Part shown: piece by piece, positions 1-64,000 of the stretch
How positions within the stretch are numbered: the stretch's first letter is position 1
Layout of the letters: the number at the start of each line of letters is the position of its first letter
Origin: Candidatus Latescibacterota bacterium
Lineage (GTDB): Bacteria; Latescibacterota; UBA2968; UBA8231
Assembly (NCBI GenBank): GCA_965203355.1
Contig: OZ241889.1
Coordinates: 2,464,001 to 2,528,000, forward strand
Length of the DNA stretch: 64,000 nt
Direction of reading: 5' to 3'
Notes under the pieces: generated by a model
What the model saw: the letters and a program-made list of their open reading frames with translations, nothing else
Told to the model about the DNA's origin: nothing
Database searches by the model: none
Program-made: the position numbers and the translations under genes

Positions 1-183
1 AACGCAATGTTGGCAATGCCTCGGCTGCCGACGGAGATGGCAATGGTCTCGCCGGGATTGATTTTGGGGCCTAAGTCGAGGCGTTGTACTTCGGCGCGCA
101 CGGCCGCGGGAATGTCCTCAATGGTCGGCGCGGAAAAAAGCTGGCGGACGCGGAACATGCGAGGCAGGGACATGGTGGACCTC

Positions 184-1335
184 CTAAATGGCTCGTTGGA
201 AGATGATTTCGAGATCGCGTTGGGTGGTCTTGCGCGGGTTGACGGCGATATTGCCGCTCTGCATGGCAATGCGCGCCATCGTGGAGATGCGGGCCGTATC
301 GACGCCGACGTCTCCCAACTTGGCGGGGATGCCTAAGTCGGCATTGATATGCCGCACGGCGACCATGGCGGCGTGCGCGGCTTGGCGTTGATCTAAGCCG
401 GAGATACGGACGCCGAGTGCTTCGGCGATGGCGGCAAATTTGCCCGGGCAAGCAAACCAATTGAACTCCATGACATAGGGTAGCAAGATAGCGTTGAGCA
501 GCCCGTGATGCACGTGGTAGTGCGCGCCGACCGGATGGGACATGGCGTGGACATTGCCGAGGCGCGTTTGCGAAAAGGCGACGCCGGCCAGCATACTGGC
601 GATGAGCATGTTTTCGGTGGCGGCTAGCGCGTGGTCGTTGGCGCAGGCTAGGCGCAGATTGTCGCCGATGAGGCCAATGGCGTGCAATGCAATGCCGGCG
701 GTGATGGGGGTGGCCGTCAGATTGATATACGATTCGAGCGCGTGCGTCAGGGCGTCCATGCCAGTGGCTGCGCCGACGAGGGCAGGCAGGGCGAGCGAAA
801 GCTCAGGGTCGAGGACGCCGACTTGGGGCGCGATCTTCCAGCTAATGACCGGGTCTTTGTTGCCGCTGGCGGGATTGTCCAGCACGGCGAAGGGCGTGAC
901 CTCGCTGGCGGTGCCGTAGGTTGTAGGGACGCAGACGAGACAGGGCAGCTCGTTTTTGACTTTGTCGCTGCCGAGGTAATGGGTGATGCGTCCGTTGTTG
1001 GACGCGAGGACGCCGATCATCTTGGCCACGTCCATGGGCGAGCCCCCGCCGAGGCCGATGATGGCGGTGCAGCGTTCTCGGCGGTACGCCTCGGCTCCAT
1101 CTTCGACGGATTCTTGGGTCGGCTCACTTGAACCGTCTTTGAGATAGACGGCATGAGGGATGCGGCCGAGCGCGGCGGCGACTGCTTCTACGGTGCCGAT
1201 TTCTTCTAAGACCTGATCGGAGACGATCAGGACTTTGTCGGCTAGTGAGAAGCAATCGGCCAAGCAGGCGATAGACCCGGGGCCGTGGACGATGCGGGTG
1301 GGATGGCGGAAGTCAAAGTGGGTTTGCAAGGGCAT
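184..1335 (-). CDS. Iron-containing alcohol dehydrogenase
   Basis: GLGGGSPMDVAK, PTTYGTASE, GMDALTHALESY and HAMSH..HG motifs of Fe-ADH. Start moved to MPLQTHF (1335). Confidence 0.92.
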   Translation of the reverse strand: MPLQTHFDFRHPTRIVHGPGSIACLADCFSLADKVLIVSDQVLEEIGTVEAVAAALGRIPHAVYLKDGSSEPTQESVEDGAEAYRRERCTAIIGLGGGSPMDVAKMIGVLASNNGRITHYLGSDKVKNELPCLVCVPTTYGTASEVTPFAVLDNPASGNKDPVISWKIAPQVGVLDPELSLALPALVGAATGMDALTHALESYINLTATPITAGIALHAIGLIGDNLRLACANDHALAATENMLIASMLAGVAFSQTRLGNVHAMSHPVGAHYHVHHGLLNAILLPYVMEFNWFACPGKFAAIAEALGVRISGLDQRQAAHAAMVAVRHINADLGIPAKLGDVGVDTARISTMARIAMQSGNIAVNPRKTTQRDLEIIFQRAI

Positions 1336-1638
1336 GGACAATCCTCTGCGTACAGGGGAGGAAAAGTAGCTAGCGTACATTGTTGCTGTCAAGGTAACTG
1401 GCGGGGGTGGGGTGGATAGCTAAACATAACCCTGCGCGTAGTCGCCCGTGCCCCCAAAGCGGTCGAGTGCGCCATCTGCCGGGGTAAGGCTGGCGTAGGA
1501 TGGAAGTGCCCGGTTAGTACGCCGTTTGCCGCTGCTGGATAGATTGACAAGTTTAGGGAAACAAATAGATTGAGACCTAGATAAAAATCCCCCCTAACGG
1601 ATCGGAATTACAAGGATCCTTTTGAGGAGTTAGGTCAA

Positions 1639-2373
1639 ATGAAAAGATACTGGTTTTTAGCGGTCGGCACCTTGCTGATTTTAACACTCGCGGCCTGTGA
1701 TGTGAATATTGCCTCGGAGGTATTATCGTCCCCAGCCGTTGACAAAACTATCCATGTAAGCGGCAGTGGTTCGGTTACTGGCGAACCAGATATTGCAACG
1801 CTCGATTTAGGGGTGTCTGTTGAGAAAGCGACCGTTGCAGAGGCACGTGAAGAGGCTGCGAGTGCGATGACAAGGTTAATAAATTCTCTGCAAGCAAACG
1901 ACGTGGCTGAAAAAGACATTAAAACGGAGAATTTCAGTATCTACCCCCAATACGACTATGTAGAAAACGTCCTCGTACTGCGTAGTTACAGAGTAAACAA
2001 CACCGTTAAGGCGAAAGTCCGAGATTTGGCAACCCTCAGTGATGTCATAGATGATGCGGCCTCTGCGGGGGGGAATAGCATCGTTATTAACGCGATCCAA
2101 TTTATGATTGATGATACTACACCATTACAAACCGAGGCCCGTAGTTTGGCCGTAAAGGATGCCGAAGCGAAAGCACAAACCTTAGCGGAAGCAAGTGGTG
2201 TCAGGCTGGGAGAACCTATTACCATCACTGAAAGTACCTATCTGGCCGGTTCGCCCATTCCGTTTGCAATGGCAGAAGCCGACTTCGATGATGCCGCGCG
2301 TACTACCACCCCCATTGCCCCCGGCGAACTCGCCGTCACCGTGACTGTCACTGTGGTCTATGCAATTGAGTGA
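1639..2373 (+). CDS. SIMPL (DUF541) domain lipoprotein
   Basis: IHVSGSGSVTGEPDIATLDLGV and AVKDAEAKAQTLAEASGVRLG are SIMPL-like. LAAC lipobox; GAGGAG RBS; visibly lower GC than neighbours. Confidence 0.85.
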   Translation: MKRYWFLAVGTLLILTLAACDVNIASEVLSSPAVDKTIHVSGSGSVTGEPDIATLDLGVSVEKATVAEAREEAASAMTRLINSLQANDVAEKDIKTENFSIYPQYDYVENVLVLRSYRVNNTVKAKVRDLATLSDVIDDAASAGGNSIVINAIQFMIDDTTPLQTEARSLAVKDAEAKAQTLAEASGVRLGEPITITESTYLAGSPIPFAMAEADFDDAARTTTPIAPGELAVTVTVTVVYAIE

Positions 2374-2639
2374 AATTCTGTCTCGCCACTCTCTAATGCA
2401 CAAACGCTACAAAGTTCCTTAGCAGGAATCTGAGATTCCGCTGGTGTTCGCGGAAGTAGGCGCTAGCGATCTGGGGCTGTCGTCTGGTGCGATGGTCTAG
2501 GGCCGCTCTATTTCGCCGGTCCGCCCGTCGATGTAGCTCGATCCGATCTCCCGTAAGTTCCTGCAAGGTTTCCTATACATTAGCTCTCGGCCCTACGCTC
2601 TGCTATCGTTGCCGATGTCAAAACAATCGACAAGCGCAA

Positions 2640-2945
2640 TTAGGCCAAGAGGCGTGTAATCTCATCCACCGGAAAAGTGGGCAATGGCGTCCGTTGGCCG
2701 TTGCGGCTTAGCTGAAGAGGGCGCACCGTGCCGATGCGGGCGACCGCTATGTTGGCGTCTTGCCGGGCCGCGAGGATGGCATCGGCGGAATCGGCTGTGC
2801 AGCCGATCAGTAGTGCATCCGAGGAGATCGAGTTCAAAGGCCGCCCAGAGATCCGCTGTGGCCGAATCAATGGGCCGCGCATGGCAGTCGATTTCTGCGC
2901 CCACAGCGGGTATAGGCGTCGAGCAGACGGCTTAGTTCATGTCGC
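2640..2945 (-). pseudogene. C-terminal remnant of an AIR-synthase/HypE-like protein, frameshifted
   Basis: Fragments in different frames read HELS / VGAEID..PID.AT.DL.AAFELD / PLNSISSDALLIGC..A.AILAA..ANIAVARIGTV..PLPTFPVDEITRL. No N-terminal half is present. Confidence 0.6.
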
Positions 2946-2956
2946 TGGATAGGTGT

Positions 2957-4486
2957 TCACTGGGTGTAGAAAGCGACGATGGCTTGGACGAGCGCGGGGA
3001 TGCTGCTCTCGCTGGGCTGCACGTGAACGGCAAACCCGAGTTGGCGCACGGCTTCAGCCGTGGTGGGGCCGATGCAGGCGATGTGGGTGCGGGCGAATAC
3101 GGCCTCGGCGCGTTCTGGCCCTAGTACCTGCTGAAAATTGTGGACGCTGGAAGGGCTGGCGAAGACGAGGAGGTCGAGTTTGTTCTCGGCTAGTGCGGCC
3201 GGGAGTTCGATTTGGTCTGGCAGGCGATTTACGTACGTCGTCAAATGGTGAACTTGGGCACCGCGTGCGGCGAGCGTGTCGGCGAGTTCAGTGCGGCCAA
3301 TGGAAGAAGCTGGCAAGAGGATCTCCTGGCCGGTCATCTCAAATGCAGCAAAGGTGCTGGCTAGCGAGGCCTGCGATTGGCGCGGGGGCACGAGGTCGGG
3401 GACTAAGCCGTGTTGGCGCAGCACGGAGGCCGTAGCTAAGCCGACGGCCGCTATGCGCGTATGGGCAAAGGCCCGGGCGTCGAGGCCGCGCTGATAGAGC
3501 CGGTCGCAGAAGAAGGCTACACTGTTGGGACTGGTGAAGACGACCCAAGCCGCGTTCCCAAGCCGGTCTTGGGCCGCATCCACAGCCGTCCAGTCGTCAG
3601 GTGGACCGATGTGCAGGAGAGGCAGCGTCGATACGGCGGCCCCTTCGGCTTCGAGGCGTTGCTGGAGGGAACCGGCCTGTTCGCGGCTCCGGGTGACGAG
3701 TAAGCGGCGACCAAAGAGCGGTTTGCTCTCAAACCAATTGAGCTCTTGGCGCAACGCGACGACTGGGCCGATTGCGATGAGGGCTGGCGAGCGGATTTGC
3801 TGGGCTGAGGCGCGGGCCGGCAGGTATTGAAGATCGGCGACGACCGTGCGCTGGTCGGGCCAAGTGCCCCATTCGATGGCTGCGGCCAGCGTCGAAGCCG
3901 GTCGGCCCCGAGCGACGAGATGCTGGCATATACGGGCGATCTGGCGGACGGCCATGAAGATGACAAGAGTGCCGTCAAAGGTCGCTAGCTGATCCCAGTT
4001 GATGGCCGCGTCGGGCTTGGCCGGATCCTCGTTGCCAGTGACCAGCAGGGCGGCCGAGGCCATGCCGCGATGGGTCAGGGGGATACCCGCGTAGGCCAAG
4101 ACGCCAGAGGCCGCAGAGACACCAGAGACGATTTCAAAGGGAATGCCAGCTTGGCGCAGGTGCAGGGCCTCTTCGCCGCCGCGGCCGAAGATGAAAGGGT
4201 CGCCGCCTTTGAGACGGACGACGACGCGACCTTGGCGCGCGCGATCGACGAGGAGCGCGTGGATCGCGTCTTGAGAGGGGTTTTTGCGGCCGCCGCGTTT
4301 GCCGACCGCGATTTGCTCGCATGTGTTGGGTACTAGGTCGAGCAAGCGGTTGTCGAGGAGGTCGTCGTACAGGACGACGTCGGCCTCGCGCAGATAGCGC
4401 AGGCCCTTGAGGGTCAGCAGGCCGGGGTCGCCGGGGCCCGCTCCGACGATGTACACCGTGCCCGGAGTGGCATATGCGGCGGACAT
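2957..4486 (-). CDS. cobA: Uroporphyrinogen-III C-methyltransferase / synthase (CobA-HemD fusion)
   Basis: VYIVGAGPGDPGLLTLKG and RLKGGDPFIFGRGGEE, then a HemD domain (LLVTRSREQA, FTSPNSV, FASPSSV). ATG overlaps the hemC stop. Confidence 0.93.
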   Translation of the reverse strand: MSAAYATPGTVYIVGAGPGDPGLLTLKGLRYLREADVVLYDDLLDNRLLDLVPNTCEQIAVGKRGGRKNPSQDAIHALLVDRARQGRVVVRLKGGDPFIFGRGGEEALHLRQAGIPFEIVSGVSAASGVLAYAGIPLTHRGMASAALLVTGNEDPAKPDAAINWDQLATFDGTLVIFMAVRQIARICQHLVARGRPASTLAAAIEWGTWPDQRTVVADLQYLPARASAQQIRSPALIAIGPVVALRQELNWFESKPLFGRRLLVTRSREQAGSLQQRLEAEGAAVSTLPLLHIGPPDDWTAVDAAQDRLGNAAWVVFTSPNSVAFFCDRLYQRGLDARAFAHTRIAAVGLATASVLRQHGLVPDLVPPRQSQASLASTFAAFEMTGQEILLPASSIGRTELADTLAARGAQVHHLTTYVNRLPDQIELPAALAENKLDLLVFASPSSVHNFQQVLGPERAEAVFARTHIACIGPTTAEAVRQLGFAVHVQPSESSIPALVQAIVAFYTQ

Positions 4487-5394
4487 TAAGGCTCCAGCAA
4501 CAGGGCGTCGGCACCTTGGGCGCGCAGGGCATCGGCAAGGGTGTCGGCAAGAGCTGCGGTACAGGTGGGAGCGGCGCGCAGTTCGGCGCGCAGCAATTGA
4601 ATGCCTTCGGGATGGCCGACCAAGCCGTCGAGTGCTAGGAGGTCGCCCTCCATGCGGCCCCAAGTGCCAATGGGTGCGTGACACCCAGCGCGTAGAGCGT
4701 GTAGCAAATGGCGCTCGGCTTGCACTGCGACTAGGGTCCGGGGGTGGTTGAGGGCTGCGACGGCGGCCCGTGCGGGGTGGTCGCCGCGCATTTGCAGCCC
4801 TAAAGCACCTTGGCCGGGGGCGGGCAGAACCTGATCCAAGGGCAGATAGCAGCCGATGCGCTCCTGCCAGCCGAGGCGGTTGAGCCCGGCAACGGCCAAG
4901 ATGACGGCATCGCATTCGCCGCGCATGGCCTTGTTGATGCGGGTGTCTAGATTGCCGCGGATATCTAGGATGTTTAGGTCGGGCCGCAGCGCCTTGAGTT
5001 GGGCGCGACGGCGCAGGCTGCCCGTGCCCACTCGTGCGCCATCCGGCAAGTCGGCTAGTGAAGATATGCCGGGGCCGACGAGGGCATCGCGCACATCTTC
5101 GCGCTCGGGGATGGCGACCAAGGCGAGGTCTGAGTGCATCTGGGTTGGCAGGTCTTTCAGGCTGTGAACCGCTAGGTCAATATGCCCATCCAACAGGGCG
5201 CATTCGAGGGCTTTGGTAAAAACGCCCGGGTCCCCCCCCCAACTGCGTAGCGAACCTGTCGTCGCGTCGCCAGTGGTGCGGATGGGTGCGATCTCAAGGT
5301 CTAGCCCGCCGTGCCGTGCTAAGAGACGGTCGCGGACTTCGCGGGCTTGGACGCGGGCAAGTTGGCTACTGCGACTGCCGAGGACGAGTTTCAC
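4486..5394 (-). CDS. hemC: Porphobilinogen deaminase
   Basis: GSRSSQLA, AVHSLKDLP, GTGSLRRRAQL, IRGNLDTR, PAPGQGAL. GTG start inferred. Confidence 0.95.
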   Translation of the reverse strand: MKLVLGSRSSQLARVQAREVRDRLLARHGGLDLEIAPIRTTGDATTGSLRSWGGDPGVFTKALECALLDGHIDLAVHSLKDLPTQMHSDLALVAIPEREDVRDALVGPGISSLADLPDGARVGTGSLRRRAQLKALRPDLNILDIRGNLDTRINKAMRGECDAVILAVAGLNRLGWQERIGCYLPLDQVLPAPGQGALGLQMRGDHPARAAVAALNHPRTLVAVQAERHLLHALRAGCHAPIGTWGRMEGDLLALDGLVGHPEGIQLLRAELRAAPTCTAALADTLADALRAQGADALLLEP

Positions 5395-5421
5395 GGGATG
5401 CGGCCATAGGGCATATATAGA

Positions 5422-5458
5422 GCAAGGGAAGATTCCCCCAGTGGAAATCTTCCCTTGC
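5422..5458 (-). terminator. Stem-loop downstream of glnA
   Basis: Perfect 13-bp stem GCAAGGGAAGATT / AATCTTCCCTTGC between glnA and hemC. Confidence 0.65.
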
Positions 5459-5487
5459 CCCAAGTACCATTTGTATTTTTGGTTTTT

Positions 5488-6978
5488 TTAGACGTCGTAG
5501 TATAGGGCGAACTCATAGGGGTGGGGCCGCAATTGGATGGCCTTGACCTCCTCGGTGCGCTTGTAGTCGATCCAGGCGTCGATCAGGTCCTCGGAGAACA
5601 CCTCGCCCTGCAAGAGAAAGTCCCGGTCTTGCGCCAAGTGGTCCAACGACTCCTCCAACGACCCGGCCGTCTGCGGCACGCCGGCGCGCTCCTCAGCCGA
5701 CAAGTCATACAGATTCTTGTCCAACGGCGGGCCCGGGTCCAACTGCCGCTCGATGCCATCCAACCCCGCCATCAACATCGCCGCCAGCGCCAAGTAGATG
5801 TTGCACGACGCATCTGGACAACGGAACTCCACCCGCTTGCTTTTGGGACTGGGCGAATACATCGGAATGCGCACCGACGCGCTGCGGTTGCGCTGCGAAT
5901 AGGCCAAGTTGACCGGTGCTTCGTAGCCGGGCACCAGCCGCTTGTAGGAGTTGGTCGTCGGATTGGTAAACGCCAACAGCGCTGGCGCATGGTGCAGCAG
6001 GCCGCCGATGTAGTGCAAGGCCATCGAACTCAGCCCGGCATAGCCGCTGCCAGCAAACAGCGGCTTATTGCCCTGCCACAGGCTCTGGTGGGTGTGCATG
6101 CCCGTGCCATTGTCCTCAAACAGCGGCTTGGGCATGAACGTGGCGGTCTGGCCGTGCTGCCGCGCCACATTCTTGACGATATACTTATACATCATCATCC
6201 GGTCGCCGCACTGCAACAGCGGACAAAAGCGAATGTCGATCTCGCCTTGGCCGGCAGTGCCGACCTCGTGATGGTGAATCTCCACGTCGATGCCGCAGGC
6301 GATCATGGTCTGCACCATCTCGGTGCGGAGGTCGTGCAGCGAATCGGTGGGGGGCACCGGGAAGTAGCCGCCCTTGTAATCGGGCTTGTAGCCGAGGTTG
6401 GCTCCGTCGGCACCGCTGTTCCAGCGGCCTTCCTGCGAGTCGATTTCGTAGAAGCCCTTATGGGGTTGCTGGTCGAAGCGGATGGCGTCGAAGATGAAAA
6501 ACTCGGCTTCGGGGCCGAAATAGGCGGTGTCGGCCAGTCGGGTGCGCTGCAGGTAGGCTTGGGCGCGCTGGGCGACGCCGCGGGGGTCGCGGGCATAGGG
6601 CTGTCGGGTGATGGGGTCTTCAATAGAGCAAACAAGCGACAGAGTGGGCACCTCGGTGAACGGGTCCATGACGGCGGTGGTCGGGTCGGGCAGGACGAGC
6701 ATGTCGGACTCGTTGATGGCCTGCCAGCCGCGAATGGACGAACCGTCGAAGCCGAGGCCGTCTTCAAACAGGTCAGGTGTCAAGCCGGTGCTGGGCATGG
6801 TAAAGTGCTGCCAGGTGCCCGGCAGATCGACGAACTTGAAATCGACCATCTGCGCTTGGTGCTGCCGGGCTAACGCCAAGGCCGCGTCAATAGCACTGGC
6901 TTGGGACGACTTCGGCTTGGCTTTGGTTTTAGCTTTGGCTTTGGTTTTAGCTTTGGTTGCTGCCTTGGCTTTGGCCAT
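5488..6978 (-). CDS. glnA: Glutamine synthetase type I
   Basis: [41 protein letters not shown], adenylylation-site-like KNLYDL. Carries a Lys/Ala-rich N-terminal extension. Confidence 0.97.
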
Positions 6979-7028
6979 GACAATTCCTTTCTCGCGCCAA
7001 CTTTAAGGTGGTTAAAAACAAAAGTTAA

Positions 7029-7057
7029 ATAGTACGATTCTGTAAATCGGCTGTCAA
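7029..7057 (-). promoter_or_regulatory. sigma70-type promoter of glnA
   Basis: Minus strand reads TTGACA-N17-TACTAT. Confidence 0.65.
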
Positions 7058-7076
7058 GCAAGCCGAGCCGCGAGTC

Positions 7077-7105
7077 TTGACAAGCAATCGGTGGCTTTTA
7101 TTATA
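7077..7105 (+). promoter_or_regulatory. sigma70-type promoter of the hrcA operon
   Basis: TTGACA followed 16-18 nt later by TATTAT/TTATAT. Confidence 0.5.
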
Positions 7106-7170
7106 TCTCAGAGCCTCAGAGAACCTCAGTACTTATCTGGCGTTTATGCCGCTGGAGATGCTTTCCGGCC

Positions 7171-8196
7171 ATGGCCACTAGCCCACTATCCAAACGCGAA
7201 ATCCAAGTTCTGCTTGCCTTGGTCAAAGCCCACGTCGCCCTTGGCGTTCCGGTTGGCTCACGGACGTTGAACCAGCGCGAGGACCTAGGCGTCAGTTCGG
7301 CTACCATACGGAATACCTTAGCCTCTTTAGAGGAAAAGGGCTTTGTTGCCCAGCCCCATGTCTCGGCGGGCCGCATCCCCTCTGAAAAGGGCTACCGATT
7401 CTACGTGCAGCGCTGCATGGCCATGGCCGACACGGGCTCGGATGAGGCTGAGATCACCCTGCGGCAGCAGCTAGAGGCCGCACAACAAGAGGGCGATTAC
7501 GAGGCGATCCTGCATCAACTGGCGAGGACCATCGGCGACCTGTCGAACCAACTTGGGTTGGTTTTGGCCCCGCGCTTCAACCAAGGTGTCTTTCACAAGT
7601 TGGAGCTTTGGCACTTGGGGCAGCGCCGCCTGTTGCTGGTCGTCACGATCCGCGGCGGCCTGACAAAGAGCTTGATGATCGAGGTAGATTGCGCGGTGTC
7701 GCAGCGCGATTTAGAGACCCTGAGTCGGCTTTTTAACGAGCGCTTACACGGGTTGACGATGGCTGAAATCCAAAACGCGGTCGAGGCGCGCATAGCCGAG
7801 TTAGGGCCCGTCCCGCGGCCAGTGGTGGAGGCCATCGTAGGTCACATCGAAGGCTTGGCTATCACGCGCGGTGCTGACCTCCACATCTCGGGGACTCGCA
7901 ATCTCTGTCTAAAGCCCGAATTTGACGATCCGATCTACGTGGCTGGTTTGGTCGACTTATTAGAAAAAAAGGACCTCCTCGCCCAGCTTATGAGCGAGCG
8001 GCGTGGCGTGGTCATCACCATTGGCTCCGAGCACCGGCCGCGGGCGATGGGGCGATGCAGTATGGTGACGTCCAGTTATGAGGTTGCCGGCGCGAGCGGC
8101 GTGATCGGCGTAATCGGCCCGACGCGCATGCCTTATAGATTCTTGGTGAACCTGGTCAATTACGCGGCTTCCCGAGCGGCCGATTTGATCTGCTGA
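7171..8196 (+). CDS. hrcA: Heat-inducible transcription repressor
   Basis: PVGSRTL, VSSATIRN, QPHVSAGRIPSEKGYRFYV, GVIGPTRMPY. Confidence 0.95.
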   Translation: MATSPLSKREIQVLLALVKAHVALGVPVGSRTLNQREDLGVSSATIRNTLASLEEKGFVAQPHVSAGRIPSEKGYRFYVQRCMAMADTGSDEAEITLRQQLEAAQQEGDYEAILHQLARTIGDLSNQLGLVLAPRFNQGVFHKLELWHLGQRRLLLVVTIRGGLTKSLMIEVDCAVSQRDLETLSRLFNERLHGLTMAEIQNAVEARIAELGPVPRPVVEAIVGHIEGLAITRGADLHISGTRNLCLKPEFDDPIYVAGLVDLLEKKDLLAQLMSERRGVVITIGSEHRPRAMGRCSMVTSSYEVAGASGVIGVIGPTRMPYRFLVNLVNYAASRAADLIC

Positions 8197-8250
8197 CGAA
8201 TTTTTGTCCCAATCCATATCCCAATCACAGTTCACAGTTAAGAGTAAGGA

Positions 8251-8862
8251 GTGTCGATGAGCGAGCGCGAAACTCAGGACCACGTCGGCGTGGAAGAGGC
8301 GAGCGCCGAGGGTCCTGTCGAGTCGCAGGACGAAGCAGCCGACCCATGCGAACAAGCAGCGGCGGAATCGCAAGAAACAGCCGCAGAATCACAGGACGAA
8401 GGGCTGGCCGAACTCGAGGCCGTGCGCGCTGAGGCGGCGGCTAATTACGACCGCTATGTGCGGGCGGTCGCTGAGTTGGATAACTACCGCAAGCGCACGG
8501 TGCGGATGCGCGCGGAAGCTCGGGACGAGATTTTGCGCGATATTTTGTTGCAAGTCGCGCCCATCTTGGACAACTTGCGCCGCGCCCTTGGCCAAGAGAC
8601 CCAAGAAGCCGAGTCGCTCAAGCAGGGCGTCGAATTGATCTGTGGCCAGTTCAACGACGTTCTCAAAGGCTATGGACTAGCCGAGATCGAAGCACTGGGC
8701 CAGCCTTTTGACCCCGAAGTCCACGAGGCCCTAGCGGAGGTCCCAGATGACGAGTACGCTCCTGGTACGGTCATTGAGGAGATGGAAAAGGGCTACAAAC
8801 TCAACGACAAGGTAGTTCGTTGTGCGCGCGTCGTCGTCAGTAAGGCACGCGCGGAGAACTGA
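8251..8862 (+). CDS. grpE: Nucleotide exchange factor
   Basis: RAVAELDNYRKR, FDPEVHEA, KGYKLNDKVVR. Lies after hrcA. Confidence 0.95.
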   Translation: MSMSERETQDHVGVEEASAEGPVESQDEAADPCEQAAAESQETAAESQDEGLAELEAVRAEAAANYDRYVRAVAELDNYRKRTVRMRAEARDEILRDILLQVAPILDNLRRALGQETQEAESLKQGVELICGQFNDVLKGYGLAEIEALGQPFDPEVHEALAEVPDDEYAPGTVIEEMEKGYKLNDKVVRCARVVVSKARAEN

Positions 8863-8871
8863 GGAACCAGC

Positions 8872-10014
8872 ATGTCCAAAAGGGACTACTACGAAGTACT
8901 GGGCGTCGAGCGAGACGCCAGCGAAAGCGCGATCAAAGGAGCTTACCGCAAGAAGGCGCTGAAGTACCATCCCGATCGCAATCCCGGAGACGCCGCGGCT
9001 GAGGAGCAATTCAAGGAGGCATCCGAAGCATACGAAGTGCTTTCAGATCCTGAGAAGAAAGCCGCGTATGATCGCTACGGGCACGCCGGCGTTGAGGAAA
9101 ATTTCGGGCGCGGTGGCTTTCAGTGGTCGGATTTTACGCACGCGGGCGATTTTCAAGATATTTTCGGCGACATTTTCGAGAACTTCTTTGGCGGGGGGCG
9201 GCGGTCGCGCGGGGGATCGGCGAAGCCAAAAGGCCGCGATTTGAAGATTAAGGTGGCCTTGACGCTAGAAGAGATCGCCACAGGCGTGGAAAAGAACATC
9301 GCCTTGACGCGCTTGCAGCGCTGCAAACGCTGCGATGGAACCGGCGCGGCTAGTGGAGCGGACCGCAAGGCCTGCGGCACTTGCGGTGGGCAGGGCCAAG
9401 TGCAACAGATGGCGCGCACCCTCTTTGGTCCGTCCATGACCGTGGTGACGTGTCCGGCCTGCGAAGGGGAAGGACAGATTGTGTCCAATCCCTGTCCAGC
9501 GTGCCGAGGCGAGGGCCGCGAGCGCGGCCAAACGACTTTGACCGTGCGCATTCCCGCGGGCGTTCAAGAAGGCAACTACATTCCATTGCGCGGCCAAGGC
9601 GAGGTCGGGCCCCGCGGAGGACCGGCCGGCGATTGCTTGGTTTTTATAGAAGAAAAAGAGCATGACTACTTTATCCGCGATGGCAACCACGTGATCTACC
9701 GATTGCCTTTGGGGTTTGCCCAAGCTGCATTAGGCGCGGAAGTAGAGGTCCCGACCTTGTCTGGCAAGGCCCTGTTGAAGATCCCCGCTGGCACCCAATC
9801 AGGGCGCGTCTTCCGCATGGGTGGCCGGGGCATTCCAGATGTCAATGGGCGCGGCGTTGGCGATCAGCTAGTCGAGGTCGTCTTGTGGACTCCCGAGGGG
9901 CTCAGCCGACGGGAGCGCGCGCTTTTCGCGGACTTGGCCGAGCTCGAAAAAGAGCGCGTGGCCAAAGAGGGCGAAGGCTTCTTTGCCCAAGTGCGCAAGG
10001 CCTTTGGCTCCTAA
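8872..10014 (+). CDS. dnaJ: Chaperone DnaJ
   Basis: J-domain with HPD and four CxxCxGxG motifs. Confidence 0.97.
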   Translation: MSKRDYYEVLGVERDASESAIKGAYRKKALKYHPDRNPGDAAAEEQFKEASEAYEVLSDPEKKAAYDRYGHAGVEENFGRGGFQWSDFTHAGDFQDIFGDIFENFFGGGRRSRGGSAKPKGRDLKIKVALTLEEIATGVEKNIALTRLQRCKRCDGTGAASGADRKACGTCGGQGQVQQMARTLFGPSMTVVTCPACEGEGQIVSNPCPACRGEGRERGQTTLTVRIPAGVQEGNYIPLRGQGEVGPRGGPAGDCLVFIEEKEHDYFIRDGNHVIYRLPLGFAQAALGAEVEVPTLSGKALLKIPAGTQSGRVFRMGGRGIPDVNGRGVGDQLVEVVLWTPEGLSRRERALFADLAELEKERVAKEGEGFFAQVRKAFGS

Positions 10015-10026
10015 GAGTAGGTACCC

Positions 10027-10800
10027 TTGTCCATTCCTCGAACCGGCCCCTTCGCCCAAGTGCGTCATACCGTCGCCATTGCCAGTGCCAAGGGCGGCGT
10101 GGGCAAATCGACTGTAAGTATCAACTTGGCCGTGAGTCTGGCGGCCCAAGGGGCGCGTGTCGGCCTGCTTGACGCCGATATCTACGGCCCGAGCATTCCC
10201 TTGATGATGGGTATCAGGCAGCAGCCCGCAACCGGGCAGGAGGGCACTATGCGCCCGGTGTCCAAGGCTGGGGTCGCCCTGATGTCGATTGGTTTTATCG
10301 CCGGCGAGGATGCGCCCGTGGTCTGGCGGGGACCGCTCTTGGCCCGGGCGTTACAGCAGTTTTTGCATCAAGTAGAGTGGGGGGTGCTCGACTATTTATT
10401 GATCGATCTGCCGCCCGGCACCGGGGATGTGCCGCTTACCTTGAGCCAAGCCGTGGCTCTTTCTGGTGCCTTGATCGTTACTACGCCCCAGAGCGTGGCA
10501 CTGGAGGATGTGGAGCGGGGTATTGCCATGTTTTCCAAGGTCGAGGTGGATGTCCTCGGGATAGTCGAAAACATGAGCTATTACCTATGTAGCCAATGCG
10601 GCCAACGCCACGAGATTTTCGGATGTGGTGGCGGCCGCGCGGCCGCGGAGCGGTTGGGGCTGCCCTTCTTGGGAACACTCCCCCTGTCGGCTGCAATTCG
10701 CCAGAGCGGGGATGAAGGCCGGGCCGCGCCCGATCCCCTTTTCGACGCCATTGGCGAAGGGCTAGTGGCCGAGTTGCGCCGCTTGGAGGCCAGTGAGTAA
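10027..10800 (+). CDS. mrp: Mrp/NBP35 (ApbC) Fe-S carrier ATPase
   Basis: KGGVGKST, DADIYGPS, DLPPGTGD, ENMS..C..C. Confidence 0.92.
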   Translation: MSIPRTGPFAQVRHTVAIASAKGGVGKSTVSINLAVSLAAQGARVGLLDADIYGPSIPLMMGIRQQPATGQEGTMRPVSKAGVALMSIGFIAGEDAPVVWRGPLLARALQQFLHQVEWGVLDYLLIDLPPGTGDVPLTLSQAVALSGALIVTTPQSVALEDVERGIAMFSKVEVDVLGIVENMSYYLCSQCGQRHEIFGCGGGRAAAERLGLPFLGTLPLSAAIRQSGDEGRAAPDPLFDAIGEGLVAELRRLEASE

Positions 10801-11680
10801 GCGGGCTTGGCACTGCTTGCGGCTAGCGGTGCCGGCGGTCTGCGCCCAGGACGTGAGCGCATGGGCGTACGAGTTGGGTAGCTGCGGCCTGCAGGTTGAG
10901 GAAGCCGGGGAGTGGACGCAGTTGAGCGCGTACTTTGCTGCCGAGCCAGCGTGCGATTTGGCTGGAGTGCGGCGCGAACTGACGCATAGGCTCGCCGGGC
11001 GCGGCTTGGCAGCGCCGATCGGCACCGAATGCGTGGAGGAACAGGATTGGGAGGTTGCGTGGCGGCGATTCTTTGCGCCGGTGTGGGCCACCGAGCGGAT
11101 CGTCGTCCACCCTTTGTGGATTCCGGTCGAGCTAACCGAAGGCCAAATCGCCGTGCGCATAGACCCCAAAATGGCCTTTGGCACGGGAGGGCACGAATCG
11201 ACCCAGCTTTGCTTGCAGGCGTTGGAGCGTTGTCTACACCCTCGGATGCGCTGTCTGGACTTGGGGACGGGTAGCGGCATTCTCAGCATTGCCGCCGCAT
11301 TGCTGGGGGCTGGCCCGGTGCTCGCCGTGGACATCGACGAGCAGGCCGTGGCCAATGCGCGGGAAAACTTGGCTAACAACCGCATTGGCTCTGAGCAGGT
11401 AGAGGTGCGGTTGGGGGGCGTGGAGGCCGTCGCTGTCGCGGAAAGGCCCTTTGACTTGGTCTTGGCCAACATCCAAAGCCATGTGCTGCGACCCCTTTTG
11501 CCCCCTTTGCGCGGCTTGTTGGCCGCAGATGGATGGATCGCGTTTTCGGGTTTGCTAGCGCGGGAAGAAACAGCGTTTTGCCGCTGGGTCACAGAAGCTC
11601 AATTAGAGGTCGATACAGTTTTGGCAAAAGAGGCGTGGATCTGCGTGGTAGCGCGAAACAGTGGAGGTCAACTTGACTAG
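10793..11680 (+). CDS. prmA: Ribosomal protein L11 methyltransferase
   Basis: [29 protein letters not shown]. Confidence 0.93.
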
Positions 11681-12125
11681 CATCCTAGTCCTACACGGCC
11701 CCAATCTCAACTTGCTGGGAACGCGCGAGCCCGAGGTATATGGTCGGGAGACTTTGGCCGAGATCGACGCGTTGATCGCCGACCACGCGCAGCGATTCGG
11801 GGTGCAGGTGCGCTGCCGCCAATCCAATAGCGAGGGTGCGCTAATCGACGCTCTGCAGCAAGCCCCAGAACGCGGCTTGTTGTTCAATCCAGGGGCCTTT
11901 ACCCACTATAGCCTTGCCCTGCGCGATGCCGTAGCGGCCAAGGGGTTGCCGACGGTCGAGGTGCATCTGTCCAATGTCCACGCACGGGAACCGTTTCGCC
12001 AGCACTCGGTTATCGCGCCGGTCTGCCTCGGGCAAATCGCTGGGTTTGGCCGTTTCAGCTACGTGCTCGGGCTAGAAGCTTTGGTGCATCACCTGAGGGG
12101 TGCGGAAGGTGCTCAGAACGAATAG
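11673..12125 (+). CDS. aroQ: Type II 3-dehydroquinate dehydratase
   Basis: [44 protein letters not shown] start after GGAGG. Confidence 0.95.
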
Positions 12126-12697
12126 ACGTAGGATACGCCAACGCGCGGCGTGCCGTCGTGGAAACTGAGCTCGGGAAAGATGCGGCGGGTGGTTTTGCGC
12201 GGGATCAGGGCCACCCCGAAGCTACCGGCGGCGAGCACCGCGGTGGACCAGCCATAGAGGCGGGCGCGATCGGCTTTGTCGTCGAGTTTTTGGGCGCGGG
12301 AGAGCTGGCCGTATTCGCGATTGAGGGTCGCTTCGGCTTCGTTGTCGGAAGCCCGGTCGAATTGCAGCCAAGAGAGCAGGCCGAAGGCCAGAGCGCCGCC
12401 AAGGAAACTGATGTAGGGAAACTCGGTCACCGAGACCGTCTGGGCCCCTCCACCCAGCGACTCGAGGGTGATGATCTTGTCGATTTCGGTCTTGTCAAAA
12501 GTGAAGATCTGGTCGTTGACGCGCATGATGACCAGATCTTGGTCTTTTTCGAGTAGATTGCCTTCCACCAAGCTGCCATCGGCCAGATAGAGGCGAGTAT
12601 CTGCCCCAGCGATAGGGGTCGGTTCCGTCTCGGCGCGGGCCATGACGGGTTGTAAAACGAGGCACAAGCAGATAACTAACGCCGTGTAGCACTTCAT
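12113..12697 (-). CDS. Hypothetical exported/membrane protein
   Basis: Signal peptide (ARA|E), [11 protein letters not shown] beta domain, two hydrophobic segments, terminal Phe. AAGGAG RBS. Confidence 0.7.
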
Positions 12698-12750
12698 GGT
12701 AAGGCTCCTTTGGGTCGCTTTTCGCAGATATTATACAAGGTCGATACTTA

Positions 12751-14097
12751 ATGTCAATAGATGAGACGGTTGCCGACATGAGCCGTTCCGGCGAGTGTGC
12801 GGCCGCCGCCGAACTCGCCGAAATGACGATCGCCCAGATACGCGCACGGGTAGCGGAGTGGAAAAGCGGCGATCCGGGTTGGGCCGTGCTCGAAAAGGAT
12901 CGCCGCGTTGGCGTCCGGCGCTTGGTAGTTGAGCGGCGGCGGCGCGATGCGCGGGCGCAGGCGGAGTCCCAGCGCCGGGAGCGACTTTTGCAATTTGAAC
13001 GGCCCCTTTGGGCGCAGGGGGTGCGCCGGGTAGCTGGTGTCGACGAGGCGGGGCGCGGTTGCTTGGCCGGGCCTGTGGTGGCCGCGGCGGTCGTCTTGTC
13101 GCCGGACGGCGTCATCGCCGAGGTCGATGATTCCAAGAAACTGTCGCGCACCCAGCGCGAGGTGCTGTACGAGGAGATCGCGGCCAAGGCCATAGCTGTG
13201 GGGATAGGACAAGTCGAAGCGGCGGAGATCGACCGCTTGAACATTCTACAGGCCTCGCTCAAGGCCATGCGTTTGGCACTGGAGAATTTGCCCACTTCGC
13301 CCGACCGGGTGCTGATTGATGGACACCTGCCGGCGCGCAGTTCCTACCCCGAGCAAGCCATCGTCGACGGAGACGCGCGCTCGCTGTCGATTGCCGCCGC
13401 CTCGATCGTGGCCAAAGTACACCGCGACCGCCTGATGTGCGAATGCGATAGCCACTATCCCGAATACGGGTTTGCCGCACACAAGGGCTACGGCAGTGCC
13501 GCGCACTTAGCCGCACTTGACGCGCATGGCCCTTGCCCACTGCATCGTCGCAGTTTCAGCCCGGTGGCCGCGCGGATTGCCGCGCCGCGCTCGGAGCTTT
13601 TTCGCTCTTTTGCGGAGGGCCTATGCGACTGCGCCAACCTCGCCGAGTTAGAGCGGTTGGGGCAGTTAGTCAAAGAGGTCGCCGACGAGTTGGTCGCCGA
13701 TGAACTCGCGGCCTTGAGAGCGGCGTATCGGGCGCAGCGCGATAGGTTGGGGGATATTGGGCGGCGGGGCGAGGCCGCGGCCGCGGCGTATTTGGAGGAA
13801 CGAGGTTATCGAATTCAGCAGCGTCGATATCGCGCGGCTGGAGGTGAAATCGACTTGGTGGCCGAAGACCGGGACGAGTTGGTTTTTGTCGAGGTAAAGA
13901 CCAGCCAGCGCACGTCTCGCCCTGAACAAAGGGTGGATCGCGCCAAGCGGCAGCGTCTGACGCAGGCTGCCCAGCACTATGTCCAATACTACACCGCAGC
14001 CGATCCGGTCTGCCGCTTCGACGTGATCGCCGTGTGGCTGGGCGCAACCGGCGCAGAAATCGAGCATTGGCCGGACGCATTCAAGCCTTTCGATTAA
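12751..14097 (+). CDS. rnhB: Ribonuclease HII fused to a YraN (UPF0102) domain
   Basis: AGVDEAGRGCLAGPV, DDSKKL, IAAASIVAKVHRD, HKGYG; then GRRGE..AAAYL, GEIDLVA, FVEVKT, CRFDVIAV. Start uncertain (12751/12778/12823). Confidence 0.9.
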   Translation: MSIDETVADMSRSGECAAAAELAEMTIAQIRARVAEWKSGDPGWAVLEKDRRVGVRRLVVERRRRDARAQAESQRRERLLQFERPLWAQGVRRVAGVDEAGRGCLAGPVVAAAVVLSPDGVIAEVDDSKKLSRTQREVLYEEIAAKAIAVGIGQVEAAEIDRLNILQASLKAMRLALENLPTSPDRVLIDGHLPARSSYPEQAIVDGDARSLSIAAASIVAKVHRDRLMCECDSHYPEYGFAAHKGYGSAAHLAALDAHGPCPLHRRSFSPVAARIAAPRSELFRSFAEGLCDCANLAELERLGQLVKEVADELVADELAALRAAYRAQRDRLGDIGRRGEAAAAAYLEERGYRIQQRRYRAAGGEIDLVAEDRDELVFVEVKTSQRTSRPEQRVDRAKRQRLTQAAQHYVQYYTAADPVCRFDVIAVWLGATGAEIEHWPDAFKPFD

Positions 14098-15392
14098 GCC
14101 GCTAATTCGCTATAGACGATCTGGCCGCCGACGATGGTGGCTACGGCTTTGCCCTTTAGGTGATAACCGGCAAAGGGGGTGTTCTGCGATTTGGAGCGGA
14201 AGTGCGCGGGGACGACCTCCCATTCGCGCGTCAGGTCGAGCAGGGTTAGATCCCCAGGCATCCCCGGTGTGAGTGCGCCGCCGGGCAGTCGCAAGATGCG
14301 TGCCGGATGGCAGGTCCAGCATGCGATGGCTTCTTGCAGGGACAAAGCGCGATCCACCAAGTAGGTCAAGGTGAGGCCGACGGCTGTCTCTAGACCGACA
14401 ATGCCCATGGGAGCTTGGGTTAGGGATTGGGCTTTTTCCGCGGCCGTATGCGGCGCGTGGTCGGTCGCAATGACCTCTATGGTGCCGTCGGCTAGCCCCG
14501 CGAGCATGGCCTCGACATCGGCGAGTGTGCGCAGCGGCGGGCTCATCTTGGCGGCCGTGCCGTAGTGCTCGACCTCGCGGTCGGTCAGGACGAAGTGATG
14601 GGGCAGCACCTCGCAAGTAACGGGTAGGCCGTCGGCTTTGGCTTGCCGGACCAATTGCGCGGTGCCCGCTGTGCTGATATGGGCGATGTGCAAAGGGCCG
14701 CCGGTCTGGCGGACGAGGTCTATATCGCGGGCGACCATCTCCTCCTCACCGGCGGCGGGCATCCCCTTGACGCCGAGGCGTGCGGCCACTTCTCCGGCGT
14801 GCATACAGCCGCCGGCCGTAATCGACTTGACCTCTTCGTGTGGGAAGATGGGCCGGTCGAGATCGCGGGCAATTTCGAGAGCACGCCGCATCAGGGCCTC
14901 GTCTTCGACCGGGTCGCCGTCGTCGGAAAAGGCCACCGCGCCCAAGTCGGCCAACTCCGCGAGCGGGGCGAGCTCACCGCGCCCTTGGCGCCCCACTGTT
15001 ACACAGGCGATTGGATAGTAGCGCACGGCGGCGGTCTGCGCGCGCTCCAACATTAACTGCAAGTGATCGCGGCGGTCTGGGGGAGGATTGGTATTGGGCA
15101 TGGCCGCCACTGCACAGATGCCACCAGCGGCGGCCGCGGCCGTGCCGCTCTGAATGGTCTCCTTGTGTTCGTAGCCTGGTTCGCGAAGATGAGTGTGGAT
15201 GTCGATAAAACCCGGAGCAACGACCAAGCCGGTCGCCCTGAGGACCGGTACGTCGGGAGGCGTCGGGAGGATCGGGGCCGATTCGACTATTTTTCCTCGG
15301 CGAATGAGGATGTCCCCTAGGGCATCGGTGCCGTTGGCCGGATCGATGAGGCGTCCTTGGCGGACGAGCAAGTCGGCAGAAAATTTAGACAT
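14094..15392 (-). CDS. pyrC: Dihydroorotase
   Basis: DIHTHLREPG, MPNTNP, HIAHIST, IATDHAPH, SKSQNTPF. Confidence 0.93.
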   Translation of the reverse strand: MSKFSADLLVRQGRLIDPANGTDALGDILIRRGKIVESAPILPTPPDVPVLRATGLVVAPGFIDIHTHLREPGYEHKETIQSGTAAAAAGGICAVAAMPNTNPPPDRRDHLQLMLERAQTAAVRYYPIACVTVGRQGRGELAPLAELADLGAVAFSDDGDPVEDEALMRRALEIARDLDRPIFPHEEVKSITAGGCMHAGEVAARLGVKGMPAAGEEEMVARDIDLVRQTGGPLHIAHISTAGTAQLVRQAKADGLPVTCEVLPHHFVLTDREVEHYGTAAKMSPPLRTLADVEAMLAGLADGTIEVIATDHAPHTAAEKAQSLTQAPMGIVGLETAVGLTLTYLVDRALSLQEAIACWTCHPARILRLPGGALTPGMPGDLTLLDLTREWEVVPAHFRSKSQNTPFAGYHLKGKAVATIVGGQIVYSELAA

Positions 15393-17094
15393 GGGAGAAG
15401 GCGACGAGTGGGGCGAGCCAGTCGATGGCTTCCTCTATAGTCAACGGGTCGCCGTTTAGGGCTAGGCCTCGTTGTCGCAGGTGGCGTGCCAACTGGACGG
15501 CCTGTGGTGCCGCGAGCCCGCTGATAGACTCGAATTGTGGATGGGCGAGAACGGCGCGCGCCATCCCTTGTAGTTCGATGCGTCCTTGGCGCAGAACTAC
15601 TACGTGGGTAGCTAGGCGTCCGATTAGTTCCATATCGTGGCTGATCAGCACGAGAGTGCGGCCTTGCTTGCTTAGCTCGGCGCAGAGTTGGCACAAGTTG
15701 GCCGCTGTCTGGGGATCGAGGCCGGCGGTTGGTTCGTCGAACACTAAGACCTCTGGGTCCATGGCGAGGACGCCAGCGAGCGCGACGCGACGCCTTTCGC
15801 CGCCGCTCAATGAGAGGGGCTGGCGCGGCCCGAATTCTGCCAGCGGCATATCGACCAAGGCGAGCGCACGAGCCACGAGGCCATGGACGCGCTCGTCCGC
15901 CAAGCCGAGGTTGCGCGGCCCAAAGGCCACATCCTCGGCCACGGTTTCGGCGAAGAGCTGGAGTTCGGGAAACTGGAAGGCCAAGCCGACGCGCTGGCGG
16001 ACGCGCGCCGGGGGCTGGGAGTTGATGTCGCAGTCGTCGAGGAATACGCGACCGCACGAGGGTTTGAGCAGGGCATTGAAGTGCTGGGCGAGGGTGGTCT
16101 TGCCCGCGCCATTGGTGCCCACGAGGGCTAGGACAGAGCCGGTGGGGACGCCCATAGTGATGTCGCGAATCCCGCGTCGCTGGGTGGGTAGATGCTCGTC
16201 GTAAAGGTGCGTCAGTTCTTCGGTCGCTAGTTTGCTCGGGGTGGGCGGCAGCGGAGTGGGCGGAGTCCAAGGGGGCAGGGATGTCTGGGGTTTTAACGTG
16301 GTCAGCACATCGGACAAGGTGGCTAGCTCCAAGGGGATCTTGGCCAGCGACAAGTGAGCGGCGAGGGCACTTGCAAAGGGCCGGCCGAGGCCGAGATCCC
16401 GCAGCTTGAGCGGGTCGTCGGCAAAGAGGGTGGCAGGTGAACTGTCCGCATGGACCCGACCTGCGTGGAGGACGATGACGCGGTCGGCGCGCGCGGCTTC
16501 TTCCGGGGATTGGGTGATGAGTATGGTCGCGATGTCGTAGGCCGAGCGCAGTCGCTGAAGCAACTCGGCCACTTGCTGTCTTTCGCCGGGGTCGAGCAGG
16601 GCGGTCGATTCGTCCAAGACGAGATAGCGCGGTCGCATGGCCACTATTGCGGCAATAGCCACGCGCTGCTTCTCGCCGCCAGAGAGCTTGTGGGGAGGAT
16701 AGCGGCGATAGGCTTCGAGGCCGAAAGCGGCGAGTATTTCTTCGACGCGGCGGTGAATTTCATCGCTGGCTAGGGCTAAATTTTCTAGACCAAAGGCCAA
16801 TTCGTCGGCGACCGTGGTGGCAACTAGCTGATCGTCTGGATTTTGCAAGACCATGCCGACTCGCTGGCGGATGGTGCGGAGTTGGGTCGGGTCGCTGGCG
16901 TCCATGCCATCGACGAGGACCCGGCCTGTTTGAGGCTGTAGGAGTCCGTTTAGGCAGTGCGCGAGGGTGGTTTTGCCCGAACCGTTGGCCCCGATGAGGG
17001 CGATGTCCTCCCGAGGGCTGATGTGGAGATCAATGGAGCGCAAAGCGGCTAGGCCTCGGCGATAGCTAAGGCTGAGTTTTTCGACGCGGATCAT
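15385..17094 (-). CDS. ECF transporter ATPase (fused EcfA1-EcfA2)
   Basis: Two ABC domains (GANGSGKT/LSGGE and GTNGAGKT/LSGGE) with the ECF-type Q-helices QNPDDQ and QFPELQLF. Confidence 0.88.
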   Translation of the reverse strand: MIRVEKLSLSYRRGLAALRSIDLHISPREDIALIGANGSGKTTLAHCLNGLLQPQTGRVLVDGMDASDPTQLRTIRQRVGMVLQNPDDQLVATTVADELAFGLENLALASDEIHRRVEEILAAFGLEAYRRYPPHKLSGGEKQRVAIAAIVAMRPRYLVLDESTALLDPGERQQVAELLQRLRSAYDIATILITQSPEEAARADRVIVLHAGRVHADSSPATLFADDPLKLRDLGLGRPFASALAAHLSLAKIPLELATLSDVLTTLKPQTSLPPWTPPTPLPPTPSKLATEELTHLYDEHLPTQRRGIRDITMGVPTGSVLALVGTNGAGKTTLAQHFNALLKPSCGRVFLDDCDINSQPPARVRQRVGLAFQFPELQLFAETVAEDVAFGPRNLGLADERVHGLVARALALVDMPLAEFGPRQPLSLSGGERRRVALAGVLAMDPEVLVFDEPTAGLDPQTAANLCQLCAELSKQGRTLVLISHDMELIGRLATHVVVLRQGRIELQGMARAVLAHPQFESISGLAAPQAVQLARHLRQRGLALNGDPLTIEEAIDWLAPLVAFSHV

Positions 17095-17251
17095 AGGGCG
17101 GCAGCATACGGTAAAAGAATTTTGCCGTCAAGCCGTTAAGTTGACAGTCAGAAGTGGAGATTGTTTATTCAAATTCAAGGGTTTACGAAAATTAGGAGCG
17201 CTGCCAATCGCGGGCGCTCGCAACGTGCTTTGGGTGAGAATTATGGCTTTT

Positions 17252-18085
17252 ATGAGCAAGATACTGTGTCGGTGGATTTGGGTGCTCGCTATTGGAGTCG
17301 CCGGGTGCAGCGAATCGGACGGAGAACTCCAGATCGTCGGTCCCGATCTACCCGAAGGGCCGGGTCGCGTTTATCCCATTGCAGCCGTTAGCTTCACGTC
17401 CAACGACAGTGTCGAAGTGAAGGCACTTTTTGGCGCGGCCGAGGACGGCCAATCGCTGCCAGTGGTGATCCTCCTACACGATCTGGGCGGCAACAAATCC
17501 GACTGGTTGAACAACACCGGCACGTACGTGGCCTTGCTCGAGCGCGGCTACGCCGTCTTGGCCATCGACATGCGCGGACACGGCGAGACGCCACTACCCG
17601 AGGGCCGAGAGACCTTGGAATTAAGCGATTTGGAACGGAGCTTTCTCGATGTCCACGCTGCGCTAATCTGGCTGCAGAGTCAGTCCAAGATCGATATCAG
17701 CCGCATCGCGGTCGTGGGCAGTGGCGCGGGGGGCAATATAGCCTACGTGTCTTCAGGTGTTTTCCCCGAGCTCATAAAAACCGGCGTCTCCCTCTCGCCT
17801 GGGCTGTGGGCGGCCACCTCGCTGGAGCCGCTGGTCATCGGGACCGGCCTTGAATCGTTTGGGCCGCGGTCCGTACTCTTTATGGTAGGCGATCAGGACC
17901 AAATTGCCGTGAGCGAGGACCGCATCCTTAGCTATAAAGATTTCGCTTCTCTCCTAGAGGAAAAAACGGCCGAGCCGAAGGATTTGCGCGTTTTTACAGA
18001 CTCGGCTGACCACGGCTATGCCTTGCTCGACAATGTGGCCGAGGCGCAGGATATGTTCTTCCTCTGGTTGGAGGAAAACCTCTAA
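17252..18085 (+). CDS. Alpha/beta-hydrolase-fold lipoprotein
   Basis: VAGC lipobox, LLHDLGG, AIDMRGHGE, VGSGAGG elbow, HG. Start uncertain (17243/17252). Confidence 0.75.
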   Translation: MSKILCRWIWVLAIGVAGCSESDGELQIVGPDLPEGPGRVYPIAAVSFTSNDSVEVKALFGAAEDGQSLPVVILLHDLGGNKSDWLNNTGTYVALLERGYAVLAIDMRGHGETPLPEGRETLELSDLERSFLDVHAALIWLQSQSKIDISRIAVVGSGAGGNIAYVSSGVFPELIKTGVSLSPGLWAATSLEPLVIGTGLESFGPRSVLFMVGDQDQIAVSEDRILSYKDFASLLEEKTAEPKDLRVFTDSADHGYALLDNVAEAQDMFFLWLEENL

Positions 18086-18112
18086 ACAGCACGTTACCCG
18101 CGGTGCTAGCCC

Positions 18113-18820
18113 ATGTACTCGCCGCCTGCCATTGCCGTCGTCATTCCCGCCTGCGACGAAGAAGAAGCCATCGGCAAGGTGCTGCAAGACATACCCGATA
18201 TCGCACAGCAGATTATCGTCGTCGATAATGGTTCGGCCGACCGCACCGCCGAGGTGGCCCGCCGCTTGGGTGTCTGCGTCGTCGTCGAGCCGCGCCGGGG
18301 CTATGGCCAGGCCTGTCTCGCGGGCATGGCCCATCTCGACAGCCCGGATATCGTCGTCTTTCTCGACGGCGATTACAGCGATTACCCCGAGGACATGCGA
18401 GATATAGTAAAACCGATCCTGGCAGACGATGCCGATATGGTCATTGGTTCTCGGGTCTTGGGCGAGCGAGAAAAGGGGGCTCTTTTGCCGCAGGCTCGCT
18501 TTGGCAACGGGTTGGCGACCTTCTTAATCCGTCTGTTGTTTGGCGTTACTTTTACGGATTTGGGGCCTTTTCGCGCATTGCGCTACGACGCGCTCATGCG
18601 GCTAGAAATGCAGGATCGCAACTTTGGTTGGACCGCGGAGATGCAAGTCAAAGCCGCTCGGTTGGGGCTGCGTGTGGTCGAAGTGCCGGTGCGCTATCGC
18701 CGCCGCATTGGCGGTTCCAAAATCACCGGTACGCTCAGCGGTACGCTACGGGCCGGATACAAAATTCTCTGGACCATTTTCCGCTATGTGCGATGGCGTC
18801 CTAGGCCGTCTCGGGGATAG
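18113..18820 (+). CDS. Glycosyltransferase family 2
   Basis: VVIPACDEE, VVDNGSADRT, FLDGD, DLGPFRA. Confidence 0.9.
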   Translation: MYSPPAIAVVIPACDEEEAIGKVLQDIPDIAQQIIVVDNGSADRTAEVARRLGVCVVVEPRRGYGQACLAGMAHLDSPDIVVFLDGDYSDYPEDMRDIVKPILADDADMVIGSRVLGEREKGALLPQARFGNGLATFLIRLLFGVTFTDLGPFRALRYDALMRLEMQDRNFGWTAEMQVKAARLGLRVVEVPVRYRRRIGGSKITGTLSGTLRAGYKILWTIFRYVRWRPRPSRG

Positions 18821-18834
18821 GTTGATACCGCTCG

Positions 18835-19863
18835 ATGCGCTTGGTGGACTACGACTTTGACCTGCCCGATGCCCTGATCGCGCAACGCCCAACGCCCGAG
18901 CGCGACCAAGCGCGTCTGTTGCTCTTGAACCGGGCGGATGGCTCGTTGCAGCACCTACACTTTGGGGCTATCGTCGATCAGCTCGCGCCTGGCGACGCCT
19001 TAGTATTGAACCAAACACAGGTCGTGCCAGCCCGGCTCAAGGGGCGTAAGGTTGCTACTGGAGGCCGGGTTGAGCTGCTGCTGCTCAGGCCGCTGACAGC
19101 GGGCGATTGGCTAGCGATGGGGCGGCCTGGGCGGGGCCTAAAACCCAAGACGCGGTTGGAGTTTGGCGACGGAGCGGTACAAGCGGACATCGTCGAGCAG
19201 GTTGCGCCGGGGCGGTTTCGCGTGCGCTTTGCCGTCGAAAATGTGCTGGCGCGGCTGGAAGAGATCGGCGAAATACCGCTACCGCCCTATATTCGGCGGC
19301 CGGCCGAAGCCGCAGACCGGGAACGCTATCAGACTATCTATGCGGCGCGTCCGGGGGCTGTGGCCGCCCCCACGGCCGGCCTGCACTTTACCCCTCAGTT
19401 AATCGAGGAGATTGCTGCCGAGGGCGTGGCGGTCCTAAAGGTGCTTTTGCACGTGGGGCCGGGCACGTTCGAGCCGGTGCGCTGTGCTGACCCGCGCCAG
19501 CATGTACTCGAGCCTGAATACTGCGAGATCGACGAGTCGGTGGCGGCCGCGCTCAGGCGTTGTCGCGCGGGTGGTGGGCGCATCGTCGCCGTAGGTACCA
19601 CCGTGGTGCGGACTTTGGAGTCAAGCGTTGATGCGGAAGGCCAGGTGTGCGCCGGCCGAGGATTTGCCAATGCTTTTATCTACCCACCCTACGCATTCAA
19701 AGCGGTCGATGCGTTGGTGACCAACTTTCACCTGCCTCGCTCGAGCCTGTTGTTGCTCGTGGCGGCGTTTGTCGGGCGGAAACGGCTTTTGGCCGCCTAC
19801 CGCGAGGCCATAGAGCGGGGCTATCGCTTTTACAGCTATGGCGATGCCATGATGATTGTGTGA
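18835..19863 (+). CDS. queA: SAM:tRNA ribosyltransferase-isomerase
   Basis: PLPPYIRR, YQTIYA, AAPTAGLHF, TNFHLPRS, YRFYSYGDAM. Confidence 0.97.
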   Translation: MRLVDYDFDLPDALIAQRPTPERDQARLLLLNRADGSLQHLHFGAIVDQLAPGDALVLNQTQVVPARLKGRKVATGGRVELLLLRPLTAGDWLAMGRPGRGLKPKTRLEFGDGAVQADIVEQVAPGRFRVRFAVENVLARLEEIGEIPLPPYIRRPAEAADRERYQTIYAARPGAVAAPTAGLHFTPQLIEEIAAEGVAVLKVLLHVGPGTFEPVRCADPRQHVLEPEYCEIDESVAAALRRCRAGGGRIVAVGTTVVRTLESSVDAEGQVCAGRGFANAFIYPPYAFKAVDALVTNFHLPRSSLLLLVAAFVGRKRLLAAYREAIERGYRFYSYGDAMMIV

Positions 19864-19867
19864 AGCC

Positions 19868-21031
19868 GTGGAAAGCATAACCGCCATCATCCCGGCCGCC
19901 GGGCGGGGGCAGCGCATGGGAGCAGATCGGCCCAAACAGTACCTCCCGTTAGGGGGTCGACCCGTGCTCTGGCACGTACTCGCGCGGCTCGAAGATAGCC
20001 CGCTGGTGGCCGATATCGTCTTGGTCGTGCGGCGCGAGGACCTGGACTATTGCCGCCAACTGAGTAAAAGCGGGGGGTTTGCCAAAGTCGCCGCCCTCGT
20101 GCCCGGGGGGGCTGAGCGCAGCGCATCCGTGTATCGGGGCTTGCAGGAGACCCGCGCCGATATGGTTTTGGTACACGACGCCGTGCGGCCGTTTATTTCC
20201 GAGGGGCTGCTGGAGAGGGTGGTCGCCGCCACGCGCGAGCACGGAGCGGCACTGCCCGCTTTGCCGGTGGTAGAGACGATCAAGGAAGTGGCGGATGATC
20301 GGGTCGTCGGTACGTTGCACCGCGAGCGGCTGTGGCAGGCGCAGACCCCGCAGGGCTTTGACCGCCAGTTGCTGCTGAGGGCATACCACGCGGCTGGAAT
20401 CGACGCGATGGCTACCGACGATGCCGCGCTGGTTGAGCGACTGGGACACGCGGTCTGCGTCGTGCCCGGCGAAGCCGACAATCGCAAGCTCACCACGCCC
20501 GAGGATCTGGCTTGGGCTGAGTGGCGAGTTCGCGCCGGAGAGGAGATACCTGCTATGGGCTTGTGCATAGGACAGGGCTACGACGTGCATCGCTTGGTGG
20601 AAGGGCGACCCCTGATTTTGGGCGGAGTCGTCGTGCCCTTTGACCGGGGGTTGGCAGGCCACTCGGACGCGGATGTGCTGACTCATGCCATAATCGACGC
20701 GCTCTTGGGTGCCTTGGCGGCCGGCGATATCGGCCAGCTCTTCCCGGACTCGGACGCGCAATACAAAGACATATCGAGCTTGGTGCTGCTCGAGCAGGTC
20801 GGTGTCCTGATAGCGGAACGAGGGGCGCGCGTCCTGCACATTGACGCGGTCGTCGCAGTCCAGCAGCCCAAGCTCGCGCCGCACCTAGCGGCGATGCGCC
20901 AAACGCTAGCGGCGACCTTGGGCCTAGCGATGGGACAGGTTTCGCTCAAGGCCACCACGACCGAACACTTGGGATTCGTCGGGCGCGAGGAGGGCGTGGA
21001 GGCCCAAGCCGTGGCCCTTTTAGCCCGCTAA
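19868..21031 (+). CDS. ispDF: Bifunctional IspD/IspF
   Basis: AAGRGQRMG..PKQY, VHDAVRP, QTPQGF, TDDA; then GQGYDVH, GHSDADV, KATTTE. Confidence 0.95.
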   Translation: MESITAIIPAAGRGQRMGADRPKQYLPLGGRPVLWHVLARLEDSPLVADIVLVVRREDLDYCRQLSKSGGFAKVAALVPGGAERSASVYRGLQETRADMVLVHDAVRPFISEGLLERVVAATREHGAALPALPVVETIKEVADDRVVGTLHRERLWQAQTPQGFDRQLLLRAYHAAGIDAMATDDAALVERLGHAVCVVPGEADNRKLTTPEDLAWAEWRVRAGEEIPAMGLCIGQGYDVHRLVEGRPLILGGVVVPFDRGLAGHSDADVLTHAIIDALLGALAAGDIGQLFPDSDAQYKDISSLVLLEQVGVLIAERGARVLHIDAVVAVQQPKLAPHLAAMRQTLAATLGLAMGQVSLKATTTEHLGFVGREEGVEAQAVALLAR

Positions 21032-21034
21032 AGC

Positions 21035-21628
21035 ATGGCAGAATATTTGGACGCTCTACTCGCGGCCCTGTCTGGCGTCGATCCGCTGTGGGCGTATGGC
21101 ATCTTGCTGCTTAGTGCCTTTTTGGAAAACATCGTGCCACCCATACCGGGCGATACGGTGGTGGTGTTCAGTGCCTATTTGGTCGGGCGCGGCCTCTTGG
21201 ATATATGGTCGGTTTTTCTGGCGATTTGTGTTGGGGGTATGGCCGGCTTTCTGGTCATGTACTACTTGGGGTATAGCCGGGGGCGCGCCTTTTTCGCTGG
21301 CCGTCGGGGTACGGCGAGGCTGGCCCAAGCCGAGCAATGGCTCAGTCGCTACGGCGTCGCGCTCCTTTTAGGCAACCGATTTTTAAGCGGCATTCGGTCG
21401 GTCATCGCCATTGGTGCTGGTCTGGGACGCATGCCTTGGCCGACGGTCGTGCTCTGCGGCGCGATTGGCATGGCCGTTTGGAATGGACTGCTGCTTTACG
21501 CTGGAATTTTGGTGGGTGAAAACTGGGAACAGGTCGCGGAGCTACTCGCACAATACAATAGATTATTAGCGGGGCTCCTATGCTTGGTAGGGGCTGTACT
21601 CACTTGGCGTTGGTGGCGCAAGCGTTGA
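21035..21628 (+). CDS. DedA family membrane protein
   Basis: ENIVPPIPGD and NRFLSGIRS motifs with hydrophobic helices. Confidence 0.9.
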   Translation: MAEYLDALLAALSGVDPLWAYGILLLSAFLENIVPPIPGDTVVVFSAYLVGRGLLDIWSVFLAICVGGMAGFLVMYYLGYSRGRAFFAGRRGTARLAQAEQWLSRYGVALLLGNRFLSGIRSVIAIGAGLGRMPWPTVVLCGAIGMAVWNGLLLYAGILVGENWEQVAELLAQYNRLLAGLLCLVGAVLTWRWWRKR

Positions 21629-21653
21629 CAAGCACGGATAGAGGGCTTATAAT
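21625..21653 (+). promoter_or_regulatory. Perfect-consensus sigma70 promoter
   Basis: TTGACA-N17-TATAAT. Confidence 0.8.
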
Positions 21654-21699
21654 AAAAATTTTCGTACATTATAGGCAGCGGGCAGAGAAAAGAGACGAT

Positions 21700-22428
21700 A
21701 TGGCATATCGTAAAGATCCCGATTTAGAGTTCTTGAAAAACGTTCCGAGTGCTAATCTAAATGAACTTGTCGATTATTTAACCAAAGATAAAGATGGGAA
21801 TCTGCGGTTGACAGAAGAACTAACGGATAATTCGCGGTACAAATCCGATTGCCCTGATCACCATCAATACTGGGATTTGATAGCTGCTGAGCTCCAATAT
21901 TTCGGTGCAAATACTATCGCAACGATTCTCAGAGGCGGTGAAGGTGTACCTTATAGGGAGATATTGACCGACGTCTGTAACAAGATGAAGGTAAACTACA
22001 ATCAGGCCGCCAGAGTTGGTGCGATCGAAATGAATCTTTTAATGAAGGTCTTGACTGACTCAATGGAAAAGATGAGCCCTGATGACCTAAAGGCAGTTGT
22101 TGAAGAGCTAAATCTGAATACAACGGATTTTACGGGTCCAGCAGTTGCAGCCGCACTACAGGGGGCAGTCTTTTACAGCGGCTTTGCAGCATATCAAATG
22201 GCGACTATAGTAGCAAATGCGGTTGCTAAACAGCTACTTGGTCGAGGGTTGACCATTGCTGCAAATGCCACACTGACGCGCACTATAGGGATGTTTGCCG
22301 GACCAATTGGGTGGGCTTTGACAGGTCTTTGGACGATAATTATCATTGCGGGGCCTGCCTATCGCGTTACAATTCCTGCCGTGATTCAAGTCGCGTATCT
22401 CCGTGTGAAAACACAGTACGAAAGCTAA
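21700..22428 (+). CDS. DUF3944/YaaW-family protein
   Basis: MAYRKDPDLEFL, YWDLIAAELQYFGANT, GPIGW, GPAYRVTIPA. AT-rich relative to flanks. Confidence 0.85.
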   Translation: MAYRKDPDLEFLKNVPSANLNELVDYLTKDKDGNLRLTEELTDNSRYKSDCPDHHQYWDLIAAELQYFGANTIATILRGGEGVPYREILTDVCNKMKVNYNQAARVGAIEMNLLMKVLTDSMEKMSPDDLKAVVEELNLNTTDFTGPAVAAALQGAVFYSGFAAYQMATIVANAVAKQLLGRGLTIAANATLTRTIGMFAGPIGWALTGLWTIIIIAGPAYRVTIPAVIQVAYLRVKTQYES

Positions 22429-22474
22429 TCGGTTGGGTGGCTTTCTATAAATTAAAACACCACTATGAGAAAAG

Positions 22475-22912
22475 ATGATGAACGACATTACTCACGCCCC
22501 TAAAATGGGTGAAATCAAGCGGCAGTGGTTTGTGGTTGATGCCACCGATAAGGTGCTAGGGCGGCTGGCTTCGGAAATCGCTCAGGTGCTGCGCGGCAAA
22601 AACAAACCTGAATACGCTCCACATGCCGATGTGGGCGACCACGTCATCGTGATCCATGCCGACAAGGTAAAAGTCACGGGCAACAAGGCCGAAAAAAAGG
22701 TCTATTATCGCCACACCGGATACCCAGGTGGTTTGCGGGTCACGCCCTACAGCCGCATGGCCGAACGGCATCCCGACCGCATCATCCGCAAAGCCGTGTG
22801 GGGTATGCTGCCGCACACCAAATTGGGCCGGACGCAGCTCAAGAAGCTCCGCGTTTATGCCGGCGGCGAACACCGGCACCAAGCGCAAAACCCCCAGCCT
22901 CTCGAACTTTAA
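22475..22912 (+). CDS. rplM: 50S ribosomal protein L13
   Basis: [27 protein letters not shown]. Confidence 0.97.
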
Positions 22913-22928
22913 GCCAAAGGCACCCCCC

Positions 22929-23321
22929 ATGCCCTTAGAAAGCTATGAAGCGACCGGCCGCAGAAAGACCTCGGTCGCCCGAGTGCGGATGCAGCTCGGC
23001 AATGGCCGTATTTACATGAACGGTCGTGCGGTCAGCGAATACCTGCGCCGAGATTCCCTGGAGATGATCCTCGTGCAGCCGCTGGATCTGACCGAGACGC
23101 GGCACGCGTTCGACATCCACATTTCTACCGCTGGCGGCGGCTTGCGCGGTCAAGCCGGTGCCGCCTGCTTGGGCATTGCCCGCGCCTTGTTACAGTACGA
23201 CCCGCAAAAGCGGGAAGTGTTGAAGAAGGGCGGTTTTTTGACGCGCGATGCCCGCGAGAAAGAACGCAAGAAGTACGGATTGGCCGGTGCCCGCAAGCGC
23301 TTCCAATTCTCCAAGCGCTAG
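22929..23321 (+). CDS. rpsI: 30S ribosomal protein S9
   Basis: TGRRKTSVARV ... ERKKYGLAGARKRFQFSKR. Confidence 0.97.
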   Translation: MPLESYEATGRRKTSVARVRMQLGNGRIYMNGRAVSEYLRRDSLEMILVQPLDLTETRHAFDIHISTAGGGLRGQAGAACLGIARALLQYDPQKREVLKKGGFLTRDAREKERKKYGLAGARKRFQFSKR

Positions 23322-23333
23322 TTCTATTCCAAT

Positions 23334-23419
23334 ACACACGCTTCCCGATGCACAGCAGAGAGTGGCCCGTGGACGTTAGGCGTCTGCGGGTTCTGTGTGT
23401 AGATGAAGGAGGCGGAGGC
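23334..23419 (+). ncRNA. rpsB leader (t44/S2-leader-like cis-regulatory RNA)
   Basis: ACACACGC...GGAGGCGGAGGC ends; CGCTTCC/GGAGGCG basal stem; CCCGTGGACG/CGTCTGCGGG apical stem; directly upstream of rpsB. Confidence 0.65.
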
Positions 23420-23442
23420 CCAACAAACATTGAGGAGCGATC

Positions 23443-24213
23443 ATGGCTGACTTCACTATCCGCGACTTGCTGGAAGCGGGCACCCACTTCGGGCACCAGA
23501 CCCGGCGTTGGAACCCGAAGATGCGGCCCTACATCTTCACCGAGCGCAACGGTATCCACATCATCGACCTGCAAAAGACGGTCGGCAAGGTCGAGGCTGC
23601 TTGCGAGGCCGTGCGCCAGACAGTGCGCGCCGGGCGTGCCGTGTTCTTTGTCGGCACGAAGAAGCAAGCCGCCGAACTCGTGCGGCAGGAAGCCGAGCGT
23701 TGTGGCATGTTTCACGCCACCGAGCGCTGGCTCGGCGGGATGTTGACCAACTGGCAGACCATTCGCCAAAGCATCCGGCACCTAGAACATCTCGACCGCA
23801 TCTCGACCGACGGGACCTACGAGAACCTCAAGAAAAAAGAAGTTCTGCTGCTCGAAAAAGAACGCGCCCGGCTCCAGCGGACCTTGGCCGGCATCCGCAA
23901 CATGGGCGGTTTGCCCGGCTTGGTCTTTATCATAGACATCAAGAAGGAGCACATCGCCGTGCGCGAGGCGGCCAAACTGGGCATTCCCTCCGTGGCCATC
24001 GTCGACACCAACTGCGACCCCGACTTGGTGACCTATCCCATTCCCGGCAACGACGATGCCATCCGCTCGATTGCCCTCATCACGCGCCTCATTGCCGACG
24101 CGGCGATTGAGGGTAGGGCCGAAGCCGAAGCCGAGAGAGCGGCGCGCGACGACAAGCAAGAGGCCGAACAAACCGAAGAGGCCCCGGCCAATGTAGCCGA
24201 GGCCACTACATAG
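23443..24213 (+). CDS. rpsB: 30S ribosomal protein S2
   Basis: [37 protein letters not shown]. Confidence 0.97.
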
Positions 24214-24238
24214 CTAGATCAACTGTTTTTGAAAGCAA

Positions 24239-24847
24239 ATGACGATGACTCAGATTACCGCACAAAGCGTACGAATGCTCCGGGAGAAAACGGGCTTGGG
24301 CATGATGGATTGCAAGAAAGCCCTGCAAGAAACCGGCGGCGACAGCGAAAAGGCCATTGAGTACTTGCGCAAGCAGGGCCTGTCCGCGGTGGAGAAACGG
24401 GCCGGCCGCGACGCTAGCGAGGGCCTGATCCAAGCGTATATTCACCAAGGCAGCCGCCTCGGGGTGTTGTTAGAGGTCAACTGCGAAACCGACTTCGTCG
24501 CTCGCACCGACGACTTCCAGACCTTTGCCAAGGATGTGGCCATGCACATTGCCGCTTCCCAGCCCTTGGCGATCGATCGGGAGGGCATTGCTGCCGCCGC
24601 CGTGGAAAAGGAGCGGGCCATCTACCTCGAACAAGCCAAAAACGAGGGCAAGCCCGAGCATATTGCCGAAAAGATCGTCGAAGGCCGCCTGGAGAAGTTC
24701 TATCAGGAAAGTTGCCTGTTAGAACAGGTCTTCGTCAAAAATCCCGACCAGACTGTCGGCGAATTGGTCACCGAGCTAACCGCCCGAATCGGCGAGAAAG
24801 TTACCGTGCGCCGCTTTGAGCGGTTCGTCTTGGGAGAAGACGCCTGA
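24239..24847 (+). CDS. tsf: Elongation factor Ts (short form)
   Basis: LREKTGLGMMDCKKAL, EVNCETDFVA. Confidence 0.97.
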   Translation: MTMTQITAQSVRMLREKTGLGMMDCKKALQETGGDSEKAIEYLRKQGLSAVEKRAGRDASEGLIQAYIHQGSRLGVLLEVNCETDFVARTDDFQTFAKDVAMHIAASQPLAIDREGIAAAAVEKERAIYLEQAKNEGKPEHIAEKIVEGRLEKFYQESCLLEQVFVKNPDQTVGELVTELTARIGEKVTVRRFERFVLGEDA

Positions 24848-24865
24848 AAGCACATTGAGGCCGCC

Positions 24866-25426
24866 ATGTTGGAAGAGGTCCTTGAAACAGTAACAGAGGC
24901 GATGGATAAAGCCGTTGAGTCCCTGCGCCGCGACTTAGCCGCTATTCGCACGGGGCGGGCCTCGGTTGCCATGCTCGACAATGTGCGGGTGGATTACTAC
25001 GGCCAACAGACACCGCTCAATCAGGTGGCGACGATTAGCGTCCCTGAGCCGCGCTTGTTGGCGATCAAGCCCTGGGAGGCCACCTTGATTCCCGCGATTG
25101 AAAAGGCCATCCTCGCCGACAAGAGCTTGGGGCTCAACCCGGCCAACGACGGTGCCGTCATCCGATTGCCCATTCCCGAACTGACCGAGGAGCGGCGGGT
25201 AGAAATCACCAAAGTGGCCCGGCAGCGGGCCGAAGAAGGGCGAGTTGCCGTGCGCCATGCGCGGCGCGACGGGATCGACTTGCTCCAAGAGGGGCAAAAG
25301 GACGGAGACATCTCCGCAGACGAGTCGCGCAATGCACAGAAAAAAGTGCAGGAGTTGACCGCTGAATACGTAGCCTCCATTGACGAGATTAGCGAAAATA
25401 AGGAAAAGGAGATCATGGAGGTCTGA
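24866..25426 (+). CDS. frr: Ribosome recycling factor
   Basis: IRTGRAS, PLNQVA, LTEERR, KEKEIMEV. Confidence 0.97.
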   Translation: MLEEVLETVTEAMDKAVESLRRDLAAIRTGRASVAMLDNVRVDYYGQQTPLNQVATISVPEPRLLAIKPWEATLIPAIEKAILADKSLGLNPANDGAVIRLPIPELTEERRVEITKVARQRAEEGRVAVRHARRDGIDLLQEGQKDGDISADESRNAQKKVQELTAEYVASIDEISENKEKEIMEV

Positions 25427-25446
25427 GCGGCCCCTGCTCTCTGGTT

Positions 25447-26331
25447 ATGCCGAAGCATGGCCTCGTTTTGTCGTTCTACTACATTCTCTGGTCCATGCGC
25501 CCCCGGCAGTGGATCAAGAATGTCTTCGTCTTTCCCGCCCTCGTTTTTTCCGCCCATCTTTTTGAATTTTCCTATCTGGTCCGCAGCTTAGGAGCGGCCC
25601 TCTGCTTTGTCTTGCTGAGCGGCGGCGTCTATTTGTTCAACGACATCTTCGACCGCCAGTACGACCGCCTGCATCCCCAAAAGTGCCATCGGCCCATTGC
25701 CGCCGGCCACCTGTCGGTCGCGTTGGCTTGGGGGGCGGCTTTGATGGCGTTGGCCCTGGCGTTGGCTGGCGCGTTTTGGCTGCACCCTCATTTGGGGTGG
25801 GTGGCTGTGCTCTACGCGGCACTCAACGCGGCGTACTCGCTCCGACTCAAGCACGTAGTGTTGGTGGATGTGCTGATTGTGGCCGCGTGTTATCTGCTGC
25901 GTGCCGTCGGCGGTGGCCTCGTCATCGAGGTGTCCATTTCCACTTGGTTTATCGTCTGCATCTTTGCGCTGGTGCTCTTCGTGGCTGTGGTCAAGCGCCG
26001 CCAGGAAATCGTGCAACTGGCGGCGGCGGCGGCCGATCACCGCGCCATTCTCAAAGAATACAGTCTGCCTTTTCTCGATCAAACGATCGCCGTCCTCACG
26101 GCTATGACCGTGGTCTGCTACGCGCTGTACGCGATGGGGGTGGGTGGCGCAGGCGATGCGCGATTGCAGTGGACGATCCCTTTTGTGCTCTACGGCGTGT
26201 TGCGCTATCTCTATTTGGTATATCACCGGGGGCAGGGGGACGACCCGACAGCCGTTGTCTGGCGTGATCGGCCTTTGCAGGTCAATACCTTGCTCTGGCT
26301 GGCGGCTAGCCTATTCGGGCTGTATGTCTAA
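25447..26331 (+). CDS. UbiA-family prenyltransferase (decaprenyl-phosphate phosphoribosyltransferase-like)
   Basis: RPRQWIKN, NDIFDRQYDRLHPQKCHRPIAAG, KRRQE. Confidence 0.88.
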   Translation: MPKHGLVLSFYYILWSMRPRQWIKNVFVFPALVFSAHLFEFSYLVRSLGAALCFVLLSGGVYLFNDIFDRQYDRLHPQKCHRPIAAGHLSVALAWGAALMALALALAGAFWLHPHLGWVAVLYAALNAAYSLRLKHVVLVDVLIVAACYLLRAVGGGLVIEVSISTWFIVCIFALVLFVAVVKRRQEIVQLAAAAADHRAILKEYSLPFLDQTIAVLTAMTVVCYALYAMGVGGAGDARLQWTIPFVLYGVLRYLYLVYHRGQGDDPTAVVWRDRPLQVNTLLWLAASLFGLYV

Positions 26332-26515
26332 CCGAGGTAAAGGGGAAGCGAGCATGGCCGCGCATTTGATTAGGAACGGGCGACCGCTCGCATTGCGCTA
26401 ATTCGGTGTATCCCGCGCCGCTCTGCGCCGATAGCGGCCTAGACGGCTCCGGCTTGCGTCAAGCCGCTAACTCAAGCTCTGAATTGCTTTGTTGCGAAGA
26501 AAAGGTAAACAAACG

Positions 26516-26579
26516 TAGCTTTACTCCCGTTGAACGGATCGCCACGCTCGGCCTGAACCCCGGCGACCCAAGCCCGACC
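26516..26579 (+). repeat. Left arm of ~65-bp inverted repeat (partner 33034-33098)
   Basis: TAGCTTTACTCCCGTTGAACGGATCGC..CCTGAACCCCGGC..CCCAAGCCCGACC matches the reverse complement of 33034-33098 with about 7 differences. Confidence 0.9.
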
Positions 26580-26629
26580 TCAACCGTACCGCGACAATTG
26601 GAGATTTCAAGACGTACCACGACCTACAT

Positions 26630-26658
26630 TTGACAAACTTCAGCTGATATTGTATAAT
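26630..26658 (+). promoter_or_regulatory. Perfect-consensus sigma70 promoter upstream of the giant gene
   Basis: TTGACA-N17-TATAAT. Confidence 0.8.
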
Positions 26659-27009
26659 TGTTAGGTTAGGTATGAAATTCACAGCGCACAGCGGCGCGTT
26701 TGAGTTATAGAACCCCGGCCGCTGGCGGCATTCTTAGTCGGATTAACAGGACATGGGCACAACGTCAATAGCACAAAGAACGCCATCGCCGGGAGCGGTG
26801 CTTGATGCAATGACGGTGCCTTGTTCTACGCTTGCGATAACGCCGAGTCCTAATCGTCATAAGTCGTTAAAAAAACAAATACTTACCCCCCCCCCCCCGA
26901 ATTTCTTGGGCATTAAGCCCTAGCTTCACTCACCAACCTATTCGCCTCGCTCCCCTTCCTCTACGGAAGCGGGAAACGGCCTTACTCTGCCCGGCCGCGT
27001 CGGTAAGCT

Positions 27010-27042
27010 CCACCGACCACTGGCCACCGGCCACTGACCACC
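27010..27042 (+). repeat. Heptamer tandem repeat CCACYGR
   Basis: CCACCGA CCACTGG CCACCGG CCACTGA CCACC. Confidence 0.75.
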
Positions 27043-27251
27043 CATCCCCATCACAAACGAAACCCCTCCTCGATAGCCTCGCGGTTATCGGCCGGCGACG
27101 TCGTAGCCCGAGCTCTCGCCGCGCGGGATTCGTCTTTTTTAACGGTAGCAAAAACGCAAGAACACAACGGCTTAGTTCTACGGCCAAGTCCATTTTCTTC
27201 TATCCCTTTCCTTTCGCCCGTGGGCGATGCTTTCCTTCAGGAGGTTGAGTA

Positions 27252-30200
27252 ATGATACATGCGAAGTTGTCCGTGCCGCGCTTGGCTTTTGTGCCTTTTT
27301 TGCTGGCGGCCATTTTGGTGTTTGGCTGGGCCGGGGAGGCTGCGGCTCAGACCGAGAACATCGACATATCTGTTGATCGGCGTTCCGTCCGCGAGGATGG
27401 AGGGGCGCAAGATATTATGATAACAGCCGAATTACGCGACGCTGACGCGAAGGCAAAGGTCGATCTTTATCTTCCGCTGAGTCTCGTCGGTGTCACGTCC
27501 CGCTATCTCAACGATTTATTCACCATATCCTTTCCCTCTTTGGTGATTAAGAAGGGCGAGCGCAAGGCGACCGGGACGATCACCATAAACCCGACAAACA
27601 ATAATCGGATTGGAATTAACGCGGCCAACGCTTCGGCGGATGTTGATACTCTGACCATAACGGGTACGGTCGATACGGCTAAGGTTAAAATGCGGGTTAA
27701 TCTTCCTATCGTGATTGACGTGGGCGGTACCACTGGAACCATCTTCGAGAAAGGCAAAACCGCCGCGTCCTATACTGAGAAAGAGACTGGTGTTACGGGC
27801 GTCTTCTATATTGAGCTGATTGACGACGATGTGTTCGTCCCCAATATCGATCTCTCTGCTTCGCCGGCCAAACTCAGCAAGCAGGCGGATGCGACTCCGA
27901 TTGAAGTGACGGCGCTGTTGAAGGGCGGCTCGTTGGCGAGCCACGACCTTAAATCCCAATTGGTTGTTTCTTCTGGCAGTGACTTCTTGACGCGCGATGT
28001 GGATTACTCGCTGAGGGGTTTGGGTTCTCTGACCATTCCAAAGCGGAGGATCGACGCGACGACTACGTTCACCCTGGATCCGAATAATAAGGATGGCACG
28101 ATCGAGCTGAGATCCAGTCCCGATACGCTGAAGGTGGTTTTCAAGAAACGGGTGAACAGCGCGGGTAAGCAGGTTCGGTTCGACTTAAGGCATGAAGGGA
28201 CCTTAAATGGAGATAATTATGTGCATTCGACAAAAGACGATGTCAAGCTTAACGAATACATTAATAACACCAATGCTACCATCGGCATTGACTTCAACGG
28301 CGATGGGGATATTGGAACAGAGGCTAATACTATTGAGGGGACTAAGATATTTGGGAGAAAATTCGTCGCATGGGCGAATGAAGACTTTAGCACCTCCGAC
28401 AAAATCCCGGCGGGGACCGTCTTGGTAGAAGCAGACTTGGGGATCGACTTTTTCGAGGATGACGATTTGTTGGATACCTATGTGGTGCCCGCCGGAAAAG
28501 TGCTAACGGAAGCAAGTCACGCCTTACTTGATGTAGGGGCCAAGACTGTCACCGGCCATGACCCTGTTCTCAAACTCCGTATTGACTTTAACGGCGATGG
28601 GCAATTCACTGACAGTGCCTTCGCCGATGGGACAGTGATAAAGCATGTGGACTCTTTTGTCATTCCTGTTGTGGTCAATCCGGGCACCATCACGGTCGAG
28701 GACGTTGCAGTCGCGACGATCAAGAATTTTACGCTGAGTCCGAAGACGATCCGCGAGGCCGCCGGCGCGACCGACGTTACGATGACGGTTGAATTGGCGA
28801 AAGCCTTGACCGGCGCGAAGGCGGTGGACTTTCAGATTACGGCGGGTCAGGGGACGCGCGATGTGCATTACGAAGTCGAGGTGATTGAGGGGCTGACGAT
28901 CCCGGTCGGCGATACGAAAGGCACGGCGACGTTGCGCGTCACGCCGGTGGACAACAGCGGTGTGAATGATGCGCGGACGTTCACGGTAAAAGCGAAGGTC
29001 GGCGACGAAGAGGATCAGACGAAGGATCAGACGTTCACGATCACGGACGATGAGACGTTGAGCGATGACATCACGCTGTCGGTCAGCCCGAGCGAAATCA
29101 AAGAGGACGCCGGGGCGACGACGGTCACGGTGACCGGCACGTTAGATGGCAAAGTGCTCGACGCGGATGCGACGATGACGTTGGTCGTGGATGGTACGCC
29201 GGACAAGTCGGCGACGCGGGACGCGGATTATACGGCGGTGCTTAGCTCGCTGACGATTCCACGCGGCGAGATCACCGGCTCGACGACGATCACGGTCACG
29301 CCCGTCAACGACGGGAAAGACGACAACGACGAGACGATCACGATCAAGCAGTTGACGGACAATCTCAAGAACCAAGACGACGACAAGATCAAGGTCGGCA
29401 CCACGAAGATCACGCTGAAAGACGCGGCGAAGATGGATGATTCTTCGGATACGCCGGCGGACACGGGCCGACCGAGTTTCGGCACTGGTGCGTTAGCCTT
29501 TGAAGCGACGGTGGGGCAGGCGTTCAGCGAGGTGTTGCCCGCGGCGACGGGCGGCCAAGGAACGCTGCGGTACCGGGTCTCGTCGGACCTGCCGATAGGT
29601 CTGTCGTTTGACACGGCGACGCGGACGCTTTCGGGCACGCCGACGCTGGCGGGCATGTCCTCGGTTATCTATGTGGCACTCGATAGCGATGGCGACAGCG
29701 GCGCAAAGACCTTCACCATAACGGTCAGCGAGGCCCCGCCGGTGACCGTGGGCGTCGCCAGCGTAATGGCTTCGCAATCGGCCGTGCGCGAAAACGGCGA
29801 CACGGCGGAAATCCGAGTTACGGCGACTCTGTCGGAGGCGGCCCCGGCGCCCGAGACGGTCCGTTTCACGATTGTGCCGCCGGCCAGCGGCGCGATGGCC
29901 ACCCGCGACGTGGATTACACGGCGGCGTTGGTGGGGACGATCACCATTGCGGCCGGGGAAAAGGTCGGTTCGACGACGCTTTTCCTGTCGCCGATTGACA
30001 ATGCTTCGGCGGACGGTCATAAGCACTTGGGTGTTCGGGCGGTGTCTTCGGGCGGTTGGGGGCAGGTGGACTTGCGGATTTCCGACGACGAGACCGCCAG
30101 CACGTCTTTGGTGGTGTCGGTAATGCCGAGCGCGATCCCCGAGTCGGCGGAATTGACGGAAGTGATGGTCATGGCCGCGCTGGACGGCAAGCCGTTGGCC

Positions 30201-32891
30201 GAGGCCGCCACCGCCATCATCTCGATTGATGAGGTGGCTTCGAGTGCCACCCGCGACACGGACTACTCGGCCCTGTTCGATCCGACGATTACCATTGCCG
30301 CCGGTTCGATTATGGGTTCGACACGCCTGTTGATCGATCCAGTTGCGGACGGCATGGCCGAAGGCGACGAGACGGTTGTACTCAACGCGATGCTGCCGGG
30401 CTTGACGGCGGGTTCGGCGACACTGGTGCTGACGGAAGCGGCCGGCGGCATGATGGACGATAAGGAGATGATGATCCCCTTGTCTTTCGTCGAGGGCACT
30501 TCGATCGACGCACATGCCTATACGGCGGGCACGGCGATTACGCCGTTGGTCCTGCCGGTGGCGTTGGGCGGCGAAGGCACCATCACGTATAGCGTGTCAG
30601 GTTTGCCAGCCGGGCTGTCGTTTGACGCGGCGACCCGGACGATTTCCGGGACACCGGAAGCGGCTACCGATGGGGCCGTTGAAGTCACCTACACGGCGAT
30701 GGCTGGCGCCGAAAGCGTCTCGCTGACGTTCACGATTACCATCAACGCGATGCTGGACTTTGGCGACCTGAGCACGTTGTTCGGCGGCGGTGGCGGTGCT
30801 GGCAAAGCCAATCCAGCGGATTCGCACACCGACAACATGATTCAATTCACCATTAACGTGCCAGCAAACCTGACGCTGCCGGCGGTCTCCGGGGGCACCC
30901 CGCCGCTGACGTATAGCGTGTCGGGTCTGCCAGCGGGACTGTCATTTGACGCGGCCACCCGGACGATTTCGGGCACGCCGACGACGATGGGCGAGACGGT
31001 CGCGACCTACACGGTCATGGATGCCAGCGGCGCGAGTCAGTCGCTGCCGTTGAGCATGGCGGTGGTGGAGCCGCCGCTGTCGGTGCCGACAAACCTGGTC
31101 GCCGAAGACTACAAAGGTGCGGACGGCCAAGGCGACCAAGGCGGTTTCGTGATGCTGTCTTGGGAGTTGTCGGCCGATCATAAGTCGCTGGACGGCTATC
31201 GCATTTTCCGCGCGTTGCCGGTGCTGGAAAATGAGATGGTGCCGTGGGCGCGGGTGGATGCCGTGCCCGGGGTGGCGATGGGTCGCGCCATCGTGGCGAC
31301 GCTGGACAATGTCTCGACGCGCTGGGGCATTGCCGCCGAGCGCGGGGGTCGCACCACGCACGAGATGGCCAAAGCCGTGTTCGTCGAGGCGGGTGATTTG
31401 ACGCAGCCTTACGCGCAGATGGCGAAGACACTGCAAGCCAGCCGCGCCGCCGCGCAGGGCGGTGAGGGTCCGGTGCTGGCGTCGTTGCTGCCGGAAGCAT
31501 TGGCTTACGCTCGCGGCGTGGCGCCGAAGCTAAATGTCGTCAGTAGTGTGCTGAGTTCGTCGATTACTTGGACGGCCGAGGCTGTGCGGGCGACTGACGA
31601 CATCGCGCCGTTGGCTGTGTCGGCACTACAGGTGTTGGATGCGCCCGACGATCAAGGCGGTCGCATCGCGCTGACGTGGACGCTGTCGCCGTCGGATCAG
31701 GTGCTGCAAGGGGTTGTGGCTGGCGCGTTAGGCCCGGCACCGGTCGAGCCGATCGTCGGCGTACATGGCTACCGCATCTATCGCCGGGCGGTCGGGGAAG
31801 AAGCGTTTTCCGTGGTCGCCGAGGTGGCGTCCGGGGTCGCGTCCTTCGTCGATGAGACGGCGCAGCATGGCGTGCATTACACCTATCAGGTGCGGCCCTT
31901 TGATGGGGACAACGAGACCGGTTCGGTTGAGCATACCGCGCTGGCCGTGCGCAACCAGGTGACTGATAGTCAAGGGCAGGCTCTGTTGGGGTTGTTCGGC
32001 GCGGACGCTCGCATTGGGTTCGACGATTTCTTCGTGTTGGCGGACCGCTTCGGCTTGACGGCGGGCGACGCCGGGTTTGATCCGGCGTTTGACCTGGCGC
32101 CGAATGGGACGATTGACTTCGACGACTTCTTCGTGTTGGCCGACCATTTCGGTCGCAGCGTGGCCGCGGCGGGCAAGCCGGTGCCGTTGCGGACCGGGCT
32201 GAATGCGGATGCGCGGCTGTATCTGGACGCGCCAGCGGCCCTGCCGAGCGTAGGAGAAGAGTTCGTCGTTAATGTGCGGTTAGCCGATTTCGTGGCAGTC
32301 AAGGGCTACGGCTTGCAGGTGGCGTATGACGCCGACCAGCTGACTTTCGTCGAGGCGCGGACCGATCAGCCGCTGGGCGGCAGCGCATTCGCTACGCCGC
32401 AGGTGCTGGCCGACCAAGCGGGCGTGGTGACGGTAGCCGCGCACGGCGATGTCGTTTCGGACGGCGAGTTGATGTTGCGCTTAGTCTTCCGGCCGACGAC
32501 CGAGATCGAGCACACGACGCTCGAAATCACCGACAGCCAGACGTATGACCGGGCGTTGGGCTTCAACCGGCTGGCATTGCCCGCGCCGATTTCGGTGCAG
32601 ACGCGGCCGGCCGTGTTCTCATTGGCAGCCAACTATCCGAACCCGTTCAACCCGCAGACGACGATTCAGTATGCGTTGCCGCAGGCGGCGGACGTGGCAC
32701 TGACCGTATATAACGTGTTGGGTCAGCCGATTCGGACGCTGGTTGCCGAGCATCAGGCGGCGGGTCGCTACGCGGTGGAATGGGACGCGACCAACGACCG
32801 TGGCCAGAGCGTGTCGTCGGGGATGTACTTCTACCGCTTGCAAGCGGGCGGCGATTTCCTTGACATCAAGAAGATGCTGCTGCTCAAGTAG
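27252..32891 (+). CDS. Large secreted/surface protein: Calx-beta-like repeats, putative Ig domains, FN3-like, EF-hand/dockerin-like, cohesin-like and FlgD-Ig (T9SS-like) C-terminal domain
   Basis: Signal peptide (AAA|Q); repeated TRDxDY modules; three LPxGLSFDxATRTxSGTP motifs; two FDDFFVLADxFG; NYPNPFNP..WDATNDRGQSVSSGMYFYRL..KKMLLLK end; AGGAGG RBS. Confidence 0.85.
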   Translation: MIHAKLSVPRLAFVPFLLAAILVFGWAGEAAAQTENIDISVDRRSVREDGGAQDIMITAELRDADAKAKVDLYLPLSLVGVTSRYLNDLFTISFPSLVIKKGERKATGTITINPTNNNRIGINAANASADVDTLTITGTVDTAKVKMRVNLPIVIDVGGTTGTIFEKGKTAASYTEKETGVTGVFYIELIDDDVFVPNIDLSASPAKLSKQADATPIEVTALLKGGSLASHDLKSQLVVSSGSDFLTRDVDYSLRGLGSLTIPKRRIDATTTFTLDPNNKDGTIELRSSPDTLKVVFKKRVNSAGKQVRFDLRHEGTLNGDNYVHSTKDDVKLNEYINNTNATIGIDFNGDGDIGTEANTIEGTKIFGRKFVAWANEDFSTSDKIPAGTVLVEADLGIDFFEDDDLLDTYVVPAGKVLTEASHALLDVGAKTVTGHDPVLKLRIDFNGDGQFTDSAFADGTVIKHVDSFVIPVVVNPGTITVEDVAVATIKNFTLSPKTIREAAGATDVTMTVELAKALTGAKAVDFQITAGQGTRDVHYEVEVIEGLTIPVGDTKGTATLRVTPVDNSGVNDARTFTVKAKVGDEEDQTKDQTFTITDDETLSDDITLSVSPSEIKEDAGATTVTVTGTLDGKVLDADATMTLVVDGTPDKSATRDADYTAVLSSLTIPRGEITGSTTITVTPVNDGKDDNDETITIKQLTDNLKNQDDDKIKVGTTKITLKDAAKMDDSSDTPADTGRPSFGTGALAFEATVGQAFSEVLPAATGGQGTLRYRVSSDLPIGLSFDTATRTLSGTPTLAGMSSVIYVALDSDGDSGAKTFTITVSEAPPVTVGVASVMASQSAVRENGDTAEIRVTATLSEAAPAPETVRFTIVPPASGAMATRDVDYTAALVGTITIAAGEKVGSTTLFLSPIDNASADGHKHLGVRAVSSGGWGQVDLRISDDETASTSLVVSVMPSAIPESAELTEVMVMAALDGKPLAEAATAIISIDEVASSATRDTDYSALFDPTITIAAGSIMGSTRLLIDPVADGMAEGDETVVLNAMLPGLTAGSATLVLTEAAGGMMDDKEMMIPLSFVEGTSIDAHAYTAGTAITPLVLPVALGGEGTITYSVSGLPAGLSFDAATRTISGTPEAATDGAVEVTYTAMAGAESVSLTFTITINAMLDFGDLSTLFGGGGGAGKANPADSHTDNMIQFTINVPANLTLPAVSGGTPPLTYSVSGLPAGLSFDAATRTISGTPTTMGETVATYTVMDASGASQSLPLSMAVVEPPLSVPTNLVAEDYKGADGQGDQGGFVMLSWELSADHKSLDGYRIFRALPVLENEMVPWARVDAVPGVAMGRAIVATLDNVSTRWGIAAERGGRTTHEMAKAVFVEAGDLTQPYAQMAKTLQASRAAAQGGEGPVLASLLPEALAYARGVAPKLNVVSSVLSSSITWTAEAVRATDDIAPLAVSALQVLDAPDDQGGRIALTWTLSPSDQVLQGVVAGALGPAPVEPIVGVHGYRIYRRAVGEEAFSVVAEVASGVASFVDETAQHGVHYTYQVRPFDGDNETGSVEHTALAVRNQVTDSQGQALLGLFGADARIGFDDFFVLADRFGLTAGDAGFDPAFDLAPNGTIDFDDFFVLADHFGRSVAAAGKPVPLRTGLNADARLYLDAPAALPSVGEEFVVNVRLADFVAVKGYGLQVAYDADQLTFVEARTDQPLGGSAFATPQVLADQAGVVTVAAHGDVVSDGELMLRLVFRPTTEIEHTTLEITDSQTYDRALGFNRLALPAPISVQTRPAVFSLAANYPNPFNPQTTIQYALPQAADVALTVYNVLGQPIRTLVAEHQAAGRYAVEWDATNDRGQSVSSGMYFYRLQAGGDFLDIKKMLLLK

Positions 32892-32917
32892 CACACGCGG
32901 CACCGCGCGAGTTACGG

Positions 32918-32954
32918 AAATGGGACCCTGATGTTCTGGGGTCCCATTTTCTTT
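32918..32954 (+). terminator. Rho-independent terminator of the giant gene
   Basis: AAATGGGACCC / GGGTCCCATTT stem followed by TCTTT. Confidence 0.8.
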
Positions 32955-33033
32955 ATGAATTTCTATTGTCCATGTCGGGAACTGCACTGCCAAAGCGGGA
33001 TTAGACCAAATCATTCGGTCGTGATGCGTTTTC

Positions 33034-33098
33034 GGTCGGGCTTGGGGTGCCGGGGTTCAGGCGGAGCGAGAGCGACCCGTTCAACGGAAGTAAAGCTA
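33034..33098 (-). repeat. Right arm of ~65-bp inverted repeat (partner 26516-26579)
   Basis: Reverse complement reads TAGCTTTACTTCCGTTGAACGGGTCGCTCTCGCTCCGCCTGAACCCCGGCACCCCAAGCCCGACC. Confidence 0.9.
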
Positions 33099-33161
33099 AA
33101 TTTCAAAACGTACCACTATCGAATCGGCGGAACAGCTACCGAGGATGCGGGCGGGGATCTT

Positions 33162-34406
33162 CTACAACTTACCGATCAGGACGATCCGATTGGTGTTGGT
33201 GCCTTTTGTGCGGTTTTCTACGCCCCAGCAGTTTGCGGTCTTGGTGAATGTCTGATCGTTGACCAACACCATCAGGGGCTTGAGGCCAGCCTCCATGGCC
33301 GCGGGTACGACGAGGGTTTCGAGGAGGATTGTGCCATGGCGGACCTCGCCCACCTCAAAGGCGACAAAGCCCCCGCTGGCGAGAACCCGGTGCAACTCTC
33401 GGAAAGTGCGGGTCATCGCGGCCTGCCAGTCGGCTGGTTTTTTTAATTGCCATATAGCAACCTCCTTGGCGTCAATACCGTTAAACCAGCAGCGCAGCCA
33501 GTTGTCTGCTTGATAGTTGACGATGTCCAAAAAGGGGGGCGAGGTAACGGCGAGTTGGATGGATTCACTGGCGATGGCGGCGGTATTGTCAGATGAGCCG
33601 GTTATAAGCAGGGGGCGGTTCGCCGTCAGCATTTCCAGATCGCGCGCTTGCAGCTTGCTCAGTAGCGATCGCGTCTTGCGGAGGATGATGGCCTTTATGT
33701 CGCGTTCAGGTGGCACTTGAGCGCGTTTTTGGTTGATGCGTTTTTGCGACTCGATGGACACCGCCTGATTCGGCGGCAGCGTATATACGGAGAAAAATCC
33801 CGGCGAGTGCCCGGTCAGGCGGTTGGTCGCCACCATCTGAATCCACGCATCGACGCGGTCTGGGCGGCGCGTGCGGAGGTGGGAGCGCAGATTGGCGATT
33901 TGGCGGAGCGTGTTGGGGTGATAAAAAACAAGGAGCTCGTCCCCAACCTCGCTCGTTTTGTCGAGGTCCAGCGCGGCCAAGCGCGTTTCTACCTCGTCAT
34001 AGGTGGGTGGATCCAGGCGAGGCCCGACTAGACGCTCGCTGAGCGGATTTATGTCGCAGCCGATGGGACCGCGGCCCAACAGCGCTGCTTCGAGGACCGT
34101 GGTGCCGCGGCCCATGAAAGGGTCGTACACCGCGTCGCCGGGTTGCGTCAAGCGGCTGATGAAAAACCTCGGCAATTGCGGCTTGAAACAGGCGCGATAG
34201 GAGACCTCGTGGAGCGAGTGCGCGGCGCGTTGCTTGGCGGTCCAGAACTCGTTGACGTACACCGGAATGGAAATGGCCGGATCGGGAAAGTCGAGGGTTT
34301 GCGTCTCTTTGCCAAACTCCGCAAAGGCTTGGATGTCGGCGGCGAATTCTTCGGCGTTTAGGGGGCGTGGTTGCGGCGGCGCGTGGGGGAATAGGGAGGT
34401 AGTCAC
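33162..34406 (-). CDS. Site-specific DNA methyltransferase (N4C/N6A; motif I before motif IV)
   Basis: DPFMGRGTT (SAM binding) followed by TSPPF (catalytic). Confidence 0.85.
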   Translation of the reverse strand: MTTSLFPHAPPQPRPLNAEEFAADIQAFAEFGKETQTLDFPDPAISIPVYVNEFWTAKQRAAHSLHEVSYRACFKPQLPRFFISRLTQPGDAVYDPFMGRGTTVLEAALLGRGPIGCDINPLSERLVGPRLDPPTYDEVETRLAALDLDKTSEVGDELLVFYHPNTLRQIANLRSHLRTRRPDRVDAWIQMVATNRLTGHSPGFFSVYTLPPNQAVSIESQKRINQKRAQVPPERDIKAIILRKTRSLLSKLQARDLEMLTANRPLLITGSSDNTAAIASESIQLAVTSPPFLDIVNYQADNWLRCWFNGIDAKEVAIWQLKKPADWQAAMTRTFRELHRVLASGGFVAFEVGEVRHGTILLETLVVPAAMEAGLKPLMVLVNDQTFTKTANCWGVENRTKGTNTNRIVLIGKL

Positions 34407-35140
34407 GATAGGCTCCTGAGTAAAGCAAGGGCCTGGCGGCGGTTTATCTTTGACGCTTTACCAAGCTGCCCTTGAAGCCACCAAGTTCGCACCGCGTCCG
34501 CCGGAATCTGCCAGTACGGCACGGCGGGAAAACGTGCGATGTCAGAGACAATATAGCCGGCGACCTCGTCTAACTTCCGTAGAAAGCCATGCTCTTCAAA
34601 GTGCCTTCCTGATCCAACCATATAGCTGGGACAAAAATAGATACCATGTTTAGACACGCTGCGGACTTCCCATTTGCGGCCTGTGGAATCCAGTACGTCA
34701 TATCCTGCTCCTTCGCTACGGGCTAGCGAGCCGTTGAGCACTTGACAAGCTATGCGTAGCTTGATTAGAAAAGATACTCGGCGCCCATTGGTGAAGTAAG
34801 CGTACACATCGTCTTGCGGAATTTGCAGTGCTTCCGATAACTGGCGAACATCCCACTCTAATAAACCATTCGGCACCGCCCTGTTCCCGTTTTCTTTCCG
34901 CAATGTATGATCTAACTGCGAAAGAAACTGCTTGAGATCTTCCTTGCTCAAGCTAAATGCCTTTACATCTGCAACGCCCAAACGACCCGTAATATCGCGG
35001 AGCACATAGTCCTCCGTTTCCTCGAATTCACCTTCCATCATCGCGTTTTCTGCCCATTCTACCAAGTCTTCAAGGGACAACTGGCACTGTAAGTATGTCC
35101 TTATTCTGTCTGCGAGTACTTCAGATGTGATGATTTCCAC
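34403..35140 (-). CDS. Hypothetical protein: small helical N-domain plus candidate nuclease domain
   Basis: Overlaps the MTase start by 4 nt; AT-richer; GYDVLD..GRKWEVRS resembles a PD-(D/E)xK variant. Confidence 0.55.
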   Translation of the reverse strand: MEIITSEVLADRIRTYLQCQLSLEDLVEWAENAMMEGEFEETEDYVLRDITGRLGVADVKAFSLSKEDLKQFLSQLDHTLRKENGNRAVPNGLLEWDVRQLSEALQIPQDDVYAYFTNGRRVSFLIKLRIACQVLNGSLARSEGAGYDVLDSTGRKWEVRSVSKHGIYFCPSYMVGSGRHFEEHGFLRKLDEVAGYIVSDIARFPAVPYWQIPADAVRTWWLQGQLGKASKINRRQALALLRSLS

Positions 35141-35258
35141 TGTTCACTCCTTTCCAACCCCAAGCAGTGCGGCCATAGAATGGCGTGGTGCCCCGAGCGG
35201 CGCGTTTGACAGAAAACGGCGGGCAACCTAGCGTTGCCCAATAAGGAGGAAATTCGAG

Positions 35259-36146
35259 ATGAACAAGGAAAAGATAGCACCCGAATTAGCCGTGAAAAAG
35301 GACGCGCTCGTCGGCGAAGGAGCCGTTTGGGACTCGGAGGACGAATTGTTGTACTGGGTCGATATCCTCAGCCACGAGGTCTATGTGTACGATCCGGCTA
35401 GCGGAATCAACCGCACCATCCCGACCTGCCAAGCCGTGGGTACGGTGGTCAAGCGGCAAAGCGGCGGCCTCGTCGTGGCCTTGCACAATGGCTTTGCCCA
35501 CATTGACTTGCGGACGGAACGCATGGTGCCGCTCGGCGCGGATCCCGAGCGTGCGATCCCGGCCAATCGCTTTAACGACGGCAAGTGCGATCCGGCTGGG
35601 CGGTTGTGGGCCGGGACCATGGATTTTGGCGGTGCGCGCGACCAAGGCGCGCTCTACTGCCTCGACGTCGATCACGCAGTCAGCCGGAAGGTCGCGCCGG
35701 TCACCATCTCCAACGGCATCGTCTGGAGCGCCGACCAGCAGACCCTGTACTTCATTGATTCTGGCTTGAACAACGTGCGCGCATACGACTACTGCCGCGA
35801 CAGTGGGAACATCAGCAACGAGCGCGTGGTGGTGGAGTACGAAGGGCCGGGCGTGTTAGACGGCATGGCCATTGACGAAGAAGACGCTTTGTGGATCGCC
35901 GTGTACGGAGGCTGGTGCGTCTTGTGCTGCGATCCTCGCTCTGGCGCGTTGCTGCGCCACTTGGAACTACCCATGGCCAATGTGACATCGTGCGCCTTTG
36001 GCGGCGCGGCCCTAGACCAGCTCTACATCACCTCGGCCAGCCGAGGTTTGGACGCCGAGGAGCGACAAGCTCAGCCTTTGGCCGGTTCGCTAGTGCGGGT
36101 TGATGCGGGCGTGTGCGGTGTGCCCGCGTATGCGTTTGCCGGCTAG
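35259..36146 (+). CDS. SMP-30/gluconolactonase family protein
   Basis: GEGAVW, RFNDGKCDPAGRLWAGTM, SNGIVWS, DGMAID, TSCAFGG. Confidence 0.93.
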   Translation: MNKEKIAPELAVKKDALVGEGAVWDSEDELLYWVDILSHEVYVYDPASGINRTIPTCQAVGTVVKRQSGGLVVALHNGFAHIDLRTERMVPLGADPERAIPANRFNDGKCDPAGRLWAGTMDFGGARDQGALYCLDVDHAVSRKVAPVTISNGIVWSADQQTLYFIDSGLNNVRAYDYCRDSGNISNERVVVEYEGPGVLDGMAIDEEDALWIAVYGGWCVLCCDPRSGALLRHLELPMANVTSCAFGGAALDQLYITSASRGLDAEERQAQPLAGSLVRVDAGVCGVPAYAFAG

Positions 36147-36937
36147 AGAGCGATGGCGCGCAGCTCGTCCGACCAGTCGCGCCACATGTCCTTTTGCGGC
36201 GGTTCCTGTTGGGTTTGTTCGATGTCCTGCTTGAGAAAATCGCCGAGCACGGCTTGGCGCAGTTGGCGCGAGGTGTTCGGGCTAGCCATGTGCCCGAGGC
36301 GGTGGTGCCAGAAGACGATGTCGCCGGCTTGGCCGTGGGTATCGACGGGCGGGCGCTGGTTGAATGCAGTCCGCACCTTTTCGTAGGCCGCTTCGTCTTG
36401 GTCGCGGAGGTACTGCGAAGTGAAGGTCGGGTAGAAGGCGCGATGGCTTTCGGGCCAGACCATGAAACTGCCGCCGTTGGGTGGCACGTCATCGATGTAG
36501 CCGACTACGCCGAGATGGAAGGGGTGGCCGTCGGTATGGCAGCCTAGGGCCTGGGGCGGGTGGTCGCCGTAGGGCAGGGTGCAGTAGATGCCGCGAATGC
36601 GCTCGGGCCGGACGAGTTGGCCTTGGCCGAGCATTTGTTCGGCCATGCTCCAGATCTTGGAATCGGTGGCTAGCAGACGCACCATCCACTGCTCGCTGCC
36701 CGGCGCGCGAAAGTTCCAGCGAAAGCCGCGGCGGTAGTTGGTGCGGTCGAGGTTTTCTTCGTCCGTGCGGAACGGGCCGACCCAAGTGGCGGGGTTGTCG
36801 CGGCTGCGGCCCGGCGGGGCACCGTCCCACAGCCGGGCGCGGGCGCGATCCATGAGCGCGGGGTCGAGCACGCCGCGTTTGATAAGGTAGCCATTGCGCT
36901 TGAAGAAGCGCATTTCGTCGGTCGTCAGCATGTTCAC
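36143..36937 (-). CDS. Phytanoyl-CoA dioxygenase (PhyH)-like 2OG-Fe(II) protein
   Basis: FFKRNGYLI, HTD, WPESH, AGDIVFWHHRLGH..N motifs. Confidence 0.8.
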   Translation of the reverse strand: MNMLTTDEMRFFKRNGYLIKRGVLDPALMDRARARLWDGAPPGRSRDNPATWVGPFRTDEENLDRTNYRRGFRWNFRAPGSEQWMVRLLATDSKIWSMAEQMLGQGQLVRPERIRGIYCTLPYGDHPPQALGCHTDGHPFHLGVVGYIDDVPPNGGSFMVWPESHRAFYPTFTSQYLRDQDEAAYEKVRTAFNQRPPVDTHGQAGDIVFWHHRLGHMASPNTSRQLRQAVLGDFLKQDIEQTQQEPPQKDMWRDWSDELRAIAL

Positions 36938-37078
36938 CTGTTAAAATTTGCCTGAGAAGGATAGGCAAAGAGCGTGCGCTTGGAAAGCGGCCGGCGATTT
37001 AGCTTTAGGGCTGTGGTGATCGTATCTTAGAGCGGCGGCGTTGGGGACCCATGCTCTAACACGAAGGACGGACGAGTT

Positions 37079-40000
37079 ATGAGCGACCTACCCTTTAAGG
37101 ACATAATCAGCAAGCATTACACGGTCTTTGATGGAATGGGCGGGATGTACGTGGAAGACCTCTACCAAGACCACCGAGGGTTTCTTTGGGTCGCCACAGC
37201 CGACGGGGGTGTCAGCCGGTTCGACAGTGTGAATTTTGATGCGTTTGGCCCCAAGGATGGGTTGCCCGATCTGACGGTCATGGCCATTGCCGAAGACGCT
37301 GATGAGCGGCTTTTGTTCGGCACGTTTGGCAGCGGGATTGCGGCGTACGACGGGCGCGGCTTTCAGGTGTACACCACCGAACACGGCTTGCCTTCCAACG
37401 AGATCGTGGGCCTGCAAGCCCAGCCGGATGATTCGGTGTTGGTGCTGACCGGCGCGGGGGTGGCGTGGTTTGAACGGGGCCGCTGCATACGGAGCATAAC
37501 CGAGGTGGGCGGCCAACCATTGGGGCGCGTGTACGATATGGCCACGGACGCGACCGGCACTACTTGGCTGGCGACTTGGACTCGCGGCGTCGTCAGCTTG
37601 GATGGGCGGCGCATGGACACCGGCGACAAAGCCCAATGGCCGTGGAAATTCGCGCAAGACGCCGCTGGCCATCTGTGGATTGCCTTTCACTATGCCGGGC
37701 GGGACGCCTTCATTGGCCGCTACGATGCGCGGAGCGAGCAGTTCGCCTTCGTGGAGGTGGGCGAGCGGGCCGAGCGGACTGTGCAGCAGGGGACGCGGCA
37801 TGTGCGGGCGGACGATAGGGGTTGGATATGGATGACGCGCCGGGGCGTCCTCTGCTACGACGGGCAGGTATGGCACCGTTTTTCCACGGCTTTACCAGAC
37901 CTTGACTTTTCCAGTACGCGCCTGGCATACGAGGATCGCGAGGGCAATATTTGGATCGGGCTTTGGGGGGGTGGGCTGATATTTTGCGACCCGGCCAGCC
38001 TCCGCTACTACACCGAAGCCGACGGCCTGCCCGACAACGAGGTTCGCCACTTAGGCGAAGATGCTAAGGGGCGGCTGTGGATCGGTACGATGGACGGTAT
38101 GGCCTGCATGGAAAACGGCCAAATCCGTCCGCTTGATCAGGCTGAAACCGTGTCGGCGCTGATGGTGGACAAAAAGGGGCGGGTCTGGAGCGGCGGAGAC
38201 GCCGGGCGGGTGTACCAATGGGAAGGCCAGACGCCGCACGCGATTGCGGTGGCCGAAAGGGCCCACGCCCAAGCAATCACTGGGCTGTGCGAAGGCGCGC
38301 AAGGGCGTATCTGGGTCGGCACGGCCCGGGGCGGCTTTGGCTGGATAGAGGGCCATCGCTTCACTCCGGTTGGCGCGTGGGACATGGATGAGTGCCATGC
38401 CTTGCTGCAAGACCAAAGCGGAACGTTCTGGATCGGTTGCCGCGCCAGGATACCGGCACTCTATTGGTACGAAAACGGTCAACGCCTCCCGGCGGCGATG
38501 GTCGAAGCGGAGACCATCGCATATGTCAATGTGCTGTGGGAACACCACAACATCGTGTGGGTGGGCACGGCCAAAGGGCTTTTCGCGTACGACGGCTCGT
38601 CCGGGCAGGTGCGCCACTTTACGGTCGATCAATCGGAGCTGTCGGCCAACGGCATCTTGGCGCTGGCAGCGGACCGGCAGGGTCAGGTGTGGATCGGGAC
38701 CAGTGGCGGAGGAGTGCTGCGCTACGATGGCGAGACCTTCCGAAACATCCGCTTAGGACCTTCGGTGCTCGGCAACATCGTCGAGGCCGTTTTGTGCGAC
38801 CGCGATGGTCGGTTGTGGTTTGGGACGCGGGGGGGATTAGTGGCCTACCAGCCGGGCGATGTGCCGCCGGGCTTGGTCATCCGCGAGGTCTTGGCCGGCA
38901 GGCGCATGGTCGCGCCCGAGGCGGTCTCCTGCCCAGAGGACACCCCGGAAATCCGCATTCACTTTCAAGGGATCAGCTTCCGCAGCGGCGCGGCCGAGAT
39001 GCGCTATCGCCATCGCTTGTTGGGCTACGGCCCGGCCGAATCGTGGAGTGCGTTCACCGCTGCCGATACCGCGATGTACCGCGCCTTGCCGGTGGGCGAC
39101 TACCGCTTTGAGGTGCAGACGATAGACCGCGATAATTTGCAGTCCGAGGTGGTTGGCTTGGACCTCCACATCCTCCCGGACCTCCAAACCGAACATCTCC
39201 GCGTCCTTGAAAGGACCCTGCGACCTTCGCCCTGGGTCGTGCCGAGCCGTAGTCCGGCCATGCAGGAGGTGATGCAAGAAGTCGCGCAGGTTGCCGAGAC
39301 CGATATGAATGTGCTGATATTGGGCGAGACCGGCACCGGCAAGGGCATACTGGCGCAGACTATTCACGAAACAAGCAACCGCTCCGGGCAGTCTTTTGTC
39401 CAAGTCAATTGCGGTGCGCTCCCTACCACGCTGATCGAAAGCGAACTGTTCGGCCACGAGAAAGGGTCTTTTACCGGCGCAAACACCCGCCAGCTCGGTC
39501 GCTTTGAACTGGCCAATGGCGGCGCGATCTTTCTCGACGAGATCGGCGATTTATCGCTGGAGTCTCAGCGGGTATTGCTGCACATCTTAGAGGAGAATAC
39601 GCTGACGCGCGTCGGTGGTCAGCAGCCGATCGCGGTGGATGTGCGGGTCATCGCGGCGACCAACCGCGACCTGCGGCAGGCCATTGCGGAGGGTGCATTC
39701 CGCGAAGACCTATTCTACCGCCTGAGCGTCTTCACGATTGAACTGCCGCCGCTGCGACAGCGACAAGAGGACCTATCGGCTTTGGTGACACATTTTGTGA
39801 ATCGGTCTGCCCTAGATCTCAAGCAGCCAGCGCCGCGGCTAGATGCCGAGGCGAGCGCGGCCTTGTATGCGCATGCTTGGCCGGGGAATGTGCGCGCGTT
39901 AGAGCACGTGCTCCAACGCGCTGTCTTGCTGTGCAAGGGCGGTGTGGTGCGGGTGGAGGATTTGGTGCTGTCGTCGGTTGCGCGGCCGGCGGCTGAAGGA

Positions 40001-40201
40001 CCAATCAGGGACGTGGACAAAGCAACGCCGCCGCCCGAAGGGGGGGACGAAAAGCAGCAGATCCTCGCGGCGCTGCAAGCGACCCACTGGCGGGTCTCTG
40101 GGGTGCATGGTGCGGCGGCGTTGTTGGGAATGCACCCGGAGAAACTGCGTTACCGGATGCAGAAATACGGGTTGCGCCGCCCGAAAAAGCCCGGCACCTA
40201 A
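37079..40201 (+). CDS. Sigma54-dependent enhancer-binding protein with Reg_prop beta-propellers and Y_Y_Y domain
   Basis: Repeated D..G.LW.GT blades, YR..LP.GDYRFEV (Y_Y_Y), [42 protein letters not shown] and a C-terminal Fis HTH. Confidence 0.93.
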
Positions 40202-40215
40202 CGGCCATCGCCGGT

Positions 40216-40280
40216 TGTGTTTTCCACGAAAAACTGTGTTTTTCCACGAAAAATCCGTGTAATTCCACGAAAAAATCGTG
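40216..40280 (+). promoter_or_regulatory. Three tandem direct repeats, candidate enhancer (UAS) sites
   Basis: GTGT-N1-3-TTCCACGAAAAA occurs three times with a ~20-21 bp period, roughly 125-185 bp upstream of the -24 box. Confidence 0.65.
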
Positions 40281-40349
40281 TAGAGCCTTGCATCGCCGGT
40301 GCGTCGGTATCTTTTGCAAAGCTCTGTCCATAATTTTAAGTATCATGTT

Positions 40350-40362
40350 TTTCAAGGTGTTA
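40350..40362 (+). promoter_or_regulatory. IHF-like binding site
   Basis: TTTCAAGGTGTTA has one mismatch to WATCAANNNNTTR; an AT-rich tract lies upstream; it sits between the UAS repeats and the promoter. Confidence 0.5.
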
Positions 40363-40401
40363 GGTCCATCCTGAAGAATTTTTTTGCATACGGCCTAATT
40401 G

Positions 40402-40418
40402 TTGGCACGGAATATGCT
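40402..40418 (+). promoter_or_regulatory. sigma54 (-24/-12) promoter
   Basis: TTGGCACGGAATATGCT with GG and GC 12 bp apart. Confidence 0.85.
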
Positions 40419-40557
40419 ACTATTCTCGTTGAAGGCGCGGCTGATGCGGCAGAAAGGAGGTGATAGGCACTCATATCGGTCGCTGCTCCACGCGGACTTC
40501 CAGTATTGAAGCGGCCGCCGGTCGCGGACGTATTGGACTTTTCAGGAGGTAAGAACC

Positions 40558-40836
40558 ATGCAGACCTTGCAGGAATTCTTCACGTCGTCGAGCGGTTTGG
40601 CTCCGGCTCGTCAGGGGTTGGGGCTGGGCTGGATCATCAGTGCGCTCACCGGGGTCGCCATACTGCTCGGGGCCAAGGAAGCCGATGCCGCCGAGTGCAG
40701 GTACCGCACTTATCTAGATTGCGGTTGGGACGGTTGGTGTGCTTCAAGGACGAAAGGGAAAGAGCCGATCCGGTGCTGCACATTTACAGAGTACGCTGAC
40801 TGTAGCTTTGATAGAAGTTGCTCCTGCGTAGCATGA
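40558..40836 (+). CDS. Small secreted cysteine-rich peptide precursor (8 Cys)
   Basis: AGGAGGT RBS; hydrophobic stretch plus ADA|A cleavage site; mature part C-x7-C-x5-C-x11-CC-x7-C-x5-C-x-C. Confidence 0.75.
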   Translation: MQTLQEFFTSSSGLAPARQGLGLGWIISALTGVAILLGAKEADAAECRYRTYLDCGWDGWCASRTKGKEPIRCCTFTEYADCSFDRSCSCVA

Positions 40837-40868
40837 CGGAGATCGCTTCGTAACTAACCCCCTTTCTC

Positions 40869-40952
40869 TACCCAATGGTGCTAGTGGGCTCCCCGTTGAA
40901 TTCAGCCATAGTCGCCGGGTCCTCTCGGTCAACTCATTGGTGCCATTGGGTA
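40869..40952 (+). other. Long intergenic RNA stem-loop
   Basis: TACCCAATGGTGCTAGTGGG pairs with CTCATTGGTGCCATTGGGTA over 20 bp, including several G-U pairs. Confidence 0.7.
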
Positions 40953-40977
40953 TTTATCGGAGGATAGAGGCCACATC

Positions 40978-43092
40978 ATGTTGGTATTAGCCGTTTGTGT
41001 ATGGGTCGTGCTGTCGGGTCGGGTCGCCGAGGCGATTCGGTGGGATTTCGCCGATGGAACGACGCAAGGGTGGTCGGCCAAAGAAGGTACTATCTGGGGT
41101 GGGCCGCGTGAATTGCACCTGTTTCCGGGCGTGGTCGCAGAGGGTGTGTGGCGGATTGAGACGATGCCCCCCGGCGCCGAGTCTTCCACTCCGAGTGTTG
41201 ATCTCGTTTCTCCGCCGATTGGGTATGATTCGGCCCTGTTCGATCGAGTCTATATCCGCTTCCGCACGGTCCATCCCAGTCCTACGACCGGTGTTTTTTC
41301 GATGACGTGGACCAACGAGCACAACTTCGCTTTGTGGATGTCAGACGACCTTGAAACCAGTTTTGGAATTCTTGCTGAAGACATAACCTATACCACCGAG
41401 TGGCAGGAAGTGGTGTTTGTCTTGGCCGAGCAAGACGATAAGATATGGGAGGGCCTGTTAAAGGATATTCGGCTTTATTTTTATTTTTCGTCCGATTCCG
41501 CTGTGGATCGGGTTGAGTGGCTTGAGATTGACTGGATCGAGTTGACGGGTGTGGAAGAGCAATTACAAGGGGAACTCCCGCCGCCATACGTAGATTACTT
41601 TCGCTTTGCGGCGGGTCTTTTTGCTCCGCCCGTTTTCCATCCAATCGCCTCGGGTATAGGGAACGGCTCTGTCTTTTTAGGCACGCAGGTAGGCGTTGGC
41701 GTATTGACGGACTTGGATGGCGATGGCGATTTAGACCTTTTCGCCCCCTATAATTACCTTCAAAGTGAGTCGGAGTCTGTGCAGCAGCAGAAAAAACTGG
41801 GCTGGCTCATAGCACTCAACGACGGGCAAGGGGGCTTGGAACTAGGGCGCATAGAGGAAGTCGTTACCACCGGGCAGGCGCGTATCGATCCGGCAACCGG
41901 CCGGACGATCGGGACGAATTTAGCGATGGTGGGGGCTGATTTGACGGGCGATGGGCAAGACGAAATCGCGATGTATCAGAATAGTAGTAGTAAGACGGCG
42001 ATAGAGGTTTGGTCCATTGATTCGGAACTCCAAGTTGAGATACTCATGCAGATCGAGGATAGACAGTTCGTGGATGCGGCCGATTGGGATGGCGATGGCC
42101 GCGCTGAATTGTTTGTCGCCGGGGGAGCGAGTAAAATGTTGGAGATATGGGGTTTAGAACAGGGCCTGTGGATCACCGAGAAAGAGGTAGCGGTAGTCCA
42201 AGACCATATCCCCGGCCGAATCGGCGACTTTACTGGTCATGGGGAACTGGAGGTGTTGTGGCTCCCGATTTTAGGGCATGCCCGTACGTGGACTGTGAGT
42301 GCCTTGGACGCGGAGTCTCAGCAAGGCGAGGTGGTTAAGTTCGATGAATATAGGCGGCTGTTAGGCGTGGGCGATTTTGATAGGGATGGACGAGTGGATT
42401 TCCTCACGGAGTTTATACGCGACCAAGTCGAAGGGAGCAAAGGATTGCTCGTGCAGAACGCCGACCCTGCCGAATCGGCGGTGCTGTACGATGAGCGACT
42501 CTTTCGGCTCTCGCCGGTGCTGATGCGGGACCTGAATGCTGATGGGGTCAACGACTGGGTGTTTGTGGGCGGGGATCGGCCTTCGGGCGTTGGGGTCTTC
42601 ATCGAGTGGGGTGGGGGGGTCAAGCCGACCCAAGCGGTGGAGCGGCATCGGTTGGAAGGCCCTGGGACCTATGTGCTTTCTGGGGATATGGATGGCGATG
42701 GCGATCTGGATTTGGTGGTGTTAGATCCGGTTTTGGGTGGGGTGCATGTGCTCAAGAGTTCGCTGGCCGAGCAAGCGACGGCTGTGCAGGCGGCGGCGCT
42801 GGTTCGGCCGGCGCGGTATCGGCTGGGCGACAGTTATCCCAATCCATTTAATCCGGCGGTGGTCATTCCGTTAGATTTGGCGAGGGACGCGCAAGTTGTG
42901 TCGCTGACGGTATATGACGTGCTGGGTCGTCGGGTGCGGCTGGTGTGGGAAGGGTCGCTTGGGGCGGGTCGGCATGGGTTGGTGTGGGATGGCCGCGACG
43001 AGGCTGGTCGTGCGGTGGCGGCGGGGGTGTACATCTATCAGGTCGCAATCGACGGACAAGTAGAAGCAAGCAAGATGACGAAACTGCCGTGA
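40978..43092 (+). CDS. Secreted FG-GAP repeat protein with N-terminal beta-sandwich and FlgD-Ig C-terminal domain
   Basis: Signal peptide; IRWDFADGTTQGW domain; repeated DxDGDGDxD; SYPNPFNP..WDGRD..AAGVYIY..KMTKLP end. Confidence 0.85.
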   Translation: MLVLAVCVWVVLSGRVAEAIRWDFADGTTQGWSAKEGTIWGGPRELHLFPGVVAEGVWRIETMPPGAESSTPSVDLVSPPIGYDSALFDRVYIRFRTVHPSPTTGVFSMTWTNEHNFALWMSDDLETSFGILAEDITYTTEWQEVVFVLAEQDDKIWEGLLKDIRLYFYFSSDSAVDRVEWLEIDWIELTGVEEQLQGELPPPYVDYFRFAAGLFAPPVFHPIASGIGNGSVFLGTQVGVGVLTDLDGDGDLDLFAPYNYLQSESESVQQQKKLGWLIALNDGQGGLELGRIEEVVTTGQARIDPATGRTIGTNLAMVGADLTGDGQDEIAMYQNSSSKTAIEVWSIDSELQVEILMQIEDRQFVDAADWDGDGRAELFVAGGASKMLEIWGLEQGLWITEKEVAVVQDHIPGRIGDFTGHGELEVLWLPILGHARTWTVSALDAESQQGEVVKFDEYRRLLGVGDFDRDGRVDFLTEFIRDQVEGSKGLLVQNADPAESAVLYDERLFRLSPVLMRDLNADGVNDWVFVGGDRPSGVGVFIEWGGGVKPTQAVERHRLEGPGTYVLSGDMDGDGDLDLVVLDPVLGGVHVLKSSLAEQATAVQAAALVRPARYRLGDSYPNPFNPAVVIPLDLARDAQVVSLTVYDVLGRRVRLVWEGSLGAGRHGLVWDGRDEAGRAVAAGVYIYQVAIDGQVEASKMTKLP

Positions 43093-43128
43093 GGATGCGC
43101 TTTTTGACTTGAAGAAGGATAATACGGC

Positions 43129-43650
43129 ATGGGACAGCCTAAGCATCCCTTATACTGGATTTACTCCGGCTTAATTTTGCTATTAATCCCCGTGATCTTC
43201 GTGCTTACGGGCCTTTATGAAAAAAGCCGTCGCCTCCAATGGCCCCTGCCGTCTCTGCCGCCGAAAGAAGTATTGCTGAGCCGACTCGCCGCGCTTGATT
43301 CCACCGCGCGCGATTTCCAGTTAGACGAAGTATATCAGGCTACGCCCGCGCCGCGTTCCGGGGTGCTGTCCGCCTATGGCGTCCTTACTGACGACGAGAT
43401 ATTGGCCTATAGGCTGGTCGTCGTGCGCTACGACATTGCCTGTGCTACCTGCCGCGATTTACTGGCGGGCATCCTCGTTGAGCCGAGCGACGACCGCGTC
43501 GTGGCCGTTTGGCCCTTGAACTCTTGGGAACTGGCCGACGGTCCTTTTGACCCCACGGCATTTTTCACCCAACTAAGCGGAAGGCTCCTCTCTGAACCTT
43601 TGGCCGTAGGCCGAGACATTGATAAGAAGAGGCTGTCGTGTTGCTCTTAG
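43129..43650 (+). CDS. Membrane-anchored CxxC protein with a truncated FMN-binding-like domain
   Basis: N-terminal TM helix, CATC, and FFTQLSGRLLSEPLAVGRDID, but no following (S/T)GAT flavinylation motif. Confidence 0.55.
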   Translation: MGQPKHPLYWIYSGLILLLIPVIFVLTGLYEKSRRLQWPLPSLPPKEVLLSRLAALDSTARDFQLDEVYQATPAPRSGVLSAYGVLTDDEILAYRLVVVRYDIACATCRDLLAGILVEPSDDRVVAVWPLNSWELADGPFDPTAFFTQLSGRLLSEPLAVGRDIDKKRLSCCS

Positions 43651-45821
43651 CCTTTTGCACTGGCTTGCTGCTCTTGCGCGGCCCTGCTGGGGCGATTCGG
43701 TGGGACTTTGACGATGGGACGACGCAAGGCTGGGGCGCGAAGAGGTCAATGAGCTCGGGCGGGGAGCATGCCTTTATTCCGTTGTCTGGGTCTGTGGAAG
43801 TCGGCGTCTGGCGGATTAGTGTCTTCCGCAGAGATGATGCTAGTGGAGCCGCGGCGGAGGTGATTTCTCCTACGCTCAATGTGGATTCGCATCTGTTTGA
43901 CCGGGTGCGGCTTCGCTTTCGCTTGGTGCATGATAGTCCTATCCAAGGCGTCTTATCATTCCGCTGGACCAATCAGCACAATCTCAGGTCCCCGGGTATG
44001 GATCCTCTATGGCCGCCCCCACTTAAGAAACAGTTCGTTCTAAGGGCAAACGGCTTTTGGGGTGCATGGGTCTATACGACCGAATGGCAAGAGTATGAGT
44101 TTTCGTTGATCGACTTCGAGAAAAATCCCTACGGGTACTATCCCTTATGGGAAGGGCTGTTGGATGATATTCGGCTGACATTTGACTTGGAAGATGTGGT
44201 CGATCCACCGGCCGCGCCTCAGGAGCAAGCCTTGGAAATTGATTGGATTGAACTGACCGGCGTGGAAGAAATGTTACAAGGCGAGTTACCGCGTCCGTCG
44301 GTAGCGGCGTTGCCCAATCAAGCGGCTGGCGTGTTTGCGCCGCCGACGTTCTCGCCGGTGGCGCCGGGGTTAGGGTACTTTCGTCTGTTAGGCTACGATC
44401 CGGTGGGTGCTTTGCTCGACTTAGATGCGGATGGCGACTTGGATTTATTCTCGTTTTGGGAGGCTTTAGATCGCGAATGGAAAGGGGGCTGGCTCATGGC
44501 CGGCAACACCGGGTCTGGCGCGTTTGAACTGGCGCGGTCAGAACAGTTGGACCTGTGGGATCGGCGGGTGTGCGTCGGCGATATAACCGGGGATGGTCGG
44601 TCGGAGTTGGTGGTCAGTCTGGGTAGTGCCGAGTGGGCGATCACCGTGTGGTCGGTCGGCGAAGCATTTCAGGTGGCGGCATTGCTGGAGCGGGCGCCGC
44701 GTCGGTTGGTGGATGCGGTCGATTGGGATGGCGATGGGGCTGTGGAAGTGTTTGCCCAAGCGCTGGACGCGCCGTTTTTGGAAGTTTGGGATGTGGTGGA
44801 TGGGCAGTGGGTCTTTACCGAACTGTCGGTGCCGGACTCGGCTTCAGGGTTGGGTTGGGCGCATCAGATCGGCGACTTTACCGGGGATGGTCAGTTGGAG
44901 GTGCTGTGGGGGCCGAAGGAATCGTTTCATTTAGCGGCGTTTGAAGCGGTGAGTTCGTTTCAGGTGGGGCCTTTAGGGTCGGCTGCGGGCGAGGGGCTGC
45001 TCTTTGCGGATGTGGTTCCGTTTCCGCTGCTGGCGGGTCGGTCGGGCGACTTTACTGGCGACGGACAGGTGGATTTGCTGGCGGGCGTGCGCGAGGATGG
45101 GGCTGAGCAACGCAAGGGATTGGCCGTGTGGAGCCACCAGGCCGCTGGCTTGCAGCAAACGGTGCTCTATGGGACGGATTTGTTTTTGCGCTCGTCAGTG
45201 GTGGTTTGCGACTTGGACGGGGATGGGGTGGATGATTGGGTGTTCGTCGGGGGCGATTATGCGTCCGGCTTTGGGGTGTTCGTGGAGTGGGGTGGCGGGT
45301 TGCATCCGGGCAAACGGGTGGAGTGGTATCGGTTGGCTGGGTTGGGTCGTGCGCGGTTGGCGGCTGGGGCTTCCAGCGGGTTGGAAGGCAACGGGGTGTT
45401 GGTGTTGCCGGGGGATGTGGATGGCGATGGCGATTTGGACTTAGTGGTGTTGGATCGCGCGTTGGGGGGTGTGCAGGTGCTCAAGAGTGCGGTGGCCGAG
45501 CAAGCGACGGCTGTGCAGGCTTTGCCGCTGGTTCGGCCGGTGCGGCATCGGCTGGGTGCTAGTTATCCCAATCCGTTCAATCCGGCGGTGGTCATTCCGT
45601 TAGACTTAGCGAGGGACGCACTGGCCGTGTCGTTGACGGTATATGACGTGTTGGGTCGTCGGGTGCGGCGGGTGTGGGCTGGGTCGCTTGGGGCGGGTCG
45701 GCATGAGTTGGTGTGGGATGGCCGCGACGCGGCCGGTCGCACGGTGGCGGCGGGGGTGTATATCTATCAGGTCGCAATTGATGGGCAAGTACAAGCAAGC
45801 AAGATGACGAAGCTGCCGTGA
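43638..45821 (+). CDS. Secreted FG-GAP/FlgD-Ig protein, paralogue of 40978-43092
   Basis: Same architecture (IRWDFDDGTTQGW, YTTEWQE, LEIDWIELTGVEE, PNPFN); the last ~400 bp are highly similar at DNA level. Confidence 0.85.
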   Translation: MLLLAFCTGLLLLRGPAGAIRWDFDDGTTQGWGAKRSMSSGGEHAFIPLSGSVEVGVWRISVFRRDDASGAAAEVISPTLNVDSHLFDRVRLRFRLVHDSPIQGVLSFRWTNQHNLRSPGMDPLWPPPLKKQFVLRANGFWGAWVYTTEWQEYEFSLIDFEKNPYGYYPLWEGLLDDIRLTFDLEDVVDPPAAPQEQALEIDWIELTGVEEMLQGELPRPSVAALPNQAAGVFAPPTFSPVAPGLGYFRLLGYDPVGALLDLDADGDLDLFSFWEALDREWKGGWLMAGNTGSGAFELARSEQLDLWDRRVCVGDITGDGRSELVVSLGSAEWAITVWSVGEAFQVAALLERAPRRLVDAVDWDGDGAVEVFAQALDAPFLEVWDVVDGQWVFTELSVPDSASGLGWAHQIGDFTGDGQLEVLWGPKESFHLAAFEAVSSFQVGPLGSAAGEGLLFADVVPFPLLAGRSGDFTGDGQVDLLAGVREDGAEQRKGLAVWSHQAAGLQQTVLYGTDLFLRSSVVVCDLDGDGVDDWVFVGGDYASGFGVFVEWGGGLHPGKRVEWYRLAGLGRARLAAGASSGLEGNGVLVLPGDVDGDGDLDLVVLDRALGGVQVLKSAVAEQATAVQALPLVRPVRHRLGASYPNPFNPAVVIPLDLARDALAVSLTVYDVLGRRVRRVWAGSLGAGRHELVWDGRDAAGRTVAAGVYIYQVAIDGQVQASKMTKLP

Positions 45822-45869
45822 GAGGACAACCTCAGCATCCATGTGGATTGAGAATCGGAGTATATCAGC

Positions 45870-46172
45870 ATGATACGCATTGACACCTTGAATCGCTGCG
45901 GCGACACCTTAACCGTCCAACTCGCAGGGTATATCTATAAGGAGGAGTTCGCCATCCTGTATGATTTCCTAAAATCGCAGGCCGAGGAGGGCGTAACGGA
46001 GGTGTGCATCGTGGCCAACGAAATGCGAAGCCTCAACTCATTGCTCCAGCGCGACGCGGACCGCTTGGCGCAACTGGGTCTGAGGTTGCGCTTTCAACAA
46101 CTGAACGATTCCATAAAGTACATATTAGAATACTGGGGGAAGGAGGCTTGGATAGATGATGAAGATGAATAA
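45870..46172 (+). CDS. Small STAS-like hypothetical protein
   Basis: ~100 aa with a beta-beta(LAG)-alpha-beta-alpha pattern like anti-sigma antagonists; GGAG RBS. Confidence 0.5.
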   Translation: MIRIDTLNRCGDTLTVQLAGYIYKEEFAILYDFLKSQAEEGVTEVCIVANEMRSLNSLLQRDADRLAQLGLRLRFQQLNDSIKYILEYWGKEAWIDDEDE

Positions 46173-47814
46173 GATGTGTGCTTTAGTCGCGATAATCGTG
46201 CTGTGCGGCCAGTCGGTGTGGGCGGGCGAGTGGGTGCAAGCGGGAACGGATGATTTCGCGGCGGGCACTTTTGCCGGTACGCAGATCGACCACTCGGGGC
46301 AGGTGTCGCTGACCTCCTTTCGCGGGGTGAATTTGGCGTTGGATGCGGTAGCTGCGTCCGGGCCGAACACCTTGAGTGGTCGCCGCAGCGTCACCGATGG
46401 CAACCCCGACACCGAGTGGCGCTTTGACAACGCAGTCGAAGTGTTGGGCAAGTGGATTCGCATTGACTTGGGCGGCGACCGCGGCGTCAGCCAAGTGCGC
46501 CTGCTGCCGGGCAAGACGGTGGTCCAACGGCCGCAGTTTTTCGTCAAAGGCTATCGCCTCGAAGTGGCGCGCGAAGCCACGCCCGACGATTGGGTCCTGG
46601 TGGCGCAACAGGCCGAAAACACCCGCCCAACGGTCGATACGTCGGCGGATTCGACGTGGATCGAGACCAAGGCCAACGGGGAGGTGTTGCCCGTGTTGGG
46701 CCGCTTTGTGCGCCTGCGCCTGACGCGGGAGGACCCGCCCAACTGGGTTTCCATCGGCGAGGTGGAAGTGTTTGGCGAGGGCTTTCGCGCCGAAGGTGCG
46801 TTTGAGTCGGCTGTGTTCGATGCCGGGCAGCCGATCAACCTAGGGCGGGTGTGGTTTGCTGGCGATAGGCCGCCGGGCACGGTTTTGCAGGTGCAGTTCC
46901 GCACCTCGGCCGATGGGGAGACGTGGCCCGAATGGCACCGGGTGCCGGCGTGGAATTTGACCGCAGTCGGCGCGGGCGTGGCCCTGACCGAGCCGGAGCC
47001 AGCGCGGTTTGTGCAATATCGGGCGGTGATGGAAACGCGTGACCCGTTGCGGACGCCGCGGCTGGCGCAGGTGGTGGTGGCCTTTGGCGAGGAGCTCTTT
47101 GCACAGGCGGTGGCCGGCAGCATTGCGCCGCCGCGTCCGGTGCTGGGTGCGGAGACCGAGTTTGTCTATACCTTTGACGTGGAAATCGGCCCCAGTGATT
47201 TAGGGTTTGACCGAGTGCGTATTGGCTTGCCCGGGTCGGTGCGACAAGTGCGGTTTGACGGGGCGGTGCTGCCGGCGGATGGGTATGAGGCCGCGTGGGA
47301 CGATGCGGGCATCCACTTGGTGTTGGGAGCCGAGCACCACGTGCGTCGGTCGGGGCGGCTCGAAGTGGAGTTTGCGGCCGTGTTGCTGCGGCCGACGCTG
47401 GCGGTGCGGGCGGCCGTGGCGTTGGGCGCTAGCGCGGATTGGCAGTACGTGCGGCCGGTGACGGACGCGGCGTGGACGTTGGTCGGCGAAGGGGTGGTCG
47501 CTCGCGCCTTGCCGCGCGCTGGCGTGTTGGTGCGGCCCAATCCCTTTAACGCGGCGACTGGCCCGACCCAAATTCAGATCGACTTGGCCAAGGTGCAGCA
47601 CCCGCAGGCCTTGACGGTGGCCCTATACGACTTGGCGGGCCGGAAGCAACGGTTGCTGTGGGACGGGTCGGCCGCGGCTGGGCGCAAGCGCTTGGCCTGG
47701 GATGGCCGCGACAACAGCGGGCGGCGGGTCGCGCCCGGGCATTATCTGCTGCGCGTTGAAATCGACGCGGACCGAGCGGATGTGTGGACCGGGTTGGTCG
47801 GGTTGGTGTACTGA
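46156..47814 (+). CDS. Secreted discoidin (F5/8C)-like protein with FlgD-Ig C-terminal domain
   Basis: Signal peptide; TDGNPDTEW, WIRIDLG, RFVRL, IGEVEVFG; RPNPFN..WDGRD..PGHYLL. Exact start uncertain. Confidence 0.8.
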   Translation: MMKMNKMCALVAIIVLCGQSVWAGEWVQAGTDDFAAGTFAGTQIDHSGQVSLTSFRGVNLALDAVAASGPNTLSGRRSVTDGNPDTEWRFDNAVEVLGKWIRIDLGGDRGVSQVRLLPGKTVVQRPQFFVKGYRLEVAREATPDDWVLVAQQAENTRPTVDTSADSTWIETKANGEVLPVLGRFVRLRLTREDPPNWVSIGEVEVFGEGFRAEGAFESAVFDAGQPINLGRVWFAGDRPPGTVLQVQFRTSADGETWPEWHRVPAWNLTAVGAGVALTEPEPARFVQYRAVMETRDPLRTPRLAQVVVAFGEELFAQAVAGSIAPPRPVLGAETEFVYTFDVEIGPSDLGFDRVRIGLPGSVRQVRFDGAVLPADGYEAAWDDAGIHLVLGAEHHVRRSGRLEVEFAAVLLRPTLAVRAAVALGASADWQYVRPVTDAAWTLVGEGVVARALPRAGVLVRPNPFNAATGPTQIQIDLAKVQHPQALTVALYDLAGRKQRLLWDGSAAAGRKRLAWDGRDNSGRRVAPGHYLLRVEIDADRADVWTGLVGLVY

Positions 47815-47837
47815 CGAAGCCGCTAAGGAGATGCGAG

Positions 47838-50454
47838 ATGCGTTTTTTTACCTGGGTTCTTTTGTCCGCCTTGCTGCTGGCCGGGCGGCCGCTCATGGCC
47901 GACCTGCCCGACGCGACCCCCTCGCGTCACTTCTTGCGCCGCCCGCCCCTGAGTGCTTACGCCAATTACGGCGAGGATCTCTACCGGCCTTATCGCCGCG
48001 AGATCCGCCTAGCCCCGCGCTACGACTTCCTCGGCAACTTTCTCGCCGAGGGCTTCTTAGTCTACGAGTTGGACGAGCAGCGGCCCGGCGGCAGCCGCAT
48101 CCTCAAGGACCGCCTCTATCGCTCGCTCAACAACCTGATTATCGCCCACGATAGCTACGGCCCGTGGCACTGGTCTTTGACCGTGGGCGATGAAGTACGC
48201 ACGGAGTTCACGCCGTTGACCTTGCGACAGGCCGGCTTTAATGGCTTGCGCTGGGATGTGGTCTTTCCGGCCAATAAGATCACCTTGCTGACCACGCGCG
48301 GTTTTGACTCGTCGCTGTTTCCCACGCTCAACAGCTTTTCCGATCCAGTGGCCCAAGGGCGGGGATCGCTCATTGACTTTTTGGAGCGGACCGAGGAAAA
48401 CCCGGTGTACAATATCGCCGGTTACTGGCAGACCCGGATAGGCGATGTGCTGCGCTTTGGCGCGACTTTTGTCAACCAGCATCAGGCCAATACGGCCCGC
48501 GGCAGTGCCGGCGGCTTTTTGCGCGGTGGCCTGCCCTATCCGGCCATGCAGCCGCCGAGCGAAATCACCGTGCGCGTGCGCGACGACTCGCCGCAAAGCG
48601 ACGAGGCCGGGGCCATTGTGTACGACATCGTCCTCGAGCTGGAAGGAGAAGGGCCGGAGGGGGAGGCGACGATCAGCAGCGACCCGGCTGACGACCGCTT
48701 TGCGCCGGGTTTGCAGCCGCAGGTGTTGGGCGGGCGACGCGGCGAGGGCTTCCGGGAAGTGCGCGGCGAGGAGGCGGTGGAGTACCTGTTTGTCGTACCG
48801 GAGGATTTTGCACTGAGTGGGGCGAGAGTGCGGGCGTTAGTGGCCAATGATTACCGCATTGAAGTGGCGCAGCAGCATCCCTTTTTCGACGCGCTGCGCA
48901 ATCAGTTCACGCCGCGCAACACCCCCTTTGAGACGCGCGTGCGAGCGGCTGGAGAGGTGCGAGATTTTTCTAATCGGCGCGCCGTGGAATTCGACTACGG
49001 ATTTTCTACGGGCCAGACGATTTTCGGCTTTGACGCGGAGGCCACGTTTGTCGGCCTGAAGGTGCGCGGCGAATACCAGCGCAATCTGCTCTACCGCCGT
49101 TTCCCGGTGCTGCGCGGCCAGCGCGACCAGCAGCGGGCGGCCGCGTGGTACGTCCACGCGCTCAAGGATCTGGGCCGCTTGGAGGTGGGCGGCGAACTCT
49201 TCCGCATTGGGCCGCGCTACGGCGGCGGGTACGACAGCCGGCGCGGTGGGGTGCGGCTCTACACCGACTTGGGCGGCGAAAGCCGAGATCAGCAGATGCT
49301 ATCGGAGTTTCCCCTAGTGGATGACAACGACGACAACGACCGCTACGCGGACGACAACTTGCGCGATTATCCCAACGGCACCGAGATCGAGTCGGGCGTC
49401 TTTCCCGGGCTGGACGAGGACAACGACAACATCCCGGACGACGACAAAAACGCCAATGGAGTGCCCGATTTTGAAGAGCCGTTTTTGCTGTACTACTCCG
49501 ATCCGCAGGAATTTGTCTATGGCATTGACCTCAACAACAACGGCGTGATTGACGAGCGCGAAAACGACAACAAGCCCGACTACCCCTACGACCGCGACCG
49601 GCGCGGTTTGCACGGCTTTGTCGCCGTGCCGCCGTGGCGCGGGCTGTCGGCCGGGGTGGGCTACTATCGCCAAGAAGAGATCGCCGGGCCGAGCGGTCTC
49701 GCGCTACGGGCGCGTGTCCTATGGCTTTGACGTGCCGCGCTGGGGAAAAGTCCAGCTCGACCACGACAGCAAGCGGGTCGAGGACACGGTGCTGGACTCG
49801 GTCTATGTCTTTCGTGCTGGCGAGAACAACAACCCGGACCAGCCGCCGACGCCCGATGCCTTGCTGATGGCCGACTCGTGGGTCCATACCTCGTTTGTCG
49901 GCACCCGCTTGGCGCGGCTGGACCAATTCCATATCGAAAACAACGCCCAGTGGATACTAAACCGGCAGTTGGCAGCGGATGCCCGCGTCCAGACCTTCAC
50001 GATGGTCAACAATGCCGACTACACATACGAGTTGGCTCGCCTGCGCGTCCAAGCCATGATCAAGCATTTGTACAAGCACGTCACCGCCAGCGATCGGCGG
50101 CGGGCCGTGGAGTCGTGGAATCAGATCGCGCCCATCCTGCGCGTGGATTGGACGCTGACGGAGAACACGTTGGTGCAATTCGGCCAACAGGGGTTGGGGG
50201 TGCCGTTTACGCGCACGTTGTTGCCAGCGCTGGCTTTCCGCTTTATCGACCGAGTGGATCGGGAACGCGCCCTGCGCTCGGCCAGTTCGGTGTTGATGTT
50301 CACGGTGCGCGGCACGTACATCGGCTACACTATGGTCTCCAACACCGGCATTGAACTGCGCCACGAAGAATTTGTCGATCCGGCCGTGGCGCGGACGCGC
50401 AATGGTGGGGTGTCGCGGTTTTTTATCTCGGTCATCGCCGGATACGATCGCTAA
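47838..50454 (+). pseudogene. Large exported, probably outer-membrane protein split by a frameshift near 49688
   Basis: Coding-like ORF 47838-49730 switches frame at QEEIAG|RAVSRYGRVSY into 49549-50454. Signal peptide, Asp-rich Ca-binding-like repeats, amphipathic beta strands. Could be an assembly error. Confidence 0.65.
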
Positions 50455-53400
50455 TGGCTATTTGGCTTCCTTTGATGCTCGCTGGCTTAGTGGTCGGCAG
50501 CCAGTTCGCGACCAATCCAGAGGATTTGGGCAAGCGCTTTGCGCGGGCGCAAAAGCTGCTGGCTACCGGCGACTTTGCCGGGGCACAGCGGATATACGAG
50601 GGCGTGTTAGCCGTGCAAGATGGGGTGCTGCTACACGCTTCGGCCGTGCGCTTGGAGGTGGATGAGCAAGTGGTGGGCGTGCAGGCGGCGGCACGCTACC
50701 AGTTGGCGAACATGGCGCGCAAGCAGGCGCAACTGTGGCGCGAAGAAGCGGCCTTGGCCGATTCGGCGGCGGCTGATTCGCTGGCCTTGCGGGCGGTCGC
50801 TTCTTTGCAGACCGCGGCCCGCCGCTTTGCCGCGCTGCGCGACGAGCCGGGTTTTGAACTGCGCGAGACCGCCGCGTATTTGGTGGTCGACTGCCTGTTT
50901 GAAGCCGAGGATTATGCCGGGGCGGCCAACGCTGGCGAGGTGTTGTTGCGTCTGTTTCCGCACAGCCGCTATGCCGGGCGGACGCGCTATACGCTTGGCT
51001 GGGCCTTTTTCCAGCTCAAAGAATACGAGCAAGCCGTAGCGGCCTTTCAGGAATATGTGCAGGACGCGCCCGCGGGGCTGCGGGCAGACCGGGCGCAGTT
51101 GCAGCGCGGCTTGGCTTTGAAAGCATTGGGCCGCTACGAGGATGCGCTGGCTGTTTTTGCGCGGTTGGCCGATGGGTACGATCCAGCCGGCATGGGCGAC
51201 GCCGAGAAGCGGGCGGTGGCTTTGGCTGGTTTGCGCGAGGGACAATCGCGCCGTTTGCTGGCGGCCAAGGCGTGGATCGAGCGCGGCGATGTGCTCAAGG
51301 AGTTAGAACGCTATGCCGAGGCACTGGCCGCGTACAAAAAGGTCAGCCGCGATTTTCCGCAGGAGTCCCAGTTGGCCGAAATGGCGTGGGTGCGGCAGGC
51401 CCTGTTGGCCGCGGTCGCGCACGGGGTGGACGCCAGTTTGGAAGTGTATCGCTATGCGGCCGAGCAGGCCGAGCGGCCGGCCTTCCGGGCGCGGATGCAG
51501 GCTGGGTTGATGAGCTTGCTGTTTGACGAGGGGCGTTACCGGGAGTCGCTGGCCGCGCATCGGCTCTATCTAAGCGCGTATGCCGAGTTTGCCGCGGCGG
51601 CCGGGGTGTCGGTCGAAGAGGCGGTGTTCCGCCAGGCCGAGTGTCTGCGGTTGCTGGGAGAAGAGAGCGCGGTCGCCGACAGTGCCGATGCGTGGTTTGC
51701 CGAGTCGCTGGCTCTGTACAGCACCGTGGAAAACTACTTGGCGGCTGAGGCCCGGTTTTGGCAGGGGACCATTCATCAGGCCCGCCGCGACTCGGCCGCG
51801 GCCTTGGCGCAGTTTGAGCAAGTAATGGCCGAAGAGGCCGCCCCGGAGTTGGCCTGCCGCGCTCTGTTGGAGATTGCCCGCCTGCGCCGCGAACAGAGCG
51901 ACGTGCTCTACGCCCAGATCTTGACCCAATGTGCCGACGAGGATGTGCGCGGATTGGCGGCTCTGGTGCTGGGCCGCCGCTATCGGCAGGCCGGGCGCGG
52001 CGAGGAAGCGCACCGCGTGCTGGAGTCCATCAGCCCGACCCAGCCTCAGTACGCATACGCGCAAATAGAGCTGGCGCAATGGTACGTTGATGCGGGAAAA
52101 GGCGATGAGGCGATAGCCCTGATTGCGCGGCAGATCGCCCAGACGCCGAATGCCGAACTTACCGCGCAGTTGGGGCTGTTGTATCAGGGGCGCGGCGAAC
52201 ACGAGCAGGCTCTGCTCCGGTTGCGCGAAGCCCTGCCGCAGTTGGCCGGGGCTACGGCGGCCGCGGCACAGGTGGGATTGGGCTGGAGCTTGTACAAGAC
52301 CGGGCAGTACGAAGCCGCGTGGGCGGCGCGGCAGACCGGCGCGTTGGTCGGCGACCAGCAGCGCACCCTGTTGCAGGCTATGAGCGCGTGTGCTCAAACC
52401 TTGAAGGATAACGGGCGCATGGAACGGGTCTATCGAGCGATGGTTGAAGAAGAGGAAACCCGCGTCGAGGGCTTGTTGGGGTTGGGGCAGTGGTATTTGG
52501 ATCAAGGGCAGGCCGCGCAGGCCGCGACTCAAGTACGGCCCTTGCTAGCGCACGCCGGCCGGGCGTGGCTGCTGTTGGGCCGGGCGTTGGTGGCCCAAGA
52601 CAGCTTGGCTGGGGCGCGGGCGGCCTTGGAAGATGGGCTGGCGCAGGTAGCAGACCCGGGGCAAGCGGCTGAATTCCATTTTGAGCTGGGCAGTGTGGCC
52701 TTGGGCATGCGCGACTACGAGGCCGCCGCCCGGGCGTTTAGTGCCGCCTTGGAGTTGGCCTCGCGCCGGGGGTTGCAGGCCACCGCTCTATTTTACTTGG
52801 GGCACAGTCGGCAAGCCCAAGGCCACAGGGCTGGGGCGCGTGCGGCTTTTGCGGAATTGATCGCGGAGTACTCGGATCAGCCGCAGGCATCCGAGGCCGC
52901 TTGGCTTATTGGCGAGCTGTACTACGAGGACGAGGAATACGAGCAGGCCCTTGCGTACTACGAGCGGGTCGTGGGCGACTGGCCGACTAGCAAAGACGCG
53001 CCCGAAGCCCTGTACGGGGCGGCTTGGTGCCAGTTGGAGCTGGAGCGGATCGAGCCGATGCGCGACCTGTTTTTGCGCTTGGTGCGCGAGTATCCCCAGC
53101 ACGAACGCGCCCATCAGGGGCTTATGCACGTCGGCGATTACTACTACAACGGCCACCAGTTCCTCAAGGCGTCGAGGCTCTACGAGCAAGTGGTGTCGCG
53201 TTTCCCGGAGACGGCCGAGGCCGTGCAAGCGCGCCAATTGCTGGCCCACTTAGCAGACGCGGAGGCCGATTCGCTCTATACCGAGGGCATGGCGCTCTAC
53301 GACGAGGGCGAATTTGAGCGCGCCATCGCCGTGTTGCAGGAAGTGATTGAGCGCTACCCGAACACGCCGAGTGAAGCGGCGGCGCGCTGCAACATCGGGG

Positions 53401-53558
53401 TTTCTTATTACCAGCGGGACAATTGGCGCATGGCCGCGCTAGCCTACGAGGAAGCGGTCGCGGCCTTAGAGGGCAGGAAGGAAGAATGGCGCGCCTTGGA
53501 GTTTGCCCGCAGCAATCGAGCGCTGATTGGTCGCATGTACTTGGGGGAGACGCAATAA
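50454..53558 (+). CDS. Exported tetratricopeptide repeat protein (BamD/YfiO-like TPRs)
   Basis: Signal-like N-terminus; many A.Y.LG...F..K.Y..A...F/Y...YP repeats; ATG overlaps the upstream TAA. Confidence 0.85.
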   Translation: MAIWLPLMLAGLVVGSQFATNPEDLGKRFARAQKLLATGDFAGAQRIYEGVLAVQDGVLLHASAVRLEVDEQVVGVQAAARYQLANMARKQAQLWREEAALADSAAADSLALRAVASLQTAARRFAALRDEPGFELRETAAYLVVDCLFEAEDYAGAANAGEVLLRLFPHSRYAGRTRYTLGWAFFQLKEYEQAVAAFQEYVQDAPAGLRADRAQLQRGLALKALGRYEDALAVFARLADGYDPAGMGDAEKRAVALAGLREGQSRRLLAAKAWIERGDVLKELERYAEALAAYKKVSRDFPQESQLAEMAWVRQALLAAVAHGVDASLEVYRYAAEQAERPAFRARMQAGLMSLLFDEGRYRESLAAHRLYLSAYAEFAAAAGVSVEEAVFRQAECLRLLGEESAVADSADAWFAESLALYSTVENYLAAEARFWQGTIHQARRDSAAALAQFEQVMAEEAAPELACRALLEIARLRREQSDVLYAQILTQCADEDVRGLAALVLGRRYRQAGRGEEAHRVLESISPTQPQYAYAQIELAQWYVDAGKGDEAIALIARQIAQTPNAELTAQLGLLYQGRGEHEQALLRLREALPQLAGATAAAAQVGLGWSLYKTGQYEAAWAARQTGALVGDQQRTLLQAMSACAQTLKDNGRMERVYRAMVEEEETRVEGLLGLGQWYLDQGQAAQAATQVRPLLAHAGRAWLLLGRALVAQDSLAGARAALEDGLAQVADPGQAAEFHFELGSVALGMRDYEAAARAFSAALELASRRGLQATALFYLGHSRQAQGHRAGARAAFAELIAEYSDQPQASEAAWLIGELYYEDEEYEQALAYYERVVGDWPTSKDAPEALYGAAWCQLELERIEPMRDLFLRLVREYPQHERAHQGLMHVGDYYYNGHQFLKASRLYEQVVSRFPETAEAVQARQLLAHLADAEADSLYTEGMALYDEGEFERAIAVLQEVIERYPNTPSEAAARCNIGVSYYQRDNWRMAALAYEEAVAALEGRKEEWRALEFARSNRALIGRMYLGETQ

Positions 53559-53610
53559 AATGGACCGGCGCATCTTTCTCGTCACATGCCCAGGGGTCGC
53601 TCGGTGGATA

Positions 53611-54372
53611 ATGGCTATACTGCGATGGAGCCTACCTGCGCTGCTGGTGGTGGCCGGCTGCATTCGGTTTCCGCCGGATTTGCGCTACGCGCTGCGCGTT
53701 GTGCCGCAGGAGGCCCTGCTAGCGGAGGGGCACTATTATTTCGACGCCGAGGATAGTACCGCGGTCTTTGAGCAAGAGGGGTTCCGCCTCAAGCTGCGCT
53801 ACCTAAGCGATCAGGCCCTAAATCGAGAATACGCCCGCTTTACCTTCCGCGCGCCGAATCTGAATCCCTTTACCTATGGGGAGGACCGCGACTTAGATCG
53901 GGGCTATTCGCCGCGTTTTACCGTTTTTGCGATGACGGTGGTCAATCAGAGCTATCCCAAGGTGATGGTCGATCCGGCGAAGATGGTATTGCATACCGAC
54001 CGGGGCGGCGAATACCGCTACTGGGGGGTGCTCAGGCGCGATGCCGACAATAGTTTTGAGCGTTATTACATGGAGCGGCGCGGCAAGGGTGGCAATGAAG
54101 ACTACTACTATCAGGAACGCATGGGTTTGGTGCGAGAGGCGTTGTTCAGGCGGCAGACTTTTGTGTTTAAGGGGGACGCTTATACTGGCAAGGTGGTCTT
54201 TGTGCCGCTGCACGCCGCGGTGCGCGCGATCACCGTCCATATCGAGGATATTGTCTTGCGAGTGGATGCCTTTGACCGGCCCAAAGAAGTGACGAGTGCT
54301 GCGTTTGCGTTTTCGGTGACGCACGAGATCGCCCCAGCGCCGCCCGCCGAGGAGGCCGCACTTCAGCCGTGA
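53611..54372 (+). CDS. Hypothetical lipoprotein
   Basis: MAILRWSLPALLVVAG|C lipobox; coding-like sequence. Confidence 0.7.
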   Translation: MAILRWSLPALLVVAGCIRFPPDLRYALRVVPQEALLAEGHYYFDAEDSTAVFEQEGFRLKLRYLSDQALNREYARFTFRAPNLNPFTYGEDRDLDRGYSPRFTVFAMTVVNQSYPKVMVDPAKMVLHTDRGGEYRYWGVLRRDADNSFERYYMERRGKGGNEDYYYQERMGLVREALFRRQTFVFKGDAYTGKVVFVPLHAAVRAITVHIEDIVLRVDAFDRPKEVTSAAFAFSVTHEIAPAPPAEEAALQP

Positions 54373-54424
54373 ACGCGATTCGCGCAAAGACGGCGAAGCT
54401 ATCTTGAGAAAAGGACGGGAGCCG

Positions 54425-55774
54425 ATGAAACGGCCGTGGAAAGTTCCGTTCCGCAAAAATAGAAAGCTGCAAGCCTGCTTGGCGTTGTCGCTGGCCTTGC
54501 ATCTGCTGGTGATTTTCGGCGTCGCGCACCGCGAACGGGTCACTCAATTTCCCGTCCTCCCGCCGATCATGGTGGAGTTTGCCAAACGGCCGCCGCCGCA
54601 GCGCAGCCTCGCGCGCCGTCAACGGCCTATGCAGCGTCCCTTAGTGCGCCGCCCGGCACTCCAAGCGGCCCCGGTCGCCGCGGTGAGACCCGCCCCTACG
54701 GCGTCGCGTCCACTGCCGGCGTTCAAGACCTCGGATCTGCGGTTGCCGTCGGCGTCGCTACCGGAGCGGCTGGTAATGCCGGTGCCGGATTTCCCGGCTC
54801 GGCACATTGGGCCGCAGATGCGCGCTGGCGCACTCGAAGGGACGCGGCAGGGCGCGGATGAGATTGACTTGGGCTTGGAACTGATGGATGTGCAGGCACT
54901 GGACACGGGTCGGCACCGGGCGATGGTAGTGGTCGATCCGCAAGACCGGCGCAACCTCAAGGGGTTCTTCTATATGTCCGGCGTCAACAGCCTCTCCATT
55001 GAACGGGCTGAAGAGAGTCAACGGGCTGAAAACATACAGGTGCGCTGGTATCACCAGATGCCGCGCCGTCTGGCGGAACGGCGGATGCTGCAAGGGCTGG
55101 CCGATAAGATGACCGCCAAGACGCAGGTCCACGTGGAAGTGCGCGACGCGGTTCGGCTCGACGATCCGCAGCTTTTGCAAGTCCCCTTCGTGCTCATGAC
55201 CGTTGATACCCCCTTTGAGTTTACCGACAGCGAGGCGGCTAATTTGGGCGCGTATTTGACCGGCGGTGGCTTCCTGTTTGCGGATATTAGCCGCATTTTT
55301 TCGTGGCCCGAGTACAACGACGAAGAGCTGGACATTCCGGCGATGCGCGCCCTCATTCGCACTGGCTTCCAAGCGGTGGGCTATCAAGAATGGAAGGACT
55401 GGCAGTTTAAGCGCCTAGCGATAAGCCATCCGATCTATCATTGCTTTTACGATGTCAACAGCTTGCCGCGTGGGATGCGCGACATGCACTTTATCTCTAG
55501 CGGACAGGACTACCCGCCGCGCACGCCGGACTATTTGGAGGGCATCGTGGTCGGGGAGGATTTGGTGGGGGTGTATTCGATGCGCGGCTACGCCGATTTT
55601 TGGGCGGGCATCGGTCGGGAAACGCTGGATTGGTCTGTGGCCAATAATGCGATCAACCACTCGTCGCTCTACAGTGCCGAGGAGCCGTTGGTGTACAATT
55701 TGGGCGTCAATCTCGTGGTGTATGCGTTGACGCGCGAAGGATCATTGGCCCGGCAATTAGTCGATGCGGATTGA
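54425..55774 (+). CDS. DUF4159 domain protein with TonB-like anchor and Pro-rich linker
   Basis: ALSLALHLL anchor, Pro/Arg-rich stalk, FEFTDSEAANLGAYLTGGGFLFAD, HPIYHCFYD, LGVNLVVYALT. Confidence 0.8.
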   Translation: MKRPWKVPFRKNRKLQACLALSLALHLLVIFGVAHRERVTQFPVLPPIMVEFAKRPPPQRSLARRQRPMQRPLVRRPALQAAPVAAVRPAPTASRPLPAFKTSDLRLPSASLPERLVMPVPDFPARHIGPQMRAGALEGTRQGADEIDLGLELMDVQALDTGRHRAMVVVDPQDRRNLKGFFYMSGVNSLSIERAEESQRAENIQVRWYHQMPRRLAERRMLQGLADKMTAKTQVHVEVRDAVRLDDPQLLQVPFVLMTVDTPFEFTDSEAANLGAYLTGGGFLFADISRIFSWPEYNDEELDIPAMRALIRTGFQAVGYQEWKDWQFKRLAISHPIYHCFYDVNSLPRGMRDMHFISSGQDYPPRTPDYLEGIVVGEDLVGVYSMRGYADFWAGIGRETLDWSVANNAINHSSLYSAEEPLVYNLGVNLVVYALTREGSLARQLVDAD

Positions 55775-56678
55775 AGATTCCACGCTTGAGGAGCGCAAAA
55801 TTTTCGCCCTGCCAACAGACAAGCTGACGCCGCGCACGGCCGACGAATGCTTCGTCGCGTTTCTCGACTACGCGCACGGCGCGGTGCCCGGGCAGCCCTT
55901 GGAGGTCGATCTGCGTCCCCTGCACTTCATTGATCCCTACGGCTTGGTGGCCTTGTGCTTGATGGCGCGCTACGGGGACTCGCTCTCGTCGCGGGTCGTT
56001 TTTCACCTGCCGCACGCCTTTGCCTTGCGGACCTATCTGGGACGGGTGCGGTTTGCCGCGGCCGTGGACGGGGTTGAACTGGCCGGGCCGACCCTCATCG
56101 TGGATCAGGAGCGGGAAAAGGAAGCAAGCGAGGCCCTGCTGGAAATCACGCGGATTGAGGAGCGGGCGGATATTGAGACCGTGTTGGGCAAAATAGGCCA
56201 GCGCGTCGAGGCGATTCTAGCCGAAGAGTTGCGCTACACCGAGGTGGAGATCAACCAGTTCAAAAACGTCGTTGCCGAGCTGTGTCACAACATTCTCGAC
56301 CACAGCGAAAATTGGGGCTATCTGACGGCCCAGCGCTACTTGGACTCGCGGGTGGGAAAAAAATACGTGGTCATCGGCGTGGGGGACCTCGGTATCGGAA
56401 TCAAGAAGAGCCTGTCGGTGCGCTACGATGCGGCGGATTGGTCGCACGGCACGGCCATACTGAATTCGCTACAGAAGCACTTTTCCCGCGACGCCACGCG
56501 CGGCCTCGGGCTGTATATCGTCAACCAGATTTGCAATCGCTACAACGGCTCGTTGCACATCCGCTCGGGGGACACGCGGGTCTACATTCGCGGCCAGCGG
56601 CACTGGGAACACACTTCGGTCCACTTCCCCGGCACCCAAATCGCCATTGCGCTCCATCAGCGCGAAGGAGGCGAGTAA
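55764..56678 (+). CDS. STAS-like plus histidine-kinase-like ATPase (HATPase_c) protein
   Basis: DLRPLHFIDPYGL (STAS-like); ELCHNILDHS (N box), DLGIGI (G1), RGLGL (G2), FPGT. Confidence 0.8.
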   Translation: MRIEDSTLEERKIFALPTDKLTPRTADECFVAFLDYAHGAVPGQPLEVDLRPLHFIDPYGLVALCLMARYGDSLSSRVVFHLPHAFALRTYLGRVRFAAAVDGVELAGPTLIVDQEREKEASEALLEITRIEERADIETVLGKIGQRVEAILAEELRYTEVEINQFKNVVAELCHNILDHSENWGYLTAQRYLDSRVGKKYVVIGVGDLGIGIKKSLSVRYDAADWSHGTAILNSLQKHFSRDATRGLGLYIVNQICNRYNGSLHIRSGDTRVYIRGQRHWEHTSVHFPGTQIAIALHQREGGE

Positions 56679-56681
56679 GCG

Positions 56682-56816
56682 ATGTTCGGCCAGCATCACA
56701 AGCCCCCCAAACCGCCCCCCTACGAGCCGTGGTTGCTGTTGCTGCTGGCCGTGGTCATCGCCGGCCTCGGCGTGGCCGCATACGTAGCCGCTAGCATTTT
56801 ATTTCCTAGCCGCTAG
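56682..56816 (+). CDS. 44-aa single-pass membrane protein (not in the ORF track)
   Basis: GAAGGAGG RBS; MFGQHHKPPKPPPYEPWLLLLLAVVIAGLGVAAYVAASILFPSR. Confidence 0.6.
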   Translation: MFGQHHKPPKPPPYEPWLLLLLAVVIAGLGVAAYVAASILFPSR

Positions 56817-56873
56817 CCCCATCATATTGGTATCTAGCGTATTCCGCATGGCTCATTTTGTGGTAGAAATTGC

Positions 56874-56902
56874 TTGACAGTCGGGAAATATCCGCCTAAG
56901 TT
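56874..56902 (+). promoter_or_regulatory. sigma70-type promoter
   Basis: TTGACA-N17-TAAGTT. Confidence 0.5.
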
Positions 56903-56951
56903 TCCTTAATTGAATACAGTTAAGCTATTTTTAACAGGAAAGGCGCGGCTT

Positions 56952-57542
56952 ATGGATTCAGCCGTTGAAGAGCGCGTACAGCAGCAGGCCATACACCAAG
57001 CTCCCGCATACCTGTTTTCCGGCCAACAGGGCATCCTCAGCGGGCGGCCCCGCGGGGCCGAGTTGCTTGAAGAATTGATGCAGTACCTGCTCAGCGGTCC
57101 AACCGACGCGGCCACGCCGCTCGACTTCTCCCGCGTTTCGTTCATGGATGTCTCGTGCGCCGACGAGATGCTCAACAAGCTGCTCTTGCGCCTGACCAGT
57201 GGCGAGATAGGGCACCGCTACGTGTACATCGCCGGGGCCAATATCTCGGTGCGCGAGACCATTGCGGCTGTGTTGCAGCTTCGCGAGTTGGCCGCACTGT
57301 ACAAAGACGGCGCGCGCGTCGAGGTGCTTGGGGTGCTCAAGACGCCGATGCGCGAGGCACTCGACGTGCTGCTAGCGCATAAGTGCGCGACCTCGGCCGA
57401 GATCGCCGACGCGCTCGGCAAAAACATCAACATCGTCTGCAATCGCCTCAACGCCTTGCAACGCCTCGGCTTGGTGTGCCGCCTGCGCGATGGGTCGGTC
57501 GCCGGCGGGGGGAGGCAATTCTACTATGTCTCGATTGTCTAA
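56952..57542 (+). CDS. STAS-like (DUF4325-like) plus winged-HTH protein
   Basis: LSGRPRG, LDFSRVSFMDVSCADE; C-terminal ATSAEIADALGKNINIVCNRLNAL..GGRQFYY wHTH. Confidence 0.75.
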   Translation: MDSAVEERVQQQAIHQAPAYLFSGQQGILSGRPRGAELLEELMQYLLSGPTDAATPLDFSRVSFMDVSCADEMLNKLLLRLTSGEIGHRYVYIAGANISVRETIAAVLQLRELAALYKDGARVEVLGVLKTPMREALDVLLAHKCATSAEIADALGKNINIVCNRLNALQRLGLVCRLRDGSVAGGGRQFYYVSIV

Positions 57543-58197
57543 GTACGCCCTAGGAGCGGCCTTAGCGGTCGCCTTGGCCTTGGGGGGGGTGGCCGCCAAG
57601 CTGCGCAGCGCCGCCACCTTTGTCGTCGAGGCCAGCGTGGAAAACTTTCGCGCCGCGCCCAACGGCACCAAGCTAGGCACGTTGCTGGCTGGCACGGAGG
57701 TCGAGTCTATCGGCGAGGAGGGCCAATGGGTGCGCTTCCGCGTCGAAGGCTGGGTTTGGGGGCCTTCCTTGGCAGGTTATGGCTCCGAGGATGGCCGCGC
57801 CGCGCCCGAGGAAGAGCCGATCCCACCGCTGCAAGACGAGCGGCCCCGGATCAAAGAACTGGTCAACGACCGCTATGGGGTGTTCTACGGGGTTGGGTTG
57901 GCCGAGGATGTCGGCCGGCTGTGGCTGCGGTTTCGCGTCCGCGACCTCGAGCGCGAGGCGTGGGAGCGGCGCGTCTTTGCCGTGCAACGCGGCGCGGCCG
58001 AGCTATTGCAGGGCCGCGTCGAGTTCCGCGAAATCCGCGTTGAGACCAACCGACCCGACGGCCGCGGCGAGGTGGGCCAATACATGGCCGCGATAGCGGC
58101 CGCCGACTTAGCTAGTGCCGGCGACGATTGGGCGTTGTGGCGGCAGCACGTGCGCTTTTCGATGGATGGGGGCAAAACGTGGGAAGAGGCCGAATAA
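57526..58197 (+). CDS. Exported protein with bacterial SH3-like domain
   Basis: Hydrophobic N-terminus; ENFRAAPNG..LGTL..G.EV....GQWVRFRVEGWVW. Confidence 0.65.
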   Translation: MSRLSKYALGAALAVALALGGVAAKLRSAATFVVEASVENFRAAPNGTKLGTLLAGTEVESIGEEGQWVRFRVEGWVWGPSLAGYGSEDGRAAPEEEPIPPLQDERPRIKELVNDRYGVFYGVGLAEDVGRLWLRFRVRDLEREAWERRVFAVQRGAAELLQGRVEFREIRVETNRPDGRGEVGQYMAAIAAADLASAGDDWALWRQHVRFSMDGGKTWEEAE

Positions 58198-58248
58198 ATG
58201 CGCGCCGCACGCCGGGGCCGATCCAGAGCGGGTCGCAAGGCTAATGCC

Positions 58249-59484
58249 ATGTTGGATCTGTACGCGGTAAAGACCCAAATAGACAGCATGGTGGCCGACG
58301 AGCGCCGCGTCCAAGAGGACTTTCGCTCCAAGCTCGAATTGGCCTTGGCCGAATACCGGCGCTGGCTTCCCGAATGGGAGCGCTTAGCCCGCAAGATCGA
58401 CGAGAGCCGCACCTCTTGGCTGTTGCCCGGCTTGGACGAGGGCTTTGGTGGTGGGATCGACGCGCCCGCCCGCCCGAGCACCATCAGCATCGCCGCCACG
58501 GATGGCTCGCAAATTTTTCCCGACCGCCACGAGATCTCGGCCTGTTTTCTGATCAATATCGGCTACATCCTGCTGCACTATGGCACGGGCGAGAAGCCGC
58601 TGATGAGCAGCAAGCCGTGGCTCTACTACCGGGAGGAGGAAGTTTACGAGGAATGGGGCGGCGCCCGGGTTTTTGTCAATCGCGAGCTCGTGGGCTTCAA
58701 GCGCGGTCTCATGGAGTTCACTGAGTTGGCCGACTTGGCGTTGGCCGCCCACGCCGAGGGGCATCGGACGCTGGCGCTCGCCGATGGTACGCTGATTCTA
58801 TGGAACTTGGAGGGCAAGCCGCAGGACTTCCGCGCCATGCACCTAGCGGCCACGATCGCGGCGATGGACGGGTTGCGCGAGGCGCGGGTGCCGGTGGCTG
58901 GCTACATTAGCCAGCCGGGGAGCCAAGAATTGATCAATGCCCTCAAGCTGGGCCTGTGCCCGCTTGCCGCGGCCAACTGCGACCGCTGCCCCTATCAGGA
59001 AGAAAACCAACTTCACTACACCCGCGAGGAGATCGACGCCTTGAACGGGGATTTGTGGCAGGGCCGCGGCTTGCCGTGCAGTCCCCTTGAGGGGCTCAAC
59101 GACGCGGTCTTGGTGCGGCGAGTGCTGCGCCCCGGGCAGCGCACCCCGCTCTACCGCAGCGCATCCAAAATCCTCGCCGAGTACGGGCCGCATCGCATCT
59201 ACTACTTTTACCTGCACGTAGGAACCGAGATCGGCCGGGTCGAAGTGCCGGAATGGGTGGCGACCGACCGCGAGTTGCTCGGCTTGGTCCACGCCTGTTT
59301 GTGCGACCAAGCCGAAAAGGGCCAGGGCTATCCGGTCGCCTTGGCCGAGGCACACGAGCGCGCTGTGGTGCGCAGCGCCGACCGCGAGGCGTTCTATCGC
59401 TTTTTGCGCGACACCTTTGTCAAAAACGACCTGCAAACCCGCTTGTCAACCAAGAGTTTCAAGAAGCGCCATATTGGCATTTAG
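58249..59484 (+). CDS. nurA: NurA-family 5'-3' nuclease
   Basis: AATDGSQ, LADGTLILW, RVEVPEW, GYPVALAEAHERAVV. Confidence 0.88.
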   Translation: MLDLYAVKTQIDSMVADERRVQEDFRSKLELALAEYRRWLPEWERLARKIDESRTSWLLPGLDEGFGGGIDAPARPSTISIAATDGSQIFPDRHEISACFLINIGYILLHYGTGEKPLMSSKPWLYYREEEVYEEWGGARVFVNRELVGFKRGLMEFTELADLALAAHAEGHRTLALADGTLILWNLEGKPQDFRAMHLAATIAAMDGLREARVPVAGYISQPGSQELINALKLGLCPLAAANCDRCPYQEENQLHYTREEIDALNGDLWQGRGLPCSPLEGLNDAVLVRRVLRPGQRTPLYRSASKILAEYGPHRIYYFYLHVGTEIGRVEVPEWVATDRELLGLVHACLCDQAEKGQGYPVALAEAHERAVVRSADREAFYRFLRDTFVKNDLQTRLSTKSFKKRHIGI

Positions 59485-59495
59485 GGAGGCCCATT

Positions 59496-60152
59496 GTGGA
59501 GACCATCAAAGCGCGCGAGCGCAGCCCGTTGAGCCGCTTCCGGCCTGAGTCCCTGCCGCTGCCTAGCGACGCCGAAGACGAGCGGACCCACGTGGGGGAA
59601 GTGGTCGAGAGCAGCACCACCGAGTTGATCGCCCAAGCGCGCGCGCTGCACGGTGCCCCCTCCTTTGGCCAGCTCGTGCGCGTGGAAGCCGCCATGCCGG
59701 TGGTCGGCATTGTATTCAATGTTTTTACGCACTCCATTGAGCCGAACCGCCGGCCCACGGCCTACGGCAAGACCGAAGAGGAACTGCGCCTAGAGCAGCC
59801 GCAAATTTTCGAACTGTTGCGCACCGAGTTCCAAGCCCTCGTCATCGGCTACTTGGACGGCGATGAGGCCGTGCAAATTTTGCCGCCCCAGCCGGCGCAC
59901 ATTCACAGTTTTGTGTACTTGTGCTCAGACGAGCAAGTGCGGGCCTTCACGCGCACTGACGACTATCTGCGCAGCATTCTCAACACGGCCAAAATACCCA
60001 CTGACGAGCTGGTGGTCGCGGTGTTGCGCCACACGGTGCGCGCCCATGCACACGCGCCGTCCTATCTGGTGCAGATGGGCAAGGAGTTGTCGCGACTGCT
60101 CAGCGACGATTACGATCGGCTCAGCTCGATTATCCGCCGGGTGGTCAACTAA
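59496..60152 (+). CDS. Stand-alone HAS-barrel domain protein
   Basis: VGEVVESSTTELIAQ..PSFGQLVRV, PPQPAHIHSFVY; lies between nurA and herA; GGGAGG RBS with GTG start. Confidence 0.7.
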   Translation: METIKARERSPLSRFRPESLPLPSDAEDERTHVGEVVESSTTELIAQARALHGAPSFGQLVRVEAAMPVVGIVFNVFTHSIEPNRRPTAYGKTEEELRLEQPQIFELLRTEFQALVIGYLDGDEAVQILPPQPAHIHSFVYLCSDEQVRAFTRTDDYLRSILNTAKIPTDELVVAVLRHTVRAHAHAPSYLVQMGKELSRLLSDDYDRLSSIIRRVVN

Positions 60153-60154
60153 CC

Positions 60155-61837
60155 ATGGCAAAACACGCGCACAACCGAGTGCCCGCCGCGCCCGGTCGCG
60201 GAAAGCAGATTGGGGTCATTACCAAAGGCTCGCTAGTCGAGGGGCTGGAGATGAAGCTGGACCCCGAGCAGAATGTCGAGGATATGAAGGCCGGCAAATT
60301 CGTGGTCATCGAGGGCGACAAAAACGATTTCTTTTCCATGGTCACCGACATGCGCCTCGACGCCAACAACCAAGAGATTCTCCTGCATCCGCCGGGCCAA
60401 GAAGACGCGCTCCTGCGCCAAGTGCTCGCCGGCACCAGCACGTACAACATCGTCTCATTGCGGCCCATGCTGATGATGCCCAAGGACGCGGCCGCCGACG
60501 ACGGCCCGCGCCCGGTCAAAGCCATTCCAAGCCATTTCTCCGAGGTCCAAGAGGCCATGGCCGCCGACGTGGCCAAGATTTTCGGCTGCGAGGGCGACGC
60601 CGAGGGCCGCTATTTCAGCATCGGCAACCCGCTCGACATGGACACGCAGGTCTGCCTCGACATGATCCGCTTTGCCGAGCGCTCCAACGGCATCTTTGGC
60701 AAGACCGGCACGGGCAAGTCCTTCCTGACGCGCTTGGCACTGTGCGGGCTGATTCACTACGACAAGGCCGTCAACCTAATCTTCGACATGCACAACGAGT
60801 ACGGGTTTAAGGCCATGAAGGAAAACGGCTCCACCACGACGTTCGTCAAGGGCCTCAAACAGCTTTTTGGCGAGCGGGTGGCGATTTTTTCCCTAGACCC
60901 GCAATCGACCCGCGCGCGCGGCGTGCAGCCGGATCACGAGGTCTATATCTCCTACGACCAGATCACGGTCGAAGACATTGCCCCGCTGCAAGACGAGCTC
61001 AAGCTCAACCCCACGGCCGTGGAGTCGGCCTATTTGGTGTACGCGATTTACAAGGAGCGCTGGCTGAGTACGCTCTTGAAGTTGGAAGGCCCAGATGTGG
61101 AGGAATTTGCCCGCGAGATCGGCGCACACGCCGGGTCTTTAGTGGCCCTGCATCGCAAGCTCAAGCGGCTGGAAAACTTTCCCTTTATGATCGCCAAGTT
61201 GCGGGACGGCGATGTGGTGGACCGCATCATGGCATATCTCGACAAAGGGATCAACGTGGTGCTGGAGTTCGGGCAGCAGACGAGTATGCTGTGCTATTTG
61301 CTGGTGGCCAACATCATCGCCCGGCGCATCCACGAGATGTACGTCAAAAAGAGCGAGCGCTTCTACGCCACCCAACGCCCGGAAGATCAGCCGCGTCAGC
61401 TTATGATCACCATTGAGGAAGCGCACAAGTTCCTCAACCCCACGGCGGCTAAGCAGACCATCTTTGGCACCATTGCCCGCGAGATGCGCAAGTACTATGT
61501 CTCGCTGTTGGTCGTCGATCAGCGGCCGTCGAGCATTGACGACGAGGTGCTTTCGCAGATCGGTACGCGCATCACAGCCCTGCTCAACGACGAGAAGGAC
61601 ATCCAAGCGGTACTCACCGGGGTCAGCGGCACCGAAGGGCTGCGCAGTGTGCTAGCGAGCCTCGACTCCAAGCAACAGGCCCTGATCATCGGCCACGCCG
61701 TGCCCATGCCGGTGGTGATCAAGACCCGCGACTACGATGCCCAGTTCTACAGCGCGATGGGCTGTATGGACGAGCTGTCGGCCGAGAAACGGCGGGAAAA
61801 GGTGGAGCGGGATGTGGCGGCGTTGTTTGGGGAGTAG
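60155..61837 (+). CDS. herA: HerA-family ATPase/helicase
   Basis: N-terminal HAS barrel, GKTGTGKS, FDMHNEY, IEEAHKF, IAREMRKY, DQRPS. Confidence 0.9.
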   Translation: MAKHAHNRVPAAPGRGKQIGVITKGSLVEGLEMKLDPEQNVEDMKAGKFVVIEGDKNDFFSMVTDMRLDANNQEILLHPPGQEDALLRQVLAGTSTYNIVSLRPMLMMPKDAAADDGPRPVKAIPSHFSEVQEAMAADVAKIFGCEGDAEGRYFSIGNPLDMDTQVCLDMIRFAERSNGIFGKTGTGKSFLTRLALCGLIHYDKAVNLIFDMHNEYGFKAMKENGSTTTFVKGLKQLFGERVAIFSLDPQSTRARGVQPDHEVYISYDQITVEDIAPLQDELKLNPTAVESAYLVYAIYKERWLSTLLKLEGPDVEEFAREIGAHAGSLVALHRKLKRLENFPFMIAKLRDGDVVDRIMAYLDKGINVVLEFGQQTSMLCYLLVANIIARRIHEMYVKKSERFYATQRPEDQPRQLMITIEEAHKFLNPTAAKQTIFGTIAREMRKYYVSLLVVDQRPSSIDDEVLSQIGTRITALLNDEKDIQAVLTGVSGTEGLRSVLASLDSKQQALIIGHAVPMPVVIKTRDYDAQFYSAMGCMDELSAEKRREKVERDVAALFGE

Positions 61838-61838
61838 G
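61759..61838 (+). repeat. 80-bp direct repeat, copy 1 (herA 3' end)
   Basis: GGGCTGTATGGACGAGCTGTCGGC..TTTGGGGAGTAGG is identical to 63864-63943 except for one C/T. Confidence 0.95.
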
Positions 61839-61845
61839 GGCGGCG

Positions 61846-62706
61846 ATGGAGACGTTTTCGAGCGGACAACACACCATCTACCACGGCGATGCAGTCTGTG
61901 TTCTGGAGTCGACTCGGATTCCAGAGGCTAGCATTGACTTGATATTTGCCGATCCACCGTACAATATCGGCAAGAACTTCAATGGGAGGCGAGACAAATG
62001 GCCCAGCGAAAAGGCGTACTGCGCATGGGTATCCCGCTGGCTTGATCTCTGTGTCCGTAAGCTCAAGCCGACTGGCAGCCTGTACTTAATGTGTGCGACA
62101 CAGTGTTTTGCGCCGTTTGATTTGCTCTTGAGCCAACGCCTAGCCATTCTTTCGCGGATTGTCTGGCACTACGACAGCTCCGGAGTTCAAGCAAAGCGAT
62201 ACTTTGGCTCTCTTTGGGAGCCGATATTTCACTGCGTGAAGGATCCTAAGCATTATACTTTTAATGCAGACGACATCCTCGTTGAGGCCAAAACTGGGGC
62301 GCAGCGCAAACTAATTGACTATCGCAAATCGGTTCCTACCCAATACAAGACTAAAAAGGTGCCCGGCAATGCTTGGTACTTTCCACGAGTACGCTATCGG
62401 ATGTCTGAGTACGAAGAACATCCGACGCAAAAGCCGATTGTACTACTAGAGCGCATTATTGCCGCTAGTTCAAACCCTGGAGATGTCATCCTCGATCCAT
62501 TCGCCGGAACATTCACTTCGGCTCGCGCTGCCGCCAATCTCAACCGGAGAAGTACGAGTATTGAGATTGACGAGGACTATCTAAAGATTGGACTTAGACG
62601 GCTCGGATTGGCTACCGAGTACAAGGGAGGTCGTTTACATCAGCCGCTAAAATCCTACGAAGACAGGTATCCCAACGAGTCCCAAAACCTTACACTTTTC
62701 GAGTAA
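61846..62706 (+). CDS. Beta-class DNA adenine methyltransferase, YhdJ-like (type II R-M)
   Basis: FADPPY N-terminal; HPTQKP and LDPFAGTFT C-terminal; KTGAQRKLIDYRK..KVPGNAWYFPRVRY resembles E. coli YhdJ. Confidence 0.92.
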   Translation: METFSSGQHTIYHGDAVCVLESTRIPEASIDLIFADPPYNIGKNFNGRRDKWPSEKAYCAWVSRWLDLCVRKLKPTGSLYLMCATQCFAPFDLLLSQRLAILSRIVWHYDSSGVQAKRYFGSLWEPIFHCVKDPKHYTFNADDILVEAKTGAQRKLIDYRKSVPTQYKTKKVPGNAWYFPRVRYRMSEYEEHPTQKPIVLLERIIAASSNPGDVILDPFAGTFTSARAAANLNRRSTSIEIDEDYLKIGLRRLGLATEYKGGRLHQPLKSYEDRYPNESQNLTLFE

Positions 62707-63860
62707 TGAATCATTCCTTTACTGCTAAAATAATCGAGGAAGTAGGGCGTGAATTTAACGGGCTTGGGAGGACTTTCTTTGAGTTAAGTCCACTTCTTCA
62801 GTATATCAACAAAAAGACAAGATCCGCTAACCGAGGTTCAAAAGCACGAAGTAGTTTTGCCAACCTTTATGCTCTTTACGTCCTGATTGAAGACTACGTG
62901 AACAATGGGTATCTCGAAAAGGGCGACTATGCAGAGTATGAGGGGGCCGACTTTACCCCATTATTGCGCCGGATGCGCGAACTTCCCTTCGGGGCGCGGT
63001 TGCAGAATCACGCGCTCAATAATCGTGCAAATGACGATTTTCACAAGTATTTTCCTGAAGATGATCGACGCCCAATACTTCGAGACGTTTCGAGTCGGAA
63101 ATATTGGATCAATGAGGCATTACTGACTGTCTTTATAGGAGAGCGTAAATACAGCCTTGCCCAAGTAGTACTGCGAGTCATTGACTTTTACGTTGAAACG
63201 AAGCGCACGTCGTTTGCTCAGTTTATTGAAGACTGTGAACGACTGCAGAAAGTAAATGAAAAAGAGAATGATGAAGCAGCAGAATTTATTAGATCGCTGT
63301 TGTCGCCAAAGCGAGATGCTAGACTATTTGAAATAGCGAGTTACGCGATCCTAAAAGCTCATTTTTCGGCAGAAATCGTCTTTATTGGAAAGACTCGCGA
63401 TACTATCGAAAAAGAAGCATTGGAGTTGTTCAAGACAGGACGAACTAATGCTAATGATGGCGGTATTGATTTTGTCATGAGACCGTTGGGTAGGTTTTTT
63501 CAAGTTACAGAAACTCTCGATATAAAAAAATACTTTTTGGACATAGACAAAATAGAGAGGTATCCAATCTCGTTTGTGATTAAGACTACGCTTGAACTCG
63601 ATGAGATTCGCTCGCGCTTAGAAGATGGTGCTAAAGAGCAATATGGAGTGCGTGAGATTGTGCTGCGATATATGGCTGCTATTGAGGAGGTTTTTAACAG
63701 CCCACGATTGATCGCTATTTTGGACGGTTTGGTGCGTCAAGGCCGCGCCACCGAGGTGCTAGACGAAATAATCCGTTGGAGCAAAGTGGAGTTCAATATC
63801 GAAGACGATCTAGATTCTTCTGAGAGTGTCGCTGACGAAGACGAGGATACCAACGATTGA
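62706..63860 (+). CDS. Putative type II restriction endonuclease
   Basis: Translationally coupled (TAATG) to the MTase; AT-rich; RLFEI..GRTNANDGGIDF..FFQVT nuclease-like motif. Confidence 0.75.
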   Translation: MNHSFTAKIIEEVGREFNGLGRTFFELSPLLQYINKKTRSANRGSKARSSFANLYALYVLIEDYVNNGYLEKGDYAEYEGADFTPLLRRMRELPFGARLQNHALNNRANDDFHKYFPEDDRRPILRDVSSRKYWINEALLTVFIGERKYSLAQVVLRVIDFYVETKRTSFAQFIEDCERLQKVNEKENDEAAEFIRSLLSPKRDARLFEIASYAILKAHFSAEIVFIGKTRDTIEKEALELFKTGRTNANDGGIDFVMRPLGRFFQVTETLDIKKYFLDIDKIERYPISFVIKTTLELDEIRSRLEDGAKEQYGVREIVLRYMAAIEEVFNSPRLIAILDGLVRQGRATEVLDEIIRWSKVEFNIEDDLDSSESVADEDEDTND

Positions 63861-63863
63861 AAG

Positions 63864-63943
63864 GGGCTGTATGGACGAGCTGTCGGCTGAGAAACGGCGG
63901 GAAAAGGTGGAGCGGGATGTGGCGGCGTTGTTTGGGGAGTAGG
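63864..63943 (+). repeat. 80-bp direct repeat, copy 2
   Basis: Duplicate of the herA 3' end, starting 4 nt after the REase stop. Confidence 0.95.
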
Positions 63944-64000
63944 AAGTGTTGGTCCATGCGCTCAACACCCCAGACGGCGAAGCCTTCAGTTGTGTTCTCG

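Follow-up and report, generated by a model that had tools for sequence, protein, structure and literature searches.

A sigma54-type locus of the Latescibacterota predicted to encode a variable cysteine-rich mini-protein with FG-GAP partner proteins

An apparently undescribed peptide system of the Latescibacterota is represented, in a sponge-type bacterium, by one copy within a 64,000-nucleotide stretch of contig OZ241889.1 (GenBank assembly GCA_965203355.1), which is termed the window herein. In the related loci, a sigma54 activator gene and a promoter are followed by repeated cassettes, each composed of a Cys-rich precursor and an FG-GAP/T9SS protein, and then by an FMN-binding/CxxC protein, an A24 prepilin-type peptidase, and two thioredoxins. 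The copy in the window has undergone a deletion at about 43623, which took away the peptidase, both thioredoxins, and the flavinylation motif. The following features are found there.

37079..40201, + strand: sigma54 enhancer-binding protein (Pfam: Reg_prop x5, Y_Y_Y, Sigma54_activat, HTH_8)
40214..40274, + strand: tandem imperfect dyads, three units at 40220, 40240, and 40261 (spacing 20 and 21, or about 21 nt)
40350..40362, + strand: IHF-like site, one mismatch to the consensus
40403..40418, + strand: sigma54 -24/-12 box by pattern match, transcription start predicted near 40429
40429..40557, + strand: predicted 5' UTR containing a conserved pair of hairpins (RNAalifold)
40558..40689, + strand: precursor leader, aa 1-44 (F-x-x-S-x-S-G13, hydrophobic helix, A42-x-A44)
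40690..40836, + strand: mature core, 48 aa, with 8 Cys (47, 55, 61, 73, 74, 82, 88, and 90), modelled with AlphaFold
40869-40888/40933-40952, + strand: 20-bp RNA stem in the peptide-to-FG-GAP intergenic region (z -2.3)
40978..43092, + strand: FG-GAP protein 1 (signal peptide, CBM-like jelly-roll, FG-GAP propeller, T9SS type A-like CTD)
43129..43650, + strand: membrane-anchored CxxC/FMN-binding protein, cut short near 43623, where a deletion junction has removed the flavinylation motif
43638..45821, + strand: FG-GAP protein 2, an orphan whose directly upstream gene is not a peptide gene (Pfam, paralogue comparison)

All elements listed by the original prediction were found in their places, and the sole correction concerns the CxxC reading frame, which is not intact. 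Its remark that no named pathway has this layout also stands, and literature searches at the level of main texts returned no paper describing the system, although supplements could list such clusters. The main text of the HXS paper mentions neither A24 nor prepilin, no laterosporulin cluster paper was returned, and cluster look-ups with 20 proteins gave no names. An Atlas search pointed to Poribacteria clusters at 0.86 and 0.82, which are regarded as leads only.

The activator couples a beta-propeller and Y_Y_Y sensor to an AAA+ domain and a Fis-type HTH, and the GAFTGA-type loop characteristic of enhancer-binding proteins reads GSFTGA. Its hydropathy maximum is 1.3 and it possesses no membrane segment, so it is likely to be cytoplasmic. 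Full or partial copies lie upstream of the first peptide gene in many related loci, and its AAA domain was the only PADLOC match. The tandem dyads likely serve as its binding sites: of 30 promoters, 20 carry at least two units around -300 to -377, and both half-sites change together between loci. An IHF-like pattern is present in 27 of the 30. Taken alone, the -24/-12 box does not exceed chance expectation (the window has 4 matches, 2.4 being expected), but 30 of 49 distinct related peptide genes carry one within 300 nt upstream, against 0.007 expected per 300 nt with a pattern relaxed after the sites had been seen, and 29 of these boxes are situated 136-166 nt from the peptide start. RpoN is encoded in all five related genomes; a positionally conserved box, upstream repeats, and the sigma factor are thus found together, as in a sigma54 operon. 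The proposed conserved sigma54 layout is supported, and a check whether homologous loci lack the small reading frame and its promoter did not refute the proposal.

RNAalifold on 19 copies of the 5' leader yielded 25 pairs, 3 of them with changes on both sides, and no Rfam match was obtained for this leader. A 30-codon upstream frame at 40460-40552 was discarded, having no spacing after a Shine-Dalgarno-like run and a start that is not kept in relatives. The 20-bp stem downstream of the peptide gene is likely a stabiliser or partial terminator, and most relatives have a strong stem of unrelated sequence at the same position.

The precursor frame (40558-40836, + strand) encodes 92 aa with 8 Cys and has 138 homologues. 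Its leader bears a prepilin-type motif, overlooked by the original prediction, from which an A24 cut after Gly13 (codon 40594-40596) is predicted, and a signal peptidase I cut would likely follow at A42-x-A44. The leader motif is present in 119 of 120 close homologues and the A-x-A/S pattern in 103 of the 120; among 46 divergent members, G13, A44, and C47 are invariant and A42 is kept in 90% or more. The AlphaFold model places the leader helix at residues 26-41. A twin-arginine signal was rejected on account of the single Arg in most leaders. Over 16 disjoint pairs, the leader shows a dN/dS of 0.21 versus 1.02 for the non-Cys core, a contrast counted in favour of competition; against this, the near-neutral value of the core is also compatible with relaxed selection.

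The core is predicted to be a strand-helix-strand-strand mini-protein (AlphaFold pLDDT about 85 for aa 51-92). Cys numbers are even in 112 of 120 homologues, several Cys frameworks occur among the cores, and losses come in pairs, C47 with C82 in two sequences and C55 with C73 in one. The proposed reading of the frame as a real precursor of an exported disulfide-rich peptide is supported. The suggested likeness to defensins or knottins fared less well. A cationic mature peptide is typical of membrane-active defensins, yet the net charge of the core is 0 in the window copy and 0 or less in 112 of 120 homologues, which are mostly neutral or acidic. Fold searches with the whole precursor model gave no clear defensin or knottin match, and nothing in Foldseek with an E value as low as 0.001; the best Z was 3.5, and laterosporulin 3 reached Z 2.7 (rmsd 4.1, 42 aligned) with the same query. 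No toxin fold or family was found for the cores, the 46 precursors share no Pfam or NCBIfam family, and a PDB sequence search returned nothing significant.

The peptide genes are closely tied to FG-GAP genes: of the 53 distinct peptide genes in L001-L047 and the window, 49 have one downstream within 400 nt, two are followed by another peptide gene, and two by neither. One peptide gene often precedes 2-5 propeller genes, and 32 of 120 FG-GAP genes come after another FG-GAP gene. Variable cassettes with an adjacent cognate partner, accompanied by orphan partners, are thus seen as in polymorphic toxin-immunity systems. Four of the five related genomes hold 8-20 matches and the fifth holds 3, which was counted towards competition, as were the FG-GAP genes that come after one another. 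The two FG-GAP proteins of the window are 46% identical, and the second is 80% identical to a gene in locus L004 with a broken peptide gene upstream. FG-GAP protein 1 scores 25.9 bits with TIGR04183 (cut-off 23), a model that a peptide fusion passes as well, and no membrane or signalling domain was detected in the FG-GAP proteins. In relatives, the peptide leader and 1-3 Cys modules are fused to a T9SS-type sorting domain, and such fusions show where the module is sent. In many lineages, the peptide and the A24/thioredoxin module occur without FG-GAP genes, beside another partner family or an ABC permease, by which the peptide looks like the core product.

The original prediction had offered the FG-GAP proteins as partners of the peptide, and co-folding supports this as a predicted binding. 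The peptide with FG-GAP protein 1 scored 0.68 versus 0.01 for the best of three controls, which did not include non-cognate paralogues, and the predicted complex places the peptide in a cleft between the two FG-GAP domains; the runs share at least 75% of contacts, with partner pLDDT of at least 70. Among solved pairs, 116 of 157 attain the mark applied, as do 2 of 215 mismatched ones, a calibration that applies only roughly to a job built on the analysis's own alignments. The FG-GAP profile matched FlgD alone in the PDB, within the part that the co-fold job excluded. The 53 predicted interface positions are more variable than others (entropy 2.24 versus 1.06 bits, and 1.20 for polar non-interface positions). 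Within the FG-GAP protein, the identity of the N-domain (rho 0.73) and of the propeller (0.70) rises with that of the core, unlike that of the sorting domain (0.07), which holds under within-genome permutation. Interface-specific co-evolution was not seen (rho 0.664 versus 0.669 for entropy-matched non-interface positions, with 301 of 500 controls as high); the interface being no better than matched controls, linkage alone explains the co-variation.

The same co-fold would fit an unlikely but serious alternative, in which the FG-GAP protein does the work as a surface adhesin or lectin and the peptide is its variable subunit or cap, completing or masking the binding face, so that the pair recognises host or neighbour surfaces. 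The N-domain resembles carbohydrate-binding modules, albeit as a lead only, integrin heads and the UmbA4 lectin are among the Foldseek architecture matches, and PorU, being present in relatives, makes surface anchoring possible. One abundant peptide would then serve several propellers, as the gene order with 2-5 of them allows. The lineages that keep the peptide and its maturation module without FG-GAP genes argue against this explanation. Improbable as well is a lock-and-key identity code, in which free peptides would be strain signals and anchored fusions would bind kin propellers, leading to aggregation. Paired diversification, a predicted specific cleft, and surface-type peptide-CTD fusions with 1-3 modules are consistent with it, but orphan propellers would blur such a code, and no route for a signal is visible, given FG-GAP proteins devoid of membrane or signalling domains and an activator devoid of a membrane segment.

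A redox role had been proposed for the CxxC membrane protein, which is supported for the family; the window gene is broken and encodes a truncated FMN-binding protein. Its frame is 91% identical over 165 residues to relatives of 192-196 aa, whose conserved DGxTGAT end is then missing, and from about 43623 the DNA continues as the upstream flank of the second FG-GAP gene. An assembly error at 43623 was rejected, since contigs of runs X1 and X2, assembled independently within one study, cross the position without differences (X1 may be the source sample); a contig of X4, from another study, carries the same join but reaches only 20 letters past it on one side, and was therefore not counted. The G-A-T of the flavinylation motif [S/T]GA[S/T] is invariant in 25 aligned homologues, and the motif is present in the relatives and absent from the window copy. 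PF04205 gives 15-19 bits on the relatives' proteins, under its cut-off of 22; ApbE is encoded in all five related genomes and is adjacent in L103. Intact FMN/CxxC genes of this family are followed by A24-thioredoxin-thioredoxin in 8 loci of 8 genomes. Around 41 peptides in regions L078-L112, picked by peptide match alone, an A24 gene lies within 8 kb in 32, a thioredoxin in 35, and the FMN gene in 25, and 11 of 14 A24 matches in five genomes fall inside peptide loci. Most A24 copies keep both aspartate motifs; Pfam confirmed A24 in 11 of 43 scanned proteins, 10 over cut-off, and the profile labels are approximate, given that wrong-frame or fused calls affected two sequences of the A24 profile set as well as several long open frames. 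No plasmid match was found for the A24 protein. The original prediction had missed that the A24 and two thioredoxin genes are absent from the window copy, which would need them from elsewhere in the genome; in four runs compared with the L002 maturation genes at 80% likeness, no long piece covered A24-thioredoxin-thioredoxin, a gap that is no proof of absence and a threshold that would overlook more divergent copies.

For the thioredoxins, the top models are ResA, StoA, and MauD, all scoring below cut-off, which lends something to another, quite improbable view. In it, the peptides would bind metals or act in redox chemistry, in the periplasm or after export, and ResA-like thioredoxins together with the flavinylated protein would keep them reduced, the FG-GAP genes being linked and no more, as the negative co-evolution control would allow. 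Even counts of Cys and their loss in pairs are instead consistent with disulfides, several frameworks and a fast-changing core are unexpected for a fixed metal site, and the co-fold passed.

SprA, PorV, and PorU are found in all five related genomes, and with its signal peptide and type A CTD the FG-GAP protein has the makings of T9SS type A cargo; the motor GldM/PorM was found in none of the five, but the control genomes gave no signal either. Pilus machinery over cut-off (PF00437, PF00263, PF04964, and TIGR02532) was likewise found in none of the five, with the controls responding: in these MAGs of unstated completeness, searches for Flp, type IV pilins, and secretins stayed empty, and no pilus ATPase rose above cut-off. 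This result bears on the very improbable option of a small pilin, in which the precursor, once cut by A24, would remain membrane-bound or form a short propeller-tipped filament. A conserved Gly-ending leader ahead of a hydrophobic helix and a dedicated A24 peptidase near 32 of 41 peptides recall pilins, although the cut itself is a prediction. In contrast, pilins have Glu/Asp at +5 (Tyr at +6 for Flp), and their hydrophobic tract is not followed by a signal peptidase I site; here +5 is Arg in 120 of 120 close homologues, Glu occurs there in 3 of 68 distinct leaders, Tyr+6 is missing, and A-x-A is conserved after the helix.

The sequences themselves show the gene order, a conserved leader in two parts, a variable core, paired cassettes, and a window copy that has lost its maturation genes. 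The preferred reading takes the peptide as a disulfide mini-protein payload that has a carrier or neutraliser partner and probably serves strain competition. Quite possibly, the whole is a sigma54 operon for a variable Cys mini-protein that is cut by A24 and signal peptidase I, folded by disulfides, clamped by a propeller, and exported through the T9SS against other strains. A cytoplasmic ligand would switch on the enhancer-binding protein, and the stem would yield more peptide than partner. The precursor is likely cut by the dedicated A24 prepilin-type peptidase and signal peptidase I, its leader may hold it in the inner membrane during folding, and the two thioredoxins with the flavinylated CxxC protein likely form the disulfides. 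The FG-GAP partner is predicted to clamp the peptide and would take it out via the type IX secretion system, and a peptide lacking a sorting domain would be exported in complex with a protein that carries one. This partner would mask the peptide, and spare orphan propellers might catch the peptides of other strains. Against this explanation, distant lineages have a partner of a different exported family, or none was found, and 700-aa exported proteins are unusual as immunity factors.

The system is also a possible, still tentative candidate for a new class of ribosomal peptides, defined by a pilus-free prepilin peptidase dedicated to maturing a leader that is cut twice, by a thioredoxin relay fed from flavin that folds the hypervariable disulfide mini-proteins, and by cognate integrin-like propellers that carry these as payloads through the T9SS, and employed as a polymorphic toxin or recognition arsenal of sponge symbionts. 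If so, prepilin peptidases would gain a role outside filament assembly, a precursor would be cut on both sides of the membrane, and a peptide free of sorting signals would be exported through the T9SS on a carrier. It would offer a large natural library of disulfide mini-proteins and predicted matching receptors from sponge symbionts, whereas sponge peptides of such kind are usually credited to the animal host.

Among known systems, the disulfide bacteriocins and Cys-rich proteins with thiol-disulfide oxidoreductases (PedC/BrcD, MauD), to which sublancin with its dedicated BdbAB belongs, share the conserved leader and variable Cys-rich core, and the neighbouring thioredoxin-fold proteins here give weak MauD and PedC model scores. 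The core set described here differs in having no double-glycine leader or peptidase-ABC exporter, and has A24, a CxxC protein with a flavinylation motif, non-cationic cores, and a large T9SS partner instead. Polymorphic toxin-immunity cassettes likewise place a variable unit between conserved flanks, with tandem arrays, broken copies, and orphan partners; here the variable unit is a 45-residue disulfide domain without known toxin fold, and the partner is a 700-aa exported protein. ApbE-flavinylated extracytosolic redox systems resemble the present one in the [S/T]GA[S/T] motif, ApbE in the genome, and thioredoxin-like neighbours (PMC8238504); the available portion of that source deals with DsbD/DUF3570/DUF4266 and P19 clusters, holds no CxxC-FMN fusion with an A24 peptidase, and does not name Latescibacterota in its main text. 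Flp/Tad prepilins with TadV and other class III signals have a comparable short Gly-ending leader before a hydrophobic helix and an adjacent A24 peptidase without methylase domain and with two aspartate motifs (PMC4471445, PMC3244431, PMC4322843). Class III signal peptides carry no A-x-A after the helix (PMC4471445), whereas the present leader has a conserved one, Arg at +5, no Tyr+6, a Cys-rich core, an A24 peptidase of 350-390 aa, and five related genomes in which pilus machinery was not detected. Finally, the Streptomyces umbrella toxin particles (PMC13274773) also combine diversified secreted beta-propellers with a polymorphic payload; the present proteins have no trypsin-like domain (no Pfam match, the N-domain being a jelly-roll) and no UmbB/UmbC scaffold, and their payload is a mini-protein with export of the T9SS type.

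The elements listed for this locus in the original prediction, namely the activator (37079..40201), tandem repeats, an IHF-like site, a -24/-12 promoter, the Cys-rich precursor (40558..40836), an RNA stem, two FG-GAP genes and a CxxC gene, were all found in the sequence, although the CxxC gene turned out to be a deletion remnant. The activator is constructed of propeller, Y_Y_Y, AAA+ and HTH domains, with no membrane segment detected in it. Taken singly, the sigma54 box of the window (40403..40418) has a match number no higher than chance. Its expected recurrence at the same place in homologous loci was borne out, since 30 of the 49 distinct related peptide genes have a box in front of them, in 29 of the 30 at 136-166 nt from the start. 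When these 30 promoters were aligned, an IHF-like pattern was observed in 27 and at least two dyad repeats, about 21 nt apart, in 20, and the repeat halves vary in concert between promoters. Two hairpins are kept in the 130-nt 5' leader of the peptide gene, with little covariation. A strong Shine-Dalgarno-like run (window 40455-40462), conserved in 18 of 19 aligned copies, is located in the loop of the first hairpin, about 100 nt 5' of the start.

Parts of the promoter region 40160-40555 are matched by other contigs of the sequencing runs X1, X2 and X4 with differing repeats or flanks, which indicates more copies in the same samples. In related loci, remnants of the activator's last codons stand 5' of duplicated promoters, which shows that cassettes were copied along with the promoter:
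L003:10134-10217, activator-end remnant
L010:9499-9597, activator-end remnant
L013:14021-14215, activator-end remnant
L028, activator-end remnant

The first search for the 92-aa precursor returned 138 homologues (73 representatives at 50% identity), and no Pfam or NCBIfam family common to them was found. Among 43 paired genes, identity reaches 76% in the leader (aa 1-44) versus 26% in the 48-aa core. A dN/dS comparison over 16 disjoint close pairs gave 0.21 in the leader against 1.02 at the non-Cys sites of the core. The Cys count is even in 112 of 120 precursors, and cysteines are lost pairwise (C47/C82 and C55/C73). AlphaFold gave the core a confident strand-helix-strand-strand model, and a fold search with the precursor model yielded no clear match. 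The core charge is mostly neutral or acidic; the defensin- or knottin-like character first proposed for the peptide gained support from neither the charge nor the fold search.

Two sites are conserved in the leader, F-x-x-S-x-S-G13 and A42-x-A44, the latter of which fits signal peptidase I. The former resembles, as a motif, class III signals, which end in Gly and are substrates of prepilin peptidases (PMC4471445, PMC3244431 and PMC4322843). The residues ahead of the Gly are presumably alike to those of Flp prepilins, and Glu+5 after the Gly13 site is lacking in the precursor leader.

In relatives, the CxxC gene encodes a membrane-anchored FMN-binding protein of 192-196 aa with an invariant G-A-T flavinylation-type motif at its end, a motif type described in PMC8238504. 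In the window's subfamily, an A24 (prepilin-type) peptidase and two membrane-anchored thioredoxins come after this gene at eight loci in eight genomes, and a second subfamily, about 40% identical, shows the order promoter, A24, FMN gene, two thioredoxins, peptide and FG-GAP array. Around 41 peptides, in regions chosen by the peptide alone, the neighbours within 8 kb include A24 in 32, a thioredoxin in 35 and the FMN gene in 25, the profiles being partly built from these loci and a Pfam check having been made. Among 14 A24 matches in five related genomes, 11 fall within peptide loci and two lie beside alternative-partner arrays in which no peptide was detected, while the last stands alone; no match to Flp, type IV pilin, secretin or, over the cut-off, pilus ATPase was obtained in these five. 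It is considered probable that the A24 peptidase and the thioredoxins mature the peptide.

Where a CxxC membrane protein had been proposed, a gene of that family is indeed in place, but as a broken copy: in the window the FMN gene breaks off near 43623, where the DNA passes into the beginning of the second FG-GAP gene. Because the join is spanned unchanged by independent contigs of two runs, the window copy is recognized as a real deletion derivative in this strain. Broken FMN copies also occur in the related loci L012, L024 and L026.

FG-GAP 1 (40978..43092), for which 759 homologues were collected, combines a jelly-roll domain with a propeller and ends in a T9SS type A-like tail. An FG-GAP gene stands directly 3' of 49 of 53 peptide genes, and among 120 FG-GAP genes 67 come after a peptide and 32 after another FG-GAP gene. 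Identity in the core correlates with identity in the FG-GAP body (rho about 0.7) and not in the tail (0.07), so core and body travel as a single cassette between homogenised flanks. Co-folding of the peptide with FG-GAP 1 gave 0.68, the best control 0.01, with a contact agreement of at least 75% between runs and a partner pLDDT of at least 70; the mark employed was attained by 116 of the 157 solved pairs and by 2 of the 215 mismatched ones. This modelling supports binding without demonstrating it, and the predicted peptide-propeller complex would place the peptide with the N-domain on one side and the top of the propeller on the other, where paralogues differ most. Co-variation counts against binding, in that the predicted interface positions show no closer correlation with the core than non-interface positions of equal variability. 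On balance, the peptide probably binds the adjacent FG-GAP protein.

The same leader and Cys modules are also found directly fused to a sorting domain, and SprA, PorV and PorU are present in all five genomes (background on the type IX system is treated in PMC12398890). Each fusion combines the leader, between one and three Cys modules and a sorting domain of T9SS type:
L001:12716-13489, fusion
L019:13263-14255, fusion
L040:9020-9622 (minus-strand numbering), fusion
L079:19126-19992, fusion

Behind the peptide, other lineages carry a MacB-type permease or else arrays from another exported family with a W-G-R-I-K-A-type end, and some FG-GAP arrays hold additional genes:
L092-L099, L106, L108-L111, L114, L115, arrays of 300-340-aa exported proteins with a W-[GA]-R-I-K-A end instead of the FG-GAP partner
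L103, L104, L105, L112, peptide gene followed by a MacB/FtsX-type permease
L086:2636-5134, minus strand, glycosyltransferase-transglutaminase-like fusion; similar 832-aa frames in L082, L084, L087 and L088

The 300-340-aa proteins scanned gave no Pfam or NCBIfam match, and two of their arrays carry A24 with no peptide detected. ApbE lies directly 5' of the FMN gene in L103, and L105 holds three peptides in tandem. FG-GAP arrays of the second subfamily enclose this fusion together with another glycosyltransferase-like gene and a TPR protein; tailoring of the peptide or its partner by these genes is possible.

Further genes flank the locus in the window:
27252-32891, surface protein of 1879 aa that carries Ig-like repeats and a C-terminal domain of sorting type
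33162-35140, minus strand, DNA methyltransferase gene and an adjoining 245-aa ORF without Pfam match
45870-49730, after the array, 100-aa ORF without Pfam match, F5/8-type protein with a sorting domain and SlpA-barrel-like protein

The last set recurs in L009 and L018, and the SlpA-barrel ORF may be split, measuring 648 aa in the window versus about 900 aa in L009. As regards distribution, 33 of 35 related loci derive from MAGs titled Latescibacterota and the remaining two from Gemmatimonadota; a broader profile matched 36 of 167 Latescibacterota genomes. The five related genomes have 3-20 matches apiece. Sequencing runs in which a small fraction of the window's sequence words recurs carry the label sponge metagenome, and close relatives are present in one of them.

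The sequence itself establishes the gene order, the double leader, the variability of the core, the pairing and the deletion. Beyond these, the activator would be switched on by a cytoplasmic ligand and the RNA stem may set the peptide excess; the precursor would be cut by both A24 and signal peptidase, folded by the thioredoxins and exported on its partner. The peptide might serve in strain competition, with orphan propellers acting as catchers. This whole reading, competition included, is put forward tentatively, at slightly less than an even chance; its main rival, in which the peptide would be the variable subunit of an adhesin or lectin, is deemed unlikely.

The literature search, which covered the main text of openly accessible papers, returned no paper on this system; FG-GAP and type IX are unmentioned in the main text of the Latescibacterota genome paper PMC12993501, and A24 is absent from the main text of the HXS paper PMC13128918. 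The peptide system is regarded as real, conserved and apparently undescribed, and its copy in the window as partly degraded. Pilins differ from this precursor, which has no Glu+5, has a likely signal peptidase site and comes without pilus machinery detected in the five genomes, and the cores show neither the charge of defensins nor a clear fold match. The umbrella toxins (PMC13274773) offer an analogy only. Leader-core peptide systems with cognate cassettes share the same way of working as the system described here.
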